DNA from: Clostridiaceae bacterium
GTDB lineage: Bacteria > Bacillota > Clostridia > Saccharofermentanales > DTU023
Length of the DNA stretch: 64,000 nucleotides
Direction of reading: 5' to 3'
NCBI GenBank assembly: GCA_012799695.1
Contig: JAAZKT010000001.1
Location: 17,658-81,657, forward strand
Part shown: positions 1 through 64,000 of the stretch, piece after piece
Position numbering within the stretch: position 1 is the stretch's first letter
How the letters are laid out: each line of letters begins with the position of its first letter
The notes under the pieces: generated by a model
The model's input: only the letters and a program-made list of their open reading frames with translations
What the model was told of the DNA's origin: nothing
The model's database searches: none
Position numbers and translations under genes: made by a program

Positions 1-313
1 CCCCTTGCCCTATCACCATGGGAAGCCCAAGGGCCAGCACATTCCAGATCAGCTGATAAAGGAACAGCTTCAGACCATCCCGGACAAGCTGACTGGTTGT
101 GCGACGGGAATAGGTGCTGCCCAACCCTAACACAAACAGAAAAATGGCCGATCCCGTCATAGTCGCAAGGATGTATGTCGTTTTGTATGCAGGCACCAAC
201 GTGCCTTCCATCATCTGGAAGGAATGTATCAGAAGGATCATCGGGGTGAACAAACCCTTCAAATAATCAAATTCAATCTGTCTTCCGGTATTGATTTCTT
301 TCTCGGAAAACAT
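1..313 (-). CDS. Integral membrane protein, acyltransferase-3/DUF1624-like N-terminus (partial; 3' end lies beyond the left edge)
   Basis: Not in the ORF track because no stop lies in the window. The reverse-strand ATG at 313-311 follows an in-frame TAG and sits 8 nt downstream of GGAGGAG, and the frame stays open to base 1. The translation MFSEKEINTGRQIEFDYLKGLFTPMILLIHSFQMMEGTLVPAYKTTYILATMTGSAIFLFVLGLG... is hydrophobic and resembles the usual start of acyltransferase_3-type proteins. Confidence 0.55.
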   Translation of the reverse strand, partial: MFSEKEINTGRQIEFDYLKGLFTPMILLIHSFQMMEGTLVPAYKTTYILATMTGSAIFLFVLGLGSTYSRRTTSQLVRDGLKLFLYQLIWNVLALGLPMVIGQG

Positions 314-334
314 CTAGACATCTCCTCCTTGACT

Positions 335-958
335 TCATTTCTGCAGCAATTCGTTTCTTGAAAGCAGAATAGGCATCGTTGGTCTGCCGGGATGCTCTGC
401 GGCTGTGCAAATGATGTGATGATCCAGTGCAAGCCAGTGCAAATACCAGCTCTGACCACCCACGATATTGGGAATACCGGCATCCGGACAAATCTCAAAA
501 CTCTCCGGCGGCAGATGAAATCCTAATCCCAATGCCTTCATAATGGATTCCTTGCCCGTCCACAGGCGGAAAAAGTCTTCGTCCGTTGCTTGACACCTGA
601 GCCAGTTCTGCTCCACGGCGGTAAAGACTTTCTTTGCCACGTTTTGTGAATACGGGGTAATAAACTCAACATCCACACCCACCGGCCGTTCATCTGCAAG
701 CAGCACAACCTTGTGACCGGAATGGGAAAGGTTAAAACAGGGACCATTCGGCAGAATCGGTTTGCCAAATTGGGATACGGTCATGCAGGAAGCACTATCC
801 TCTCCAAAGACACTGCGTAACATAAGTCCGGCAGTCAGACAACGCGCCTGATCCTCCGGTCGATGATACCGATAGACACGATTTCTGCGGCCTTCATCCA
901 ATAATTCAATTCCGGGAAGATCAAACAGACCTCTTATGTCGCTTATATAAAGTTTCAT
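335..958 (-). CDS. 4'-phosphopantetheinyl transferase, Sfp type
   Basis: From ORF 335..1063, with the start trimmed to MKLYISD (ATG at 958). Sfp-type motifs are present: FNLSHSG, VGVDVE and WTGKESIMKALG. Confidence 0.8.
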   Translation of the reverse strand: MKLYISDIRGLFDLPGIELLDEGRRNRVYRYHRPEDQARCLTAGLMLRSVFGEDSASCMTVSQFGKPILPNGPCFNLSHSGHKVVLLADERPVGVDVEFITPYSQNVAKKVFTAVEQNWLRCQATDEDFFRLWTGKESIMKALGLGFHLPPESFEICPDAGIPNIVGGQSWYLHWLALDHHIICTAAEHPGRPTMPILLSRNELLQK

Positions 959-1104
959 GCACATATTCCCCAGAACACTTCCTGCCTTCTTCGTTACGAT
1001 AGGCGATGCATCCATGCTTTCTCGGATCTCAAATTCCTTTCGGTTTAAGAACGGAGGGAACACGGAAGGCAGCGCGGAATAAAGAACGGAATATTATCTT
1101 TTAT

Positions 1105-1422
1105 TTATTTGACCGGTTCAGCCAATGGCAGAATATGAATCTTTTTGTCAAGATTGGTCAGCTTAAAGACTTCCATCACGTCGTCACCCACATTGATAAC
1201 AGAAAATTCAGCATCCATGGCCTTGGCTTTCTTGTAGGCTGCTACAACCTGCCGAATTCCGGACGAGGAAATGTACTCCAACTCTTTGAAATCCAGCACG
1301 ATCGATTCCGCCTTAACGATCTTCTCAATTTCCGCTCCCAGGGCGGGCGCCGCCTCGGTATTCAGCCAACCTGACGTGCGGATGGTGAAGTGAAGATCAT
1401 TTTTTTCTACGGTAATGGTCAT
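1105..1422 (-). CDS. STAS-domain anti-sigma-factor antagonist (SpoIIAA/RsbV-like)
   Basis: A 105-aa protein with the STAS pattern LDFKELEYISSSGIRQVV, including the conserved phosphorylatable Ser region. Its ATG overlaps the stop of the upstream phosphatase gene (1419-1422). Confidence 0.8.
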   Translation of the reverse strand: MTITVEKNDLHFTIRTSGWLNTEAAPALGAEIEKIVKAESIVLDFKELEYISSSGIRQVVAAYKKAKAMDAEFSVINVGDDVMEVFKLTNLDKKIHILPLAEPVK

Positions 1423-3455
1423 GTGCGCACCTCCTTACCATGTTTAATGATGAGCAAAACATTGTTTCCCTCTATGTTCACGTATCGGTAGCAGTCCGCG
1501 AATGATTGGGCAATCAGCATCCCCAGACCGCCGATTTGATGGTCGGGATCGTAATCCTCCGCCTTGATCACTTCTGCTGTCGGATCAAAAGGCTTCCCGC
1601 TGTCTGTGAACTGAATGGCGACGGTACCGTCCTCCCAGCTCTGCTTGTGGCAGATAACGATCCCTCCGGGCGCGTCGTAGGCATAGAAGCAGATATTGAC
1701 AAAACACTCTTCGGCGATCAGGCACACGCGTTTTTGTATCTCCTCAGGAATCCGTTCATCTGTGAGGATCCAGTCGCGGATCCTGCTAAATGCCGGGACC
1801 TCAGCAGGTAGCGCAAGTTTTTCCGAACGAGAAGTAAAGGAAAGCATGGTGATGTCATCACTCTGTTCACTACCCACCGTAAAACGATCTAATTCGTTTT
1901 TGACCTGTGCTACCGCATTTGCTCCATCCGTCTCCGAAAGGATTTTTTCGAGCCGCTCCGTCCCGAAGAACTCCGCACTCCTGTCAACGGCTTCATTGAC
2001 GCCGTCTGTATAGAGAAAAACCGTACTGCCTAGCGGCAAGACTTCCTCTGCGGTTTGATATGTCTCGTCCGCAAAAATCCCCAGCGGCACGCCGCTTGAA
2101 ACGGCAAGAAGTTTCCGCTTTCCGTCATGAAGGAGGTAAGGAGGACTGTGTCCCGCGTTGGCATAGCAAATCACTCCCGCCTTCGGATCGGCAAAAGCGA
2201 TGAAAGTCGTGACAAACATCATGTTCGGATTAGAATGTTCCAGCTCGCGATTCACGGCTTCCAGCACCTCGCCCGGCGTCATGCCCTGTTTGACAAAGCC
2301 CCGGATCAGGCTGATAACGCTCGCCATGAAAATAGCGCCGCTGATGCCCTTCCCCGATACATCCGCAACAACGAGCACCATATGGCCGCGGTCTTCAAAA
2401 TAATCATAAAAATCGCCGCCCACATTCCTTGCGGGAACCATGAGGGCGTTGATTTCCGAGAAGGTATCCGTATAGTACTGCTCCGGCAGAAATCCTCGCT
2501 GAATTTCGGAGGCGACGCTGAACTCGTACTCCTGTCGGTTCTGCAGTTCCGTATATGCCTTGATGCGGTCGATATAGTCACGCGTATTTGCCGCCATGTG
2601 ATTGAAAGAAGTTCCAATATGGCTGAATTCATTGTCGCCTCGGATCATAATCGGTTGTGTATCGTAATGATCATTCTCGCCGAATGCTTTCATGGCACCG
2701 CTGATTGTCTCCGCCGGCTTGATGACCTTCCTTTTCAGAACACGGTACAAAACAAAAGCGGACAGTATCACGGAGGCAAGAGAGAAAAAGAGCCTCCAGA
2801 GAATTACTCTTTGAAAGCGAGCGGTAAGATCGGCGGCATTGATATCCGCTCCGATGACCGCTGTCACTGATCCGTCCGGACCCTGTAGCGGAACATAGAC
2901 CGAAAACACATGCCCGTATTGATTGTCTGTTTCGCAAGTAACCTCCGGCGCCGATGCAACCAAACCCGGCGGTGGCGCATATGCCGAAAACACATGTCCG
3001 TATTGATTGTCTGTTTCGCCGGAGGTCAGCGAACTTTTCCCTCGGATGACAGAGGCGAGTTCCTCGGAAATTTCCCGATATCTGACAGTTCCGGGCGGAA
3101 GGCTCTCTGCAAGCTCGCGTGTGTCTTCATTACCCTCGACACATACATACGTAATCTGTCCGGAATTAACGTCCGGAATCACAATGTACAGATATTCCAG
3201 CTGAAAGTTCTCGATCATGTTCTGAAACGTAGCCGACACCTCTGCTCCGACGGCTTCGTCGGATATCATCGTTTCGGGAAATACGCCTGAATAAACGTGT
3301 GAAATCACCTGCGCAGCATTGCTTGCCTTGGAAATCATCGTTTCCCGCACGAAGATTTCGGCTTCATACACACTCATTACCGCCGTGATTCCGATCGTCA
3401 ACAGGCTGACAACAAGAATCAGAATAAGTATTGATTTGGCAATAGAGTGTTTCAT
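1419..3455 (-). CDS. Membrane sensor: Cache-like/HAMP domain - PP2C (SpoIIE-type) phosphatase - GHKL (RsbW-like) kinase fusion
   Basis: From ORF 1419..3554, with the start trimmed to MKHSIAKSILILILVV (ATG 3455, GGAGG upstream). It has an N-terminal TM segment, a periplasmic-type sensor region and a second TM followed by HAMP. PP2C motifs are GGDFYDYF, VADVSGKG and DGVNEA. The C-terminal HATPase_c_2-like part reads FTDSGKPFDP...GGLGMLIAQS. Confidence 0.8.
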   Translation of the reverse strand: MKHSIAKSILILILVVSLLTIGITAVMSVYEAEIFVRETMISKASNAAQVISHVYSGVFPETMISDEAVGAEVSATFQNMIENFQLEYLYIVIPDVNSGQITYVCVEGNEDTRELAESLPPGTVRYREISEELASVIRGKSSLTSGETDNQYGHVFSAYAPPPGLVASAPEVTCETDNQYGHVFSVYVPLQGPDGSVTAVIGADINAADLTARFQRVILWRLFFSLASVILSAFVLYRVLKRKVIKPAETISGAMKAFGENDHYDTQPIMIRGDNEFSHIGTSFNHMAANTRDYIDRIKAYTELQNRQEYEFSVASEIQRGFLPEQYYTDTFSEINALMVPARNVGGDFYDYFEDRGHMVLVVADVSGKGISGAIFMASVISLIRGFVKQGMTPGEVLEAVNRELEHSNPNMMFVTTFIAFADPKAGVICYANAGHSPPYLLHDGKRKLLAVSSGVPLGIFADETYQTAEEVLPLGSTVFLYTDGVNEAVDRSAEFFGTERLEKILSETDGANAVAQVKNELDRFTVGSEQSDDITMLSFTSRSEKLALPAEVPAFSRIRDWILTDERIPEEIQKRVCLIAEECFVNICFYAYDAPGGIVICHKQSWEDGTVAIQFTDSGKPFDPTAEVIKAEDYDPDHQIGGLGMLIAQSFADCYRYVNIEGNNVLLIIKHGKEVRT
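2900..3019 (-). repeat. In-frame direct repeat (36 bp twice, period 84 bp) inside the sensor domain of the phosphatase gene
   Basis: CCGAAAACACATGCCCGTATTGATTGTCTGTTTCGC (2900..2935) recurs at 2984..3019 with one mismatch. The protein therefore shows ETDNQYGHVFS(A/V)Y twice, 28 residues apart. Confidence 0.9.
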
Positions 3456-3477
3456 GAAGCAGATCCCTCCGTTATCC

Positions 3478-4569
3478 TTACATTTTTGCACCACCGCCGG
3501 AATCTCGCAACATACGCTGCTCGGAAGGAAAAATACCGAACAGTTGTGGCACATAACGGACGGACACCTTGATAATCCATCCTGAAATAATCCTTGTTAA
3601 CACCAAACCGGCCAGAAATAAAACTCCCTGCGGGATTGGGAAAGGTAAAAGTCTCATCAGAGGTAAAATCACCTGTTGCAACAACGGCATGTGAATCACG
3701 AAGATTCCCATTGTCACACGGTTCAAACCGGTTTCTTCCTGTTCGTCGATCACCGATCCGTCCTTTTTCCAAGAGCGGCTGAGTAGTGCGGACAGGCACA
3801 GTACCATCAGACATCCCGACAGAGCGTTCAAAAAGAACCACAGCAGATTGCCGTAGTCTCCGCTTCGCATCAGGACCATCTCCAATTTTTCACCCCTGAA
3901 TACAGTTCCCGCTAAAAACCCTGCGGCAGACACCGCGAACATCCCGAGGACAATCAAGGGCTTTTTCGCGACTCTTTCAATCACATCCCGAATCGAGTAT
4001 CCGAGCAACATAAATCCGGTTGCTGCAAATGCGATGTCCAAACACCACGGATAGCCGAGACTTCCGACTTTCGGCAGCAATACCCCGATCGCCAGCGATA
4101 GTCCCCCGAAAATCAGCGCACCTGACCGTTTCCCGAAAGGCAGCTTCGGAATAAAGCTCAGAACCCCTTCGACCAAAACACGTGCCACAAATATACATGG
4201 CAGGAACCACAATATGGAAAGTGTCTGCGCCTTATCGAGTGCGTTCCATGATCCATAAAGCACCCAGATCAGGTGTCTGTATGAAAAGTTTGAGTAAATC
4301 AGTGCCCATAAAATGTACGGTATGACAAAGAATAGTGCCATCTGACGAGCGAAATTGAGCCATCCCGCTTTCCCCTCGCCCTTATGCTTTATCGGCGAAA
4401 TACCGCACAGTAAAAAGAACATCGGCATGTGAAAGGTGAAGAGCACTCTTCGAAAAAGTCCGGTCTCGGCAAATTGGCCCGTTACGGCCGCAAGTATGAT
4501 GACCAGTACCGTTATGGTATTAGCCATTTTGAGAAACGTGACAGCCCCTCTTTTCTTTTTTATCAACAT
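3478..4569 (-). CDS. Acyltransferase family 3 membrane protein
   Basis: A 363-aa polytopic protein of about 10 hydrophobic segments, with FTFHMPMFFLLCG near the N-terminus as is typical of acyltransferase_3. AGGGGGA lies 8 nt upstream of the ATG at 4569. Confidence 0.7.
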   Translation of the reverse strand: MLIKKKRGAVTFLKMANTITVLVIILAAVTGQFAETGLFRRVLFTFHMPMFFLLCGISPIKHKGEGKAGWLNFARQMALFFVIPYILWALIYSNFSYRHLIWVLYGSWNALDKAQTLSILWFLPCIFVARVLVEGVLSFIPKLPFGKRSGALIFGGLSLAIGVLLPKVGSLGYPWCLDIAFAATGFMLLGYSIRDVIERVAKKPLIVLGMFAVSAAGFLAGTVFRGEKLEMVLMRSGDYGNLLWFFLNALSGCLMVLCLSALLSRSWKKDGSVIDEQEETGLNRVTMGIFVIHMPLLQQVILPLMRLLPFPIPQGVLFLAGLVLTRIISGWIIKVSVRYVPQLFGIFPSEQRMLRDSGGGAKM

Positions 4570-4622
4570 TTTGGCATCCCCCTAAGGCGCAAATATATTG
4601 AAAGGTCCGTCTCCACGCTGTT

Positions 4623-4656
4623 GTTTTAGTTAAGGGGCTGGCCCCTTAACTAAAAC
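4623..4656 (-). terminator. 34-nt near-perfect palindrome (15-bp stem, 4-nt loop) between the sulfatase and acyltransferase genes
   Basis: GTTTTAGTTAAGGGGCTGGCCCCTTAACTAAAAC lies 21 nt downstream of the sulfatase stop. There is no separate U-tract, although the stem itself ends in AAAAC/GUUUU. Its function as a terminator is inferred. Confidence 0.4.
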
Positions 4657-4676
4657 ATGCGGTTTCCCTCTGCCTG

Positions 4677-6572
4677 CTACGGGAGCACAATACCGAAATC
4701 GCGGGTAAACGTGTCGGTATTGTTTAAGAACGTGATTAACTGCTCACGGTCGCCTTCAAGTTTTATCGCTTCGGTGACAGTTTTTGTGAAGATCATCTTT
4801 GCGAACTCGAGTTTCGATGCGCTTACGCTGATATCCGCAGCGGGCAATGCGTCCTTTGAGTCTGCCATGCGGTAATTGATGACCGAATGGCGGATGAAGA
4901 CGTGCGCCTGCTCGAGCGAATCTGTCAGATGCACATTGAACGTGAAATCGTCGTCTTGCGACTTGATGCCGTCGTATTTGACCGCCAGGAAGTCGAGGAT
5001 CAGGTCGAGCGTCATCGCGCTGATCAGATCAAGGGAGGTAAACTGGTAGGCGGTCTCTTTCTTCCCTCCACTGCGTAGCTCGGCCGCGCCTTTCATATAG
5101 GCATTGCGCCAGATAGCGGACTCCGCCTGGTAACCAAGCTGCTCCAGCGCGTCGGCCAGCAGCGCGCGAGCCGCCATATTCTCAGGGTCGGCAAACACCG
5201 CCCTGTTCAGAACCTCGGCAACCCAAGCGTATTCGCCGTTGTCGTAGTCCCTCTGCGCCAGGCGTAGAATCGCCTCCGCGCCTCCCATGTACTCGACGTA
5301 CTTCTTCGCGGCATCCTCCTGCATCAGAGGATTGAGGTTTGACGGGTTCGCATCATAGAAACCGAGATACTTTTGTGCGACGGCGCGTGCGTTGTGGCTG
5401 ACCGTGCCATAGTATCCGTGCGTGGTCCACTCTTTCTCAAGTGCGCTGGGCAGCACCACCATGCGTCCGACCTCATTGAGCGTATAGCCTTTGTTCAACA
5501 GATTGATCGTACGGTCGTGGATGAATTTATAGATGTCGCGGTGGTTTTCCAGGTATGAGATGCAGATTTCGTTGCCATAGCGCGGCCAGTTGTGGGAGGA
5601 ACAGACGTATTCCATGTCCGGCCACAGCATAATTGTCTCGTCGATGTACTTCGCCCAGGCAAGCGCGTCGCGAATCTCGGCGCCTCTTAAGGTGTAAACG
5701 TTGTGCAGCGTACCGTTCACGTTCTCCGCGCCGAAGAGCGTCTTATACTTAGGAATATAGGTATTCATCTCAACGGGTGCCTCAGTACCCGGCGTCAGCT
5801 GGAACTGGATCTCAAGCCCGTCGACCACGACCGACTGGTTGAATTTGATCACGTCACTTGGCGCGAGCAGTGTGGTGGTCATGCCGTAGATGCTCTTGCC
5901 CAGTCCCGCATCCAACGCGCCGTATATGCTCGGGCTGTCGCCTGAGAACTGATAAGTGGCGCGCCTTCCCATCGCGGCGCCCAGCAAGATGTTCTCGGAG
6001 GCGACCTTCTCCATGAATCCTTCGGGTGCGAAGATGCGCACTGAGCCGTCCGCGACTTGCTGTTCGGTCGCAAACATCTTGGCGCCTGCGTAGTGGTCGC
6101 CGTGGGTGTGCGAGTACGAGATCGCGTAGACGGGACGTACGCCCAGATTTTTTTCCACCAAGTCCTTCGCCGCTTTGGCGCACTCCATGCTGGTCGCGAC
6201 ATCCATCACAAACCAGCCATTGTCAGTCTCGACGAAGGTGATATTGGCGATCGAGTAGCCGCGAACCTGGTATACGCCTTCGGTGACTTTGTATAGGCCG
6301 TAGTTGAAGTTCAGCTTAGCCTCCTCCCACAGAGACGGGTTCACGCTACCCACGTTTTCATCGGTCTTAAGGAAGCCGTACAGCTCCTCAAGATCTTGAA
6401 GCACCACATTCGGATCTTTTAGCGAGCGGATCTTGCCGTCGCCCTTGTCGATCAGGCCGTATGTCGCGAACTCCTGTTCGCGTGCCAGACCGGAAAAGTA
6501 GTTATCATCGCCAAAGTTCCCGTTATACTCGACCGTATGGCAGGTAGGCGGTTTGGGTTTAAGAATACTCAT
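4677..6572 (-). CDS. Alkyl/aryl-sulfatase, metallo-beta-lactamase fold with C-terminal SCP2-like domain (SdsA1/BDS1 family)
   Basis: A 631-aa protein with the MBL metal motif SYSHTHGDHYAG. Its length and C-terminal lipid-binding-type tail match type III alkylsulfatases. No signal peptide is seen. Confidence 0.8.
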   Translation of the reverse strand: MSILKPKPPTCHTVEYNGNFGDDNYFSGLAREQEFATYGLIDKGDGKIRSLKDPNVVLQDLEELYGFLKTDENVGSVNPSLWEEAKLNFNYGLYKVTEGVYQVRGYSIANITFVETDNGWFVMDVATSMECAKAAKDLVEKNLGVRPVYAISYSHTHGDHYAGAKMFATEQQVADGSVRIFAPEGFMEKVASENILLGAAMGRRATYQFSGDSPSIYGALDAGLGKSIYGMTTTLLAPSDVIKFNQSVVVDGLEIQFQLTPGTEAPVEMNTYIPKYKTLFGAENVNGTLHNVYTLRGAEIRDALAWAKYIDETIMLWPDMEYVCSSHNWPRYGNEICISYLENHRDIYKFIHDRTINLLNKGYTLNEVGRMVVLPSALEKEWTTHGYYGTVSHNARAVAQKYLGFYDANPSNLNPLMQEDAAKKYVEYMGGAEAILRLAQRDYDNGEYAWVAEVLNRAVFADPENMAARALLADALEQLGYQAESAIWRNAYMKGAAELRSGGKKETAYQFTSLDLISAMTLDLILDFLAVKYDGIKSQDDDFTFNVHLTDSLEQAHVFIRHSVINYRMADSKDALPAADISVSASKLEFAKMIFTKTVTEAIKLEGDREQLITFLNNTDTFTRDFGIVLP

Positions 6573-6956
6573 ATTAGTGTCCTTCTTTCTTCATTTACAT
6601 GAACAATATGTCATTGACCATATCCAACGAAAATATTTACATCGCGATTGACCGCTGTTTTCGTGTGCGTAACATATGGGCGTACATCGAAAGCGTATAG
6701 ATGTAACGATTCATTTACAGAATAAAGGTGGAATCAACTTATTAAAACACCCGTTTTTCGCTGAAAAAGGCTATGCTTTCGTTATTCCCCGCTATTTTAG
6801 GATAAAATATAAGAGAGGCAGAGGTGTTTTCTTGTTTGGTGTTTCCTGCGAGATTGAAATAACGATCTCTCCCGGATTATTTGTTACGCTTGATCCACCT
6901 TTGATTTGCATGAGTAACCGCTCAAATGGCTTATGTGAACTTAAAAGGAGAATTGT

Positions 6957-8027
6957 GTGGAAAATCAAGGTCAAATAAAAAGCGGAGAATTCTCACAAGG
7001 TGATGAATTCCCGCTTACATGGCGGCGCGGCGAAGGGCCGCGAGTCGTTATAGAATATCTGTTTCCTGATCTGCCTTGTGACAGTAGCGCAACTGACGAA
7101 ATGATTGCGGTGCTGCACGAAGAGGAAGAAAACGCTGTTGCGCGAATGGTGCACTTTTTTTTACAGGCGCGTTATGAGGAATCTTCTGCGGAAGCTGAAC
7201 GCTGTATGAGGAGTCGGCACCCCGAAATTCGTGATTTCGCGTTGCTGATTCACACCATTATTCACGTAGCGCTGCACAATGTCGAGGTTGCCCTGCATGA
7301 CCTTCAAATCCTACAGCAACAAATACAGCATTCGGCAAATAGGCGGGTCGCCGCACAAAATGATATTTACCGTTACGTTTTGCCTGTCTTTTTCCATTTG
7401 GGAGAGGATATTGTTCCGCTTCCGCAGGAAATTCTCCCCTATTGTTCCGAGGGAACTCGACTCTTTCTGCTGTATGCTCGATCTTACGCACTTTATCTTC
7501 AACAGGCATACGAGCACGCGCTAGGTGTTGCTGAAGCCGCGTTGATGATGGCAGATATGTGTCATCCGCTCATAAGCATCTATCTGAATTTGGCGGCTTC
7601 CATGGCGGCTATGAATCTATCCCGTTTTCAACTGGCCGACCGCTTCTTCCTTAACGCGTTGGAGTTAGCCATTCCGGAGGGTTACATACAGCCATTTATC
7701 GGCCACCATGGGCCGTTACAAGGCATGGTAGAAAAACATATTCGCGACCGTGAACCTAAACTGTACAAAATGATAGCCGAAAAAGTCGTACATTTCAGGA
7801 CCGGATGGACAGAGATTCATAATCCGCGATCATCTCACAAGGTTACCACCCTATTGACACCTTACGAATTCGCACTGGCGATGATGGCATCCAAAGGCAA
7901 GACCAATAAGGAAATCGCCGATTATTTGCATATTTCAATCAACACTGTAAAGTCCCATCTTTCAACGATCTATCGCATATTAGACGTTACAAAACGTACC
8001 GAACTGAAAGAACGTTTAAATTTATGA
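6957..8027 (+). CDS. LuxR-family transcriptional regulator (C-terminal HTH)
   Basis: GTG start with AAGGAG 8 nt upstream. The C-terminal LuxR/GerE HTH reads LTPYEFALAMMASKGKTNKEIADYLHISINTVKSHLSTIYRILDV. The gene is divergent from the sulfatase gene. Confidence 0.8.
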   Translation: MENQGQIKSGEFSQGDEFPLTWRRGEGPRVVIEYLFPDLPCDSSATDEMIAVLHEEEENAVARMVHFFLQARYEESSAEAERCMRSRHPEIRDFALLIHTIIHVALHNVEVALHDLQILQQQIQHSANRRVAAQNDIYRYVLPVFFHLGEDIVPLPQEILPYCSEGTRLFLLYARSYALYLQQAYEHALGVAEAALMMADMCHPLISIYLNLAASMAAMNLSRFQLADRFFLNALELAIPEGYIQPFIGHHGPLQGMVEKHIRDREPKLYKMIAEKVVHFRTGWTEIHNPRSSHKVTTLLTPYEFALAMMASKGKTNKEIADYLHISINTVKSHLSTIYRILDVTKRTELKERLNL

Positions 8028-8135
8028 AGGCCACGTGCTGATTGTGCACATTGAGTTGTTTGTTCAAAAAATCAAGCATTTTGTGATATGTGAGACAATA
8101 ACCGGATTTGCATTTCTTTCCAAAACATAAAAATA

Positions 8136-8178
8136 GTATAAATAATGCCATTCAGCTGTATAAATATTGGTATAAATA
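8136..8178 (+). repeat. Three direct copies of GTATAAATA just upstream of an orphan promoter
   Basis: Copies lie at 8136..8144, 8158..8166 and 8170..8178. Confidence 0.8.
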
Positions 8179-8193
8179 ATAAGAATTTATGGG

Positions 8194-8222
8194 TTGACAA
8201 GCATTTTTATGAATGGTATTAT
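8194..8222 (+). promoter_or_regulatory. Near-consensus sigma-70/sigA-type promoter with extended -10
   Basis: TTGACA (8194..8199), a 17-nt spacer and TATTAT (8217..8222), preceded by TGg (8214..8216). No plus-strand CDS follows. Confidence 0.5.
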
Positions 8223-8228
8223 TCGTGA

Positions 8229-8305
8229 GAAGTAACGAATAATAATACGTTTCTGCTTCTTGTATGGTAAACGACCGGACCCCCTCCCGGTCGTTTACCC
8301 TTTTT
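8229..8305 (+). ncRNA. Candidate small RNA (about 75 nt) defined by the orphan promoter and an intrinsic terminator
   Basis: The predicted transcript runs from about 8229 to the terminator at 8305. It contains an internal hairpin (GAGAAGTAACG...CGTTTCTGCTTCT) and no ORF longer than 6 codons. I recognise no known RNA family. Confidence 0.3.
8266..8305 (+). terminator. Rho-independent terminator
   Basis: GGTAAACGACCGG, an 8-nt loop and CCGGTCGTTTACC, followed by CTTTTT. This is a perfect 13-bp stem. Confidence 0.75.
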
Positions 8306-8374
8306 ATGGACACAAAAAATTGCATAGTAATGTATATTGCTTAATATTGCGTACGGGATCAAACTAATAAAAAA

Positions 8375-9526
8375 CTACTCAACAAGGACACGCGGCACGC
8401 GTTCTTTGATCCCCGTGAAAACCTCGTAGTCAATCGTGCCGTAGACCGCCGCCACTTCGCTTGCATCTTTTCGACCATATGCATCTTCACCGAACAGCAT
8501 CACCTCATCGCGCACTTGAGCATCGGGTATGGCAGTGATATCTACTATGCATCGATCCATACAAACGCGACCGACGATGGGAACTTCTCTTCCCTTATGA
8601 TAGAAACAACCCTTGTTCGACAGCTGTCTGGACAATCCGTCCGCATACCCCATATTAATGACGGCGAGTCGCGAGTCATTCGGTGCCGTCCATGTGCCCC
8701 CGTAACTCACACGCGTGCCCGCAACAACTTCGCCGATTTGTTCGATAACGCTCTTTACCGTCATGACAGGGCGCAAATTCGTCCAGTGAGGAGTTCTCTC
8801 ACCGGCTTTGCCTCCGTACAGCGTGATCCCGGGACGCACCATGTCAAAGTGATTCTCCGGTTGTTCCGGAATCGCAGCACTGCTTGCGATATGGCGCTTG
8901 ACTCGCGGGAAACCGCGTCTTTCAGCTTCTGCAACAGTTGCGATAAATCGCTCCCGTTGTATCGCGGCATAGGTTAGATCGCAATCTGCCGTCGCCAAGT
9001 GCGTGTACACACCTGCCACCTTTAGCGCGGGTTCTCCGGCAGCGGCGAGCAACGCTTCAATCGCTTTGGAATTATTAGGAGGATCGATGAGCATGCCCAG
9101 TCGTGACATACCGGAATCAAGCTTGATGTGTACGGTTAACGGTTCCCCGCCGGTCTTTGCCGATGCATCGGCAAAGCCTTGTATTTCGCTTACGGAAACG
9201 ATCGAGGCCGTCAAATCGTACTGTTTGAGAAATGGTACGTGCTCGTATCTCGTCGTACCGAAGATAAGAATCTCCGATTTCGCGCCCGATTCACGCAAAG
9301 CGATCGCCTCATCGATCGTGGCGACACAGAGATATGTTACTCCCGCCTCCTCGAGAACGGGAACGATAAGCTCGGCACCGTGACCGTACGCATTTGCTTT
9401 TACTACGGGAGCGACAAGCGTTCCGGTCGTGGCGGTATACGCTTTGATCACTTCCAAATTATTGATTAAAGCACTCTTTGAGATCTCCGCCCAAGACTTT
9501 TTCGTGAACCAAGGATTTATCTTCAT
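8375..9526 (-). CDS. alr: Alanine racemase
   Basis: PLP-lysine motif VVKANAYGHG. The C-terminal catalytic Tyr region reads RVSYGGTWTA. At 383 aa it lies 38 nt downstream of orr on the same strand. Confidence 0.9.
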   Translation of the reverse strand: MKINPWFTKKSWAEISKSALINNLEVIKAYTATTGTLVAPVVKANAYGHGAELIVPVLEEAGVTYLCVATIDEAIALRESGAKSEILIFGTTRYEHVPFLKQYDLTASIVSVSEIQGFADASAKTGGEPLTVHIKLDSGMSRLGMLIDPPNNSKAIEALLAAAGEPALKVAGVYTHLATADCDLTYAAIQRERFIATVAEAERRGFPRVKRHIASSAAIPEQPENHFDMVRPGITLYGGKAGERTPHWTNLRPVMTVKSVIEQIGEVVAGTRVSYGGTWTAPNDSRLAVINMGYADGLSRQLSNKGCFYHKGREVPIVGRVCMDRCIVDITAIPDAQVRDEVMLFGEDAYGRKDASEVAAVYGTIDYEVFTGIKERVPRVLVE

Positions 9527-9564
9527 TTATTGCCCATCCATCTAACGTCTATAGTCAAGATTTT

Positions 9565-10626
9565 TTAGACGAGTCGTTTCTCTACGTAAGGAGAGGTTGA
9601 AGCGCGCAATAAAGCCGCGTAATCAGGCGAAAACTCGAGCACGTCTCCAACCTTGAAGTCGCGGACGGCATGCGTAATATCAAGCATCATGTAATCGCTT
9701 GACGCACCTAGGAATGCAATCGTGCTATCTTTAGGCTCCAACGTATCGCAACGCACATCCTGCTCACCGATGGCGAGAATCGCGCGCCAAATCTGTCCGC
9801 GATCTTCGAAAACAGGAATCTCGTTGAAAGAATTCGGTCCGATTAAACCCGTCGGAACGGATGGTTTACGTCTCAGCTCGACAATCTCCGCCCTGACAGT
9901 AAAGACATCAGTAAAGAGATCGTGAAGTCGCTTTCGGAATGATGTCTCAATACCGAGCAGGTAACCCTCGCCGACGCGAAGATGCGTGATTCCCAACGGG
10001 AGTCTGTTTTCAGAAAGCATGTAGAGGGAACCCGTGTTGCCTCCGGAAACAATCGGTAGCGGAACATTGAACCGGCGCCGAATATCTTCAGCCATCGCGC
10101 TTAGCTCCTCCAGCTGGCGCTCTTCGGGAATGACACCCCCGTAGCAGTTAAAATTCGCCCCGATACCCGCCAACCATACGCCACGCAGATTAAGTACACG
10201 AGAAGCGACATCAAACATCTCATCCGGCATGAACCCCTCGCGCAAATCTCCCATCTCAACCATTAAAATGACACCGTGCTCACGGTCGAGCGCCAGCGCC
10301 GCATCCGACAACGCCTCAATGGCGGATAAGTCGGAATTAAGACTTAAATCGGAATAGCGCACAACGTCATTCGCATTCGAGATCATCGGCACCCGGAGCA
10401 TCATACGCGACAGTCCGAGGTCACTCATCTCACGTAAATTCTCGACGCGGGAATCGGCAAAATACTCAACACCCGCCTCATGCAAGACTTCGAGAAAAGG
10501 TCGCCATCCTGACAAACATTTGGTGACAAAGTGTATTTGAACGTTTGAATCCTGCCCCATCTTCAAGATAGTACGCACATTGTGAATAAGTTTCTCGCGA
10601 TCAATTAGCAATTCAGGATATGACAT
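9565..10626 (-). CDS. orr: Ornithine racemase (alanine-racemase-fold PLP enzyme)
   Basis: A 353-aa protein with an Ala_racemase_N-type barrel (HFVTKCLSG around the PLP-Lys). The call rests on its position at the end of the ord/ort/ora cluster, as in the described Clostridium sticklandii ornithine cluster. Confidence 0.7.
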   Translation of the reverse strand: MSYPELLIDREKLIHNVRTILKMGQDSNVQIHFVTKCLSGWRPFLEVLHEAGVEYFADSRVENLREMSDLGLSRMMLRVPMISNANDVVRYSDLSLNSDLSAIEALSDAALALDREHGVILMVEMGDLREGFMPDEMFDVASRVLNLRGVWLAGIGANFNCYGGVIPEERQLEELSAMAEDIRRRFNVPLPIVSGGNTGSLYMLSENRLPLGITHLRVGEGYLLGIETSFRKRLHDLFTDVFTVRAEIVELRRKPSVPTGLIGPNSFNEIPVFEDRGQIWRAILAIGEQDVRCDTLEPKDSTIAFLGASSDYMMLDITHAVRDFKVGDVLEFSPDYAALLRASTSPYVEKRLV

Positions 10627-10638
10627 AATGACCTCCTG

Positions 10639-11994
10639 TCAGGACAATTTCAATGACGAAAGCATCAATTTAACGGCCGCCTCAGGGTAGGCGTTAGCCA
10701 TGACGCCACATGCAGCCATCAAATAGTTGTGATCTATCATAACACGCGCAAACTCCGACGGATAGAGATAATCGGTCACAGGCACCGACAATACTTCGCC
10801 GATCATTGATCCGGCACAGGTCAACTTTGTCAATGCGCCGCCTGTCGCGATGACCGACGTAACGGCAGTCAAATCGCGACCTCGTATCGTCATCCGTCTT
10901 CCTCGTGTCGTAAATTGTTCCGTCATGCGACCGGCGTGGCGTTCCAGTGCCTCGCGACAACAAGTTCTCACAAGTGGAAGCACGAGTGAAATCTGGTCTC
11001 TATTCTCAGGTATCTCCGGCACGTTCGCAAGCTGTAATTCGTAATCAGCAGGTAGCCTCGCCCTCTCACCGGCATTCATCGCGCCGATGACGTGTGAACG
11101 ATTGACGAACACGCCCAAGTCGCCTTCAACTGTCCGCTTGGCGAACGGCTCCGGTTCTATGCGATAGTGGCGCAAGTCTTCACTGCCTTCCGTTACCGAG
11201 TGAAGATCGGTTGTCGCTCCTCCGACATCAAAAGTCATCAAATCGCCGAGTACGTCGAAGAGCCGCTCCGTCATCGCCATCACGGCGCCCGGTGTCGGCA
11301 TAATCTTTCCCGTCACCGCTTCGTGTATGCGCGCCATCCCGGGAGCCTCGATGATGTGTTCTTCAAAGATGTCCTGAATCATCGCGCGCGCAGGATCAAC
11401 ATCGAGTTGATCAAGCGACGGATAAACATTCTTCGTTATGTACAATCGGATGTTTTTCTCCTGAGCGATCGCTTTGATCTCTCGCCAATTATCGGTGTTC
11501 CCGGCGTACAAGACCGGCGTCCCCGGCATATGCTCTGTCAGAACCTTGAAGTTGTGAAGTGCCGTCTCGCGCTCGCCGCCGTCAACGCCGCCCGCCACCA
11601 TCATGATACGCGGAGCGATGGCGCGCACTTCTTCAAGATCATAAGTGCCGAGCCTTCCGGCGGTAACCATGCGAATTACTGCGCCTGAACCGAGTGCCGC
11701 CTCGCGAGCGGCGCGCACCGTCATCTCGGGAACTAACCCGTGAACGGTCATTGAGAGACCGCCCGCCGCGGAACTTGTCGCGAAGATATGGTCGGATTCG
11801 ATCATCTCGACGCCGAGATTACGGGCGAGATCGATTCTTGCCCTTTGAAGGCCAAGGACGACGTCTCCCTCCCCGCTGGATGTCGCCGCCATCCCCTGCC
11901 CGAGAAAGACGGGAGCGTCACCGGTCAAGTCGGTAAACGCATTGACGACTGTCGTCGTGCTTCCAATTTCCGCTACGAGCAACTCAACGTTCAT
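10639..11994 (-). CDS. GlmL/MutL-like protein (putative aminomutase reactivase)
   Basis: A 451-aa protein with the ASKHA-type start LLVAEIGSTTTVVNAF and the motif DVGGATTDLHSV. It resembles the glutamate mutase L component and overlaps the end of oraE by 11 nt. Confidence 0.65.
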   Translation of the reverse strand: MNVELLVAEIGSTTTVVNAFTDLTGDAPVFLGQGMAATSSGEGDVVLGLQRARIDLARNLGVEMIESDHIFATSSAAGGLSMTVHGLVPEMTVRAAREAALGSGAVIRMVTAGRLGTYDLEEVRAIAPRIMMVAGGVDGGERETALHNFKVLTEHMPGTPVLYAGNTDNWREIKAIAQEKNIRLYITKNVYPSLDQLDVDPARAMIQDIFEEHIIEAPGMARIHEAVTGKIMPTPGAVMAMTERLFDVLGDLMTFDVGGATTDLHSVTEGSEDLRHYRIEPEPFAKRTVEGDLGVFVNRSHVIGAMNAGERARLPADYELQLANVPEIPENRDQISLVLPLVRTCCREALERHAGRMTEQFTTRGRRMTIRGRDLTAVTSVIATGGALTKLTCAGSMIGEVLSVPVTDYLYPSEFARVMIDHNYLMAACGVMANAYPEAAVKLMLSSLKLS

Positions 11995-14284
11995 CGCATC
12001 CCTTTCGCATTTCGCGGCGCCGTTTCACGAGAAAACTCGCCACGTCAATACCGCGACTGCCGCGCCCGAATCCGCCATCCATGCCCGCTTCGACCGCGAG
12101 CTCATTGACGACTTGTGTGCCTCCGCCGACAAGGATGATTTGATCCCTGATGCCCTTCTCGATGCAGATGTCCGCGATCTTCCTCATGTTCTCGTAATGA
12201 ATGTCGTGATGCGAAATAATCGTCGAAGCGAGAATGGCATCGGCATTCGTCTCAATCGCCGCGTCAACTATTTTATCCATAGGAACGGATGTTCCGAGAT
12301 AGTGATAGCGGATACCGAACCCTTCAATCCCGCCGTGCTTGATGTCGAGAATTTCTTTCAAGCCGACGGAATGCTCATCCTCACCGACCGTGCCCGCGAC
12401 GACAGTCATCGGGTGCTCACGGATATCTTCGCGGATCTCCGACTCCGACAATGTCTCGATCACTTCAGGGAGCACAAGTTTCGACAAATCGATGTCGAAG
12501 TCGATTTTGCCCTTCATTTCGATGTAGGTGCCCTCCACGGGATGCATCACTTGACAGTGGATAATTTCACAATCTGAAAGCCCCATTCTTTCGCCGATAA
12601 CAAGCGAAGCGGCTTCCGCATGGCGCCGATCGCAGGGAAGCATCAGCGTCAAAACGATAACGCCGTCCGCCAAGAATTCGACTTCAGGTCTGACAAGATT
12701 CGGATTGTCATAATATTTTTGTTTTTCGGCGATACGGACGTTTACGTTATCATACTCGTCGAGCTCATCGATAAATTGTATCTTGGACGGGTCTTGGAAC
12801 GTATCACCGCCAATTGCCTCGCTCGCACACTCAAACGGAGCGGGGATGTTGTTGTATCCGAAATGGACGGAGACGGGTGCGAAATAGTCGTCGGCACGCT
12901 TGAACAAGCTATCCGCTCCGATGCCGCCATCGAGTTCACGTGCAATCCCGTCGCCCTTGCGATCGGGATATTCGGCACTGTCGATGAAGAATCCCTCTTC
13001 AACGGCGCTAAAATAGCCGCCGACCTCAAGCATCTCCTCCAAAAAGAGAATGGCGCGCTCTTTCAGCTCGCGCACGCGTTCGCCGAGCGGGCCGTCACGG
13101 TTGATGTCGACCATCTCGCGGATACCGTCAAGGCCGTTGAGCGATTGACGCGCCGTATTGACGGCATTGATGTTGAAATAGTGCCACGGGACATTGCGTC
13201 CCTCATCCGGCGTGATCGTTGATTGAACATCGACTGAAGTCAGGCGCGAGATGACCATATTGAGCGTATGCGTCACCGTCGCTTCGCGTGTTTCCGACTC
13301 CATATATTTCGTGTTTTGTTGGGCACGAATTCTATAATCTCTGAAAAAATCTCTCAACGCGACTGCATAGGGCAAGTCTATGCGCATGCACGGCGCGGGG
13401 GGCGCCGTCGGGGGAACGCTTGAGAGCGCGATGTTCTCCGGTTTGATTCCGCACTTGAGCGAGAACATGGTGTTGATCGCGTGTTGAACCATCAGCTCGG
13501 GCATGACTTTCCACGCCTCCATCGCCGTCGCGTTCGCGTTGTGCGCGCCGTCGATTTGGAGTTGCCCTCCATATGCGATGATTTTCTTGCTTTCACACGC
13601 ATCGACGAAACTTCGGAGCATGTTGATGTTTCTGTAGAGGATGTTATATTGCGGGTCCTGATGGACGCCGGACACGCCTTCCTCGACGAACATCACGGCG
13701 ATATCGGGACCGGCAACGCCGGAAACGTAAGAGTGATAATTAATCGGACGACCGACCTCGTCTTCGATGAGGTCGAGCGCTCGGCGCGTCGCGCGACATT
13801 GCTTACGTGTCACGGGAATGCCGCCGATGCCCTGTGTCGTGCCCTCCAGCAACGAATCAATATGCGATTGCCCTGCCGTCCTGATCACCATGATGTGATC
13901 GGCGCCGTTCCAAGCAGCCATGCGCATACGGCGAATATCGTCCTCAAATCGACCGGAAGCGATTTCCGTCGTGATGACGCAATCTGGCTGCGGGTCAATG
14001 TAACCCAAACCTCGACTCCCCGGTAAAGGCACGGAGTTCTCAAGTGACTCTGACGTCTCCAGATACTCAAACGCGCCGATCTTTCTCGACTCTCCTCGAC
14101 CTTCACGCCAATGCCACGGGCGTCTCGGTGAGCGGTAATTCTCCAAACCGTCGAGAATTTTGCGAACATCGAATCGCTCATTAATGTCGAGAGTAATCGA
14201 CGTTTCACGAGCCGCTTGAACCGATCCGTTCTCTCCTTGGCGACCGTCACGGACAACTTTGTCTTCGCAAACATCACGTTTCAT
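11984..14284 (-). CDS. oraE: D-ornithine 4,5-aminomutase, large (E) subunit, B12/PLP-dependent
   Basis: A 766-aa protein with a TIM-barrel part and a C-terminal Rossmann B12-binding domain (VVAGTVGEDEHSVGLKEI, DxHxxG-type). Its start overlaps the oraS stop (ATGA). Confidence 0.85.
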   Translation of the reverse strand: MKRDVCEDKVVRDGRQGENGSVQAARETSITLDINERFDVRKILDGLENYRSPRRPWHWREGRGESRKIGAFEYLETSESLENSVPLPGSRGLGYIDPQPDCVITTEIASGRFEDDIRRMRMAAWNGADHIMVIRTAGQSHIDSLLEGTTQGIGGIPVTRKQCRATRRALDLIEDEVGRPINYHSYVSGVAGPDIAVMFVEEGVSGVHQDPQYNILYRNINMLRSFVDACESKKIIAYGGQLQIDGAHNANATAMEAWKVMPELMVQHAINTMFSLKCGIKPENIALSSVPPTAPPAPCMRIDLPYAVALRDFFRDYRIRAQQNTKYMESETREATVTHTLNMVISRLTSVDVQSTITPDEGRNVPWHYFNINAVNTARQSLNGLDGIREMVDINRDGPLGERVRELKERAILFLEEMLEVGGYFSAVEEGFFIDSAEYPDRKGDGIARELDGGIGADSLFKRADDYFAPVSVHFGYNNIPAPFECASEAIGGDTFQDPSKIQFIDELDEYDNVNVRIAEKQKYYDNPNLVRPEVEFLADGVIVLTLMLPCDRRHAEAASLVIGERMGLSDCEIIHCQVMHPVEGTYIEMKGKIDFDIDLSKLVLPEVIETLSESEIREDIREHPMTVVAGTVGEDEHSVGLKEILDIKHGGIEGFGIRYHYLGTSVPMDKIVDAAIETNADAILASTIISHHDIHYENMRKIADICIEKGIRDQIILVGGGTQVVNELAVEAGMDGGFGRGSRGIDVASFLVKRRREMRKGCDER

Positions 14285-14670
14285 GAGGCCACCTCGTCAA
14301 ACAATCGCGCCGCCACGTCCCAGTGCTTGCCCTCGGCAAGGAACAGTCCCGTTTCACGTATGGAGAGTCCGAGCTCTTCCGCCACTTTCCAGACGACATG
14401 CCCGGCACCTCTCCCCATTAGCCCGTGATCGATTACGCCGCGCACAATAGCCTGTGCCTCAATGCTTGAAAACCCCATACGAAGGAGCACGCTTCGCTCA
14501 ATGGCGGGAGTCGTATATTCTCTTCCCGCTTGGAGGAGCGGCTCGACAAGCTTCTCCGTCAACTCCCAAAAACGTGTATAGAGTTCTTCATCTGACAGAT
14601 GTGCGAGATGTAGGCGTCTTTCCTCAAAAGTCGCATCCGTTGACAAATCTCTTTCTCCGCGATCGGTCAT
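14281..14670 (-). CDS. oraS: D-ornithine 4,5-aminomutase, small (S) subunit
   Basis: A 129-aa protein placed immediately upstream of, and coupled to, oraE. Size and position match OraS. Confidence 0.75.
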   Translation of the reverse strand: MTDRGERDLSTDATFEERRLHLAHLSDEELYTRFWELTEKLVEPLLQAGREYTTPAIERSVLLRMGFSSIEAQAIVRGVIDHGLMGRGAGHVVWKVAEELGLSIRETGLFLAEGKHWDVAARLFDEVAS

Positions 14671-14708
14671 TCAGATCCTCTCCCATCCTAATAAGTTCCC
14701 ATTAAATG

Positions 14709-14736
14709 AACTGCCGTCACATGAATGACGGCAGTT
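14709..14736 (-). promoter_or_regulatory. Intercistronic hairpin between ortB and oraS
   Basis: AACTGCCGTCA, a 6-nt loop and TGACGGCAGTT form a perfect 11-bp stem in the 78-nt gap between the two genes. Confidence 0.4.
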
Positions 14737-14748
14737 TCAGTACTGGAT

Positions 14749-16146
14749 TCACAGTGTTTCAAGCATCGCTTTCGTCTCTTCAATGGAGAGATTGAGCTCC
14801 TCAGCCATGTAGGCGATCTCACTCTCCGACCACGGACCGCCATCGGCGACGAGGCGGCGCAGAGCGGAGGCGCGCAGGCGACTCATATCGTAATCGCGCA
14901 CGCGGATCATCGACGGGTGCGCCGGCAGGACAATCGACTCGCCGGGGACCTCTTCTTCCGGATCCCCGATATAAACGTTGATGCCGTTCTGCCTCGCGAA
15001 TGTCAACTGAGCCATCGGGTGTTTCCCCGCGCCCGTGTATTCCGTTTCCTGAACTACGATGGTCTTGTCTTCCGGCATCGTCCTAGCAAGAGCGAAGGCG
15101 GCCGCCAGCGATGTATTGCCTGCCGGTCCGCGCTCAAGTCCTTCCAACGTCGCCAACATTTCCGTCGTGTAAAATACCTCGCCCTGCTTGACGAGGAGAT
15201 AACGATCGATGTAACGCAAAGCGCGGGCGGCGTTCCTCGGAACATCACTTCGATCGGGAAGCGATGCGAAGGGGATACCGAAGCCGGTGTGACCCGTCGT
15301 AAACGATTTGCGATTGAAGTCGCGGTCGGACGCCATCGACAAGCCGGATAGATCAACGCTCGCTGCGTAGACTTTTGTATCGACGAGACCTGCTTTAATG
15401 AGTCCTCTGGCCGTTCCGGTCAGATTGCCGCCACCCGCATGTGTCGCAAGGACGACATCGGGAACGAGACCGTATTCGTCACGACATTGGCGCGCAATCT
15501 CATATCCGAGCGTCTCAATGCCTGCGATGGCGGAAGGAGAATAGAGTGACGCGTTGTAAAAACCCGTCTCCTCCAACATGCGGAGCGCCAGGTAGAAAAG
15601 CTCCGGACCTACCGTCGTCTGAACGACTTCGGCACCGAACGCCTCACATTTTCTCTGTTTTTCGAGGATTTCGGGCTGCCCGACGAGCTCGCTGTCGTAG
15701 CATTCTTGGAGCACGATGCATTTTAAACCGAGCTTAGCCGCCATGCTGGCGACCGCGGCGCCGTAATTGCCGGACGTCGCCGCGATAACGCCTTTGTAAC
15801 CCTTCCGTTTGGCATCCCATACGGAAAGCGCCGCGCGGCGCGCTTTAAAGCTACCCGAAGGATTGGCGGCTTCGTCCTTGATGAGAATTCTTGCGCCGTA
15901 ACCGGGTTCCGACACCTTTCTCGCGAGCGCCGTCACGTTTTTCAAGTCCATGAGCGGTGTGTTTCCGACTCCGAAATCGCGTTGAATCCGGACGACTTCA
16001 TCGATCGTGATGCCGACGTCATGCATCATGGCTTCATAGTCAAAGGCAATGCCTTCGCCCTCATAGTCATCGTAATTGATGCCGAGCGATTGGCGCATAA
16101 TATCATTCTGCCGATCCATTACGGCTCCATATGTCATATCCTTCAT
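14749..16146 (-). CDS. ortB: 2-amino-4-ketopentanoate thiolase, beta subunit (PLP, tryptophan-synthase-beta fold)
   Basis: A 465-aa protein with the PLP-Lys motif NPSGSFKARRA and the glycine loop GGGNLTG. Its start overlaps the ord-ortA stop (ATGA type, 16143-16146). Confidence 0.85.
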   Translation of the reverse strand: MKDMTYGAVMDRQNDIMRQSLGINYDDYEGEGIAFDYEAMMHDVGITIDEVVRIQRDFGVGNTPLMDLKNVTALARKVSEPGYGARILIKDEAANPSGSFKARRAALSVWDAKRKGYKGVIAATSGNYGAAVASMAAKLGLKCIVLQECYDSELVGQPEILEKQRKCEAFGAEVVQTTVGPELFYLALRMLEETGFYNASLYSPSAIAGIETLGYEIARQCRDEYGLVPDVVLATHAGGGNLTGTARGLIKAGLVDTKVYAASVDLSGLSMASDRDFNRKSFTTGHTGFGIPFASLPDRSDVPRNAARALRYIDRYLLVKQGEVFYTTEMLATLEGLERGPAGNTSLAAAFALARTMPEDKTIVVQETEYTGAGKHPMAQLTFARQNGINVYIGDPEEEVPGESIVLPAHPSMIRVRDYDMSRLRASALRRLVADGGPWSESEIAYMAEELNLSIEETKAMLETL

Positions 16147-17510
16147 TTCGACTCACCTCCGAACATGAGCTCGAACACTTGTCTGTGAACGGCAGTCAAC
16201 TCCGGGACGCTATGCCCGAATGTATGCGTCGGAGAGATAGGAAGATCCGATACCGTTCCCGTCACCAATCGATCGCTCATCGTCCTCACGGTAACGAGGT
16301 CTCCGCGAGTTGCCGATTCCTCCTGCAAGAAACCTTTTGTAAAAGCGCGAAGCGGTGTCCGTTTCGTGTCATCGGGCACTTGAGGTGCGCGCTCGCCAAC
16401 GGGAAGAATAACGGTCTCGACGGAGACAAGTTCGCCTCGGCGGTATCGATGATCTCTCTCCTGATGAATCTGCTCGGCGTAATTGCCCAAGATACAGCGA
16501 GGCACAGGGAGATCGAGCATCGAACGGAGTCCCGGTTTCGCGCCGATCACGTGCGGAATCATGTTGACAGCCATGGCGATCGTCCCGATGCCGCCCGGCG
16601 TCTCGGGAACAATAGAAAGATTCATATCGTATCCGTCGGCGCGAATGGTCACATAGTCGCCCGTATTGACCCCTTCGTCTTCAGGACAGATCTGTTGAGG
16701 GTGGTCGAGGTGAATAAAGACTTTGCCATTGGCGAGACGTCCGTAGCTTTGTTGACGTATGCCGGCGAGATTACCCTTCTTCGCCTCACCATGTGCAGAT
16801 TTTCTGTCGACGTTCGAGATGATCGGATCACGTGTCTCTTCAATATCGGCCAACGCGACACCCATGCCTTCGGCGATCATCGACATGGACTCGGGAAAAC
16901 CGACGTGTCCGGAGAGACTGCCTTCCTCCATGCGCCTCTTGAATTCATCGATGGATATTCCAACGCCCTGTTCAACCATAACGGACTTTCCGAAAGGAGC
17001 GAGATCATTGACGCGCGCGGCTGAGATCGACTCGACATGTTCACACGTTCCACTCAAGGCGAGAATCAGGTAGTCGAGGACAAAGCCTGGGTTGATCCCC
17101 GTGCCGAGCACGGAAACACCGCGCATCTTCGCAAGCGCATCAATCTTGTCCGCGAGCTCTTCATTCTGCGCCCATGGCCACGCCATCTCTTCGGCAATCG
17201 AAAGGACGTGAACGCCTCGCTCAAGGCAGAACATAATCTTGTCAAACTGAGTTTCAACGAACGAATCGGTCGCCAAGACTACGATGTCACAAAGATCGCG
17301 TCTGACGATATCCTCGATTTTATTCGTGATGAACACGGGGTCGCGATCGCCGCGATCGATGCCCAGATAAGCGTATACTTCCTGCCCGACGAGGTGATCC
17401 CGCCTAACACAAACACCTGATAAGGCGAGTCCCTCCTTCGAAGCGATCATCTTGGCTATCCCGCTCCCCATAGCGCCTAAACCCCAGAGAGCGACTCTGA
17501 TATCTCTCAT
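16143..17510 (-). CDS. ord-ortA: Fusion protein: 2,4-diaminopentanoate dehydrogenase (Ord) plus 2-amino-4-ketopentanoate thiolase alpha subunit (OrtA)
   Basis: Residues 1 to about 350 form a DapB-like NAD(P) dehydrogenase (VALWGLGAMGSG). Residues from about 356 to 455 (RGELVSVETVILPVGERAPQVPDDTKRTPL...) match the roughly 100-aa OrtA family. The whole is a single open frame with no stop at the junction (about 16446). Confidence 0.8.
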   Translation of the reverse strand: MRDIRVALWGLGAMGSGIAKMIASKEGLALSGVCVRRDHLVGQEVYAYLGIDRGDRDPVFITNKIEDIVRRDLCDIVVLATDSFVETQFDKIMFCLERGVHVLSIAEEMAWPWAQNEELADKIDALAKMRGVSVLGTGINPGFVLDYLILALSGTCEHVESISAARVNDLAPFGKSVMVEQGVGISIDEFKRRMEEGSLSGHVGFPESMSMIAEGMGVALADIEETRDPIISNVDRKSAHGEAKKGNLAGIRQQSYGRLANGKVFIHLDHPQQICPEDEGVNTGDYVTIRADGYDMNLSIVPETPGGIGTIAMAVNMIPHVIGAKPGLRSMLDLPVPRCILGNYAEQIHQERDHRYRRGELVSVETVILPVGERAPQVPDDTKRTPLRAFTKGFLQEESATRGDLVTVRTMSDRLVTGTVSDLPISPTHTFGHSVPELTAVHRQVFELMFGGESK

Positions 17511-17562
17511 AAACTTCCCCTCCCGTCAAACGATCCGCATCGCCTGACTAGTATTTACAGCA

Positions 17563-26558: not shown

Positions 26559-26574
26559 ATGTACATATGTACAT
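26559..26574. promoter_or_regulatory. Perfect 16-bp palindrome ATGTACATATGTACAT upstream of the SorC-type regulator gene
   Basis: It lies 16-31 nt upstream of the sorC-like ATG (26543) and contains TACAtaTGTA. It is a candidate operator. Confidence 0.4.
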
Positions 26575-26611
26575 TACAATTGTTTCATTAAGTTGATTTT
26601 ATTTGAAACTA

Positions 26612-27208
26612 TTAGTGTCTGTCAATGGATTTTGACGCACATATGTGCACGTTTCTGTATTTATATGAGTTGTTCTTGTCTTCCGATTCAAATACTGAAA
26701 ATTGCGGATAACAATGCGCATAAAAACGGGCAACGCTTTCGTCACTGCCCGAATATTTCACCATCCACAGTCTCATGCAATGGTTATAGATGCTATCCGG
26801 TGAGTAGCAGTAACTGAACATGTGTGCCCAACAACCCTCGGTCATAACATTAGGATTGTCGGAAAGAAGATAATGCAAAGATAAATTAGAGCTTTCAGGA
26901 TCCGGTTTGTATGAGCTTTTCACCAGATATCGGTAATTCCTCGAAAACAAGTACTCATCTCCACCTTTTGAGTCATAGAATTGCAGCAGAAATGTCGAGC
27001 CGTCGTAGCTCAGTTCATTGACAGTAGAGTCGCCCCCTTGATCGGCATACATCTGGTAGATTCGCACTTTAGCCTCGCACCCCATGGCAGTACTGTTTTC
27101 AAAATCCGCCCATGCCCTTTCTCCTGCCAAGAGAGTCTCTACGTCCAGAACCACACAGCCGTCCGCCATCGCCTCTTCCGCAGAATAGTTCTTGCGCGTA
27201 TCCGCCAA
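26612..27208 (-). CDS. Stand-alone, truncated paralog of the BlaR1-like extracellular sensor domain (function unknown)
   Basis: A 198-aa ORF (TTG start at 27208 with AAGGAG 10 nt upstream, or ATG 39 nt further in). Residues 1 to about 147 align almost colinearly with residues about 352-498 of the BlaR1-like protein (for example KNYSAEEA.ADGCVV, AWADFENSTA, ELSYDGSTFLLQFYDSKG, PDPESSNLSLHYLLSD). The tail is unrelated, and there is no signal peptide or TM segment. Confidence 0.5.
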   Translation of the reverse strand: MADTRKNYSAEEAMADGCVVLDVETLLAGERAWADFENSTAMGCEAKVRIYQMYADQGGDSTVNELSYDGSTFLLQFYDSKGGDEYLFSRNYRYLVKSSYKPDPESSNLSLHYLLSDNPNVMTEGCWAHMFSYCYSPDSIYNHCMRLWMVKYSGSDESVARFYAHCYPQFSVFESEDKNNSYKYRNVHICASKSIDRH

Positions 27209-27222
27209 ACGCGCTTCACTCC
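26771..27222. repeat. Copy A of an approximately 450-bp dispersed duplication (partner at 31861..32321)
   Basis: Aligned base by base by eye, identity is about 85-90 percent, with a 2-nt indel at one end and a roughly 9-nt indel at the other. Both copies have the same orientation. Confidence 0.9.
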
Positions 27223-27257
27223 TTCTTTCACCCTAAGCCGACATAGACTCTTCAACT

Positions 27258-27287
27258 ACTCTAACGCGTTAGAAAAATGTCATTCTA
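27258..27287 (-). promoter_or_regulatory. Putative promoter -10 plus BlaI-type operator in front of the stand-alone sensor-domain gene
   Basis: The reverse strand reads TAGAAT (27287..27282), 6 nt, then TTTCTAACGCGTTAGAGT (27275..27258). The core TCTAACGCGTTAGA (27260..27273) is a perfect palindrome. The layout matches the blaI-like promoter. Confidence 0.5.
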
Positions 27288-27442
27288 GGCCATTGGACTG
27301 AATTTTTAAGAGGGAAATGGACTGAATTTGGCGTGAACGAAATAATATGCAGGATTTCATGCTACAATCTAACCAAGCTATTTTCATTTGAGTTTATCTG
27401 AGTTGATTTTTGATTGGCAAATACTCCAAAAGAGGAAAGACC

Positions 27443-28342
27443 ATGGTAAAAAACAACTCGTCACCCGCAATAGACAATCTAACGCTGAACGGAATCCCCG
27501 TAAGTATCCGCTACGACTATCTCTTTAAAAAGATATTCGCATCGGAAGACAGCAAAAGCGCTGTCGCGCATCTCATCCACCTGACGACAGGCCTTCGCAA
27601 GGAAGATGTGAGCGATTTGACAATCTCGAACCCTTATCTGCTGTTCCACAACATAAGGGATAAGCGCAGCATCGTCGACATCCTCATCAGGTTGAAGGAT
27701 GGCAAAAGAATCAATATTGAGATGCAAAACCACTGGCATCCGTTCTATCCCGAGCGAGCCATCTATTATTGGTCGCTCATGTATCAGGATACGTCGCGCG
27801 CAAGAGAGGGCTATAATAAGCTTAGCAAGTGCATCGGCATCCACTTGCTTAACGAAGCCTTCCATTTAGGCGAAAAACTACAATCGACGTATGCGATACG
27901 CGAAGAAAACGGTTCACTTTTATCGGACGTCTTGGAATTACACTTCTTTGATCTGACGAAGTTGCCGGAAGAAACAAAAGAACTGTTGCAAAGTGAAATC
28001 AGTGAATTGGAGCGTTGGTTGCTGTTCATACGAACAGACAGTCAGGAAGTGCGTAACGTGCTATCGGAAGGAGACGAACTCATGAGTGAATGCAATGACA
28101 AAGTGCAATCTGTTTTCTATACCCCGAGCGAGCGGGAAATTTACATCCGCGAACACATCGCCGAGATGGATCACTACTCGATCATGCGGGAAAAGTATGA
28201 GAGCGGCCTTAAAGAGGGCCTGCAGAAAGGCAAAGAAGAAGCCAAGCTAAACATCGCCAGAGCCTTGCTAAAAAGCGGAATCGACAAAGATATCATTCAA
28301 CAGACAACTGGGTTGGATCGGGAACAACTTGAAAACTTGTAA
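27443..28342 (+). CDS. Rpn-family PD-(D/E)XK recombination-promoting nuclease / putative transposase
   Basis: From ORF 27410..28342, with the ATG at 27443 and GAGGAA upstream. It shows the family start IRYDYLFKKIF, the nuclease core SIVDILIRLKDGKRINIEMQ and the typical C-terminal helical tail (KEEAKLNIARALLKSGIDKDIIQQTTGL). Confidence 0.8.
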   Translation: MVKNNSSPAIDNLTLNGIPVSIRYDYLFKKIFASEDSKSAVAHLIHLTTGLRKEDVSDLTISNPYLLFHNIRDKRSIVDILIRLKDGKRINIEMQNHWHPFYPERAIYYWSLMYQDTSRAREGYNKLSKCIGIHLLNEAFHLGEKLQSTYAIREENGSLLSDVLELHFFDLTKLPEETKELLQSEISELERWLLFIRTDSQEVRNVLSEGDELMSECNDKVQSVFYTPSEREIYIREHIAEMDHYSIMREKYESGLKEGLQKGKEEAKLNIARALLKSGIDKDIIQQTTGLDREQLENL

Positions 28343-28505
28343 ATGCTGGATATATTTCCGCATTTCGGACAGTAAGGAGCATTCATTGTATTTCACTGTC
28401 CTTGCCAATTTACTCTATAAACATAAACGAACATTGAAGGGATTTTGAGCGTAGTCGGGATAGAGCGCCGCCTCATCCGGGAAAAACCCGAGTTTATAAG
28501 GCGCC

Positions 28506-29162
28506 TTATGCCCCAAGTTTCAAGTCTGGAATGACAATAACTTTATCGGCGATCTCCTTCAATGAATTGTCGTGCGTCGCGATGACGATGGACTTCCCGC
28601 TCTTTTGCAGTTTTCTGAGAAGTCCGATGACGATCTCCTTGTTGCCTTCGTCGAGGCTGCCGGTCGGCTCATCGCAAAGGATCATTTCGCACGGTTTCAA
28701 GAGCAGCCTCGCGATCGCGATCCGTTGCTGCTCACCGCCCGAGCATTCAAAGATGCGTTTTTCAAGGAAGTTTTCTTCAAGTCCCACCTCCGCCAACGCA
28801 ACTCTTTTGAATGTCTGCTTATCCGCACGAGAAGCCTTGATCATCTCAAGAGCGATATCCAAATTCTGTTCCACGGTCATGTGGTTAATGAGAGCGAAGT
28901 CCTGAAAAAGGTAGCCGATCTTCTGTGCCAGTATCTTCTCCGCCTGGTGCGAGAAGGGCTTCACATTCTTCTTGCCCCACCAGACGATCTCACCGCGATC
29001 GGGCGTCTCGATCAGGCCGAGAATATTGAGCAACGTCGATTTGCCGGAACCGGATACACCCGAAAGGACGACCATTTCTCCCGCCCGGATAGAATCTGTC
29101 ATGTTGCGCAGTACGGGTATTCTGCCGAATGATTTATGTAGCCCGCGCCATTCGATTTGCAT
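28506..29162 (-). CDS. ABC transporter ATP-binding protein (lactococcin-972-group/FtsE-MacB-like)
   Basis: Walker A GVSGSGKST, Q-loop, signature CSGGEQQR, Walker B ILCDEPTGSLD and H-loop IATHD. Its ATG overlaps the permease stop (TAATG). Confidence 0.9.
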   Translation of the reverse strand: MQIEWRGLHKSFGRIPVLRNMTDSIRAGEMVVLSGVSGSGKSTLLNILGLIETPDRGEIVWWGKKNVKPFSHQAEKILAQKIGYLFQDFALINHMTVEQNLDIALEMIKASRADKQTFKRVALAEVGLEENFLEKRIFECSGGEQQRIAIARLLLKPCEMILCDEPTGSLDEGNKEIVIGLLRKLQKSGKSIVIATHDNSLKEIADKVIVIPDLKLGA

Positions 29163-31375
29163 TATTTTTCCCCCTTTAGCATCGTTGCCATGCGTTTTTG
29201 AATGCGCCGTGTGAAGAGTATGTGGATGAGCACATCAAGCCCAAGCAGTCCTGTAAAAAGCGCCAGCGAGGTGTTAAACGCCAACTTAACTTCCATGAAA
29301 TCAAAAGTGTATCCCTCATAACTAAGGTTCATGATCTGCCTGAAAAAATCCGGGAACAATGTAACGGCAAGTAAAGCGGTTACGTATGGAATCAGCACGC
29401 GCAGCCACAAGAAACGGTAACGGCGCAAGAATGGTGTTCCGTGAAGATATGCTAAGTTGAGCCACTTGTTCTTGTCCAGAAAGTATACTGCCGCGTTCTG
29501 GTAGCTTAAGAATGCAAAGCTGACGAGCAAATACGCCATGATGACCGCGGGGCGGCGCACTGCTTGCAAGTTAAGTTCTTTTGTCTGTATCATCGGTTCG
29601 GAGCAAAGCTCGTACCAGTCGGGAGAATATCCTCCCGCATCCATGACCTTGCGGATACTCTCCCTGTTTTCCACCGTATCCGGAACGTAATTCGCGTAAG
29701 CCTTCGCATGAGCGGACGACACGAGGATAAGGATGGAGTCGTACGCCACCTCACCGGTCGGGAGGAGAATCTTCTGATTCCGCTTGATCGGGATCGTCTT
29801 TTTCCCTCTTGTCAGTTCATCCAACATAAATGTACTGGCGTCTTCAAGCTTAGCGCCTTCCGGAACGAGGAGAACGGTCGTTTCTGGAGGAGCATCGAAT
29901 TGAATCTGTTCGCCGTCCGCATCAAGGATTTTGTTCATGAGAGTCACTTGGTATGAAATTTGCGCACAGCCAAGTTGGACTTCTGTCGTCATCAGTTCGC
30001 CTTTTTCGTCGATGCCCTTAATCTCGATGGCGCCACGCGCTATATAGTTTGATGTGAGGGCTCCCCACTCATGCTGATGCTTTTTGAAGTAGTTTTTTAT
30101 CTCACTGCTCTTTGACATACGTTTTGCTTCGTCTTCAAAGGGAAGTGTCGCGTCCTCCACATGGAACGCAATTTGATTGCGCGCGTATCGCCGCTCGGCG
30201 CGAGAAGCATTGTATAGACTATTCAGTGGTGGAAAAAGGTCGAAGAGCTGGGCAGCGATGAGGAGCACAAGAATAATTTTCAGAACGAGACTGATGTTGG
30301 AAAAGAGGGTAAGTGAACTTGTCTTTTTCGTCGAGATAACGGGGCGGACGCGCTTAATATAAATGACGGCGATGCCGAAGGACAACGCTATCATAAGCAG
30401 AACAGCCGCGATAAAGAGGAGAAGCAGTTTCAGAAACTCGAGGAAAAGCGCATTCCAGTACGTAACCGTCACGAGCAATGTAGCGAGTGTCGTCACGAGA
30501 AGAGTGAGCGCCATCCATCCGTTGAACGGCAGGAACAGCTTAAACGCAATCGCGCTCGTCGATTGGCCGAGCATCTTGCGAATACCGATCTCCTTTGACA
30601 TTTCTACGACATCCAATGAATAGCTGGCGACGATAATGGCGAACAGTGCGGCAGCGAAAAGATAAATAATCGTATAAGCGGGTCCCGTTTCACTTTCTGC
30701 AAAGAGCTGCATGGTTTCGTTGAATTCGTCATAAGGATGGATTCCGCCAAAATACGGATATTCATTCTGCTCATACAGTCGGAGAAGGCGCAACGCCTCC
30801 TGTCGCCGCTCAGTCACCAGATGACCTCGAATGGAAGGAAAGTCGCTCTCAGGGCGGCCGGCGAATCGCTCACGCGCCATACTCATCGGACTATAGAGCT
30901 GTTTGACCTTCTCTCCGTCGAGTTCTGAGGCTGACAAATCCGTCATTCTCAGAATAGTTCCCTGCTCGTCTTCCGGCGGCCATACGTATGCTCGGGTGGC
31001 TGTCCGGCTCCAATCACAGGCTGGATCGCTGTAAAAAAATGGAGGGAGCAACTCCTTCTCATTGGAATGGATATACGTCTGCCCGTAAATCGTCTCGTCC
31101 TCAAGTATCGTTGTAACTTGAAGCACAAGATCGCCTTCGACCGCCTCCGTGATTTCCATCAAGTCGTCAAACAACTTCAGCGGCGTCTCCGTATCATAAT
31201 AATTGATCCAAAGACTGACGGTCTTTTCCGGGGCGAAGCCGGGCATCTCTTTGATTAAGGCTTCGGGGCTAAACTTCTTATGGTGATTTTCTTCGAACAT
31301 GATGCGGCCTTGTGACACACAGAGGATCGTCAACAGAACGAGGAAGAAAAGAAGAAATAATCGTCTCTTAAGCAT
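29162..31375 (-). CDS. ABC transporter permease, FtsX-like/DUF1430-type (bacteriocin-associated integral membrane protein family)
   Basis: A 737-aa protein with an N-terminal TM segment, a large extracytoplasmic domain, a TM cluster carrying the FtsX-type motif GIRKMLGQS, a second extracytoplasmic domain and a C-terminal TM cluster. The family assignment is made by architecture and needs an HMM check. Confidence 0.7.
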   Translation of the reverse strand: MLKRRLFLLFFLVLLTILCVSQGRIMFEENHHKKFSPEALIKEMPGFAPEKTVSLWINYYDTETPLKLFDDLMEITEAVEGDLVLQVTTILEDETIYGQTYIHSNEKELLPPFFYSDPACDWSRTATRAYVWPPEDEQGTILRMTDLSASELDGEKVKQLYSPMSMARERFAGRPESDFPSIRGHLVTERRQEALRLLRLYEQNEYPYFGGIHPYDEFNETMQLFAESETGPAYTIIYLFAAALFAIIVASYSLDVVEMSKEIGIRKMLGQSTSAIAFKLFLPFNGWMALTLLVTTLATLLVTVTYWNALFLEFLKLLLLFIAAVLLMIALSFGIAVIYIKRVRPVISTKKTSSLTLFSNISLVLKIILVLLIAAQLFDLFPPLNSLYNASRAERRYARNQIAFHVEDATLPFEDEAKRMSKSSEIKNYFKKHQHEWGALTSNYIARGAIEIKGIDEKGELMTTEVQLGCAQISYQVTLMNKILDADGEQIQFDAPPETTVLLVPEGAKLEDASTFMLDELTRGKKTIPIKRNQKILLPTGEVAYDSILILVSSAHAKAYANYVPDTVENRESIRKVMDAGGYSPDWYELCSEPMIQTKELNLQAVRRPAVIMAYLLVSFAFLSYQNAAVYFLDKNKWLNLAYLHGTPFLRRYRFLWLRVLIPYVTALLAVTLFPDFFRQIMNLSYEGYTFDFMEVKLAFNTSLALFTGLLGLDVLIHILFTRRIQKRMATMLKGEK

Positions 31376-31483
31376 ATCGATACTCCAAATATGAAGGTGT
31401 CATTCTTAGCACACGGCACAAGCATCTCTTTTCGAGATACTCCCTCCTTCATCATTCTTAGGTGAGAAGGAGAGAAACGAATC

Positions 31484-33349
31484 CTATTTCATTCCGGTAG
31501 GAAATGTCTCCCCGTTCTCATCAAGCAGAACGAGTGTTCCGTCCCGAATGACAATGTCAAAAAGCTCTCCGACGATAGACGGATACTCCGCCACGCCCCA
31601 GTTTTTCATCTGCACTTTCAGCGTGCCGTCTTCTTCTTGGAAAAAGCTGATGACGCCGCGGTTTGGGGCTGGAGAGAAAAGTCCGGCATACTCGAACTGA
31701 TCGCCTTCAAAAACAGTCAAAGTGAAGGTAGCGACACCGGAGGTTGGCCCATAGCCGAGGCAACATTTTTCCTCTATCCCGTCGTTGTCGATGTCGACAA
31801 AAGCGAGTCCAAATCCACGTTGAAGAAGGTATCCGTTGTCAATGAGCCGGCTAAACAATCTCTCGCATTGGTTATAGATGCTATCCGGCGAGTAGTACGA
31901 ACTAAACATGTGTGCCAAATAACCCTCGGCAGTCACATTAGGATCGTCGGAAAGAAGATAATGCAAAGATAAATTTGAGCTTTCAGGATCCGGTTGGAAT
32001 AAGCTTTTCACCAGATATTTGTAATTCCTCGAATACAAGTATTCATCTACACCTTTTGAGTCATAGAATTGCAGCAGAAATGTCGAGCCGTCGTAGCTCA
32101 GTTCTTTGACAGTATAGACGCCCCTTTGATAAGCATACATCTGGTAGATTCTCACTTTCGCCTCGCGCCCCGCGGCAGTGCTGTTTTCAAAATCCGCCCA
32201 TGCCTTCTCGCCTGCAAGCATCGTCTCCCCGTCCATCACCACACAGCCGTCCGCCTCCGCTTCTTCCGCGGAATAATTCTTGCGTATATCCGCCAACGCC
32301 GGCCACGATTCCTTCACCTCCGCTTCGGTACGTTTTGACACATCTGTCTCAGTGGATTTAGGCACCTCCGTTTCAGTGGGTTTCGACACATCAATGTCCG
32401 TTTTAGGAGGATAGGTCAGAAAACATACGGCTAAAATAACACCTGCCGCGACGACTGCCAAAATAACCCAGAAAGTCGGCTTCTTATAATTCAACACACG
32501 CTTCACTCGTTCTTTCACCCCGATTTCGCCAAAAGCGAGAGGGCACGCGGCGATCCGACCGTGAGAAATGCTGCAGGTGAGCAGCGACTGAGAATAATCG
32601 GCTCTCTGTTCTCGGTTCAATCCTTTGATAACTCTTTCGTCGCAGGCAAGCTCGACATCGCGGCAAAACAAGACGTACGCGATCCACATGACCGGATTAA
32701 ACCAGTGAAGTGAAAGCAACAGATAACCAAATGGTTTAATCCAATGGTCTTTTCGTGCGATGTGTGCTCGTTCATGAGCGAGCACATAATCTACATCCGA
32801 CTCCGACAAAGAAAACGGAAGATAAATCTGCGGTCGTATTAGACCGAGCACAAAGGGAGACGCGATCCTTTCGCTTTTCCATACACCCAGTTCTAACCGA
32901 ACCGCCGTCTTTACCTCGCGTTTCAGGCGCAAATAGCTGATCAGGGCGTAAAGCAGCATCACCGCAACGCCCACCACCCAGATAACGAAGGCAATGGATA
33001 CGCTAGTTCGCACAGGATGGCTACCGGTGACGGGATCGGGCGCCAAGGACTCTTTAAGAATGGGATTGACGACACGATTAACGTAAGCAATACCGCTATG
33101 GATCGCCGGCTCTTCCGCCACCAAAATCTCGGGGCCGACGATCTCGCCGCTCGGAATCAGACTCAGCGGACTTTCAATGGAAAAGGGGAAGAGCAACCGC
33201 AACGCGACCAGTCCCCACAAAAAGGGAAATACGCGCTTCGGCACTTTTCGAAAAATTACTCGAATCAGTATAACCGCAAGTGCGAGATACGATGCGGTCA
33301 CTCCCAGATTGACCATATTCAGGAATAACTCATTCATGCTTCGTCTCAC
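31484..33349 (-). CDS. BlaR1/MecR1-family M56 sensor metalloprotease with a non-PBP extracellular C-terminal domain
   Basis: M56 Zn motif HERAHIARKDHW (HEXXH at 32762..32776) within an N-terminal 4-TM region, then a TM segment at about residues 292-312. An extracellular region of about 300 aa follows, with no SxxK/KTG penicillin-binding motifs. The likely start is ATG 33337 (MNELFLN), overlapping the blaI stop (ATGAATGA). Confidence 0.85.
   Translation of the reverse strand: MRRSMNELFLNMVNLGVTASYLALAVILIRVIFRKVPKRVFPFLWGLVALRLLFPFSIESPLSLIPSGEIVGPEILVAEEPAIHSGIAYVNRVVNPILKESLAPDPVTGSHPVRTSVSIAFVIWVVGVAVMLLYALISYLRLKREVKTAVRLELGVWKSERIASPFVLGLIRPQIYLPFSLSESDVDYVLAHERAHIARKDHWIKPFGYLLLSLHWFNPVMWIAYVLFCRDVELACDERVIKGLNREQRADYSQSLLTCSISHGRIAACPLAFGEIGVKERVKRVLNYKKPTFWVILAVVAAGVILAVCFLTYPPKTDIDVSKPTETEVPKSTETDVSKRTEAEVKESWPALADIRKNYSAEEAEADGCVVMDGETMLAGEKAWADFENSTAAGREAKVRIYQMYAYQRGVYTVKELSYDGSTFLLQFYDSKGVDEYLYSRNYKYLVKSLFQPDPESSNLSLHYLLSDDPNVTAEGYLAHMFSSYYSPDSIYNQCERLFSRLIDNGYLLQRGFGLAFVDIDNDGIEEKCCLGYGPTSGVATFTLTVFEGDQFEYAGLFSPAPNRGVISFFQEEDGTLKVQMKNWGVAEYPSIVGELFDIVIRDGTLVLLDENGETFPTGMK
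31861..32321. repeat. Copy B of the approximately 450-bp duplication (partner at 26771..27222)
   Basis: See copy A. This copy lies inside the BlaR1-like gene and encodes residues about 343-497. Confidence 0.9.
32306..32401 (-). repeat. Four imperfect 24-bp (8-aa) tandem repeats encoding the acidic juxtamembrane linker of the BlaR1-like protein
   Basis: The protein reads TDIDVSKP / TETEVPKS / TETDVSKR / TEAEVKES, directly after the TM segment. Confidence 0.85.
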
Positions 33350-33716
33350 TTCTGTACTGGTCGATCATCTTCTGCACCTCGTCGATTTCGTCTTCTGAAA
33401 TCTTCTGGTGCTTCGTGAAGGCTGCAATAAAGGCCGGCAGGGAGCCCTCAAACTTCTTCTCCACCAACTCGCTGATCTCCGCCGCCTGCACTTCCTCCCG
33501 TGAAATGAGGGACGTTACGATCGTATCTTCGTTCTGTACGACGCCGCGATCCGAAAGTCGCCTGATAACGGTGTACGTCGTCGTGGGCTTCCAGCCCAAC
33601 TCTTCCTCGCACAGTTGAACAAGCTCCGAGCTTTTAATTGGCTCATGCTCCCACAGAATCAGACAAAATCGATATTCGCTCTCAAAGACTTTTGGCGTTT
33701 CCATCATTCCCTCCAT
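33330..33716 (-). CDS. BlaI/MecI/CopY-family transcriptional repressor
   Basis: A 128-aa winged-helix protein (ESEYRFCLILWEHEPIKSSELVQLCEEELGWKPTTTYTVIRRLSDRGVV) with a C-terminal dimerisation helix. It overlaps the sensor protease gene. Confidence 0.9.
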   Translation of the reverse strand: MEGMMETPKVFESEYRFCLILWEHEPIKSSELVQLCEEELGWKPTTTYTVIRRLSDRGVVQNEDTIVTSLISREEVQAAEISELVEKKFEGSLPAFIAAFTKHQKISEDEIDEVQKMIDQYRSETKHE

Positions 33717-33740
33717 CGCTCTAGCACGGACTTTTCCGTT

Positions 33741-33793
33741 ACTCTAATGCATTAGAGTTTATTTCATTCTAACCGATTAGAGCGAAATGTCAA
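33741..33793 (-). promoter_or_regulatory. blaI-like promoter with two TCTAA-N4-TTAGA dyads (putative operators)
   Basis: The reverse strand reads TTGACA (33793..33788), 16 nt, then TAGAAT (33771..33766). Dyad 1, TCTAACCGATTAGA (33768..33781), overlaps the -10. Dyad 2 is the perfect 18-bp palindrome ACTCTAATGCATTAGAGT (33741..33758), 24 nt before the ATG. Confidence 0.55.
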
Positions 33794-33867
33794 GAGACGA
33801 ATAAAAAAATCGGCAATAATTCAATTTTTTTTGATTTTAGGCGCACTCTCTTTTTCACTTTACGCGA

Positions 33868-33898
33868 TCAATTTCGACAAAATGAATATTGTCACAAG
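33868..33898 (+). repeat. Approximately 30-bp sequence related to 37261..37288 (same orientation)
   Basis: TCAATT-TCGACAAAATG-(7 nt)-TCACAAG here compares with TCAATT-(4 nt)-TCGACAAAATG-TCACAAG at 37261..37288. Confidence 0.6.
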
Positions 33899-33952
33899 GT
33901 AAGGGCGATTATTTCCTCACAAATATTCTAAGCCTCTCATTATACTCCGGGC

Positions 33953-34924
33953 ATGAGCCATAACGTCAAAAAGTATGTCTACGGAAAACCTGCACTTGAT
34001 TATTGGCGAGTGCCGTCAATCCGAGGCAACATCGAGCCGGTCGACATGATCTTTCCTGACGAGTACGTTATCTTCACCGATAAGCCCATTTACCGTCCTG
34101 ATCGCGCCATCATACACACGTGCAGTATCCCCGGTGCCAATAAATACGTCAAAGGACGAGCGTGCACACTCCCGCTCGTATTTCTTCAAGTCGCCCTGGA
34201 GTACAGCATCCTCGAATTGATTTTTCTAGGACTCCAAATCTGTTCCTACCGCGAAGGCGATCAGCCTCGATGCACCGTCGAAGAACTGCGTGCCTGCGCC
34301 GAAGAACTGCGAGGACATCGAGGGCGAAGAAAAGCACTCCGAGCTATTCGCTATCTAGACAACAACTCACGGTCTCCGATGGAATCAATTCTTTACATGT
34401 TTCTGCGTTTGCCCAATGCGCTAGGAGGGTGCGGCTTTAGCGAAATCGTGCTCAATGAAAAGATTGTTTTGGAAGGGGGCAAAACGTACTTTGCAGACCT
34501 CTACGTCCCTTCTTGTAAACTTGATATCGAATACGACAGTGAAGAATTTCACAGCAGCGCCTCGGCATTATCAAAAGATCGGGAGCGTACCGCTCATCTA
34601 GAAGCAGAAGGCTATCACGTCGTTTCAGTGAACTACGCAAAATTGAACAACCTCAAAGCCTTTCAAAGCTTAGCGCGCCAACTCTCCCATCTGATACGAA
34701 AACGCATTCACATTCGCGCAAGAAAGTATTTTGAGAACTTCGTCGCCTTGCGCGATCTGCTGTTCAAGAAAGGACTTAGTCTTCGCTCACGTTTCCGCAA
34801 AATCCACTGTCGAGAAGTACCCCAGTTCGCCGGAGTACGCATCATGTATAGAATCTACCTTGCTGCCTGGAACAGACTCATCCGGCACCCCAACCTCCCC
34901 TTGGTATTAACGCGAGCACCTTAA
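33953..34924 (+). CDS. DUF559/Vsr-like endonuclease-domain protein (hypothetical)
   Basis: A 323-aa protein. The C-terminal half carries the pattern YFADLYVPSCKLDIEYDSEEFHSS...RTAHLEAEGYHVVSV, which is typical of DUF559-type restriction-endonuclease-like domains. No clear RBS is present, so the start is uncertain. Confidence 0.5.
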   Translation: MSHNVKKYVYGKPALDYWRVPSIRGNIEPVDMIFPDEYVIFTDKPIYRPDRAIIHTCSIPGANKYVKGRACTLPLVFLQVALEYSILELIFLGLQICSYREGDQPRCTVEELRACAEELRGHRGRRKALRAIRYLDNNSRSPMESILYMFLRLPNALGGCGFSEIVLNEKIVLEGGKTYFADLYVPSCKLDIEYDSEEFHSSASALSKDRERTAHLEAEGYHVVSVNYAKLNNLKAFQSLARQLSHLIRKRIHIRARKYFENFVALRDLLFKKGLSLRSRFRKIHCREVPQFAGVRIMYRIYLAAWNRLIRHPNLPLVLTRAP

Positions 34925-35007
34925 TCTCCTCCTCTCTTGAGTTTTGAGCGAGCGTCATTCACACGGTGCGATTAACGCGAGCACCTTAACCTCCTCATCT
35001 CTTGAGC
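34907..35007 (+). repeat. Two 36-bp direct repeats separated by 29 bp at or after the 3' end of the DUF559 gene
   Basis: ATTAACGCGAGCACCTTAATCTCCTCCTCTCTTGAG (34907..34942, spanning the stop codon) recurs at 34972..35007 with 2 mismatches. Confidence 0.85.
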
Positions 35008-35525
35008 GCTGAACAACTGCCGTACATCAAACATAAATATCGTCTTACACTCGGCTAAAACGTATCGACACTCGATTAGCCATATTCCCCACGCAATGAG
35101 AGTTGGTTTTTCTTTCAATACGAAGTACCATCACACAGAAATCGAACCCTTTTGCCTCGCTCAAGCAACTCTTTAACATCAAAAACACCCCTCCACACCC
35201 ATCCGACCACCCTCAATGTACAGTTTTTCAACTTAGAACTATTTTCTTTACCTAGTAACGCTTGTTCCTCCCTCTTCGCTCACTCTCCTTATGCAATTTT
35301 TCAACTTATATCAAAAAATTTGCGAAAGAGGGGAGGGATGGAGTGTTGACTAAAAAGAGACATTCGATGCTGGCTTGTTGATAATGTGCTGAATATGGGT
35401 TACATGGCTTTTCGTAGGGAACTCATAAGACGTTGTACTGTGATTTAATAGCTGCAGATGTTTCACATCCCTAAAAGCCGGTGACGTAGTACTCAGTCTG
35501 TCAGCGATTCGGAGCGCCCATGCGC

Positions 35526-35885
35526 TCACTTAAGGCACATGATATCGGTTGCAGGGATGGCGACCTCGACGAGATCACCGACGCAGAGCGGTTGGTGCAA
35601 TTTTTCGATTGTTACGAAAATCTTGCCAAACAGCTCATCTGAACCGTCACCGTGAGGCAACTCTACCGCCGTATCCGACGTGATCCCGGAAACGATGCGC
35701 AGTACAGTAGCATGGAACACATTAGCGTGCTCTTCGCCCTGATGAGAATCAGGCGGACGCTCGTTAGGGGCAATGAGACTAACGGCAGATTCGCGGACAC
35801 CGCCAAGGCAGACATCATCGGGAACGTGGTGATGGACCTTCAGCAATGTATTCCATTCTTTGGCGAATATTTCGTGTGTGTCCAT
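35526..35885 (-). CDS. TOBE-domain protein, possibly the C-terminal remnant of an ABC-transporter ATPase (ModC/MalK-type regulatory domain)
   Basis: A 119-aa protein whose C-terminal 65 aa, NVFHATVLRIVSGITSDTAVELPHGDGSDELFGKIFVTIEKLHQPLCVGDLVEVAIPATDIMCL, fit the TOBE pattern. No ATPase domain lies upstream and the context is isolated. Confidence 0.35.
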   Translation of the reverse strand: MDTHEIFAKEWNTLLKVHHHVPDDVCLGGVRESAVSLIAPNERPPDSHQGEEHANVFHATVLRIVSGITSDTAVELPHGDGSDELFGKIFVTIEKLHQPLCVGDLVEVAIPATDIMCLK

Positions 35886-36031
35886 GCATCTGAGATGGAT
35901 GACCTATACGTCAAGAGCGATCTCATCCTTGTGAACGGCGGTTCTTTAAAGTAAATTTTTACTCGCGAGACAAGACTTCGGACTTAGAAGAAGGATCAGT
36001 AAAAGACGCAAATAAGATTACTTCTCCCATG

Positions 36032-37204
36032 TCACCAACTCGATGTCTCTAAAAATTCGACAATGTTTTTGTGGATAATCCCGTCGCGACTGAAATCTAT
36101 CGGGTCCATCGAGACGACGTATTTTCGGTAGTTATCCTTCACGAGACTGTACACACCAAACTCCCGCTCAATCGTGCCGGGATCGGCCAGAAGATAGGCA
36201 ACTTGTACGTATGTAGGTTCATTGTCTTTAAACAACACAAAATCGATTTCCTTACCCTCTACTCTTCCAACAGATACTTGATATCCACGACTCAATGCTT
36301 CCAACAGGACAATATTCTCGAGGATCAGACCAATGTCGCTCAGCGGATTTTGCACAAGAGGAATACGTAGACCGTGGTCGACCATATAGTATTTTTCGCC
36401 GGATGTGAGGAATTCCTTGCTCTTCATATCCTGATTCTTGAGAGGATAGAGCAAAAAGGCGTCTCGGCAATATGCAAGGTAGTTGAGTATCGTATCAACG
36501 GACACTTTGCGATTGACCGACTTGAAATATTTCTCAATGGAACGGGCAGAAAAAACCTTGCCGTTGTTGAGAAGAACATACTTGATCAGCCTGTCAAGCA
36601 ATTCTACGTCACGGATTTGATGGCGACTGATTATGTCCTTAAGGATGACAGAATTGTACACATCGCTAAGGTACATCATAGAAGCTTCGTGCTGATAATC
36701 AAGTTGGTTTAGAAATGGCATGCCTCCGTAGCGTAAGTATGTTTCAAAACTCTGGTTGTTCTCTTTAAATTCTGAATAACTAAAGGGATATATGGTAAAC
36801 GCAACATAACGCCCGGCAATATGAGTCGCTAGCTCTGAAGATAGCAACTTAGAATTAGAACCGGTGATGTAAATGTCACAATCATAAGTGACTCTGTAAG
36901 AGTTGATGCTCTTCTCCCACTGATTTACTTGTTGTATTTCGTCGAAAAAGAAATGTAGTTTACCCTTTTTCCCGTACGCAAATTGAGACACATATGCATC
37001 GAGACGTTTGTTGTCCAAGAGCTCCGAACACAGGTGGCTTTCAAAATTGATCATCAAGACATGGTCATCGTCGTTTGTGACTTCATCCTTGATTTGGTGC
37101 AAAAGAACGGATTTGCCGCTCCGGCGGAATCCGGTAATAACTTTAATAATATCCTTGTCATAGAAAGGTCGTATTTGTTCCAAGTATTTTTCTCTGATAA
37201 TCAT
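36032..37204 (-). CDS. AAA-family ATPase with DUF4143-type C-terminal domain (COG1373-like)
   Basis: From ORF 36032..37264, with the start trimmed to MIIREKYLEQIRPFY (ATG 37204, AGGTGG 5 nt upstream). Walker A is GFRRSGKSVLL and Walker B is LHFFFDEIQ. The gene is visibly more AT-rich than its flanks. Confidence 0.8.
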   Translation of the reverse strand: MIIREKYLEQIRPFYDKDIIKVITGFRRSGKSVLLHQIKDEVTNDDDHVLMINFESHLCSELLDNKRLDAYVSQFAYGKKGKLHFFFDEIQQVNQWEKSINSYRVTYDCDIYITGSNSKLLSSELATHIAGRYVAFTIYPFSYSEFKENNQSFETYLRYGGMPFLNQLDYQHEASMMYLSDVYNSVILKDIISRHQIRDVELLDRLIKYVLLNNGKVFSARSIEKYFKSVNRKVSVDTILNYLAYCRDAFLLYPLKNQDMKSKEFLTSGEKYYMVDHGLRIPLVQNPLSDIGLILENIVLLEALSRGYQVSVGRVEGKEIDFVLFKDNEPTYVQVAYLLADPGTIEREFGVYSLVKDNYRKYVVSMDPIDFSRDGIIHKNIVEFLETSSW

Positions 37205-37225
37205 CCGAACCACCTGCCTGTCTAT

Positions 37226-37308
37226 TATAATCGACAAAGTAGCATTGTTTTGCATTTTTGTCAATTATATTCGACAAAATGTCACAAGCCGAGATTTTGT
37301 CGAATATA
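37226..37308. repeat. Three copies of a 15-bp motif TATAWTCGACAAARТ-like upstream of the AAA ATPase gene, two of them forming a perfect 14-bp inverted repeat
   Basis: TATAATCGACAAAGT (37226..37240) and TATATTCGACAAAAT (37266..37280) are direct copies. The inverted copy is ATTTTGTCGAATATA (37294..37308). Confidence 0.8.
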
Positions 37309-37426
37309 CACGACAATTCATTTTCCTTTTACTCTCTGGAAATAGGGCAAATGGCTTCATCATAAGACGAAAGAAATTAGCCGGCGTGAATAAGTCAACC
37401 TTAAAGGTCACTAGTCCGTTGACAAC

Positions 37427-39244
37427 TCAGGCGCCTAAAATCTCCATGACAATGCTTTCCAACAGCTCCGGCAAGATACGCAAACTATAATCGCGCTCAA
37501 CGCGTTCAGTCCACTTGTGCGCATCAAAACCGTGACCTCCGAGATTGATCACGGGAAGGTCGAGCGCCTTCATCGTGTCGAGCGGCACATGGTAGCTGCG
37601 ACCGAACGTCGGCATATTATCTTTCATGATCTGCAACTCGTCATCCGTATAGGGAAGTGCCAGGTAGCTGAGATCGGAGATATAGGGATAGTACGTTTTG
37701 ACCTTGAGCTCCTTACCGTTGTCAAGCAAATACTGCCCTCCCGCTGTGCGGCCAGACTCCACAGCAATACTGGAAACAGAGCAGTCCGATTCCAATACAC
37801 CAGCTTGAACAGGAGCGTATAGCGTATGAGCGAGCGCAACACTGGAAACAGAGCAGTCCGATTTCAATACCCTCCCAATCCCCCGATCAACTCCTTGAAA
37901 GAAGACATCGTCCGTACCCGAGCAGGAAACTGCGGGATAAAAAGGCGGTGCAAACCCTACAACAATGCGCGGCCTGCGATCCGGCAAGAGAAGTTCTAAC
38001 TGTCGGATCAGATAGAGAGTCTGCTCCCGAGTATCGAGGTCTTTCAGAACAGGACTGATATATCGGTCAATCAGCCGGTCGCTATCCTCACTCAATTGCG
38101 AAGCAACCCTGTCCACTAGTTCCGCAAGCGTGATGATTTCAAACTCAGGATGAATCGTCTCTGACGGGATCCCCGCCTGTTCGATGTATTCACGCTGATA
38201 ACGGTAGTATCTGCTCAACGAGTTTTCCGCTGCGATGTTCGCGACCTCAAGCATCTTCCTCATAACATCGACGGGTGTCTGCTCGAACAGGGGCACACTG
38301 ATCAAGGTCCAGGCTTCATGATTCGTTTTGACGGAGTAAACCTCTTTGAGATCCTCAACTTTTAGCGTGATGGGCGGAACCGAGATTTCATCACTGGAGT
38401 AATCGCTGTACTTGGGATTGAGGTTGACTTCATTGATCAGTTCGGCCATCACAAGATTGGCGTCAAGTCCCGCAAAGGGATCACCGGCATGCGTTTCAAG
38501 CGTGCGAATATAAAAAACGGGCATAATCTTGCCGACTGTACCGCGGAAGAGGTAATAAGCATCATCGCCGGGGTACTGAGCCGTGTGATAATCGGTGTTG
38601 ATCACACCGCAGATATTAAGACCTTTGGTATCGCGCCATTGTTTCAAAACCTCAATGGCGGAGATCATGCCGGCGGAATTCCCCTCCTCATCACAGACGA
38701 AAAGGGCGATCACGTTGCCTTCGAAACTGTCGGGGTTCTCTGCGAGCTGTTTCAGTAGCATGAGCTCATTGGCCACACCAACTTTCATATCGAGCGTCCC
38801 TCGTCCCCAAAGGTAGTTTCCGCTCTCTAAGTCAGATTGTGCCTTCGGGTAGAGATGACGTTGCCCTTGCTTTAAAGCGTCTTCAAGCTTATCCGGTGTC
38901 GTGGCAAAATCCGCCAACAGGCCGTAATCGTCGACTTCGACCGTATCGGTATGCCCGAGCAACACGACCGTTTTATCAGATTCGCGTCCGGAAACACAGA
39001 CGAGAAGCGACGAGCGACCCAGCGGATCTCCTTTAGACGGTATACGCACGATTTGCTCCGGGATGGCACGAAAATAATCCCAGTCGCGCACGTAATCCTC
39101 AATGAAGTCGATAATGTCGTGTTCACCATCCGAGCTGACAACGCTCCTTACCTTTACAAGCTGTATCAACAGCTTGTAAAGCTCCTCCATTTTCGTCCGA
39201 AACAGATTGCCTTCAGCCAATTCAAACTTTTCATGTGTGCTCAT
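37427..39244 (-). CDS. M20-family metallohydrolase, RocB (arginine utilisation protein)-like
   Basis: From ORF 37427..39295, with the start trimmed to MSTHEKFEL (ATG 39244, GAGGGGG upstream). M20 motifs are LLGHTDTVEVDDYG, WGRGTLDMKVG and FVCDEEGNS. RocB-like C-terminal blocks are PPFYPAVS, ISDLSYLAL and GGHGFDAHKWTERV. Confidence 0.7.
   Translation of the reverse strand: MSTHEKFELAEGNLFRTKMEELYKLLIQLVKVRSVVSSDGEHDIIDFIEDYVRDWDYFRAIPEQIVRIPSKGDPLGRSSLLVCVSGRESDKTVVLLGHTDTVEVDDYGLLADFATTPDKLEDALKQGQRHLYPKAQSDLESGNYLWGRGTLDMKVGVANELMLLKQLAENPDSFEGNVIALFVCDEEGNSAGMISAIEVLKQWRDTKGLNICGVINTDYHTAQYPGDDAYYLFRGTVGKIMPVFYIRTLETHAGDPFAGLDANLVMAELINEVNLNPKYSDYSSDEISVPPITLKVEDLKEVYSVKTNHEAWTLISVPLFEQTPVDVMRKMLEVANIAAENSLSRYYRYQREYIEQAGIPSETIHPEFEIITLAELVDRVASQLSEDSDRLIDRYISPVLKDLDTREQTLYLIRQLELLLPDRRPRIVVGFAPPFYPAVSCSGTDDVFFQGVDRGIGRVLKSDCSVSSVALAHTLYAPVQAGVLESDCSVSSIAVESGRTAGGQYLLDNGKELKVKTYYPYISDLSYLALPYTDDELQIMKDNMPTFGRSYHVPLDTMKALDLPVINLGGHGFDAHKWTERVERDYSLRILPELLESIVMEILGA
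37764..37870 (-). repeat. In-frame direct repeat (35 bp twice, period 72 bp) inside the RocB-like gene
   Basis: GCAATACTGGAAACAGAGCAGTCCGATTCCAATAC (37764..37798) recurs at 37836..37870 with 2 mismatches. The protein therefore shows SDCSVSS twice, 24 residues apart. Confidence 0.9.
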
Positions 39245-39529
39245 AACTACCCCCTCAATTAACAACACACCGTTTTTGCTCATACGACTCGTCATTATTT
39301 AGTCGATAATGTCTAACTTATGCAACTATGCATTCCAAGTATACCATCCTTACGCAGATAACTTTTTGGACTCAGTCCGAATCCCTCCCTGCAAACAATC
39401 ATTGTCACTAGGCTATGCCAAATCATTATCGTTCGTACTTCGAAGATGTCACTTATCATGTTTTGGGGCAATGGTAAAATGGAAACAACAAAAGTCATGA
39501 AATACTATTTTTACTTACGGAGGAAACAC

Positions 39530-40063
39530 ATGAACAATTCAGACATGACATTCTATGACGCAATCAGGAAACGCGGAAGCTACCGCCAAGAGTTTTTGGC
39601 AGAAGCCGTGCCGGAAGAGGTCTTGCTTCGTATTATGGAAGCCGGATGCCGCGCACCTTCAGGCTACAATTTTCAGACAACTTCCTTTCTTGTCGTTACC
39701 AATCCCGATCTGCTGATCAAGTTAGCGGACATTGCGCCAAGTCCCGCAACGAACACCGCACCCGCCATGATTATCCCTCTTTCCTCGAAGAAGAAATCTC
39801 CGAAAACGGGGCTTTCCTTTGAAATTGAAGACTATGCCGCCGCCGTTGAGAACATACTTCTGGCTATTACCGCCGAAGGCTACGCCGCCGTCTGGATGGA
39901 TGGCGCGGTCAACCTGGAGGACAGGCGCGAGAGGATCAATAAACTTCTACACGTTCCGGATGATCGCTATGTGCGAGCCATCATTCCCTTAGGACGTCCA
40001 GAAAAGGAAGTGACACAGCGAAAAAAAAAGCCGCTCGAAGAGCGAGTGAAGTGGCTCCGGTAA
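39530..40063 (+). CDS. Nitroreductase-family protein
   Basis: From ORF 39446..40063, with the start trimmed to MNNSDMTFYDAIRKRGSYRQEF (ATG 39530, GGAGG 8 nt upstream). The nitroreductase start motif R.S.R.F and the sequence PSGYNFQTTSFLVV are present. Confidence 0.8.
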   Translation: MNNSDMTFYDAIRKRGSYRQEFLAEAVPEEVLLRIMEAGCRAPSGYNFQTTSFLVVTNPDLLIKLADIAPSPATNTAPAMIIPLSSKKKSPKTGLSFEIEDYAAAVENILLAITAEGYAAVWMDGAVNLEDRRERINKLLHVPDDRYVRAIIPLGRPEKEVTQRKKKPLEERVKWLR

Positions 40064-40079
40064 ATAGAGGTTAGTTGCC

Positions 40080-41117
40080 ATGCCGTTTAACATCATCCGT
40101 CAGGACATAACAAAAATAGAAGTTGACGCCATCGTCAATGCCGCCAACACCGAGCTGAAAATGGGCGGCGGGGTTTCCGGCGCCATCTTCAAAGCTGCCG
40201 GAGCGATAAAACTTCAAGCGGCTTGCGACAAGCTTGCCCCGATCAAGACGGGCGAGGCAATTATCACGCCGGGGTTCGACCTACCCGCCAAGTATGTTAT
40301 TCATACGGCAGGTCCTGTTTATAACAAGCGGAATCCTGAAGAGAGCGAAAAACTTTTGCGTTCCGCTTACACGGAATCCCTCCGAATTGCAATTGATCAT
40401 GAATGTGAAAGTATCGCCTTCCCACTCATATCGAGCGGGATTTACGGTTATCCCAAAGACGAAGCTCTTCAAGTCGCGACGTCCGCCATTCGAGATTTTC
40501 TGAATGAGCATGATCTTGAAGTATTTCTTGCACTGTTCGATAAATCGGCATTTGTGATTAGCCGCAAGCTGTTGGGCGATGTGGAAAGTTACATTGACGA
40601 GCATTATGTCGAAACGCGCACGATAAAAAGAAGAAAGCTGCTCGCTGTGGAACGACGAGCGCTGTCTGAGGATGATGCACAGCTTGATGAATCAAAAAGC
40701 CAACAGCTAGCCGCTCCGACTTTTTTGGCAGCTCCTTTTCGTGCTGCCAAACCGCTTGATGACGTCATCGGAAACCTCGATGAACCTTTTTCAGATATGC
40801 TCCTGCGCCTCATCGACGCCAAAGGCGTGACGGATGTTGAGGTGTATAAGCGAGCGAACTTGGACAGAAGACTGTTTTCGAAGATAAGAAGCACCAAGAA
40901 CTATATGCCGAGCAAACGCACCGCGATCGCACTCGCTGTGTCACTGGGATTATCGCTCGATGAAACCGATGCCTTATTGGAGCGGGCGGGTTACGCATTA
41001 TCTCGTGCCGTCAAATTCGACGTGATCGTGGAGTATTTCATCGCAAACGGCAAGTACGACATCTTTGAAATCAACGAGGTGCTGTTCGCATATGACCAAC
41101 CTCTTTTGGGCGGATAA
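40080..41117 (+). CDS. Macro-domain (ADP-ribose binding/hydrolase) protein with C-terminal HTH-like domain
   Basis: The N-terminal macro motifs are DAIVNAANTELKMGGGVSGAI and PLISSGIYGYP. The C-terminal roughly 110 aa (VEVYKRANLDRRLFSKIRS...RTAIALAVSLGLSLDETDALLERAGYAL) look like an XRE-type HTH. Confidence 0.8.
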   Translation: MPFNIIRQDITKIEVDAIVNAANTELKMGGGVSGAIFKAAGAIKLQAACDKLAPIKTGEAIITPGFDLPAKYVIHTAGPVYNKRNPEESEKLLRSAYTESLRIAIDHECESIAFPLISSGIYGYPKDEALQVATSAIRDFLNEHDLEVFLALFDKSAFVISRKLLGDVESYIDEHYVETRTIKRRKLLAVERRALSEDDAQLDESKSQQLAAPTFLAAPFRAAKPLDDVIGNLDEPFSDMLLRLIDAKGVTDVEVYKRANLDRRLFSKIRSTKNYMPSKRTAIALAVSLGLSLDETDALLERAGYALSRAVKFDVIVEYFIANGKYDIFEINEVLFAYDQPLLGG

Positions 41118-41153
41118 ATCATATGGTCTGTAAGACCCTGAGAATAATCTAAT

Positions 41154-41192
41154 AAGCCGCCTTGGTAGATCGCACCAAAGGCGGCTTTTTTA
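41154..41192 (+). terminator. Rho-independent terminator after the macro-domain gene
   Basis: AAGCCGCCTTGG, a loop and CCAAAGGCGGCTT, followed by TTTTT. Confidence 0.75.
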
Positions 41193-41314
41193 CATTACTG
41201 ATATCGATTCGTCCCGCATTCCAAAATGTCGCTTTCAAAGCGACCAATCGTTTTGAATAAGGTAGTAGCCTGAGATTAGAAAAAAGCCATTAGGAATCAA
41301 AGGAGGCTACTGAC

Positions 41315-41968
41315 ATGAAAAAAGGATTAACTGAACTCGTATTCATTCTCGACAAAAGCGGTTCCATGAGCGGATTGGAGAGCGACACCATCGGCGGCTT
41401 CAATTCCATGCTCGCAAAGCAGAAAGCCGTCGACGGGGAGTGTTTCGTGACAACCGTCTTATTCAACAACGGGTATGAACTTGTACACGACCGCATCGAC
41501 ATCAAGGCGATCAGTCCGATGACCGACAAGGAATATCAAGTCGGAGGCACGACGGCTCTTCTTGATGCCATCGGCAGAACGATCAATAAAATCAGCAATG
41601 CTCAAAAGCATACAGCTGAGGAGTATCGCGCCGAAAAGGTCATGTTTGTGATCATTACAGATGGCCTAGAGAATTCCAGCCGCGAATACTCCGTAGACAA
41701 GGTCAAGGCTCTCATTGAGCGGCAAAAAGAGAAGTACGCTTGGGAGGTTGTCTTCCTTGGAGCCAATATCGACGCGGTAGAAACGGCAGGAAAGTTCGGT
41801 ATTTCCGCTGACAGAGCCATGGACTATCTGGCTGACAGTGAAGGTACCAATCTCAATTTCAAGATGATTGGGGAAGCCGTAATGGCATTTCGAAAGTCCG
41901 GAAAGGTTGACGAGAGTTGCTTTGATAAAATTCGTGATGACGTAAAGCAAAGAGGAGGTCGGAGATAA
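41315..41968 (+). CDS. von Willebrand factor type A (vWA) domain protein
   Basis: The MIDAS motif reads LVFILDKSGSMSG, with later T and D (GGTTALLDAIG, VIITDGLENSS). The protein is 217 aa with no signal peptide, and AAAGGAGG serves as the RBS. Confidence 0.8.
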   Translation: MKKGLTELVFILDKSGSMSGLESDTIGGFNSMLAKQKAVDGECFVTTVLFNNGYELVHDRIDIKAISPMTDKEYQVGGTTALLDAIGRTINKISNAQKHTAEEYRAEKVMFVIITDGLENSSREYSVDKVKALIERQKEKYAWEVVFLGANIDAVETAGKFGISADRAMDYLADSEGTNLNFKMIGEAVMAFRKSGKVDESCFDKIRDDVKQRGGRR

Positions 41969-42146
41969 TAACGTGAGGTCGGTAATAGGTGATACGGTGC
42001 GGTTCTTCTTGAGTTCTTAAGAGATCGTTGTGGTAGGCTAGTTCGTGGAAGGGGATCCTTCACCGCCTTTATAGACATGTTCTATATGGGTTGGGGTCCC
42101 TTCTCTTTATCCTCAAGATTGAGGATGAGCAAAGTATTTCACATTC

Positions 42147-42170
42147 TACATTGAGAATTACATTGAGAAT
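42147..42170 (+). repeat. Tandem 12-bp repeat TACATTGAGAAT x2 upstream of the second nitroreductase gene
   Basis: Copies lie at 42147..42158 and 42159..42170, followed by a partial TGAGA, 19 nt before the ATG at 42189. Confidence 0.85.
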
Positions 42171-42188
42171 TGAGAGAGGATAATAATA

Positions 42189-42776
42189 ATGAATTATTTG
42201 GATGCATTGAAAACCAGAAGATCACACTATGCACTGAAGAACACCATCACGGTGCCGGAAGAAAAAGTTATTGAAGTCATCACAGATAGTATCAAGCACA
42301 CGCCGAGTCCATATAATACGCAAACCACCAGAGCGATGATTCTCCTTGGGGAAAATCATAAAAAACTCTGGAATATCGTTAAAGAAGTGCTTTTGGCAAG
42401 GATCGGTCCGGAAAGATTTGTCAAGACGGAGGCTAAAATCGATAAAAGCTTTATGTCAGGGTACGGAACTGTGCTCTTCTTTATCGATGATGCAGAAGTG
42501 GAAAAATACGCTAAAGATATTAGTGAAAAATTCTACGGCTGGGCAAATGAAAGTGCGGGCATGGCACAAATCAATGTATGGAACGGTCTTAGCAGCTTAG
42601 GTCTAGGCGCCAGTCTTCAGCACTACAATCCGATTATCGATGACAAGACTAAGATCGCCTTTGACATCCCCGAGAGCTGGAAGCTGATTTCACAAATGCC
42701 CTTCGGGGATATTACAGAGGCTCCGGGAGCAAAAGTATTTAAGGACATTAACGAAATAGTCAGAGTGAAAAAATAG
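42189..42776 (+). CDS. Nitroreductase-family protein
   Basis: A 195-aa protein starting LKTRRSHYAL with the sequence TPSPYNTQTTRAMIL, which is the typical nitroreductase fold signature. Confidence 0.8.
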   Translation: MNYLDALKTRRSHYALKNTITVPEEKVIEVITDSIKHTPSPYNTQTTRAMILLGENHKKLWNIVKEVLLARIGPERFVKTEAKIDKSFMSGYGTVLFFIDDAEVEKYAKDISEKFYGWANESAGMAQINVWNGLSSLGLGASLQHYNPIIDDKTKIAFDIPESWKLISQMPFGDITEAPGAKVFKDINEIVRVKK

Positions 42777-42804
42777 AAAATACTTTAAGGACTGTGAATG
42801 ATTT

Positions 42805-42830
42805 AGGGGACACTTTCGTGTCCCCTTTCA
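42805..42830. terminator. Hairpin terminator between the convergent nitroreductase and V-ATPase D genes
   Basis: AGGGGACAC, the loop TTTC and GTGTCCCCT, followed by TTCACTTT on the plus strand. The tail is weaker on the minus strand. Confidence 0.6.
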
Positions 42831-42835
42831 CTTTG

Positions 42836-43528
42836 TTATGATCGATTCAGACGCCTAGCCTCCGACTGTTGTCGGCGCTTTTCAATCTCCTGTTCGACAA
42901 TCATATCTTTGACTTTCATCAAGCGCGTCAAGTTGCCGCGTTCGTTTTCTTCCATTTTCATCGTGATGGAATGAATGGTTTCTTCGAGGTTCGGAATCAT
43001 GACGTACTCGAGAGAGTTGACGCGCCGTCTCGTGCGCTCAATCTCCGCGGCGAGCAAGCTTGATTTATGTTCGTATGTCGCCAATTGCATGAGAAGCGGA
43101 AGCGCTTCGGCAAGCGTATCAATCGGCTGATCCAATTCGCCCGATGCCACTGTCATACCGTACGGAAGGTTACGATTTGATACGTCGGCGATTTCCTCCG
43201 GCACGTGAAAGATAGGTGTACGGACACTCATCGTATTTTCACGACTCACGGTAACCGTAAGTTCGCCCGAACCTTCGGTCATAAGTGCCGCATTAACTGT
43301 CTCATCTCCGATTACGGCACGTGCGAACAACATTTCTTTGTGTGAACGCTCGACGAGCGCCTCAGCCTTGAGGCGCATTTCGTCAACTTCCAAAACGAGC
43401 GCTAAAAACTGACGCATTAACTCGTCACGCTTGTCTTTGAGGAGTTTATGACCGCGCCTCGCGATGCGAAGCTGCCCGCGCAAGCGCAGCAACTCCATCC
43501 TGTTCGGATTGACGCGCATCACAGCCAT
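42836..43528 (-). CDS. ntpD: V-type ATP synthase subunit D
   Basis: A 230-aa coiled-coil protein starting MRVNPNRMELLRL, which is typical of subunit D. It is the last gene of the operon. Confidence 0.9.
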   Translation of the reverse strand: MAVMRVNPNRMELLRLRGQLRIARRGHKLLKDKRDELMRQFLALVLEVDEMRLKAEALVERSHKEMLFARAVIGDETVNAALMTEGSGELTVTVSRENTMSVRTPIFHVPEEIADVSNRNLPYGMTVASGELDQPIDTLAEALPLLMQLATYEHKSSLLAAEIERTRRRVNSLEYVMIPNLEETIHSITMKMEENERGNLTRLMKVKDMIVEQEIEKRRQQSEARRLNRS

Positions 43529-44919
43529 TATTCACAAGCCTCCGCTTCTTCCCAGATATAGAACTCGTCAATGTACTCCTGACGCACTCGCTTCAATTCA
43601 TTGGCAGGGAGCATCGAGAGAAGTTCCCATCCGATCGCAAGCGTCTCTTCGATCGATCGATCCGTATCGAAACCTTGGGAAACATACTGCTCTTCAAACG
43701 CAACTGAGAACTTTGAATACTCAAGATCAATCTCGCTCAACGCTTCTTCACCGAGAATAATCTGAAGGTCACGCGCCTCTTTTCCGCGCGAGTAAGCGGC
43801 GAACAGCTGGTTCATCGTATCGGCATGATCTTTACGCGTTTTGCCTGCACCGATTCCCTTATCCTTGAGACGTGATAGAGAAGGAAGCACGTCGATCGGC
43901 GGTTGAATGCCGCGGCGGTAGAGATCGCGCGACAAGATGACCTGTCCCTCCGTAATGTAACCCGTCAAGTCGGGAATGGGGTGCGTCTTATCGTCGTCCG
44001 GCATCGTCAAAATAGGCACGAACGTAATCGAACCTCTCTTTTCCTTAATGCGTCCGGCACGCTCATAAATGCTCGCAAGGTCCGTATAGAGATATCCCGG
44101 GTAACCGCGTCGTCCGGGAACTTCCTTTCGCGCGGCAGATACTTCACGTAACGCCTCAGCGTAATATGTAATGTCAGTCATCAAGACGAGGACATGCATA
44201 TCGAGTTCGAATGCCAGATACTCAGCAGCTGTCAATGCCATGCGAGGTGTCGAAATACGCTCAATCGCCGGGTCGTCCGCCAAATTGATGAACATGACGG
44301 CGCGGTCGATCGCGCCCGTTCTTCTGAAATCGCTGATAAAGAAATCGGCTTCCTCGAACGTAATGCCGATGGCAGCGAAAACGACTGCGAACTGCTCTTC
44401 GCTGTTGAGAACTTCCGCTTGTCGCGCGATCTGTGCCGCCAGTTGCGCATGAGGGAGACCGGCTCCCGAGAAGATAGGCAACTTCTGGCCGCGTACGAGC
44501 GTATTCAGGCCGTCGATCGCCGACACGCCTGTTTGGATAAATTCGTTCGGATAGTCACGCGCGGCAGGATTGATGGGAAGTCCGTTCACATCACACATCG
44601 CATCGGGGATGATGTCGAGTCCGCCGTCATTCGGTCTGCCCATACCGTCGAAAACGCGTCCGAGCATATCAGGAGAAACGGCGAGTTCAAGTCCTCTTCC
44701 TAAGAAGCGGACGGTACTCTGCTCAACATTCAAACCGATCGAACTCTCAAACAACTGCACGAGGGCGTCGGTACCCTCAACTTCCAAGACCTTGCAGTTG
44801 CGAATCTGCCCATCCGCCAATTCGATTTCGCCCAGCTCGTCGTACTTGACGTTCTCGACGCCTCTGACGAGCATCAGAGGACCGGTGACTTCTTCGATTG
44901 TTCTGTATTCTCTAGCCAT
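43528..44919 (-). CDS. ntpB: V-type ATP synthase subunit B
   Basis: A 463-aa protein starting [15 protein letters not shown], with the motifs [10 protein letters not shown] and [14 protein letters not shown]. Confidence 0.95.
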
Positions 44920-44933
44920 ATCTGTCTCCGTTC

Positions 44934-46706
44934 TTAATCGGATAACGCTCTCATCTCATCAAGCAGCTGTTCACTGCGAAGTACATACCAGTTGTCGACT
45001 TCCTGTTCGGGAACATACTTAAAGCGAGCAATATCATCGCGAATCGGCAATCCCACCATACGGTCAAAATCGACGCCGCGTTCGAGAGCCTTTTGCGCCT
45101 CATAATAGAATTGCATGACGAGCGATAACATTTTGAATTGTTTATTCATCGACGTGTACGTGTCAATCTCGTCAAAGGAGTTCTGGTGCAGGAAGTCCTC
45201 GCGCAACGAGCGCGCCGATTCTAGCTTAAGGCGATCGGTATCTGATAGGGCATCCTGTCCGATAAGGCGTACAATCTCCTCAAGCTCCGATTCTTCCTGA
45301 AGCAACGTCATGGCGTCAACGCGCAATTTGCTGAATTCGGGAGCGATGTTGTCGTTGAGCCAGGCGTCAACTTTAGTCTGATAGAGCGAATAGCTCGTCA
45401 GCCAGTTGATCGCGGGGAAGTGACGTCTGTAAGCCAAATCAGAGTCGAGACTCCAGAACACCTGAACGATACGCAAAGTCGATTGGGCGACGGGGTCGGA
45501 AAGGTCACCGCCGGGAGGCGAAACGGCGCCGATCGCCGTCAACACACCGACGCGCTCCTCATCGTCACTGCTCAGACAGCGGACAATACCGGCTCTCTCG
45601 TAGAAAGAGGCAAGCCTCGAACCGAGGTAAGCGGGATATCCCTCCTCACCGGGCATCTCTTCCAGACGACCGGACATCTCGCGAAGCGCCTCCGCCCATC
45701 TCGATGTGGAGTCCGCCATCAGCGAGACGGAGTATCCCATGTCTCGGAAATATTCGGCGATGGTAATCCCCGTATAAATCGACGCCTCACGAGCAGCGAC
45801 AGGCATATCAGACGTGTTGGCGATCAGAATCGTGCGCTTCATTAATGAGTAACCCGTCTTAGGGTCGGGCAACTTAGGGAACTCCATCAGCACGTCCGTC
45901 ATCTCATTGCCGCGCTCCCCGCAACCAATGTATACAACGACGTCTGCTTCCGCCCATTTTGCGAGCTGATGCTGAATAACCGTCTTACCGCTCCCAAACG
46001 GACCCGGAACTGCTGCCGTTCCGCCCTTGGCAACAGGGAAAAATGTATCGATGGGGCGTTGTCCTGTGAAAAGCGGAGCCGTCGGCGACATCTTCTCAAC
46101 GTAGGGGCGTCCGATACGCACAGGCCAACGTTGCAACAACGTGATCTCCTCGCGGGCCCCTCGATCGGTCTCCAGTATGGCGACAACATCCGTCACCTTG
46201 AAAACGCCTGATTGAATCTCGACGATCGTACCGGCTTTCCCCGGTGGAATCATGACGCGGTGCTCGAGAATCTCCGTCTCTTGGACGACACCGATGATGT
46301 CGCCGCCCGTTACACGATCGCCCGGCTTGCATCGAGCCGTAAACTCCCACTCTTTCTCGCGGTCAAGCGCGGGAGCGAACGCACCGCGCGTGATGTGGTC
46401 ACCTTCCATCGCTACAAGCGTATCAAGCGGTCTCTGAATACCGTCGAAAATACCGCCGATCAAGCCCGGTCCGAGCTCGACGGAAAGCGGTGCGCCCCTT
46501 GAAACGACAATCTCGCCGGGACCTAAGCCAGCCGTCTCTTCGTAGACTTGAATGGAAGCCTCATCACCGTGCATTTCGATGATTTCACCGATCAGGCGAC
46601 TTTCAGATACTTCGACCACGTCGAACATATCGGCGTCCCGCATACCTTTTGCAATGACGAGAGGACCTGAAACCTTAATAACTTCACCCTGACTTTGTCT
46701 TTTCAT
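44934..46706 (-). CDS. ntpA: V-type ATP synthase catalytic subunit A
   Basis: A 590-aa protein with Walker [10 protein letters not shown] and the motifs [11 protein letters not shown] and [30 protein letters not shown]. Confidence 0.95.
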
Positions 46707-46815
46707 GGATGACTCCTCTTAACAATTACTCACTCTTCTTATGCTCAAATCGAGCTCACTGCCCCACAGACATCCAAAGCTCGAATAATATCTTTACCGA
46801 CAATAAGAACCCGCT

Positions 46816-47181
46816 TTACGTATCGCACTCCTGTATGTCGCGTCGTGTTCGTTCACGTTGCCCGATCAAATCGATACCTGTTGCCTTTCTTATCGCGGTT
46901 CTCAGCTCATGACGGCCAAGAAACGGTTCAAGACCTGCGGACGGTATCACGATCACCGCTGGAAGATAGCGAAGACGCCAATCGGCAAGGCGTTCTCCCA
47001 TGACTTGAGCCAACGCTTCCGTCACGAAGACAACAGCATATCCATCTTCCGTCCACGCATTCAGAACGGTATCCGCCTCATCCGCGGTCGACACTTCAGC
47101 AATCGACAACCCGAGTGCGCGGAACCCCGCGATGCTCTCCCAGTCACCGATAACACCGACTTTTTGTTCCATGCGATCCAT
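46816..47181 (-). CDS. ntpG: V-type ATP synthase subunit F
   Basis: A 121-aa protein with the pattern KVGVIGDWESIAGFRALG, positioned between the C and A subunit genes. Confidence 0.8.
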   Translation of the reverse strand: MDRMEQKVGVIGDWESIAGFRALGLSIAEVSTADEADTVLNAWTEDGYAVVFVTEALAQVMGERLADWRLRYLPAVIVIPSAGLEPFLGRHELRTAIRKATGIDLIGQRERTRRDIQECDT

Positions 47182-47196
47182 TTACCATTCCTTTTG

Positions 47197-48243
47197 TCAG
47201 CTAAAATCACGCCTTAATGCGATCAATTCTTCTTCACCCAATTCATTGGCGAGAGCCGAAAGAACCATTTTCACATTGCGAATTTCCAATTCTCGCGCCA
47301 TGATGTAAGACAACACGCGTTCGGGACCTGACAGTTGTTCCTTCCCGGTCGAAAGATGCCCGTAAAGCAAGATGTCACGCTCGCGCGAAAAATTAGATGC
47401 GCCCCCTTGCTCACCATATGAACTGATTAAAGGAATCATCGAGCCGTAAGGCGTCATCTCCAGCTGTTCGGCGATCTCATCGTCACTCCGCCCGTATAAT
47501 GCTCTCCACTGCTCTTCGGGAATCAAGCCTCCGGGCAGAAGGCTGGCATTGTATAGCGTCTCATTCACTCGGCGCAGGCGACTTCTGACGAGCGTTTCAA
47601 GATTGGTAAGATCGCGCGTCATTGTCATATACTTCCCAAACCAGCAACTGTCGAGTTCAGACGCGATGGCGCTGAGTATTTCGTGTAGTCGTCGCTCAAC
47701 AGCCAAATCAATCGAAACTGCATCGTAATGTTCGGCGTAGGCAAGACGCGCTTTTTCCGCTATCGAAGTGACCCACTCGGGAAGCAACGCATCTTTTTCA
47801 CGAGCAACAAGCGCGCGCCACAGCAACTCTGGATCGACCAACGAAGGCGTCCTAATGAGTTTCGCAAGAGATTCAAAATCTCCCGCCTCTTCCCCGCGCA
47901 AGCTTTCTCGCAACATGACGCGCACGTTGTGCGCATCGGCGGGTAACAAAAGAGCGACGCGATACCCGTCCTCGGGAGCAACTTCGCCGAGCAACTCGTA
48001 AAGCCCAATATGTGCAGCTTGCAACGTTTCTACGACAGAGTCTTTTTGCGGGTAATGGTGCTCCAAGAGCAACCCGCGAATGTCATCAAGCGATGTGACA
48101 CCGTAAAGACGATCAAGCCCGGAACGTCCGAACAAATCTCTTTCGAGCACCCAAATTCTGCCCGATGCGTGTGCCCATGAACCGTATCGCTGCACCTCAA
48201 TGACGGGCGTTATGACTTCACGCAACTGCGACTTTTTGCCCAT
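47197..48243 (-). CDS. ntpC: V-type ATP synthase subunit C (d-like)
   Basis: A 348-aa all-helical protein. The call rests on operon position and size. Confidence 0.75.
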   Translation of the reverse strand: MGKKSQLREVITPVIEVQRYGSWAHASGRIWVLERDLFGRSGLDRLYGVTSLDDIRGLLLEHHYPQKDSVVETLQAAHIGLYELLGEVAPEDGYRVALLLPADAHNVRVMLRESLRGEEAGDFESLAKLIRTPSLVDPELLWRALVAREKDALLPEWVTSIAEKARLAYAEHYDAVSIDLAVERRLHEILSAIASELDSCWFGKYMTMTRDLTNLETLVRSRLRRVNETLYNASLLPGGLIPEEQWRALYGRSDDEIAEQLEMTPYGSMIPLISSYGEQGGASNFSRERDILLYGHLSTGKEQLSGPERVLSYIMARELEIRNVKMVLSALANELGEEELIALRRDFS

Positions 48244-48328
48244 TCAATCACTCCGACAACCTAAACAACCACGACGACGATAAAACCGGCTTCAACCGAT
48301 TACCGTCCGATGACTTCGGGACATTGCG

Positions 48329-48907
48329 CTACCCCAACTTGTCAAAGGCAAGTCGAGCCAATTCCGGTCGGTGGTCACGCACTGCGAGATCATACGTCAA
48401 GTTATCCTGTACGCGACCGTGTGCGACCATCAGCCCGCCCGTAAAATCGCCTTCTTCCTCGGCAATCGAAAACCGTCCGCCGGGAAGTGCCTTCAGCAGT
48501 GCACCGCCGAGCGCCGTTTTTTCATTTGCGGAAAGCGTGATAACACCTTCCCCAATATTCAAGGCGTGAATCCAATCAGCGTATCGAGCGACGCGCTTCT
48601 CCGGTGGCTCTTGCAACAACTTGTCGAGAGCACGCGTAATCACCTCATCGACGATTTCTTGCTTGCCCGCGAGATCTCGCTTACGCCTCTCGGCGTCGGC
48701 AATGCTTTCACCTCTCTTTACAAGCAAGTCAGCGTCGTGATCGGCGCGCTCTTTTGCCTCCGCCAGAATTTTCTGACATTCTCTCTCGCACTCGAGCGTT
48801 TCTTTCTCGACAAGCTGACGCGATTCCTCCTCGATGGATCGAACGGTGCGATCGGCTTCCGCCAAGATGTGGTTTTTGATTCTTTCGATACCTTCCACCT
48901 CTAGCAC
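48329..48907 (-). CDS. ntpE: V-type ATP synthase subunit E
   Basis: A 192-aa protein with a charged N-terminal coiled coil and a globular C-terminus. It has a GTG start, and its operon position fits. Confidence 0.75.
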   Translation of the reverse strand: MLEVEGIERIKNHILAEADRTVRSIEEESRQLVEKETLECERECQKILAEAKERADHDADLLVKRGESIADAERRKRDLAGKQEIVDEVITRALDKLLQEPPEKRVARYADWIHALNIGEGVITLSANEKTALGGALLKALPGGRFSIAEEEGDFTGGLMVAHGRVQDNLTYDLAVRDHRPELARLAFDKLG

Positions 48908-48935
48908 CCCGTTTCAAAAGAGCTGATCATCAGGA

Positions 48936-49412
48936 TCAGACCGCGACACTGAGTACGCCGAGGATAGTTGCGAGCAATGCCAAAATCGCGTATGTCTCAA
49001 CCATGACGGCAAGGACGATTGCGTTACCGCTCGCTTGCGGCTGTTTCGTCAAGAGCGCCATGCCTCCTTCGGCAACATTGCCCTGGTGGAAAGCAGAAAG
49101 CAAACCGACAACGGCAACGGGAAGAGCGGCGAGCAAAAACAGAAATCCCTGCTGCACACTGATGTTCAAATTCCCCGACATCACCCCCGACTGGTTCATG
49201 ATCATAAACCATCCGAGAAGACCGTAGATGCCCTGCGTCCCGGGAAGCGCCTGCAAAATGAGCAACCGCCCGAAAAGAGAAGGATCTTCCGCCAGAATGC
49301 CGGTTGCGGTTTGTCCCAACCTACCCACGACCTTCGCAGACCCATAACCGGGCAGGATGACGGCGATCGCCGATGCCAAATAAACTAGAAGTGGTCCAAT
49401 GATGCTTGACAT
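48936..49412 (-). CDS. ntpK: V-type ATP synthase subunit K (proteolipid, double hairpin)
   Basis: A 158-aa protein with four hydrophobic helices and a conserved carboxylate in the last hairpin (LAVMVETYAILAL). Confidence 0.9.
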   Translation of the reverse strand: MSSIIGPLLVYLASAIAVILPGYGSAKVVGRLGQTATGILAEDPSLFGRLLILQALPGTQGIYGLLGWFMIMNQSGVMSGNLNISVQQGFLFLLAALPVAVVGLLSAFHQGNVAEGGMALLTKQPQASGNAIVLAVMVETYAILALLATILGVLSVAV

Positions 49413-49539
49413 TGTTTTCCTCCATATACGTCAACTATTACGTTGACAATTATTCCATCTCCCTGCTCACGCAGGTCCTTACAAGAAGCTTGCTGTCGTG
49501 CTCACTTCCCTTTTGCGAACAAGCCGATTTCCCGATGCG

Positions 49540-51534
49540 TCATGCGTTAGGAACCGAATCGCCCGTGTTTTTATCTATCCTTACATACTCCGTCCTGCGA
49601 CGAAGCGGATTCCAAAATGAACCGCCACCCTCAAAAAACTTTCCGAACAGCTCTACATACTGAAGACGGCTCGTATGAACAAAAGCGGATAGTGCGGATA
49701 GCGCCAAATTCAGTGAGTGACCAAAAATGCCGATCAAGGTGAAAGCGATGTAACCAAGCAACGTATGCCCGAACAACATACCGAGCATGTTCACGACGGC
49801 AGCGATGACGCTCGTGGCAAGCACAAGAGCCAAAATCCTTGAGTACGACAAAATATCACTTAGCCAACCTGTAATGTTGTACAGGGCTCCGAGCCCTTTC
49901 ATCAGGCGCTTGAACGGGTTCCTGATGCCGTGTCCCGCGAATATGAGCGCAAAAGCGGCACCGGCTATCACCAGCCATTTACCGATCTCGCCGAGTAGAA
50001 GAGCTGTATGCGGATCACTTGTAAGAGCTCCCTTACCTAGAAGGAGACCTAGGCCGGGAATGATGAGATACCAGGGAACCGTCACTCCGAGCCCACCCAT
50101 CAAATTGCCTTTTAGCCACTCGTTGCGAATCTGGAGCGCCATACCGAAGAATAAATGAATGACACCGAACACCATGCTGAACAAAAGAAGTTGCGTCGGC
50201 GAATCCATCGGATTAAACCAAAGCGTGGGAAAGTTAGCTTTTCCCTGAGAGACGACCGTTACGAGATCACCGAAAAATCCGCCAAAGATAAATCCCCAAA
50301 TAACAGAAGAAATTCCCGAAATCAACAACATGGAGCAAAGCTGACGCATATTGCCTTCGACTTTCTTTTTGAACAGCATGTAGGCTGTCATGATTACGAG
50401 CATAGACCCGTAACCGACATCGCTCAACATCATGCCGAACAAGATCATATAGAACGGTGCCAAAACCGGCATCGGATCGGATTCCTGACTGTTTGGTGCA
50501 CCGTACATCTCAAGTATGACGTTGAACGCGCTGACGAATCGATTGTTCTTTAACTTGACCGGCGTCTCTTCCCCCTCTTCCGCAGGCTTTACCAAACAGG
50601 CAATGTCATACTGATCCGTCAATTCTCGGGTAATACGCTCCGCATCACTCTGTGGCACCCACCCTTTAAGCACGAAGGTGTATTGCGTTGCATGAACTTT
50701 CTCATCGGCAGCATTTTTATCGTAGCGTACAAGGAGAAAATCGTGGTACGTCATCAGGAGGGGCAAGCCTTCCGCGATCTCGCGCAATTCGTCTTGGACT
50801 TTACGCAACTCGTCTTTTTTAGCGGTTACCTTTTCATCCAAATCTTTCATCGTATCGGAAGCAGACCCTGTGAAAGGCAAATCGGGAATCTCATGGAAAT
50901 CGGATGCCGCGATTCTGGCGCGAATGCGAGGCAACTGTTCATTGATCGTGACAATCGCTACCTTCGCAGGAAACTTCGCATCCTCATCTAAAATAAAAGC
51001 AGACGCCAGTGGCAGGTCGCGTGCCACATCGCGCTCAAACGCATCAAACGCCGTCGCGTCACGGAACACGCCGTAAATGATCGTTGTCTTGTTCGTATTC
51101 CTAACAGTCAAATCGATGGGAATGTCGACCCACGGCATGAGCTGTTCCGCTTGATCGTGGAGAACGGAAAGCGAGAGGTCAAGCGCTTCCTCCTCGCGAA
51201 GCAATGTCTCATAACGATTGAGTTGCCTTTGCGCTTTTGATTCGTCTTTTTCCGTGATGGCGAAAGCTTCTTCCGATACGAGAAGTTTTTTGCCGACGAG
51301 ATGTCTCGCCTCCGGAAAGCGCGCCGAAAGACCTGAAATCGCACGTTTCAAACGGGCACGCAAATCGAGATTGGAAGCATACGCCATCGAGCGTGTGGAC
51401 TCGCCCTCCGCTTTGTCCTCAATGACCTCGACACCCCCCATCTTTATGAGTGCGTCCAAGACACCCGTACGATCCCCGTGTAAACCGACGATCGTCAATT
51501 TGCTCATTTTAACGATGCTCAAGGAGAGATACAA
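49540..51534 (-). CDS. ntpI: V-type ATP synthase subunit I (a-like stator/ion channel)
   Basis: A 664-aa protein with a soluble N-terminal half and a C-terminal TM bundle carrying the essential Arg region (LSYSRILALVLA). The N-terminus SIVKMSKLTIVG matches the usual AIVKM.K start, so the long start is kept. Confidence 0.9.
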   Translation of the reverse strand: MYLSLSIVKMSKLTIVGLHGDRTGVLDALIKMGGVEVIEDKAEGESTRSMAYASNLDLRARLKRAISGLSARFPEARHLVGKKLLVSEEAFAITEKDESKAQRQLNRYETLLREEEALDLSLSVLHDQAEQLMPWVDIPIDLTVRNTNKTTIIYGVFRDATAFDAFERDVARDLPLASAFILDEDAKFPAKVAIVTINEQLPRIRARIAASDFHEIPDLPFTGSASDTMKDLDEKVTAKKDELRKVQDELREIAEGLPLLMTYHDFLLVRYDKNAADEKVHATQYTFVLKGWVPQSDAERITRELTDQYDIACLVKPAEEGEETPVKLKNNRFVSAFNVILEMYGAPNSQESDPMPVLAPFYMILFGMMLSDVGYGSMLVIMTAYMLFKKKVEGNMRQLCSMLLISGISSVIWGFIFGGFFGDLVTVVSQGKANFPTLWFNPMDSPTQLLLFSMVFGVIHLFFGMALQIRNEWLKGNLMGGLGVTVPWYLIIPGLGLLLGKGALTSDPHTALLLGEIGKWLVIAGAAFALIFAGHGIRNPFKRLMKGLGALYNITGWLSDILSYSRILALVLATSVIAAVVNMLGMLFGHTLLGYIAFTLIGIFGHSLNLALSALSAFVHTSRLQYVELFGKFFEGGGSFWNPLRRRTEYVRIDKNTGDSVPNA

Positions 51535-51829
51535 TCCTTTCTGCTATGTCATCAGCCGCCCTGCTCAACTCGTCTTCAGACAACGATTCAAGCGGGCGCA
51601 CCGTAACGGACGATTGATCTGAAACGAGTTCTGTGTATCGGCTCTCCGCCTCATCGAGCGTTTTCTGCCTTATGGATGCGGCTTCACTGTACGCGTTGTC
51701 GATCCGCGCACTCGTCTCTTGACGTACGCGCTGTCGCTCCAGCTGGGCTACCTCGCGTGCTTTCTCAATGCGACTTGCCGCTTCAGCTTCTGTCTCTAAT
51801 ATTTCTTCCAGAAAATCGCGATCGGCCAC
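51509..51829 (-). CDS. ntpF: V-type ATP synthase small peripheral-stalk subunit (G/H-like, NtpF-type)
   Basis: A 106-aa charged coiled coil encoded by the first gene of the operon. Confidence 0.6.
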   Translation of the reverse strand: MADRDFLEEILETEAEAASRIEKAREVAQLERQRVRQETSARIDNAYSEAASIRQKTLDEAESRYTELVSDQSSVTVRPLESLSEDELSRAADDIAERIVSLLEHR

Positions 51830-52044
51830 TCGGCTTTCCTCCTCGATGAAACATGAAAAATGGCTAAATCCTTACCAAACATTGACATAATGCGCACACT
51901 ACATTTACTAACATTCGAACACTATAAGGCTATCATAAACAGCACCGAAACGAAAGAGGATTCTTGCAGGAAAACGGTAGATACAGCGTCATACTCTAAT
52001 AAAATGCCGTATAAACTAAATAATCATAAAGTGTTTACGTGCTT

Positions 52045-53298
52045 TCAAGAATTGCGTTCGAACGCGTTTCTTTTCTCCCAAATTATTCGCGTTAAATCCG
52101 TCATCATCGACGTAAACCCTTCTGACTCAGGGTAGAGACGCCACACCATTCCATCCGATGATACGTCTGCAAAGAAACCGATTGATGTATAGAGAGCCGG
52201 TGTCTCTCCCAGCGGGAAAAACATCTCACAACAGTCATCTTCGTCGGTAAAGAGAAGTCCATCACGCGCCAGCTTGCAGACGCCTTGACGTATCTTTTTT
52301 TCCGGAATTGTGTCATCTTCCGTAAGGCGCTCATGAAATTCGATCCGACACGGGTTGGACAGAATCTCTCCCTCTTCCAGTGCGCGCGCTAAACGAGAGC
52401 ACTGCCATTTTGCAAACTCAAGAGGATGGTCGAAGTACGGGCGCGAACCGTGTGCGGCGGTGAAAAAGCCTGTTAAATCAAGTCGAAATGCTTGCCCGCA
52501 ATGCCTGCAGGAAAGCCTGTGCTTGCCGCTTTCCATCGACATCGGGCGATCACAGGCGGGACACCAGTGACAGATACGCGCCAAGCCCTGTGCCGGCCTC
52601 ATCGAGAAATAGCGGACGGGACGTCTTCGTCTCAATTGCCAGTCATAATCTTCCGTCGTGATCGATTTAGTCAATCGGTTTTGTATTTCATCCAGCGACA
52701 ACTCGATGGTTTCTTCTGCCGTAAACAGAAGTCGCGTCTCCAACTCTATATGACCGGGGCGAAACATTTTCGCCCAACGTGGCCATCCGAGATAAACGCC
52801 ACGCGCGAGAACGGAAACGACGGGAACACGCAGATGTTTGATTAGTTTCGCCGTGCTGAGACCGAACGGTGTCAGATCGCCGGCTAATGAACGTTGCGTC
52901 TCCGGATACAAAGCGACAGACAAACCCGATCGGATGGACGCGATAATTTCGCGCGTCGTCGAATAACTGACGCGAAAAGGTTTAATCGGGATCATCGCAA
53001 GAGGTGCAAGGAGTTTTTTCAGAAGCTTACCGCTCGTTACCTCTATACCGGCAACAAAGCGAATCGAGAGTTTGTCGAGAGCGAGCAAACAGAAAATGGG
53101 ATCAAGATATGAGACGTGATTTCCTACGACAAAATACGGTCCGCCTTCTCTTGTGATCAGCGGGTCGCGTATATAGCGCACGCGAAACAACAATTTCGTT
53201 AAGATCCAGGCAATGACCAGGTATAATCGATAAATAAAGCGTTTAGGTGCTCTAACAGTTGATTGCGTTGAAATATCTGATGATTTTTCCGATCGCAT
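52045..53298 (-). CDS. PlsC-family acyltransferase (1-acyl-sn-glycerol-3-phosphate acyltransferase-like) with C-terminal Zn-ribbon extension
   Basis: HX4D motif GNHVSYLDP and the second block YPETQRS. The C-terminal half carries CHWCPACDRP...CRHCGQ (a four-Cys ribbon). Confidence 0.75.
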   Translation of the reverse strand: MRSEKSSDISTQSTVRAPKRFIYRLYLVIAWILTKLLFRVRYIRDPLITREGGPYFVVGNHVSYLDPIFCLLALDKLSIRFVAGIEVTSGKLLKKLLAPLAMIPIKPFRVSYSTTREIIASIRSGLSVALYPETQRSLAGDLTPFGLSTAKLIKHLRVPVVSVLARGVYLGWPRWAKMFRPGHIELETRLLFTAEETIELSLDEIQNRLTKSITTEDYDWQLRRRRPVRYFSMRPAQGLARICHWCPACDRPMSMESGKHRLSCRHCGQAFRLDLTGFFTAAHGSRPYFDHPLEFAKWQCSRLARALEEGEILSNPCRIEFHERLTEDDTIPEKKIRQGVCKLARDGLLFTDEDDCCEMFFPLGETPALYTSIGFFADVSSDGMVWRLYPESEGFTSMMTDLTRIIWEKRNAFERNS

Positions 53299-53383
53299 TG
53301 TGGCGCTCCTTTTTCATTTATGCCACATTATATTAACATCTTCACGTTACAGTAATGTCGAATAGGCGAAAACAAGCGCGATT

Positions 53384-54403
53384 TTGACGAGCACAGTGAG
53401 AACAGGAGAACTAGCGATACACATGGCGAGATATTGCTTTTACTGCGGACGTGAACTGGAAGAGAACGAAAAATGCCGTTGCCGCGAGCGCTCATTCGCC
53501 TCGAGCAAAAGTTTCACGTCAACTGCTTCACAGCAAACCGCCTCGCCGGGCGGAAACACCGCCCCGCCACCCGACCGCTCACAAACTTCGCAACAGACAC
53601 AAAGCGAAAGTCGGACAACAGCAAACACTTCCGGTCGCGGCGAGCGTACCGCTCGTCCTTCATGGTCTGAACGGCGCGCTGATAATCGCGCTCGAAAAGA
53701 AGCAAAACGACAGGCAAAGGCTCGTCAGGCACAGCAACAGAGCCAATATTCATACAGCACACCACCTTACCAACAGAACACTGCACAGCGGAGGCGCGCA
53801 ACCCGTAACAACGTTCTCTCGGGGTTCGTTCGATTTTTTGCGACCCCGGCACTTCACATGACTCAATCATTGTCGACCGCATGGACGCTGTCCCACGCCG
53901 TCTGGCTTTCGACCGCCGTTCTTCTTTCAGGCATGCACTATCTAAGTTTGAATCGCTTTTTATCAGTCGTTCAGACACCGAATGCTTCGCTGAAACCTAG
54001 CTTGCAGTACGTGGCATTTTCATGGTTGACCGGTATCGTAGTAGTCGCAATCGTTATCCTTCTCTTTACGTTGATCATGTGGATCATTGCACGTTACTTT
54101 TTTCGTCAACGCACACTGCCTTTCCAACACACGTTGGCAGTAGGCAAAGTTGCTTGGCAGTATCTGGTCCTGTTCTTCGCACTCTCACTGCCTTCCATCT
54201 TCTCGGGCAATTCTCTCTTCGGCATCGTCCTTGCCCTCATGGGAATTGTATTCAGCGCGATGATTCATGCGCGACAGGTGGCGTCGTTGACACACCTAGA
54301 CGACAACCGCAAATGGCAGTTCATTTACCTTTCAATCATCATGTTCGCAGGCGTTTTCTCAACCATTGCGACGTTATCGAGATTTATCTCTATTCTTCGC
54401 TAA
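53384..54403 (+). CDS. Zn-ribbon membrane protein with a Q/S/R-rich low-complexity linker (hypothetical)
   Basis: YCFYCGRELEENEKCRC lies at the N-terminus; the likely true start is ATG 53423 (MARYCFYCG). A linker of about 110 low-complexity residues follows, then 4-5 TM segments. Confidence 0.6.
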   Translation: MTSTVRTGELAIHMARYCFYCGRELEENEKCRCRERSFASSKSFTSTASQQTASPGGNTAPPPDRSQTSQQTQSESRTTANTSGRGERTARPSWSERRADNRARKEAKRQAKARQAQQQSQYSYSTPPYQQNTAQRRRATRNNVLSGFVRFFATPALHMTQSLSTAWTLSHAVWLSTAVLLSGMHYLSLNRFLSVVQTPNASLKPSLQYVAFSWLTGIVVVAIVILLFTLIMWIIARYFFRQRTLPFQHTLAVGKVAWQYLVLFFALSLPSIFSGNSLFGIVLALMGIVFSAMIHARQVASLTHLDDNRKWQFIYLSIIMFAGVFSTIATLSRFISILR

Positions 54404-54533
54404 ACGTCATGTTCGAATAATGAGAAAGGTTGAATCGTCCAACGATTTATCGTTCAACTTCACCTAGGCTTCCTTGTCATGTGCACAGTTACCCTCACCA
54501 CTTGCGGTTCCTTGCGCGCAGACGCTTCACCGT

Positions 54534-54563
54534 TTGACCTCCTTTGTGAATTACTGGTATAAA
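54534..54563 (+). promoter_or_regulatory. Putative promoter of the ABC exporter pair
   Basis: TTGACC (54534..54539), 18 nt, then TATAAA (54558..54563) preceded by TGg, 45 nt upstream of the ATG at 54608. Confidence 0.4.
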
Positions 54564-54607
54564 GTGATGGCAAATATGAGATAACGAGGGGACGAAATCC
54601 GAATCAT

Positions 54608-56545
54608 ATGCTTAAAAACCTGAAAAGACAATTTCAGTGGCTCATAGATAAGTATTCAAAAGAATATCTGATTGCTACCGTCATGATTACGCTATCATAC
54701 GGAATTGCTGTCGCGCCGCCTTGGTTTGCCGGCTTTATTGCCGACCGAATTATCGCCGATGAACTGACGATTACATCGCTTCTTGTCTACGTCGCGATGC
54801 TTCTCGTTTTAACGGCATTGTATTACGTGACCGGTTTTCTTTGGTCGTACTATCTCATCAAAGCGTTTGATGTCTCCGAGTTGGTTGCGCGCCAAAAGAC
54901 GATCAAGAAGATACTCAATCAGAATGCCCCGTTCTTTCTGACACACTCGACCGGGAGCCTGATGGGAAAATCGACGAACGATGTCAGTTCCATAGGCGAG
55001 ATGGCATCCTTTGGCATCATGCTCCTTTTTGACGCGACTCTATATCAAATTTCAATTATCTGCATCATGGCGATCAGCGGGTCGTGGCTACTGACGCTGC
55101 TCACGGTACTCCCATATCCGCTCCTGATTCTCTCCTCGAAGCTGATAGGCAAAAAACTATACCACGAATACGATCTGGCTCAACAGGCATTCGACGAGAT
55201 GAATGACCGCGTACTCGAGAACGTTCAAGGCGTTCGCGTCGTGAGGGCGTTTGTCTTGGAAGAACAGGAGATGGAAACCTTCGAGGGACGCGCGGATCAG
55301 CTCTATCGGCAGAACCTTAAAGTCGCAAGACTCGATGCCCTGTTTGTGCCCGCTTCACGCTTTGTACAGGGAACCTCTTTTGTCATTGCGATGATCCTCG
55401 GAGCCAATCTGGTCAAAACGGGCGCCATCACGATCGGCCAGTTGATGACGCATGTATTCTATCTCGGCATGCTCTCATGGCCGATGATTGCGATGGGCGA
55501 GTTTATCAACACCTCGCAATCGGGTTCCGCCTCGATGGAGCGCATTCAAGAGATCTGGGACTGGCGTGAAGAAATTTCAGATCCTCCGGACGCCATCATC
55601 TGCGAAGAAATCGGCGACATCACATTCGACCGCTTCTCCTTTTCTTGGCCAGGAGAAAAAAAGCCGATCCTCGAAGACATCTCTTTTACCGTCAAACAAG
55701 GAATGACGCTCGGCGTTGTCGGACGCGTCGGATCGGGTAAAACGGCTCTTCTCAAACAGATTCTTCGGTTTTATCCGCAGGAGGGCGATCTCACTTCAAC
55801 TGTTCAAGATTGTGCTTTGCCGGCTCCGGCGGAAAGACTGCGTCTGAACGATCTCCCCATCCGACTCTACGACAGAAGGAGCATACGCAGACGAATCGGA
55901 TACGTCCCACAAGAAAGCACGTTGTTCTCATTGACTGTGCTGGAAAACATCCTTCTCGGGGCCGACCTCAACCGTGAGGGTTGGCCTCTCAGTGAGGAGG
56001 AGCAGACCTCTGAACAAGCTTTCTGGAAGAAAAGCTACCGTGAAATCGTCAAAACAGTCGAAGGCCGGAAGAACAAAAAGGGCGAACCTCTCCCCATCCC
56101 GCAAGAGACACTTGACCGAGCCATCGCCACGGCCGACTTCGAGAAAGACATCGAGTTTTTGCCTGAAGGACTTGATACATTGACAGGTGAACAGGGCATT
56201 GCGCTTTCGGGTGGTCAGAAACAACGCATCTCCATCGCTCGCGCCCTGCTCGCCAATCCTGAAGTCCTCATCCTCGACGATTGCCTCTCTGCAGTCGATG
56301 CCATCACGGAGAAAAATGTCCTCGCCGCGCTCGCCCGTGAACGTGCCGGTAAAACGACGCTCGTGAGTTCGCACAGACTCTCAGCCATTCGTGACGCCGA
56401 TTTAATCATTGTTCTCGAGAACGGTTGTATCGTAGCGCGCGGAACACATGAAGAGTTGATGGCAGCCGGCGGCTGGTACCGCGAACAGTACGAGAAGCAA
56501 CAACTGGAAGAGACGACATTATGGAGAAAGGAGGTGCGCTCATGA
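54608..56545 (+). CDS. ABC exporter, fused permease/ATPase, degenerate-site half of a heterodimer
   Basis: It has a six-TM type I exporter domain, Walker A GRVGSGKT and signature LSGGQKQR. Walker B is followed by Asp rather than Glu (LILDDCLSAVD). The protein is 645 aa and carries extra sequence in the NBD. Confidence 0.85.
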   Translation: MLKNLKRQFQWLIDKYSKEYLIATVMITLSYGIAVAPPWFAGFIADRIIADELTITSLLVYVAMLLVLTALYYVTGFLWSYYLIKAFDVSELVARQKTIKKILNQNAPFFLTHSTGSLMGKSTNDVSSIGEMASFGIMLLFDATLYQISIICIMAISGSWLLTLLTVLPYPLLILSSKLIGKKLYHEYDLAQQAFDEMNDRVLENVQGVRVVRAFVLEEQEMETFEGRADQLYRQNLKVARLDALFVPASRFVQGTSFVIAMILGANLVKTGAITIGQLMTHVFYLGMLSWPMIAMGEFINTSQSGSASMERIQEIWDWREEISDPPDAIICEEIGDITFDRFSFSWPGEKKPILEDISFTVKQGMTLGVVGRVGSGKTALLKQILRFYPQEGDLTSTVQDCALPAPAERLRLNDLPIRLYDRRSIRRRIGYVPQESTLFSLTVLENILLGADLNREGWPLSEEEQTSEQAFWKKSYREIVKTVEGRKNKKGEPLPIPQETLDRAIATADFEKDIEFLPEGLDTLTGEQGIALSGGQKQRISIARALLANPEVLILDDCLSAVDAITEKNVLAALARERAGKTTLVSSHRLSAIRDADLIIVLENGCIVARGTHEELMAAGGWYREQYEKQQLEETTLWRKEVRS

Positions 56546-58320
56546 CAAACACGAATCACCCTGAGAACAATACGAAGTCGAAAGCAAGTTTTCTCCGCCT
56601 GTTCGGATATGCCAAATACGCACTCCGCCCTCTTATCGGCGGGCTCCTTCTCACCATCTTGACGGTTGGACTCGATCTTGCCGGTCCCTATTTGCTCTCA
56701 CGCATTCTCGACGGAGAAATCATCGTGGGCGTTGGCGCACGCGATTACATGACATTTATCTGGATCATCGTGCTCTACGCTTTATCCGTACTTCTCTCGC
56801 TCGCGACGCGCTATGCGGGAAGCATCGCCAACCAGACGGCATCCAACCGTATTTCCGTCGTGATGCAACGACAAGTGATGCGTCACGTACAGAACATGCC
56901 TGTCTCATACTTCGATACATTGGCGGCGGGAACGGTCGTCTCGCGCATCACCAACGATACGAAAGCCGTTCGAGTATTCTTCAATACCGTTCTCTCGCAA
57001 CTCCTGATGGCAGGTGTCTTCGCCCTAGGCATTTTGTTCGGTTTGCTGTCGGTTGACTGGCGTCTGTTCCTCATCGCATCGCTCTCGTTCCCAATTCTCT
57101 TCTTCATGTTTCGCGATTTCAAGAGGAAGTCGCTTCGGTACAGTCGCAATGCCAGAAGAGGAATCAGTCGGCTTAATGCCGGTATGAACGAATACATTCA
57201 AGGCATCGAAGTCATCCAGTCATTTAATCGCGAACGCTCGATGTATGCCGCTTACAGTGAAATAAACGACGATGTCTTCCGCAACGGACTTGGAATGACG
57301 CGTCTGCATTCTTACAGCGGTTACAATGCCACGGAATCACTCAACTACTTGATGCTCTCCTTCGCACTTCTCTATTTCGGCATCGGCAACATCCTCGAAA
57401 TCAGTATCGTGCCGATTGGTCATCTTTATCTCTTTATTGATTACATGATTCGCTTTTTCACGCAGATGAATCGCGCCATGCAGCATTTGGGGAATTTGGA
57501 GCGCGCGCGAGGTGCGGCGGATCACATCTTTGAACTGCTCGACCGCGAAGCACTATCCGATACGGGCGAAATCATCGAACATGTAGACGGAGATGTGTCG
57601 TTCGAGCATGTCACCTTTGCTTACAAACAAGATGAGATCGTCCTCCGCGATGTCAGTTTCAATGTCCCACAAGGCGTCACCGCAGCCTTTGTCGGACAGA
57701 CAGGCGCAGGCAAATCGACTGTGATGAACCTCATATTTTCGTTTTACCAACCCGATGAAGGGCGAATTCTCATCGATGGGAAAGACTTGACAACGCTAAA
57801 CAAAAAGTCGGTTCGCAGCCACATGGCGATCGTGACGCAGGAACCTTTCCTGTTCACAGGGACTGTCGAATCGAACATCACGCTCAATCGACCTTGGATC
57901 AGCTCTGAGGATGCCCGACAGGCACTTATCGAAGTCGGCGGCGGCGCTTTCCTCGCGCGTCTCGGCAAAGGAATGCAAACACCGGTACGCGAGCGTGGCA
58001 GTGAATTCTCCGCCGGAGAGCGACAACTGATTTCCTTTGCACGGGCACTCGCGCAAAATCCCACTATTCTCATCCTCGACGAAGCGACCTCTCATATCGA
58101 TACTGAAACGGAAGCGATTATACAGCACGGCATTGAGCGTCTGTCAAAAGGCAGGACGACCTTGATCATCGCCCACCGACTTTCAACGATTCGCCATGCG
58201 AATAAAATCTATGTGCTTGATCAGGGTGAGATCGTCGAAAAGGGTTCACATGCTCAGCTAATGGAGAAAAACGGCATTTTTGCGCATATGGTTGAAACAC
58301 AAACTCGTCTGGCGCGATAA
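56542..58320 (+). CDS. ABC exporter, fused permease/ATPase, consensus-site half of a heterodimer
   Basis: The ATG at 56542 overlaps the upstream stop (ATGA), with GGAGG at 56529. Walker A is GQTGAGKST, the signature is FSAGERQL, Walker B is LILDEATSHID and the H-loop is IAHRLST. Confidence 0.9.
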   Translation: MTNTNHPENNTKSKASFLRLFGYAKYALRPLIGGLLLTILTVGLDLAGPYLLSRILDGEIIVGVGARDYMTFIWIIVLYALSVLLSLATRYAGSIANQTASNRISVVMQRQVMRHVQNMPVSYFDTLAAGTVVSRITNDTKAVRVFFNTVLSQLLMAGVFALGILFGLLSVDWRLFLIASLSFPILFFMFRDFKRKSLRYSRNARRGISRLNAGMNEYIQGIEVIQSFNRERSMYAAYSEINDDVFRNGLGMTRLHSYSGYNATESLNYLMLSFALLYFGIGNILEISIVPIGHLYLFIDYMIRFFTQMNRAMQHLGNLERARGAADHIFELLDREALSDTGEIIEHVDGDVSFEHVTFAYKQDEIVLRDVSFNVPQGVTAAFVGQTGAGKSTVMNLIFSFYQPDEGRILIDGKDLTTLNKKSVRSHMAIVTQEPFLFTGTVESNITLNRPWISSEDARQALIEVGGGAFLARLGKGMQTPVRERGSEFSAGERQLISFARALAQNPTILILDEATSHIDTETEAIIQHGIERLSKGRTTLIIAHRLSTIRHANKIYVLDQGEIVEKGSHAQLMEKNGIFAHMVETQTRLAR

Positions 58321-58389
58321 TGAGAGCGAGCATGACCGCCTCATTCGCCGGACACGACAAGCGGTACGAACGAAGTCACGACAGATAGA

Positions 58390-58896
58390 ATGAGAAATGA
58401 CATGGACGAGCAGAATCAGCATTCAAATGATTCAAATACAAAAACAAGTCGCGACAAGTTGAAGCCTCTCGTCGTGCTCGCACTCTTCCTTCTCCTGATT
58501 GCGGAGTTGTTAGGCTCGTCATGCTTCATTTCCTCGATATTCGGAATCCCTTGTGCAGGATGCGGAAGCACGCGCGCCGTAAAACTCTTGCTTCATGGAA
58601 AAATCTTGGACGCATTGCGCATGCACCCGCTCATTTTTATCACGTTGCTTTTGCTCGTAGTGATCCCGACCTTTACGATCGCACGCTTTGTCGCAAAAAA
58701 AAGAGGTAAGCAGCTCCATTCACCTCTTTCACCGCGTGCGACCGAGATTATCTTTTTCTCGCTTGCCGCGCTCTATTTAATTGTCTACGTCATCCGGATG
58801 ATTCTGCTCTTCCCGCACACGGAACCCATGCTCTACAACGAAAACTCCGTGTGGGGAAAGCTTATCGCACTCATACGACAAGTCTTCTCCCACTAA
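58390..58896 (+). CDS. DUF2752-like membrane protein
   Basis: GIPCAGCGSTRA (a CxxCGxTRA motif) follows the first TM segment, with 3-4 TM segments in total. Confidence 0.6.
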   Translation: MRNDMDEQNQHSNDSNTKTSRDKLKPLVVLALFLLLIAELLGSSCFISSIFGIPCAGCGSTRAVKLLLHGKILDALRMHPLIFITLLLLVVIPTFTIARFVAKKRGKQLHSPLSPRATEIIFFSLAALYLIVYVIRMILLFPHTEPMLYNENSVWGKLIALIRQVFSH

Positions 58897-59003
58897 GCAA
58901 ATACGAGACGAACTGCTATTTGAGCACAACGGGCGACGCCGCGCAGTGGTGCCGCCCGTTCAAAACTGATTCTTCAATTAGTCGGACTGACCGCTGTGAA
59001 TGA

Positions 59004-59612
59004 TTAGTAACGGCCTTCGTAGAGAGCGTTCAGACGCGACTGCACATCATACATCATGACAAACCCACCAACTCCGAGGAAGATGGTAAGCAGTAGCCAC
59101 GTCAGGAACTTTTTCGACGAGATAATGCCTCTCCTGCGATCAATCTCGACGAGCGCATCATCGACCTGTGACCATAGTATGAGTGTGAAAATACCGCACA
59201 ACAGTCCGTAGAAAGTATACTGCGGCTTCGTTGCCTCGTACCCCAGCACGTTGTTCATCTCTTTTGAAACCGAGTAGATCCAAATAAGTGAGTAAATACC
59301 ACAAGTAATGATGCTCAGGAGAATGACCATTCCGGGTGAGCGAACCTCACCGCGAAAACCTGTCAACGGCATACCACCCTGCGGGGGTCCATACGGCGGC
59401 TGTTGATATGGCGGGGCCTGCTGATACGGGGGCTGTTGGTACTGCGGAGCCTGCTGATACCCTTGGTTGGGCGGTGCTTGATCAGCGTGCATGTAAGGTT
59501 GCCCTTGCGCCGGCTGCCCGTACCCTGGAGATGCGGCGGGCATACGCGCTCCACATGTCGTGCAGAACACGGCATTGTCGGGAACGGGATGTCCATTTGG
59601 ACAAGTTCTCAT
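59004..59612 (-). CDS. Zn-ribbon / Pro-Gln-rich / DUF4234-like membrane protein
   Basis: The N-terminus reads CPNGHPVPDNAVFCTTCG. A YQQ(A/P)P repeat tract is encoded by tandem roughly 15-nt units around 59395..59470. The C-terminal TM pair has the CGIYSLIWIY pattern. Confidence 0.6.
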   Translation of the reverse strand: MRTCPNGHPVPDNAVFCTTCGARMPAASPGYGQPAQGQPYMHADQAPPNQGYQQAPQYQQPPYQQAPPYQQPPYGPPQGGMPLTGFRGEVRSPGMVILLSIITCGIYSLIWIYSVSKEMNNVLGYEATKPQYTFYGLLCGIFTLILWSQVDDALVEIDRRRGIISSKKFLTWLLLTIFLGVGGFVMMYDVQSRLNALYEGRY

Positions 59613-59824
59613 ATTCAGTTACCTCTTTTCATCGTTGGATACGAAACAGATTCCACTGCATTTGACATCGCCTGCAGCTTTCTCATCTGCTGAATCAACA
59701 TTAAATGAAACTGAGGATTAATTCAAGTGAGACAGGGGGCTTGACGCGCCTATTTTTATCAGGAATTCGCAACCTATGATAAAATGGCGTTACTGAATTC
59801 CTATATTAACGGAAAACCGGATTT

Positions 59825-62302
59825 ATGAACGAGCGAGACCAAAGACAAAAGCGCGATACAAGAGAGGAGAACCGACCGCAGTACGCCGGCGGTCGTGCGC
59901 CGCGCAGAAACGCTACTTCTGAGACGTTGAGCCGAAACACGCAAGTCGTCAAGCGTACCGTGCCGTCACCAAAGCCGAGTAGCCGTAGCGATAATACGCG
60001 GTTCGTTCAAAGACCTGCATCGAAAGTTCGAAACACGTCCATTCTCCCTGCTTCCATTCGCCAAAGCAGAAAATTCAAAAAAAGTAAACGTGAGTTGCGC
60101 AAACGCACTGTCGGACGCCCCACACGAAGCATATCGGTCGTATCGGTTCCGGCAGCGCTATGGTCGGGTGTCCGCAAGGGACTCTTATTCGTATTGGTTA
60201 TTCTCCTAGCGACGATTGCCTTTATAGGCGGATCGGGATTAGGCATGCTGTCCGGTTATGTTTCGACGGCTCAACCCCTTGAAATTGTCGACATCAGAAA
60301 GACGTACGACGCAACGTACATATACGATCGCTACGGGCAGCAGGCTGCTATCCTTACAGGTTCTCAGAATATCCTTCGTGAGTATGTGCCTATTTCGGTT
60401 GTCAAACCGACTTATCTCGATGAAGCTTTTATCGCGATCGAGGACGAACGCTTCGAGACACATAGCGGAATCGATCCGAAACGCATTGCGAACGCAATAG
60501 GCAATGTATTCCTCACATTAGGTGGTGACACGCACGGCGCGTCGACGATCACGCAACAAGTCGTCAAAATGATGTCAGGCGAAAATGAACGCTCCGCCCA
60601 ACGAAAAATTCAGGAATGGGAGCGGGCAACTGAGCTTGAAAAAAATCTCTCCAAAGACGAGATTATGGAACTGTTCGTCAACATGGTGCCCATGGGTAAC
60701 CGATATGTCGGCGTCCAGTCAGCCGCGAAAGCATACTTCGGGAAAGACATTTCAAAACTTGACTTGGCTGAATGCGCCTTCCTCGCAGGTATTCCTAATC
60801 TACCCTCTATCTATAATCCGGCAACAGAGTACGGAAGGCGCAATGCGTTACGGCGTATGCGTATAACACTGGCGAAGATGCTCGAGATCGGCAAAATTAC
60901 TGAAGACGAGTACCAGGAAGCGCTCAATCGCGAGCTCGACTTCCGTGCGCTTGACGAGACTTCAGGTTCGGGACAGATCAACTCCTATTTCGTCGATGCC
61001 GTGATCAACGAAGTCATCGATCAATTGATGAAACAGCGCGGGTACTCACGCCGGCTTGCTCACACGGCCGTTTTCCAACACGGATTGACGATCGAGACGA
61101 CACTCGATCCCGAGATCCAGCGCATGGCGGAAGCGAGCTTCAAGAAAAAAGAGCTGTTCTCCGTTAATTATGATAAACTCCCCGATATGCCCCAGATGCC
61201 GGAAGCCGGCATAACCGTCATCTCGAATGACCCCTCCTCTCTTGGACAGATCGTCGCGATGGTCGGCGGATTCGGTGAAAAGAAAACAAATCTCGGCTTC
61301 AATCGCGCCACACAGGCGTACAGACAACCCGGGTCATCCATCAAGCCGATCCTTGACTACGGTCCCGCCATGGATATGGGCATCATTACCGCCGCAACCA
61401 TTTTGATGGATGAGCCTAAATATCTAGACCCGCAAAATCCCGAAAAGGAATGGCCGGTAAACCACAGCCGCAGACACTACGGTCCTGTCACCGTTCGCTG
61501 GGCGCTTCGCAACTCGCTGAACACGACGGCTGTCGAAGTCTACGCAAACATGCTTACGCCGATGGTCGGATTGTCCTACCTGAAACGGATGGGGATCGAT
61601 CGGATGAACGAACCTCAACCGGCAGGGGCGCTTGGCGGTTTCGCAAAGGGCATGACAACGGTTGAAATGGCGGGTGCCTTCTCTGCTTTTGCAAGTCGCG
61701 GCCTCTTCACAAAACCTTACCTGTTCACACGCGTCCTCGATGCAGAAGGTAATGTTCTTCTCGAGCACAAGCCGGAGTTTGATCAAGTGTTCTCGACGGA
61801 GACGGCGGACATCATGACGAACTTGCTTGTCGACACATTGGAAAACGCCAACTGGATCGGTCCGTACGCAAAGCTCGGGAGACAAAAAGCAGCAGGAAAA
61901 ACAGGTACATCCGATGAACGCGTTGATCGCTGGTTCGCCGGATATACTCCGTATTACACCGCAGCCGTCTGGTATGGGTTCGACAACGCCTACGGAAGAC
62001 GTACGGAGATTAATGAGACCGATACGCGTTGTCCTATTCTGATCTGGAAAGATGTCATGCTCCAGATCCATGAGAATTTGCCTGTCAAGCCTTTTGCTAT
62101 GTCGGATAATGTAGTCTCGCGCACTGTTTGTGCCGAATCCGGTCAATTGCCGACTGAGTACTGCACAAGAACCTCCAGAGAATTTTTCGACTCCTTGAAA
62201 GGCAATGCGCCCAGTATGCCTTGTCCGCTACACGCGACACCTCCGGAAACGGAGGCACCGGATGTTACTGATCCCGGCCCGGACGTAGAAGTTGGAGATT
62301 GA
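59825..62302 (+). CDS. Class A penicillin-binding protein (PBP1A-type; glycosyltransferase GT51 plus transpeptidase)
   Basis: GT51 motifs are EDERFETHSGID and GASTITQQ. The transpeptidase motifs are SSIKP (SxxK), RNSLN (SxN) and KTGT. The N-terminus is basic and cytoplasmic, followed by a TM anchor. Confidence 0.9.
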   Translation: MNERDQRQKRDTREENRPQYAGGRAPRRNATSETLSRNTQVVKRTVPSPKPSSRSDNTRFVQRPASKVRNTSILPASIRQSRKFKKSKRELRKRTVGRPTRSISVVSVPAALWSGVRKGLLFVLVILLATIAFIGGSGLGMLSGYVSTAQPLEIVDIRKTYDATYIYDRYGQQAAILTGSQNILREYVPISVVKPTYLDEAFIAIEDERFETHSGIDPKRIANAIGNVFLTLGGDTHGASTITQQVVKMMSGENERSAQRKIQEWERATELEKNLSKDEIMELFVNMVPMGNRYVGVQSAAKAYFGKDISKLDLAECAFLAGIPNLPSIYNPATEYGRRNALRRMRITLAKMLEIGKITEDEYQEALNRELDFRALDETSGSGQINSYFVDAVINEVIDQLMKQRGYSRRLAHTAVFQHGLTIETTLDPEIQRMAEASFKKKELFSVNYDKLPDMPQMPEAGITVISNDPSSLGQIVAMVGGFGEKKTNLGFNRATQAYRQPGSSIKPILDYGPAMDMGIITAATILMDEPKYLDPQNPEKEWPVNHSRRHYGPVTVRWALRNSLNTTAVEVYANMLTPMVGLSYLKRMGIDRMNEPQPAGALGGFAKGMTTVEMAGAFSAFASRGLFTKPYLFTRVLDAEGNVLLEHKPEFDQVFSTETADIMTNLLVDTLENANWIGPYAKLGRQKAAGKTGTSDERVDRWFAGYTPYYTAAVWYGFDNAYGRRTEINETDTRCPILIWKDVMLQIHENLPVKPFAMSDNVVSRTVCAESGQLPTEYCTRTSREFFDSLKGNAPSMPCPLHATPPETEAPDVTDPGPDVEVGD

Positions 62303-62307
62303 TCACG

Positions 62308-63141
62308 ATGCTTGTAAAACCTGATTTTGCGCGCTATAAAACTGCAGCGGAAGCCATTCAGAAGAGAGTTTCCATCCAACCTGAAGTAGCCATCATTCTC
62401 GGTTCCTCATTGGGAGGCATCGCAGACTTAATGGAACATCGTACCGAGATCGATTACAGCGATGTTCCGGGCTTTCTCCTATCGACCAATCCATCACACG
62501 CCGGGAATTTCGTCTTCGGGCACCTCGGTCGGCGTCCCGCGGTCATCATGTCGGGGCGTTTTCATTTCTATGAGGGGTATTCTTATACGGAGCTCGCGGT
62601 TCCCGTCCGCGTCCTGTCGCTTCTCGGCGTCAAAACACTGATCGTCACGAACGCCGCTGGCGGCGTGAATCTCAACTATCGCGTCGGCGACATCATGGTG
62701 ATCTCGGACCATATCAAACTCGAAGGCGCAAGCCCGATGACGGGTCCCAATTTAGAAGAATTCGGCAGTCGCTTTTTCGATGTATCAACACTTTATACAC
62801 CTCGTCTGCGCCAATTGGCCTTTGAAGTAGCTTCAACCCTGGCACCGCCCCTCAAGTTACATGAAGGAGTCTACTACTATTGTCCCGGTCCACAATTTGA
62901 GACACCCGCCGAAATCCGTGCAATCCGTGTACTCGGAGGTGATGCCGTCGGTATGTCGACCGTCACGGAGACATTGACCGCCGGCCATGCGGGGATGGAG
63001 GTCTTGGGTTTCTCACTCATTACAAATATGGCGGCAGGCGTCTTCGATCAACCTCTCTCCGATGAGGAGGTCGGTGTCGTCGCACGCGCCTCGGCCGACA
63101 AACTCGGCGCACTGATTGAAGGCGTTCTTTTGCGCATGTAA
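62308..63141 (+). CDS. punA: Purine nucleoside phosphorylase (trimeric PNP family, PunA/DeoD-II type)
   Basis: Motifs are ILGSSLGG, GRFHFYEGY, VTNAAGGVN and GMSTVTE. The ATG is at 62308; a TTG at 62299 overlapping the PBP stop is an alternative start. Confidence 0.85.
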   Translation: MLVKPDFARYKTAAEAIQKRVSIQPEVAIILGSSLGGIADLMEHRTEIDYSDVPGFLLSTNPSHAGNFVFGHLGRRPAVIMSGRFHFYEGYSYTELAVPVRVLSLLGVKTLIVTNAAGGVNLNYRVGDIMVISDHIKLEGASPMTGPNLEEFGSRFFDVSTLYTPRLRQLAFEVASTLAPPLKLHEGVYYYCPGPQFETPAEIRAIRVLGGDAVGMSTVTETLTAGHAGMEVLGFSLITNMAAGVFDQPLSDEEVGVVARASADKLGALIEGVLLRM

Positions 63142-63179
63142 CACGTTTCGCATAACAAAATATTTTACGAAGGAAGGGA

Positions 63180-64000
63180 ATGACGATGTTATTTTACAAT
63201 ATTGCCATCATCGACTCCGATGGGGAAACTAAGGAAAACATGAATGTCCGCACTGACGGAGCGTTCATCACTTCTATTGAACCATGCAATTGCGATCTGA
63301 CGGACGCTCAAAAGCGTGAGAATGAAGTGTACGACGGCTCGGGGAAACTGCTTATTCCAGGTTTTTTCAACAACCACTCTCATGTTCCGATGACCCTGAC
63401 ACGCGGATACGGTGAAAAATTGCCGCTCGCCGACTGGCTCTATAAGAGGATCTTCCCCTTTGAAGCGCTTCTCACGGAAGAAGATGTCTACTGGGGTTCC
63501 ATGCTCGGAATCGCAGAAATGCTCCGTAGTGGAACGGTTTCTTTTACAGATATGTATATGCGCATTCAGGGCGTCTTTCGTGCCGTTATGGAAACGGGCA
63601 TCAAGGCGAGTCTCTCCAACGGTCTCACCGGTGACGACACGACCGTCCTCGAGGAAACGGCTTGGTACAGAGAAACGGAACAGATGCGTCGCGATGCGGA
63701 AACGTCGGATGGACGCGTTATCGCCAACGCCTCGCTTCATGCTCAGTACACGAGCGTTCCCGCCCTCGTTCGAGCCATCGCGGACTATGCACGCGGGAAT
63801 GAACTCCGTATGCACGTCCATCTTTCCGAAACGGAACAAGAACATGAACAATGCAAAGAACTCCACGGTAAAACACCGACAGCGTATTTCACTGAGCTCG
63901 GACTTTTTGATGTGCCCACAACGGCCGCTCACGCGATTTTTATCGAAGGAGAAGATTACGACCTGCTGCGCGACCAAGGTGTCACGCTCTGCCATATGCC
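63180..64000 (+). CDS. Amidohydrolase, 5-methylthioadenosine/S-adenosylhomocysteine deaminase (MtaD)-like (partial; 3' end beyond the right edge)
   Basis: Not in the ORF track because no stop lies in the window. ATG at 63180 (or 63186) follows GAAGGAAGGG. The translation is MTMLFYNIAIIDSDGE...LLIPGFFNNHSHVPMTLTRGYG...LRMHVHLSETEQE, with metal-binding HxH and the HLSET motif. Confidence 0.8.
   Translation, partial: MTMLFYNIAIIDSDGETKENMNVRTDGAFITSIEPCNCDLTDAQKRENEVYDGSGKLLIPGFFNNHSHVPMTLTRGYGEKLPLADWLYKRIFPFEALLTEEDVYWGSMLGIAEMLRSGTVSFTDMYMRIQGVFRAVMETGIKASLSNGLTGDDTTVLEETAWYRETEQMRRDAETSDGRVIANASLHAQYTSVPALVRAIADYARGNELRMHVHLSETEQEHEQCKELHGKTPTAYFTELGLFDVPTTAAHAIFIEGEDYDLLRDQGVTLCHM

Follow-up and report, generated by a model that had tools for sequence, protein, structure and literature searches.

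The locus studied here lies in a window of 64,000 nucleotides from contig JAAZKT010000001.1 of a Clostridiaceae bacterium, the term window being used throughout for this whole 64-kb stretch. Present in this order are a blaI-like repressor gene, a blaR1-like gene for an M56 sensor-protease, genes for a 737-aa membrane protein and an ABC ATPase, a divergent Rpn-like gene, the small ORF with its upstream region which is the subject of this work, and the sorC and PTS genes (Table 1). The gene next to the small ORF encodes a SorC-type regulator and is the first in a mannose-type PTS operon. The small ORF itself has the same sequence as NMA35249.1, which is annotated in a Clostridiaceae MAG as a "hypothetical protein".

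Table 1. Positions in the window of the small ORF, of the three pieces of the putative relic and of the neighbouring and parental features.
Feature	Position	Strand	Remarks
16-bp perfect palindrome ahead of sorC	26559..26574		ATGTACATATGTACAT
sorC promoter region	26559..26625	minus	overlaps the end of the small ORF
sorC promoter, TTGACA-18-TAAAAT	26625..26596	minus	11/12 consensus positions
Small ORF	26612..27208	minus	198 aa, first codon TTG
ORF tail, non-homologous	26612..26767	minus	holds the hairpin; 3' end is the start of the sorC promoter
Terminator-like hairpin	26751..26727	minus	within the ORF tail, directly after the homology
Putative relic piece 3, copy of blaR1-like codons 352-498 (extracellular module 1)	26768..27208	minus	homologous part of the 198-aa ORF
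Putative relic piece 2, blaR1-like codons ~277-285 (GVKERVKRV, end of the M56 domain)	27209..27233	minus	25 nt
Putative relic piece 1, copy of blaI promoter, operators and 5'UTR	~27234..27350	minus	aligned with the blaI promoters of the window, L001, L002 and L004
Operator of piece 1, perfect 14-bp palindrome	27260..27273		TCTAACGCGTTAGA; resident counterpart TCTAATGCATTAGA
-10 of piece 1, TAGAAT	27287..27282	minus	promoter scan
-35-like element of piece 1, TTAAAA	27309..27304	minus	resident promoter has TTGACA
Rpn-family PD-(D/E)XK nuclease / putative transposase	27410..28342	plus	divergent, abuts the left end of the putative relic
Parent M56 (BlaR1-like) sensor-protease	31484..33349	minus	621 aa by ORF listing
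Donor-homologous segments in the parent	31856..32296 and 32496..32520		the first is module 1
blaI-like repressor	33330..33716	minus	Pfam Penicillinase_R 2.1e-22; overlaps the M56 protease gene
blaI promoter operators	33743..33756 and 33768..33781		the first is TCTAATGCATTAGA

The intact operon, whose M56 gene is called the parent in the following, resembles BlaI/BlaR1 and MecI/MecR1 in having a Penicillinase_R repressor that overlaps an HExxH M56 protease and in having two palindromic operators. Pfam Peptidase_M56 (PF05569) matches aa 12-283 of the parent at 1.5e-50, and the zinc-binding HExxH motif is present as VLAHERAHI. Beyond aa 283 no Pfam match was obtained, and the NCBIfam model blaR1_generic matched the N-terminal half only (positions 11-317 in a profile of 585; 83 bits, the cut-off being 400). 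A sequence profile search of the PDB with the extracellular region gave one non-significant match (E = 0.13), and Foldseek against the PDB with the model of pLDDT 85.7 gave no match with a TM above 0.28. Therefore, the parent is an M56 protease with a non-classical sensor and not a beta-lactam-binding BlaR1. Unlike in BlaI/BlaR1 and MecI/MecR1, its extracellular part is not of the penicillin-binding, class D beta-lactamase-like type. The AlphaFold (AF2) model of aa 340-621 (pLDDT 85.7, pTM 0.85) is beta-rich and has two parts, here called modules 1 and 2, of which the first consists of helices and strands up to about aa 503 and the second contains DIDNDG. The initial annotation of this DNA had spoken of a BlaR1-like sensor domain; the structural module is genuine, but it belongs to an uncharacterised two-module region and not to the penicillin-binding type. 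The likely targets of the system are the 737-aa membrane protein, which is weakly similar to bacteriocin-associated immunity proteins, and the ABC ATPase.

An exhaustive search returned 305 representatives of the extracellular region. Module 1 was found in fusion with M56 proteins, in some cases together with module 2, and also alone in uncharacterised proteins of 175-200 aa that have no Pfam family and of which dozens are present in public metagenomes. It may be noted that one intact BlaR1-like protein (P0010) has no module 1, and that one stand-alone protein with both modules adjoins an ECF sigma-factor gene. A signal peptide, lipobox or TM anchor was seen in 11 of the 12 free-standing module-1 proteins inspected, the exception being P0113, which has no visible export signal and begins directly in the domain; all 12 finish with a complete terminal strand. 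For functional module-1 homologues the count is 14 of 15 inspected with a TM anchor, signal peptide or lipobox, none of which is present in the small ORF. The initial annotation had proposed to search for the small ORF as an independent family in other genomes; module 1 does exist free-standing, with an export signal in most of the proteins inspected.

On comparing the small ORF with the parent gene, blastn aligned 26768..27208 with 31856..32296 at 87.3% nucleotide identity over 441 nt with 56 mismatches and no indel (E about 1e-156; extents of ~26767/8..27208 against ~31855/6..32296, that is 441-442 nt). At the protein level 118 of 148 residues (~80%) are identical between aa 1-148 of the ORF and aa 352-499 of the parent (BLASTP, E 9e-84). 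The duplication of a blaR1-like segment is real and well above chance. It had been recognised in the initial annotation with an identity of 85-90% judged by eye, in the same orientation and with the frame kept, and our values agree, both genes being on the minus strand and the 441-nt block being gap-free. Only the ends have to be moved, as the homology stops at 27208 and 32296 and not at 27222 and 32321. Its placement relative to the domain features was also right: the block begins at the parental Leu352, directly after the linker repeats, and ends about 20 residues short of the DIDNDG segment, after which the tail of about 50 aa is without a match to the parent. The ORF starts at the first residue of module 1 without an export signal, hydrophobic leader or TM, so the earlier remark that no TM segment or signal peptide exists holds. 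At the other end, the last few (~4) residues of the terminal strand of module 1 are missing and unrelated sequence replaces them. The TTG "start" is the parental Leu352 codon, and it is the first start-like codon after an in-frame TAG (27235..27233) nine codons upstream. Also, in the window the motif AGGAG, which resembles a ribosome-binding site, is present 10 nt before this TTG.

Read from the alignments, the duplicated block is only one piece of a relic of about 580 bp that derives from a whole blaI-blaR1-like operon. Three non-contiguous pieces of the operon follow one another as they do in the original, with one of the junctions out of frame. Upstream of the module-1 block (piece 3), piece 2 matches the window at 32520..32496 in 23 of 25 positions and matches the same place in blaR1 of two more distant loci (L002 and L004); it copies blaR1 codons 277-285 and is out of frame with the small ORF. 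Piece 1 copies the blaI promoter region, and its 5'UTR is kept up to TATGTCGG. The palindrome TCTAACGCGTTAGA in this piece differs symmetrically from the resident TCTAATGCATTAGA, and the upstream (first) operator of the pair is now degenerate. A pattern search for the operator gave three sites in 64 kb, the other two both being in the blaI promoter. The promoter of the relic looks usable, and transcription under the control of BlaI is plausible on this basis. The initial annotation had correctly placed an operator upstream of the small ORF, which is this palindrome, and had overlooked both the 25-nt blaR1 piece and the extent of the blaI promoter copy. We explain the operator as belonging to the promoter of the duplicated operon and do not take it as a sign that the small ORF is a gene.

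When compared with what follows blaR1 in the window, in L002 and in L004, neither the tail of the ORF nor its hairpin showed homology. Therefore, the far end of the deletion at this side (deletion 3 below) lies in unrelated DNA. As both the hairpin and the start of the sorC promoter are inside the tail, what had been described as an unrelated tail is intergenic control sequence that is read in frame. The hairpin between relic and sorC is weak, and in the related loci L001 and L003 its T-run or stem is degraded. An Rfam search of 26300..27500 found nothing.

Metagenome contigs with the gene order given above are numerous in anaerobic digesters, biogas reactors and wastewater, and no examined contig of the species deviates from it. 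The organism occurs in many samples of ENA and JGI. Sister sequences of the small ORF come from Saccharofermentanales and Clostridia MAGs, and the species group is one of uncultured Clostridia from anaerobic digesters. In the more distant L002 and L004, blaI-blaR1 is present without the transporter, the Rpn-like gene, the relic or the PTS island. A scan of the GTDB representatives, among which the organism of the window is not included, gave L004, a distant locus, as its sole hit. In the cluster to which the window belongs, many near-identical strains retain the 198-aa frame, and outside this cluster an intact frame is present only in L001. Frame-disrupting changes in relatives, which the initial annotation had named as evidence that would speak against function, do occur at the orthologous relics. 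L003 has a +1 insertion (frameshift) in codon 18 and TAG at codon 152, whereas L013 and L014, two independent assemblies of which one is at 50x coverage, have TAC changed to TAG at codon 133, in agreement with four distinct 132-aa protein variants. L001 has +3 and -1 indels that alter the frame of the tail. Some strains of the cluster of the window carry G82D in the family-invariant YDG motif. In place of the AGGAG before the TTG, which the window shares with L005, the L001-type copies and L003 read AAAGAG as in the parental coding sequence. The translation signals of the relic (with TTG as start) are weak and not conserved.

The dN/dS comparison of the two copies that had been proposed earlier was carried out, and the ratio is 0.27-0.36 pairwise and ~0.5 after polarisation, the latter on too few changes to decide. 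For relic versus parent we obtained a dN of 0.104 and a dS of 0.291, that is an omega of 0.36 with a bootstrap range of 0.21-0.66. Pairwise values between relics (0.27-0.32) are significantly below 1, and those between parents are 0.23-0.37. Taking the pairwise value of 0.36 at face value was rejected, as it mixes two lineages and includes converted tracts. When the changes were polarised by the outgroups, N=21 and S=11 were counted on the relic branches and N=10 and S=5 on the parent branch, giving an omega of about 0.5 on both alike; these changes are few and are compatible with 1 or with 0.3 (for the relic counts, p = 0.08 for omega = 1 and p = 0.2 for omega = 0.3). Thus dN/dS alone is not decisive, and the codon test by itself shows no neutrality.

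The kind of replacement differs between the two copies. On the relic branch the replacements are radical (Y to S, Y to C, R to C, K to N, L to S, G to V; mean BLOSUM62 -1.5), whereas those on the parent branch are conservative (F/Y, R/K, N/D; mean BLOSUM62 +0.25). Family-invariant residues are replaced in the relic of the window at Y73S, K76N and S145Y, and the relic lineages have either S145Y or a stop at that position. A profile was built from 90 homologues, each less than 60% identical to the parent, on which functional copies score 170-180 bits. The relic of L003 scores 172 bits once its frameshift is removed, as good as functional copies, the relic of L001 163 bits and that of the window 155 bits. 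In a neutral simulation, random non-synonymous changes were introduced from the L003 relic sequence in 300 runs, giving 146 +/- 7 bits for the window relic. The observed 155 bits is inside this range and was reached by 8.7% of the simulations, and the parent score of 174 bits is above all 300. The profile score of the window relic has decayed by the amount which neutral drift predicts, and constraint appears to have been lost in the lineage of the window. Polymorphism was counted among eight collinear strains. There are 7 segregating sites in the 441 nt of module 1 of the relic as opposed to 0 in the homologous 441 nt of the parent, and the density in flanking genes does not exceed 2.2 per kb. 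The relic promoter, with 7 sites in 142 nt, is the most polymorphic stretch of the locus, and its polymorphisms include the -10 box (27283), a position just upstream of the -10 (27289) and one base past the -35-like hexamer (27303).

Exchange between the two copies has also taken place. In the relic of the L001 lineage, nt 60-92 contain ten states that are derived in the parent and that neither the other relics nor the two outgroups possess (permutation p = 0.0002). The parent thus occasionally overwrites the relic, one parent-to-relic tract having been detected. Conversion in the reverse direction was not seen; module 1 of the parent is without polymorphism in the 8 strains and is identical in L001. 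The low pairwise omega between relics is in part due to this import of parental sequence.

On this evidence we consider it quite probable that the small ORF is what decay has left of a duplicate blaI-blaR1-like operon, a pseudogene relic and no working gene. Such a second copy would have arisen in the ancestor of the species group, after its split from the lineages of L002 and L004, and at least three deletions would then have shrunk it, the order and mechanism of which we infer. Deletion 1 may have removed blaI and blaR1 codons 1 to ~276, deletion 2 codons ~286-351 with the last TM helix and the repeat linker, and deletion 3 all from codon 499 on. What survived would be the promoter with its operators, followed by 25 nt of the M56 end and by extracellular module 1. 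An ORF exists because module 1 is still without a stop in the strain of the window, and its tail would be read-through into the terminator-like hairpin and the sorC promoter. Presumably no protein product is made. Among the three readings offered in the initial annotation, which were a decoy or modulator, a recruited ligand-binding module and a decaying fragment, it is the last that our results favour; the annotation is thus supported in part, its lean towards function from the conserved frame and the operator being disfavoured.

Some observations point the other way. The boundaries of the copy nearly match those of a module that is free-standing elsewhere, which is somewhat surprising for random deletions. 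Also, the pairwise omega of the relics is below 1, the frame is intact in the cluster of the window, the L003 relic keeps a score of 172 bits once its frameshift is removed, and the promoter of the relic looks usable and has a perfect operator palindrome.

The Rpn-like gene that abuts the relic is matched by Pfam PDDEXK_2 (2.6e-46, 158.7 bits against a cut-off of 27.4) and by NCBIfam TIGR01784 (142 bits against 52.1). Members of the Rpn family are said to promote RecA-independent recombination in E. coli, and one may conjecture that this nuclease was involved in the deletions of the relic. We rejected the reading of the gene as a multi-copy mobile element that marks an insertion, as no second copy is present in the 64-kb window and the exact protein is found in a single context across 23 contigs.

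Other explanations give the locus a present function. The small ORF may be a minigene repressed by BlaI, where firing of the sensor derepresses the promoter and the cytoplasmic module 1 serves as a decoy or ligand sink. A promoter-like site and a perfect operator palindrome 50-100 nt upstream, the AGGAG ahead of the TTG in the window, the intact frame in its strain cluster, the near coincidence with a module known also from stand-alone proteins and the pairwise omega below 1 are all in line with this. Yet close relatives have frameshift and nonsense alleles at the same locus, the AGGAG is not conserved, and nearly all the stand-alone homologues inspected are exported, which the small ORF is not. 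Invariant residues are gone and the fall in profile score keeps pace with neutral drift; unrelated sequence stands in place of the last strand of the module, the tail is variable among relatives, and the upstream blaR1 piece is out of frame. We therefore hold the minigene to be very unlikely. In another explanation the coding part is dead and the DNA is regulatory, either through titration of BlaI or through BlaI-dependent read-through into sorC and the mannose-type PTS operon. The relic promoter being the most polymorphic stretch of the locus, the degenerate upstream operator of the pair and the strong promoter that sorC has of its own (11/12 consensus positions) argue against it, so that we regard it as unlikely in spite of the perfect 14-bp palindrome (a pattern with just two further sites in the 64 kb), the recognisable promoter elements and the arrangement that is fixed in all contigs of the species examined. 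The weak hairpin, degraded in L001 and L003, makes read-through conceivable. That the promoter and operator of the relic form a second BlaI-controlled unit at all, whether for a cytoplasmic module-1 feedback protein or for read-through into sorC and the PTS genes, would be an improbable outcome on the sequences compared. If it were true, read-through would link sugar uptake to a sensor of envelope stress or bacteriocins, and the locus would show how the relic of a sensor operon can be exapted as a regulatory unit.

Two further explanations concern the relation of the relic to the intact copy. The relic may be kept as a gene-conversion partner, a reservoir for diversifying the specificity of the sensor, and the demonstrable conversion tract of the L001 lineage speaks for this; but the transfer detected is from parent to relic and not the reverse, module 1 of the parent is invariant in 8 strains and identical in L001, and a single degraded cassette is poorly suited for the task. 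A role as a reservoir is extremely improbable. We also considered that the relic could be the former resident allele, which an incoming operon displaced. It keeps outgroup-like states at positions where the intact copy is derived, but the same states fit a duplication followed by faster change in the intact copy.

Considering known systems, partly deleted sensor-transducers of the M56 type are found in staphylococci as delta-mecR1 of the class B and C mec complexes of SCCmec, where they persist beside a mobile-element-type gene (PMC8283725). This is the closest analogy, since the relic is likewise a truncated M56 gene of a BlaI/BlaR1-type system that has persisted in a lineage. In SCCmec it is the sole mecR1 copy that IS431 or IS1272 has cut short, leaving the 5' part of the gene. 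In the present case, unlike delta-mecR1, the intact operon coexists with the relic, which retains the promoter and operator together with an internal extracellular module after what would be at least three deletions, and the neighbour of the relic is an Rpn-family nuclease whose role in the deletions is conjectural. As compared to the free-standing module-1 proteins, the small ORF has the same domain and a similar size but differs in being without an export signal, in having lost invariant residues and in having its last strand fused to unrelated sequence. Its deletions, the frameshift and nonsense alleles of its sisters, the radical replacements, the raised polymorphism and the conversion from a functional paralogue are all features of ordinary bacterial pseudogenes. 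Only the neat retention of promoter and operator and the match to a domain boundary set it apart from these, in nothing essential. Read in this way, the relic is an ordinary kind of genomic debris.

For annotation, this means that the 198-aa "hypothetical protein" of many Clostridia and Saccharofermentanales MAGs (e.g. NMA35249.1) is best labelled as a blaR1-like gene remnant; it should neither seed a new protein family nor be taken as a cytoplasmic decoy of the sensor. The comparison also delimits a widespread and unnamed extracellular module, which is present in fusion with M56 proteases, beside an ECF sigma-factor gene or alone in lipoproteins, and which merits a domain family. The locus as a whole is a clean and small example of an operon copy that decays by deletions while it is being patched by gene conversion.

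No match in Pfam, NCBIfam or the PDB was obtained for the extracellular part of the M56 protein. Residues 340-621 of the protein (31484..32332) belong to an uncharacterised family of two-module domains, for which there are 305 representatives (proteins P0011-P0165), and stand-alone lipoproteins are also made of module 1, the part from which the relic ORF derives. At locus L011, a two-module protein adjoins an ECF sigma-factor gene; the next gene along encodes 467 aa and has no match in Pfam. We also found an intact 453-aa BlaR1-like protein (P0010; loci L007, L008 and L009 of other metagenomes) that is entirely without module 1, its module 2 being joined straight to the linker. Judged from this arrangement, module 1 is naturally gained or lost in frame within the BlaR1-like family. 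In both outgroup genomes, the blaR1-like gene is split or truncated (L002 9010..10852; L004 1957..3763): that of GCA_040364315.1 is present as two overlapping pieces of 344 and 283 aa, and the ORF of the outgroup Clostridiaceae MAG has 528 aa and ends within module 2. Either genuine frameshifts or errors in MAG assembly could account for these cases. In strains of the window's own species (L015, L020), blaR1 has alleles that encode 617 or 601 aa. The difference maps to the TE(T/A)(E/D)V(P/S)K linker repeats (window ~32300..32340), whose copy number is thus polymorphic.

On comparing the window with the related locus L001, most flanking genes were found to be 98-100% identical (dS 0-0.04), against a dS of ~0.14-0.17 in blaI and in the Rpn-like gene (27410..28342 vs L001 8855..9766). 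The higher values in these two genes beside near-identical flanks indicate mosaic recombination among strains at this locus. The gene divergent from blaI is kept beside it in the window, L001, L002 and L004; its product resembles DUF559 and MTES_1575, two domains of restriction-endonuclease-like type, only weakly and below threshold.

Features in the window and their positions
Feature	Position	Strand	Location
Perfect 16-bp palindrome ATGTACATATGTACAT, core TACATATGTA	26559..26574		~15 nt upstream of the ATG of the sorC-type regulator
737-aa multi-TM protein gene and overlapping ABC ATPase gene	28506..31375		directly downstream of blaR1
323-aa gene	33953..34924	+	divergent from blaI

The palindrome before sorC is kept across all related loci and is likely an operator of the PTS operon. 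It lies immediately 3′ of a near-consensus promoter. In the short intergenic spacer that separates blaR1 from the 737-aa gene (31376..31483), CTAAGAATGA occurs twice and is similar to the -10 region TAGAATGA common to the blaI and relic promoters; no full operator palindrome was found in this region. The 737-aa protein has no match in Pfam and only weakly resembles the bacteriocin-associated integral membrane protein of TIGR01654, scoring 37 bits, which is below the cut-off. Together with the ABC ATPase it is the probable regulated output of the sensor system, perhaps with a function in immunity or export, which suggests that the signal of the system is something other than beta-lactams.

Follow-up and report, generated by a model that had tools for sequence, protein, structure and literature searches.

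The palindromic dyad at positions 27258-27275 (minus strand) is very probably the surviving OP2 operator of a second blaI-blaR1 operon, now mostly deleted, whose place was immediately upstream of the SorC/PTS operon; it marks a decaying remnant of that lost operon. The open reading frame (ORF) that follows the dyad (26612-27208, minus strand, 198 aa) is, judging from the sequence comparisons below, an accidental reading frame that runs across a promoter stub, a short island, domain A of blaR1 and former intergenic pieces. Such a relic operator before a gene fragment in decay is an ordinary finding. Here, 'the window' denotes the whole stretch of 64,000 nucleotides that was analyzed; loci outside it carry L numbers and proteins carry P numbers.

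The elements from which the analysis starts are the following.

27258..27275, minus strand: surviving operator (copy of OP2), TTTCTAACGCGTTAGAGT, located by pattern search and by homology to OP2 of the blaI promoter
27282..27287, minus strand: -10 hexamer TAGAAT of the relic promoter, read from the sequence

On the minus strand, the hexamer TAGAAT (27287-27282) is followed by 6 nt (GACATT) and then by TTTCTAACGCGTTAGAGT (27275-27258), whose core TCTAACGCGTTAGA (27273-27260) is a perfect 14-bp palindrome. An AAGGAG at 27224-27219 follows, separated by a 10-nt spacer from the TTG start codon at 27208. This succession of TAGAAT, 6 nt, palindromic dyad and AAGGAG before the ORF had been described in the earlier note as the same arrangement as that at the blaI-like promoter, and the description is confirmed in the sequence. 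A search of the 64-kb window for the core pattern TCTAA-N4-TTAGA (TCTAANNNNTTAGA) returns three exact matches where 0.05 are expected, and none of 100 shuffled sequences reached three. Two of the sites lie at the blaI promoter and one before the ORF, and no further site appears in the 64-kb window when one mismatch is allowed. By these sequence criteria, the identification of the dyad as the same kind of element as the dyad at the blaI-like promoter is supported.

The intact operon that provides this comparison lies 4.3 kb from the remnant and is paralogous to it. Its relevant features are as follows.

33741..33758, minus strand: parent-type OP2, ACTCTAATGCATTAGAGT, at the intact blaI-like promoter (sequence, promoter comparison)
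33766..33782, minus strand: parent-type OP1, CTCTAATCGGTTAGAAT, overlapping the -10 and invariant in the window, L002, L004 and L005 (sequence, promoter comparison)
33330..33716, minus strand: BlaI-like repressor gene, the sole copy in the window (PF03965, E=2.1e-22; MecI structure 1sd6, E=4.9e-8)
31484..33349, minus strand: intact gene for a BlaR1-like M56 sensor-protease, overlapping the blaI stop codon (PF05569, E=1.5e-50; HERAH zinc motif)

The blaI-like promoter reads TTGACA (33793-33788), 16 nt, TAGAAT (33771-33766), 7 nt and ACTCTAATGCATTAGAGT (33758-33741) on the minus strand. It carries a second dyad, OP1 (33782-33766), which lies between the -35 and the -10 and is absent from the earlier note. 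The dyad operators thus overlap the repressor's own promoter (33741-33782), which is the sequence arrangement of autoregulation in BlaI/MecI systems. The BlaR1-like protein has a transmembrane helix at about residues 290-315 and an extracytoplasmic sensor region of two modules, of which the first, domain A, follows the helix and a repetitive P/T/E-rich linker. Just downstream of blaR1 is a gene for a 737-aa multi-pass membrane protein (29162-31375, minus strand) with no Pfam match, whose stop codon overlaps the start of the ABC ATPase gene. Divergent to blaI is a gene for a 323-aa protein (33953-34924, plus strand) with weak DUF559/MTES_1575 endonuclease-like matches; blaI is partnered with a divergent gene of this type in L002, L004, L005 and L009-12 as well. 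In L002 (9010-10852), blaR1 is split into ORFs of 344 and 283 aa.

Comparison of four diverged functional blaI promoters (window, L002, L004 and L005) yields a footprint. The -35 has the form TTGA(C/T)(A/T), occurring as TTGACA, TTGACT or TTGATA. OP1 together with the -10 (ACTCTAATCGGTTAGAAT) is invariant in all four, and OP2 consists of half-sites CTC(T/G)AA...TTAGAG around a free 4-nt center (TGCA, CATA or CGCG). The sequence between and after the -35, OP1, -10 and OP2 diverges among the four promoters. The persistence of this pattern in four diverged promoters supports the view that the BlaI-like repressor has the dyads as its operator. The center of the dyad at 27258-27275 is CGCG, as in OP2 of L004 and L005.

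The similarity between the two loci extends well past the -10 and the dyad, a point that the earlier note does not make. Positions 27312-27246 align with 33796-33729 of the blaI promoter at 70% identity (blastn, MAFFT), and the dyad is therefore present by descent, since the relic promoter as a whole is paralogous to that of blaI. Downstream of it, the remnant is composed of three further pieces.

27209..27233, minus strand: 25-nt island from the end of the M56-domain part of blaR1, codons G-V-K-E-R-V-K-R (23/25, or 92%, identical to 32520-32496)
26767..27208, minus strand: what is left of the extracytoplasmic domain A of BlaR1, 147 codons (87% nucleotide and 81% amino acid identity to blaR1 32296-31855)
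26612..26766, minus strand: ORF tail, 51 codons, former blaR1-SorC intergenic DNA (26764-26530 is 79.6% identical to L005 10961-11195)

The island is in a reading frame different from that of the ORF and contains the AAGGAG (27219-27224). It also matches blaR1 in L002, L004 and L005, and in the remnants outside the window it is identical to L002 at 22 of 22 positions. Two other sources for 27233-27209 were considered and rejected on the strength of these matches to the GVKERVKR codons (23/25 in the window, 22/22 for the other remnants against L002): the region of the blaI Shine-Dalgarno sequence and start codon, with about 60% identity by eye, and the contiguous linker. Homology to blaR1 ends at 26767.

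The ancestral arrangement is visible in L005, a Clostridiaceae metagenome-assembled genome (MAG) in which an intact blaI (8587-8970) and blaR1 (8963-10798, 611 aa) stand directly upstream of SorC (11182) and the PTS operon. The remnant maps onto this locus in three collinear blocks, comprising the promoter (window 27319-27220 against L005 8498-8600), domain A (27208-26767 against 10001-10445, 80.5%) and the intergenic tail. Set against the intact operon, the collinear map makes three deletions visible. The first, of about 1.2 kb, removed blaI and most of the M56 domain; the second, of about 0.2 kb, removed the last transmembrane helix and the linker; and the third, of about 0.5 kb, took out sensor domain B along with the stop codon and some of the intergenic DNA. 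The locus therefore shows the marks of a pseudogene, namely collinear homology to a parent with internal deletions, a piece that is out of frame, a part derived from non-coding DNA and an intact gene at the orthologous position in L005.

In the earlier note, the dyad was taken to argue that the ORF is functional rather than a dead fragment. That argument is not supported, as the whole promoter is paralogous and the ORF is a triply deleted blaI-blaR1 with a formerly intergenic tail. The corresponding reading, in which the ORF is a functional gene for a stand-alone sensor domain, a member of a BlaI-type regulon whose de-repression accompanies that of the sensor/ABC operon, is unlikely given that promoter, island and tail all derive from the deleted operon. 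In its favor, the dyad stands upstream of every orthologous copy examined, and the remnant keeps nearly all of what appears to be a separable module; the observations described next bear on it further.

The promoter and start signals of the remnant have decayed relative to those of the functional promoters.

27304..27309, minus strand: degraded -35, TTAAAA (comparison with functional promoters)
27282..27298, minus strand: decayed copy of OP1, GTCCAATGGCCTAGAAT, with five mismatches to CTCTAATCGGTTAGAAT of the functional promoters, three of them in half-site positions
26727..26751, minus strand: terminator-like hairpin with a T-run after it, within the ORF tail and ahead of the stop codon (the 51 nt around the hairpin fold at -14.7 kcal/mol)
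26596..26625, minus strand: SorC/PTS promoter-like site TTGACA-18-TAAAAT (11/12), inside the ORF tail (motif scan)

All five OP1 mismatches fall at positions that are invariant in the functional promoters. What the relic promoter keeps is the -10 TAGAAT and an OP2 with perfect half-sites, and the loss of the -35 and OP1 speaks against a working gene. So does the terminator-like hairpin, which precedes the stop codon of the ORF. The AAGGAG in the window and in L013-15 would suit a translated gene; it is confined to these loci, and nine other remnant loci as well as the outgroup blaR1 genes read AAAGAG. It is thus a derived A-to-G change in a former Arg codon, and a Shine-Dalgarno sequence is missing from most lineages. 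A promoter with a decayed -35 and OP1, and an AAGGAG present in one haplotype group only, are not what the functional interpretation in the earlier note would lead one to expect. A search of 26300-27700 against Rfam gave no match above noise.

Many anaerobic-digester and MAG contigs carry the remnant in a conserved gene order, namely blaI, blaR1, permease, ABC ATPase, Rpn (in opposite orientation), remnant, SorC and PTS. The window protein is identical to P0018 (NMA35249.1, from a Clostridiaceae bacterium MAG). In 13 of 13 remnant loci, the window included, the OP2 core is the same, and the dyad is thus kept upstream of orthologous copies, the absence of which the earlier note had named as grounds for abandoning its proposal. 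This conservation is uninformative because the surrounding 230 bp of non-coding DNA are also about 96% identical across the remnant loci; the dyad is no more conserved than its non-coding flanks, which removes it as support for a working gene. The -10 reads TAGAGT in L001, L007 and L008.

The ORF itself is less uniform, and its protein occurs in at least 38 variants. The domain A core runs without interruption for 147 codons in P0010 and P0011, the commonest two haplotype groups (each present in more than 40 collection blocks), which favors a working gene, and one of the two groups has gained a good Shine-Dalgarno sequence. In L007 and L008 (proteins P0024 and P0026-28), a nonsense change from TAC to TAG at codon 133 removes the conserved segment SPDSIYN(H/Q)C. 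L003 and L006 have in common a +1 frameshift near codon 20 that runs into a TGA, and L006 carries a further -1 frameshift. The frame of the tail is altered by indels in L001, L007 and L008, and in L003 and L006 a stop codon comes straight after the core. The nonsense and frameshift alleles of these sister lineages weigh against a working gene.

Selection on the remnant was assessed with substitutions polarised by three outgroups (L002, L004 and L005). The remnant branch carries 2 synonymous and 13 nonsynonymous changes (omega about 1.7, from a small count of 15 changes), whereas the intact blaR1 branch carries 11 synonymous and 12 nonsynonymous changes (omega about 0.3), and the two sets of counts differ by Fisher's test (p=0.039). 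On the remnant branch, the counts are compatible with neutrality (P=0.38), and an omega of 0.3 is rejected (P=0.008); the blaR1 branch rejects neutrality (P=0.003). The remnant-branch omega therefore counts against a working gene, and remnant-specific changes that fit neutrality, together with the disrupted sister alleles, take away a further part of the case for function made in the earlier note. A pairwise dN/dS of about 0.3 is obtained both between remnants and against the intact blaR1. Between remnants, this value would favor a working gene, although it is confounded by gene conversion; the figure was not accepted as evidence of purifying selection, since it mixes in the constrained blaR1 branch and is subject to the same confounding.

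Gene conversion is indicated by the sequence of the L001-type remnant, in which a tract of at least 35 nt (L001 10040-10080 against window 32250-32215) is identical to the derived state of the intact blaR1, the apparent donor. Such conversion would explain a local hot spot of divergence, in that the window and L001 are 7% apart in the remnant core and 0-1.6% apart in the flanking genes. In a relative-rate test, the remnant is overall not faster than the intact domain, which fits a fast-evolving intact sensor domain and has no bearing on constraint.

Domain A of BlaR1 is extracytoplasmic by the established topology of BlaR1. Hydrophobic segments are absent from the 198-aa protein of the remnant (maximum KD19 of 0.89), so that the product, if made, would be in the wrong compartment; a signal peptide or transmembrane segment, which a working gene for an extracytoplasmic domain would need, is lacking. 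Neither the 198-aa ORF nor the BlaR1 sensor region matches a Pfam family. An AlphaFold2 model of the sensor region has a mean pLDDT of 62, with domain A acceptable and domain B poor; domain A is modeled with moderate confidence as an alpha/beta domain that extends to about residue 153. A Foldseek search of this model against the PDB gave no match with E<=0.001 (TM about 0.2). The remnant keeps residues 2-148 of domain A, and part of the last strand is therefore missing. Domain A seems to be a separable module, because a BlaR1 variant without it exists: in P0008 (453 aa), the linker is joined straight to domain B, an architecture that points to a modular sensor region. The product of the remnant is most likely non-functional.

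A second alternative assigns a job to the operator and none to the ORF, either silencing of the relic promoter against read-through into SorC/PTS or action as a decoy that buffers free BlaI. The remnant lies 70 bp upstream of the SorC gene and is co-directional with it, and the OP2 half-sites are fully kept while the -35 and OP1 decayed. With all 10 core positions retained against a background identity of about 70%, P is about 0.03, and for at least 11 of 12 positions it is about 0.085; both figures are post hoc and the retention is marginal. The dyad shows no excess of conservation over an intergenic region that is about 96% identical throughout its 230 bp, a terminator-like hairpin already stands between the relic promoter and SorC, and one extra site would make a weak decoy. 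Such a role is accordingly rated as decidedly improbable.

Control of the divergent Rpn-family gene by the dyad is exceedingly improbable. This gene (27443-28342, plus strand) encodes a PD-(D/E)XK 'recombination-promoting nuclease/transposase' (PF12784, E=2.6e-46) and lies at the junction of the ABC module and the remnant. The dyad does fall within the 234-bp intergenic region common to both genes, but the only plus-strand promoter-like site (27318-27346) is at least 45 bp beyond it on the Rpn side, with the dyad upstream of that site's -35, and the dyad owes its placement with respect to the minus-strand -10 to descent from the blaI promoter.

With the dyad read as the surviving OP2 of a deleted operon, the question of regulation can be separated from that of function. 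The BlaI-like repressor, the only one in the neighborhood, would still recognize the intact OP2, which covers the expected start of transcription, and would thereby hold down the residual weak transcription of a degraded promoter (-35 TTAAAA, OP1 lost), and this transcription would rise when BlaR1 inactivates BlaI. On the sequence, the repressor probably still binds the surviving dyad; by analogy, its binding at a relic with a single OP2 is probably weaker than at the parent promoter with two dyads. Since the dyad is the same kind of element as that at the blaI promoter and is present in all 13 copies, trans-repression by the lone BlaI-like protein is plausible. A precedent for trans-repression at a paralogous operator is the repression of mecA by the bla regulators (PMC3780952). 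The claim in the earlier note that the ORF belongs to the same BlaI-type regulon and is co-de-repressed therefore survives in part: co-regulation of the remnant with the blaI system is plausible from the sequence, and the dyad was inherited together with the paralogous promoter instead of being recruited. Any such co-regulation would be a consequence of ancestry and offers no argument that the ORF has a function.

There is a slender chance that the fragment has been re-used in the haplotype group of the window, where a strong Shine-Dalgarno sequence, created by point mutation ahead of the TTG start, and a relic promoter under BlaI control would drive an induced, cytoplasmic, stand-alone domain A that modulates the system. 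A domain A re-used in this way might act by binding the signal molecule or the BlaR1/BlaI proteins, and if this were true, the remnant would be a young gene born from a pseudogene.

Compared with the bla/mec systems of Staphylococcus aureus and Bacillus licheniformis, the intact module has the same kind of repressor, of the Penicillinase_R family (PF03965), with an M56 BlaR1-type sensor-protease, and the same autoregulated promoter with two dyad operators around the -10, as read here from sequence. The canonical BlaI/MecI/CopY half-site is TACA/TGTA, whereas the half-sites here are CTC(T/G)AA-N4-TTAGAG and do not conform to it. The sensor region likewise differs, in that it is not a penicillin-binding domain and has no Pfam or structural match, and the downstream genes encode an ABC transporter and not a beta-lactamase or PBP.

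A closer parallel to the operators is found in Clostridium thermocellum, where BlaI_0696 and BlaI_1845 recognize a non-TACA sequence, inverted GTCTAT repeats 5 nt apart (PMC8457756). These paralogues use two dyads per target promoter, bound by four protomers, are autoregulated and have very small regulons, sometimes with a distant gene (PMC8457756). The core TCTA is common to both systems, and the half-sites here are closer to GTCTAT than to TACA/TGTA, but the half-sites here are 4 nt apart instead of 5 and have other flanking bases. In the present case, the distant site is a predicted operator that keeps one of two dyads and fronts a gene remnant.

The remnant as such resembles the truncated mec regulators of SCCmec, in which a deletion remnant of a BlaR1-family gene likewise lies beside a retained operator/promoter region. 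Truncated mec regulator genes are known there from the delta-mecR1 class B and C complexes. What SCCmec loses is the sensor domain, usually via insertion of an IS element, and the membrane part stays; the remnant here has instead lost blaI and the protease/membrane part and retains some of the sensor region. The repressor gene mecI is deleted or mutated in most clinical MRSA (PMC3780952).

The comparison of the two promoters carries a caution, which is that a promoter/operator architecture common to two loci can reflect paralogy of the whole promoter rather than recruitment into a regulon, and says nothing on whether the downstream ORF works. Two modest results are an operator consensus for an uncharacterized clostridial BlaI/BlaR1-ABC module, obtained by phylogenetic footprinting and consisting of two CTC(T/G)AA-N4-TTAGAG dyads around the -10, along with a documented BlaR1 operon remnant that undergoes ongoing gene conversion from its intact paralogue.

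Two minor observations concern the flanks of the remnant. Palindromes of the TACAnnTGTA type flank the SorC/PTS promoter-like site at 26559-26574 and 26635-26652 (minus strand). One, ATGTACATATGTACAT, is a perfect 16-bp palindrome, its partner is ACGTGCACATATGTGCGT, and both are kept in L005 and L003; they more likely serve the SorC-type regulator (25578-26543) than a BlaI-type one. On the other side, the sequence otherwise found downstream of the ABC genes (28402-28263) comes directly after blaR1 in L002, which has no ABC genes there. Because of this arrangement and the position of the Rpn gene at the junction, the permease/ABC/Rpn block is suggested to be an insertion or deletion polymorphism.

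Follow-up and report, generated by a model that had tools for sequence, protein, structure and literature searches.

The promoter of a blaI-like gene in the window (the whole stretch of DNA analysed, 64,000 nucleotides) carries two inverted repeats of the family consensus CTCTAA-N4-TTAGAG. These dyads are very likely the autoregulatory operators of the adjacent BlaI-like repressor, which would act through them on its own two-gene operon, judging from the features of the locus and from analogy with characterised homologues. Double dyads of this kind occur almost exclusively before blaI-like genes, and the recognition helix of the repressor is as invariant as the half-site. The first-pass annotation had assigned the dyads to the same repressor, with a diverged half-site, and the assignment is supported by the conservation of the dyads, their specificity for blaI promoters, the invariance of the helix and published binding data for homologues (PMC8457756).

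Direct reading of the minus strand between 33700 and 33800 gives TTGACA, a 16-nt spacer and TAGAAT (33793-33766), exactly as first annotated (Table 1). A promoter scan of 4.5 kb (31000-35500) returned this promoter as its sole 11/12 match. The -10 is embedded in the upstream repeat (dyad 1), as had been noticed, the two having four of the six -10 bases in common; the core of dyad 1 reads TCTAATCGGTTAGA on the minus strand and TCTAACCGATTAGA on the plus strand (33781-33768). Seven nucleotides (33765-33759) separate the -10 from the downstream repeat (dyad 2), whose perfect 18-bp symmetry was also recognised at first pass. The placement of one dyad over the spacer and -10 and of the other at the predicted start of the transcript is the double-operator architecture of the BlaI family. 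The palindrome had been placed 24 nt before the ATG, a distance that holds for the first ATG (33716) but not for the probable true start. Because homologues begin at the residue encoded by ATG 33704, and because GGAGG lies 5 nt before it, translation probably starts there, 36 nt past the palindrome, giving a 124-aa protein. The homologues are 122–124 aa in length and align from residue 5 of the longer reading frame, and the GGAGG overlaps the region of the first ATG.

Neither dyad contains a TACA/TGTA box. The TACANNTGTA core of classical Bla/Mec/Cop operators is absent from the repressor promoter, and its sole copy in the window lies at 26562, away from the promoter, which bears out the original remark that the dyads are unlike the classical box. 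The 64-kb window contains three exact copies of TCTAA-N4-TTAGA where 0.05 are expected; a count of three was not attained in any of 100 shuffles. When scored with a weight matrix built from relatives of the window locus, the three exact sites have 30.3, 23.2 and 20.1 bits. Dyad 2 attains 30.3 bits, the maximum of this family matrix, and dyad 1, at 20.1 bits, is a poorer fit to the family consensus. The same scan detected no weaker operator sites anywhere in the window, the next best score being 3.4 bits compared with 20–30 for the exact sites.

Table 1. Features of the repressor operon and of its partial copy, in positions of the window; operators and coding starts are predictions
Feature	Position	Strand	Sequence or basis
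-35 hexamer	33788..33793	-	TTGACA; direct reading and promoter scan
-10 hexamer	33766..33771	-	TAGAAT; first four bases are the end of the dyad 1 right arm
Dyad 1 (predicted operator 1)	33767..33782		CTCTAATCGGTTAGAA; core TCTAA-N4-TTAGA at 33768-33781; spans spacer and -10
Dyad 2 (predicted operator 2)	33741..33758		ACTCTAATGCATTAGAGT; perfect 18-bp palindrome; about +1 to +18 of predicted transcript
Translation start region	33702..33716	-	ATG 33716, GGAGG 33714-33710, ATG 33707, ATG 33704
BlaI/MecI/CopY-family winged-helix repressor	33330..33716	-	Pfam Penicillinase_R; 128 aa as ORF, probably 124 aa
M56 BlaR1-like membrane metalloprotease	31484..33349	-	621 aa; Pfam Peptidase_M56 at residues 12-283; HERAH (HExxH)
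Decayed promoter copy	27246..27312	-	blastn, 70.6% identity over 68 nt to 33796-33729
Remnant of second M56 gene	26767..27233	-	blastn and frame reading

The repressor is a member of the Penicillinase_R family, with a PF03965 score of 80 bits (cut-off 22.6; E 2.1e-22) and a match that spans positions 4-115 of the 115 in the profile. It can be aligned along its whole length with the structures of MecI (1SAX/1OKR) and BlaI (1XSD), and scores below all NCBIfam cut-offs for BlaI, MecI and CopY. The gene that follows is co-oriented and overlaps it by 20 nt. Its product is an M56 protein (PF05569, E 1.5e-50) with an HExxH motif, so that the two genes form a pair of the BlaI/BlaR1 type. The C-terminus of the M56 protein consists of a ~300-aa unannotated domain in place of the penicillin-binding sensor that defines the canonical beta-lactam-sensing BlaR1 and MecR1 proteins. 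No transpeptidase domain was detected with Pfam in this protein or in 10 sampled partner proteins. Judged by its domains the pair is a 'non-canonical' BlaIR pair, since the match of the M56 protein to the NCBIfam BlaR1 model is limited to the membrane and protease region (83 bits, cut-off 400; positions 11-317 of 585) and no penicillin-binding domain is present. No beta-lactamase or PBP2a gene is present near the operon.

Database searching at E below 1e-10 yields more than 8000 homologues of the repressor. The best 120 of these are 78–98% identical to it, and those that carry a source name are from Clostridia MAGs. A genome scan limited to one genome per species provided 80 loci with a repressor of 75–90% identity, in genomes annotated to the Acutalibacteraceae, Oscillospiraceae, Lachnospiraceae and Clostridiaceae. 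Comparison of the regions upstream of orthologous blaI genes, a check proposed in the first-pass annotation, shows that 77 of the 80 species-level loci keep both dyads on the promoter. Both copies of TCTAA-N4-TTAGA are exact in 61 loci, and in 16 one copy is exact and the other has 1–2 mismatches. Two of the remaining loci are cut by contig ends, and one is without dyads. No other exact site occurs in the ~450 kb of sequence flanking the 80 loci.

The consensus of these promoters begins with TTGACA, followed after 7 nt by CTCTAAT(G/A)TGTTAGAGT, the right arm of which doubles as the -10. After a further ~10 nt comes ACTCTAA(T/C)(G/A)NATTAGAG, and directly thereafter AAAGGAG and the start codon. 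TTGAC is found upstream of the gene in 77 of 81 relatives, with A as the sixth base in 66 of 71. The -10 occupies the same place in the relatives, behind a 17-nt spacer, and is mostly TAGAGT, otherwise TAGAAT or TAGACT. Among these loci, which were picked by protein similarity and are phylogenetically related, so that part of the conservation is shared ancestry, the arms of dyad 1 show 92–100% pairwise identity when anchored independently on the -35, compared with 43% at four-fold degenerate sites of the adjacent gene and 25–40% in intergenic DNA upstream of the -35. Dyad conservation is far above neutral drift, and the four-fold-site control argues against shared ancestry as its main cause. 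The 4-nt centres of the dyads are variable and lack palindromic symmetry. Measured from start to start, the dyads are mostly 24–26 bp apart (25 in the window), with values of 24, 25, 26, 28 and 32 bp observed. This combination of invariant arms, free centres and flexible spacing fits the site of a dimeric protein, not a structural hairpin.

The recognition helix, GWKPTTTYTVI[KR]RLS, is invariant in 81 of 81 proteins, with TTYTVIRRL in the window and TTYTVIKRL in most relatives. Neither the window nor the 80 loci contain a second blaI paralogue with which co-change of helix and operator might be tested. The M56 gene lies 3' of blaI in 79 of the 80 loci. Its N-terminal part is ~50% identical, while the full length of the protein ranges from 455 to 993 aa and the C-terminal parts are largely unrelated and unannotated, some with Big_14 Ig-like domains. 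The gene after M56 is convergent in most loci, which indicates that the conserved unit consists of two genes only.

Two of the loci depart from this pattern. In one (L064, 2930-3363) a blaI-like gene whose recognition helix is identical stands alone, the only one with no M56 partner downstream. All that is left of the dyads in its promoter is TCTATCGTGCTAGT and a single ATTAGAC arm; partner loss and operator loss coincide in this one case. In the other (L069, 2845-3010) the promoter and both dyads are intact, but the leader is longer by ~110 nt, which include a GC-rich inverted repeat and lie between dyad 2 and the ribosome-binding site. That the dyads stay with the promoter in spite of this leader indicates that they are promoter elements and are not tied to the ribosome-binding site.

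The association with blaI is also recovered when the motif, and not the protein, is the starting point. The pattern CTCTAA-N4-TTAGAG-N6..18-CTCTAA-N4-TTAGAG matched at least 80 loci in metagenome contigs, and 60 of the 80 double-dyad matches listed lie directly upstream of a blaI-like gene, with 54–85% protein identity. The most distant dyad-bearing protein among the listed matches is 54% identical and has the helix NWKKSTTYTVLRRL (L095). With the 80 genome loci and these 60 metagenome loci combined, the dyads keep a constant position with respect to the -35, the -10 and the ribosome-binding site in ~140 loci, and the ~140 related gene pairs come from gut, rumen and digester Clostridia. In the window, in the flanks of the 80 genome loci and in the 60 blaI-linked metagenome loci the motif points only to the operon itself. 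The 'searchable regulon motif' foreseen in the first-pass annotation is a usable probe, but one that yields, in the window, only the operon and a decayed duplicate of its promoter.

The 20 listed matches without blaI were considered as further targets and rejected, being tandem repeats, A/T-rich low-complexity sequence, one contig end and a TetR-like promoter. The last of these comes from high-GC soil and rhizosphere contigs (L110 1111-1148; also L115, L138 and L145), where a TetR-like gene has the double dyad immediately in front of it; a repressor family that is not related to BlaI seems to have come to use the half-site convergently. In three JGI contigs of the Ga02096xx series (L086 4343-4467, L154 8728-9098 and L091) the pattern arises from repeated CTCTAATCCATTAGAG-(A/T)5-CTCTAATCCATTAGAG units without a blaI-like gene, which in L154 recur at 67- and 133-bp intervals. 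These are an unrelated repeat family that shares the half-site.

A close, although not identical, precedent comes from C. thermocellum, where the motif of the homologue differs at two of the six half-site positions and by 1 bp of spacing. DAP-seq and EMSA showed that BlaI_0696 (Clo1313_0696) binds the inverted repeat GTCTAT-N5-ATAGAC and that BlaI_1845 binds GACTAT-N4-ATAGTC (Hebdon et al. 2021, PMC8457756). Each has two dyads per target, their own blaI-blaR1 operons included, and their regulons comprise three operons and one operon, respectively (PMC8457756). Both promoters and both protein N-termini were recovered from the peak FASTA files of that study. The BlaI_0696 promoter reads TTGACT-AATTG-GTCTATTTAGTATAGAC-TAATAATGTGGA-GTCTATATTGAATAGAC-TAAGGAGG and its repressor has the helix NWKKSTTYTVLKKL; the BlaI_1845 promoter reads TTGACA-ATTCTA-GACTATTATGATAGTC-TA-GACTATAGAGATAGTC, with the helix GWNKNTTYTVIKKL. 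The window repressor is 54% identical to BlaI_0696 over the N-terminal 71 aa and has the helix core TTYTV[IL][KR][KR]L in common with both proteins. The layout is likewise the same, with TTGAC(A/T), a first dyad whose right arm serves as the -10, a second dyad and the ribosome-binding site. The -10 formed in this way is TAGACT in C. thermocellum, TAGAAT in the window and mostly TAGAGT in the relatives. Paired dyads on the own blaI-blaR1-like operon and a very small regulon are further common features.

All three repressors would also share the half-site core nnCTAw, although the half-sites themselves differ, being CTCTAA in the window, GTCTAT for BlaI_0696 and GACTAT for BlaI_1845. The N4 spacing within each window dyad is that of BlaI_1845, whereas BlaI_0696 has N5. 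The start-to-start distance of 25 bp (mostly 24–26 bp in the family) compares with 31 bp for BlaI_0696 and 18 bp for BlaI_1845. The C. thermocellum operators were bound in DAP-seq and EMSA, whereas those of the window are predicted from sequence. The window locus has both the helix and the nnCTAw-N4/5-wTAGnn half-sites of a clostridial subfamily with a TTYTV helix. Because its layout is that of C. thermocellum, including a -10 derived from the right arm of dyad 1, the putative operators are placed in this subfamily as a third specificity variant. The divergence from TACA is real, and since non-TACA operators are already documented for clostridial relatives of BlaI, it is less novel than the first-pass annotation had implied.

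Comparison with the classical systems shows which features have been retained. BlaI and MecI recognise TACANNTGTA within dyads of 24–30 bp, and CopY recognises the extended RNYKACANNTGTMRNY (PMC1935004, PMC7253601). As in S. aureus and B. licheniformis, the window encodes a winged-helix Penicillinase_R repressor with an adjacent M56 gene and paired dyads over the promoter, an arrangement that serves autoregulation in those species. Helix 3 of B. licheniformis BlaI (P41-K53) enters the major groove, where the TGTA bases are read by T43, T46 and R50, with additional base contacts from Q45. In a gap-free alignment the window protein retains the three contact residues, as T46, T49 and R53. Tyr48 takes the place of Q45 (Arg in MecI), Thr that of K42 and of I44, and Arg/Lys that of L49. 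Unlike the classical operators, the half-sites are 6-mers about N4, with centres 10 bp apart, and not TACA-NN-TGTA; the partner protease also differs in having no penicillin-binding sensor domain. BlaI is cleaved at Asn101-Phe102 (PMC9834060). The aligned residues of the window protein are Ala99-Phe100, with the P1' Phe kept and Ala instead of Asn at P1, and the AAFTKH segment around them is at least 90% conserved in the family. This alignment is compatible with, rather than proof of, M56-mediated cleavage.

The similarity to CopY and CopR is confined to the Pfam family and to the presence, at the promoter, of a dyad operator for a dimer. In sequence this operator differs from RNYKACANNTGTMRNY, and the neighbouring gene encodes an M56 protease, not copA or copZ. 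No CxCx4CxC metal motif is present, the C-terminal 40 residues (ending in ...MIDQYRSETKHE) containing no Cys motif, and the score on TIGR02698 is 45 bits against a cut-off of 122, well outside the CopY/TcrY copper repressors. CenIR of C. difficile and other non-canonical BlaIR pairs have a similar organisation, with a repressor-M56 operon in which the protease carries no transpeptidase sensor (PMC13492132). Most BlaI/BlaR1-like pairs are in fact 'non-canonical' and without a beta-lactam sensor; no operator is defined for CenI in that report (PMC13492132). A full-text literature search for CTCTAA/TTAGAG together with 'repressor' retrieved unrelated papers only.

Based on these comparisons, a model can be proposed in which the repressor would shut off its own operon, comprising the repressor and the M56 membrane protease, by means of both dyads. 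Each dyad would accommodate a single dimer of the repressor, whose two recognition helices (WKPTTTYTVI[KR]RL) would each occupy a half-site. A dimer at dyad 1 would cover the promoter spacer and the -10, which is itself formed by the right arm (TTAGAg/a-T), and a dimer at dyad 2 would cover the transcription start, so that together they would exclude RNA polymerase. By analogy with BlaR1 and BlaI, the HExxH protease of the M56 protein would be activated once the variable extracytoplasmic C-terminal domain perceives a signal, and may then cut the repressor at the aligned Ala99-Phe100 position, in the linker before the dimerisation helix. The cleaved dimer would disassemble and the operon would be derepressed. 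We infer that the signal is not a beta-lactam acting through a penicillin-binding domain, because no such domain is present.

The third exact site in the window (27260-27273) was considered as an independent member of a regulon and rejected, because its flanks copy the blaI promoter and are joined to fragments of a second M56 gene. In this promoter copy the -35 has become TTAAAA (27309-27304) and the -10 is retained as TAGAAT (27287-27282). Dyad 1 is degenerate (TCCAATGGCCTAGA, 27297-27284, -4.7 bits), and dyad 2 is preserved as ACTCTAACGCGTTAGA (23.2 bits) with its centre changed from TGCA to CGCG. The M56 remnant consists of a 25-nt piece (27233-27209, matching 32520-32496) and, fused to it in a different reading frame, a C-terminal-domain copy (27208-26767, corresponding to 32296-31855) with 87% nucleotide and 80% amino acid identity. 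The region is thus a second copy of the operon that has decayed and suffered internal deletion. Within the copied region (26612-27312, minus strand) the C-terminal-domain copy persists as a TTG-initiated ORF of 198 aa, and a point change relative to the full-length gene has created AAGGAG ~10 nt 5' of this TTG. Adjoining the remnant is a gene for an Rpn-family recombination-promoting nuclease/putative transposase (27410-28342, plus strand; TIGR01784, E 3e-41), which could be connected with the rearrangement of the operon.

Other origins of the dyads can be weighed against repression by the adjacent BlaI-like protein. They might be operators of a different DNA-binding protein encoded elsewhere, and the double dyad in front of the TetR-like gene in soil contigs indicates that the sequence is not intrinsically BlaI-specific. 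This is nevertheless a very improbable explanation of the window locus, as the dyads travel with the blaI-like gene across several annotated families of Clostridia, three-quarters of the listed motif-first matches (60/80) are blaI promoters, and binding to near-identical motifs in vitro is established for homologues that have this helix core. The decay of the dyads in the single locus that has lost the M56 partner (L064) likewise counts against a regulator encoded elsewhere.

Equally little weight can be given to a role for dyad 2, and possibly dyad 1, as a nucleic-acid hairpin, for instance a 5' mRNA stem-loop affecting stability or translation. The position of dyad 2 at about +1 to +18 would suit such a structure. 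The arms of dyad 2 can pair in a 7-bp stem that closes a 4-nt loop (-5 kcal/mol, z = -3.9), and the 61-nt leader as a whole folds better than shuffled sequence (z = -2.65). The fold is weak, however, and that of dyad 1 amounts to only -1.7 kcal/mol. The half-site is also present in dyad 1, which lies in the promoter ahead of the start and would not be transcribed. Moreover, the arms are invariant and do not covary, changes in a single arm (TCTAC, in six loci) are uncompensated, and no credible Rfam match was obtained over 33500-34100. A hairpin could coexist with repressor binding, but would leave the pattern as a whole unexplained. That the palindromes are accidental, or are left over from the end of a mobile element or from a recombination site without any function in regulation, can be set aside almost completely in spite of the rearranged duplicate 6.5 kb away beside the Rpn-family nuclease/transposase-like gene. 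Chance would supply only 0.05 sites, the dyads hold their place with respect to -35, -10 and ribosome-binding site in ~140 loci, and their conservation is far above that of neutral sites. What has been duplicated is the whole promoter together with parts of the operon, rather than an element end.

With the dyads taken as operators of the BlaI-like repressor, the consensus of two CTCTAA-N4-TTAGAG sites on a TTGACA-17-TAGAGT promoter would serve for a very large subfamily in gut, rumen and digester Clostridia. CTCTAA, GTCTAT and GACTAT would then constitute a small specificity series on one recognition-helix scaffold, which could be used for genome-by-genome prediction of regulons and for the study of specificity shifts in winged-helix proteins. 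Across genomes of several Clostridia families the repressor is ~80% identical and the operator invariant, while the C-terminal parts of the M56 proteins are mostly unrelated. One speculative and rather unlikely reading of this contrast is that a conserved repressor-operator unit is combined with freely exchanged M56 ectodomains and has its own operon as sole target. If so, the ectodomain would be both the sensor and the induced product, for example a ligand-induced surface protein, and would have no sensor role over separate resistance genes.

In the window, the system appears to regulate only itself and possibly two transporter-like genes by read-through. These two genes (28506-31375, minus strand) follow the M56 gene after a 109-nt gap without a terminator-like site. 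The first encodes a 737-aa membrane protein with a weak, below cut-off match to TIGR01654 (bacteriocin-associated integral membrane proteins, E 2e-9), and is overlapped by a gene for an ABC ATPase. A homologue of the membrane protein is present in none of the 80 related loci, and the ABC ATPase has matches in six. The possibility of a conserved downstream 'output' gene was rejected, there being no conserved third gene in the 80 loci; in the window itself both genes may be read-through outputs of the operon. On the other side of the blaI promoter lies a divergent ORF of 323 aa (33953-34924, plus strand), which starts 160 bp beyond the -35 and is present in three of the 80 related loci. It is unlikely to be under the control of the dyads, and has weak, sub-threshold matches to REase_MTES_1575 (restriction-endonuclease-like).
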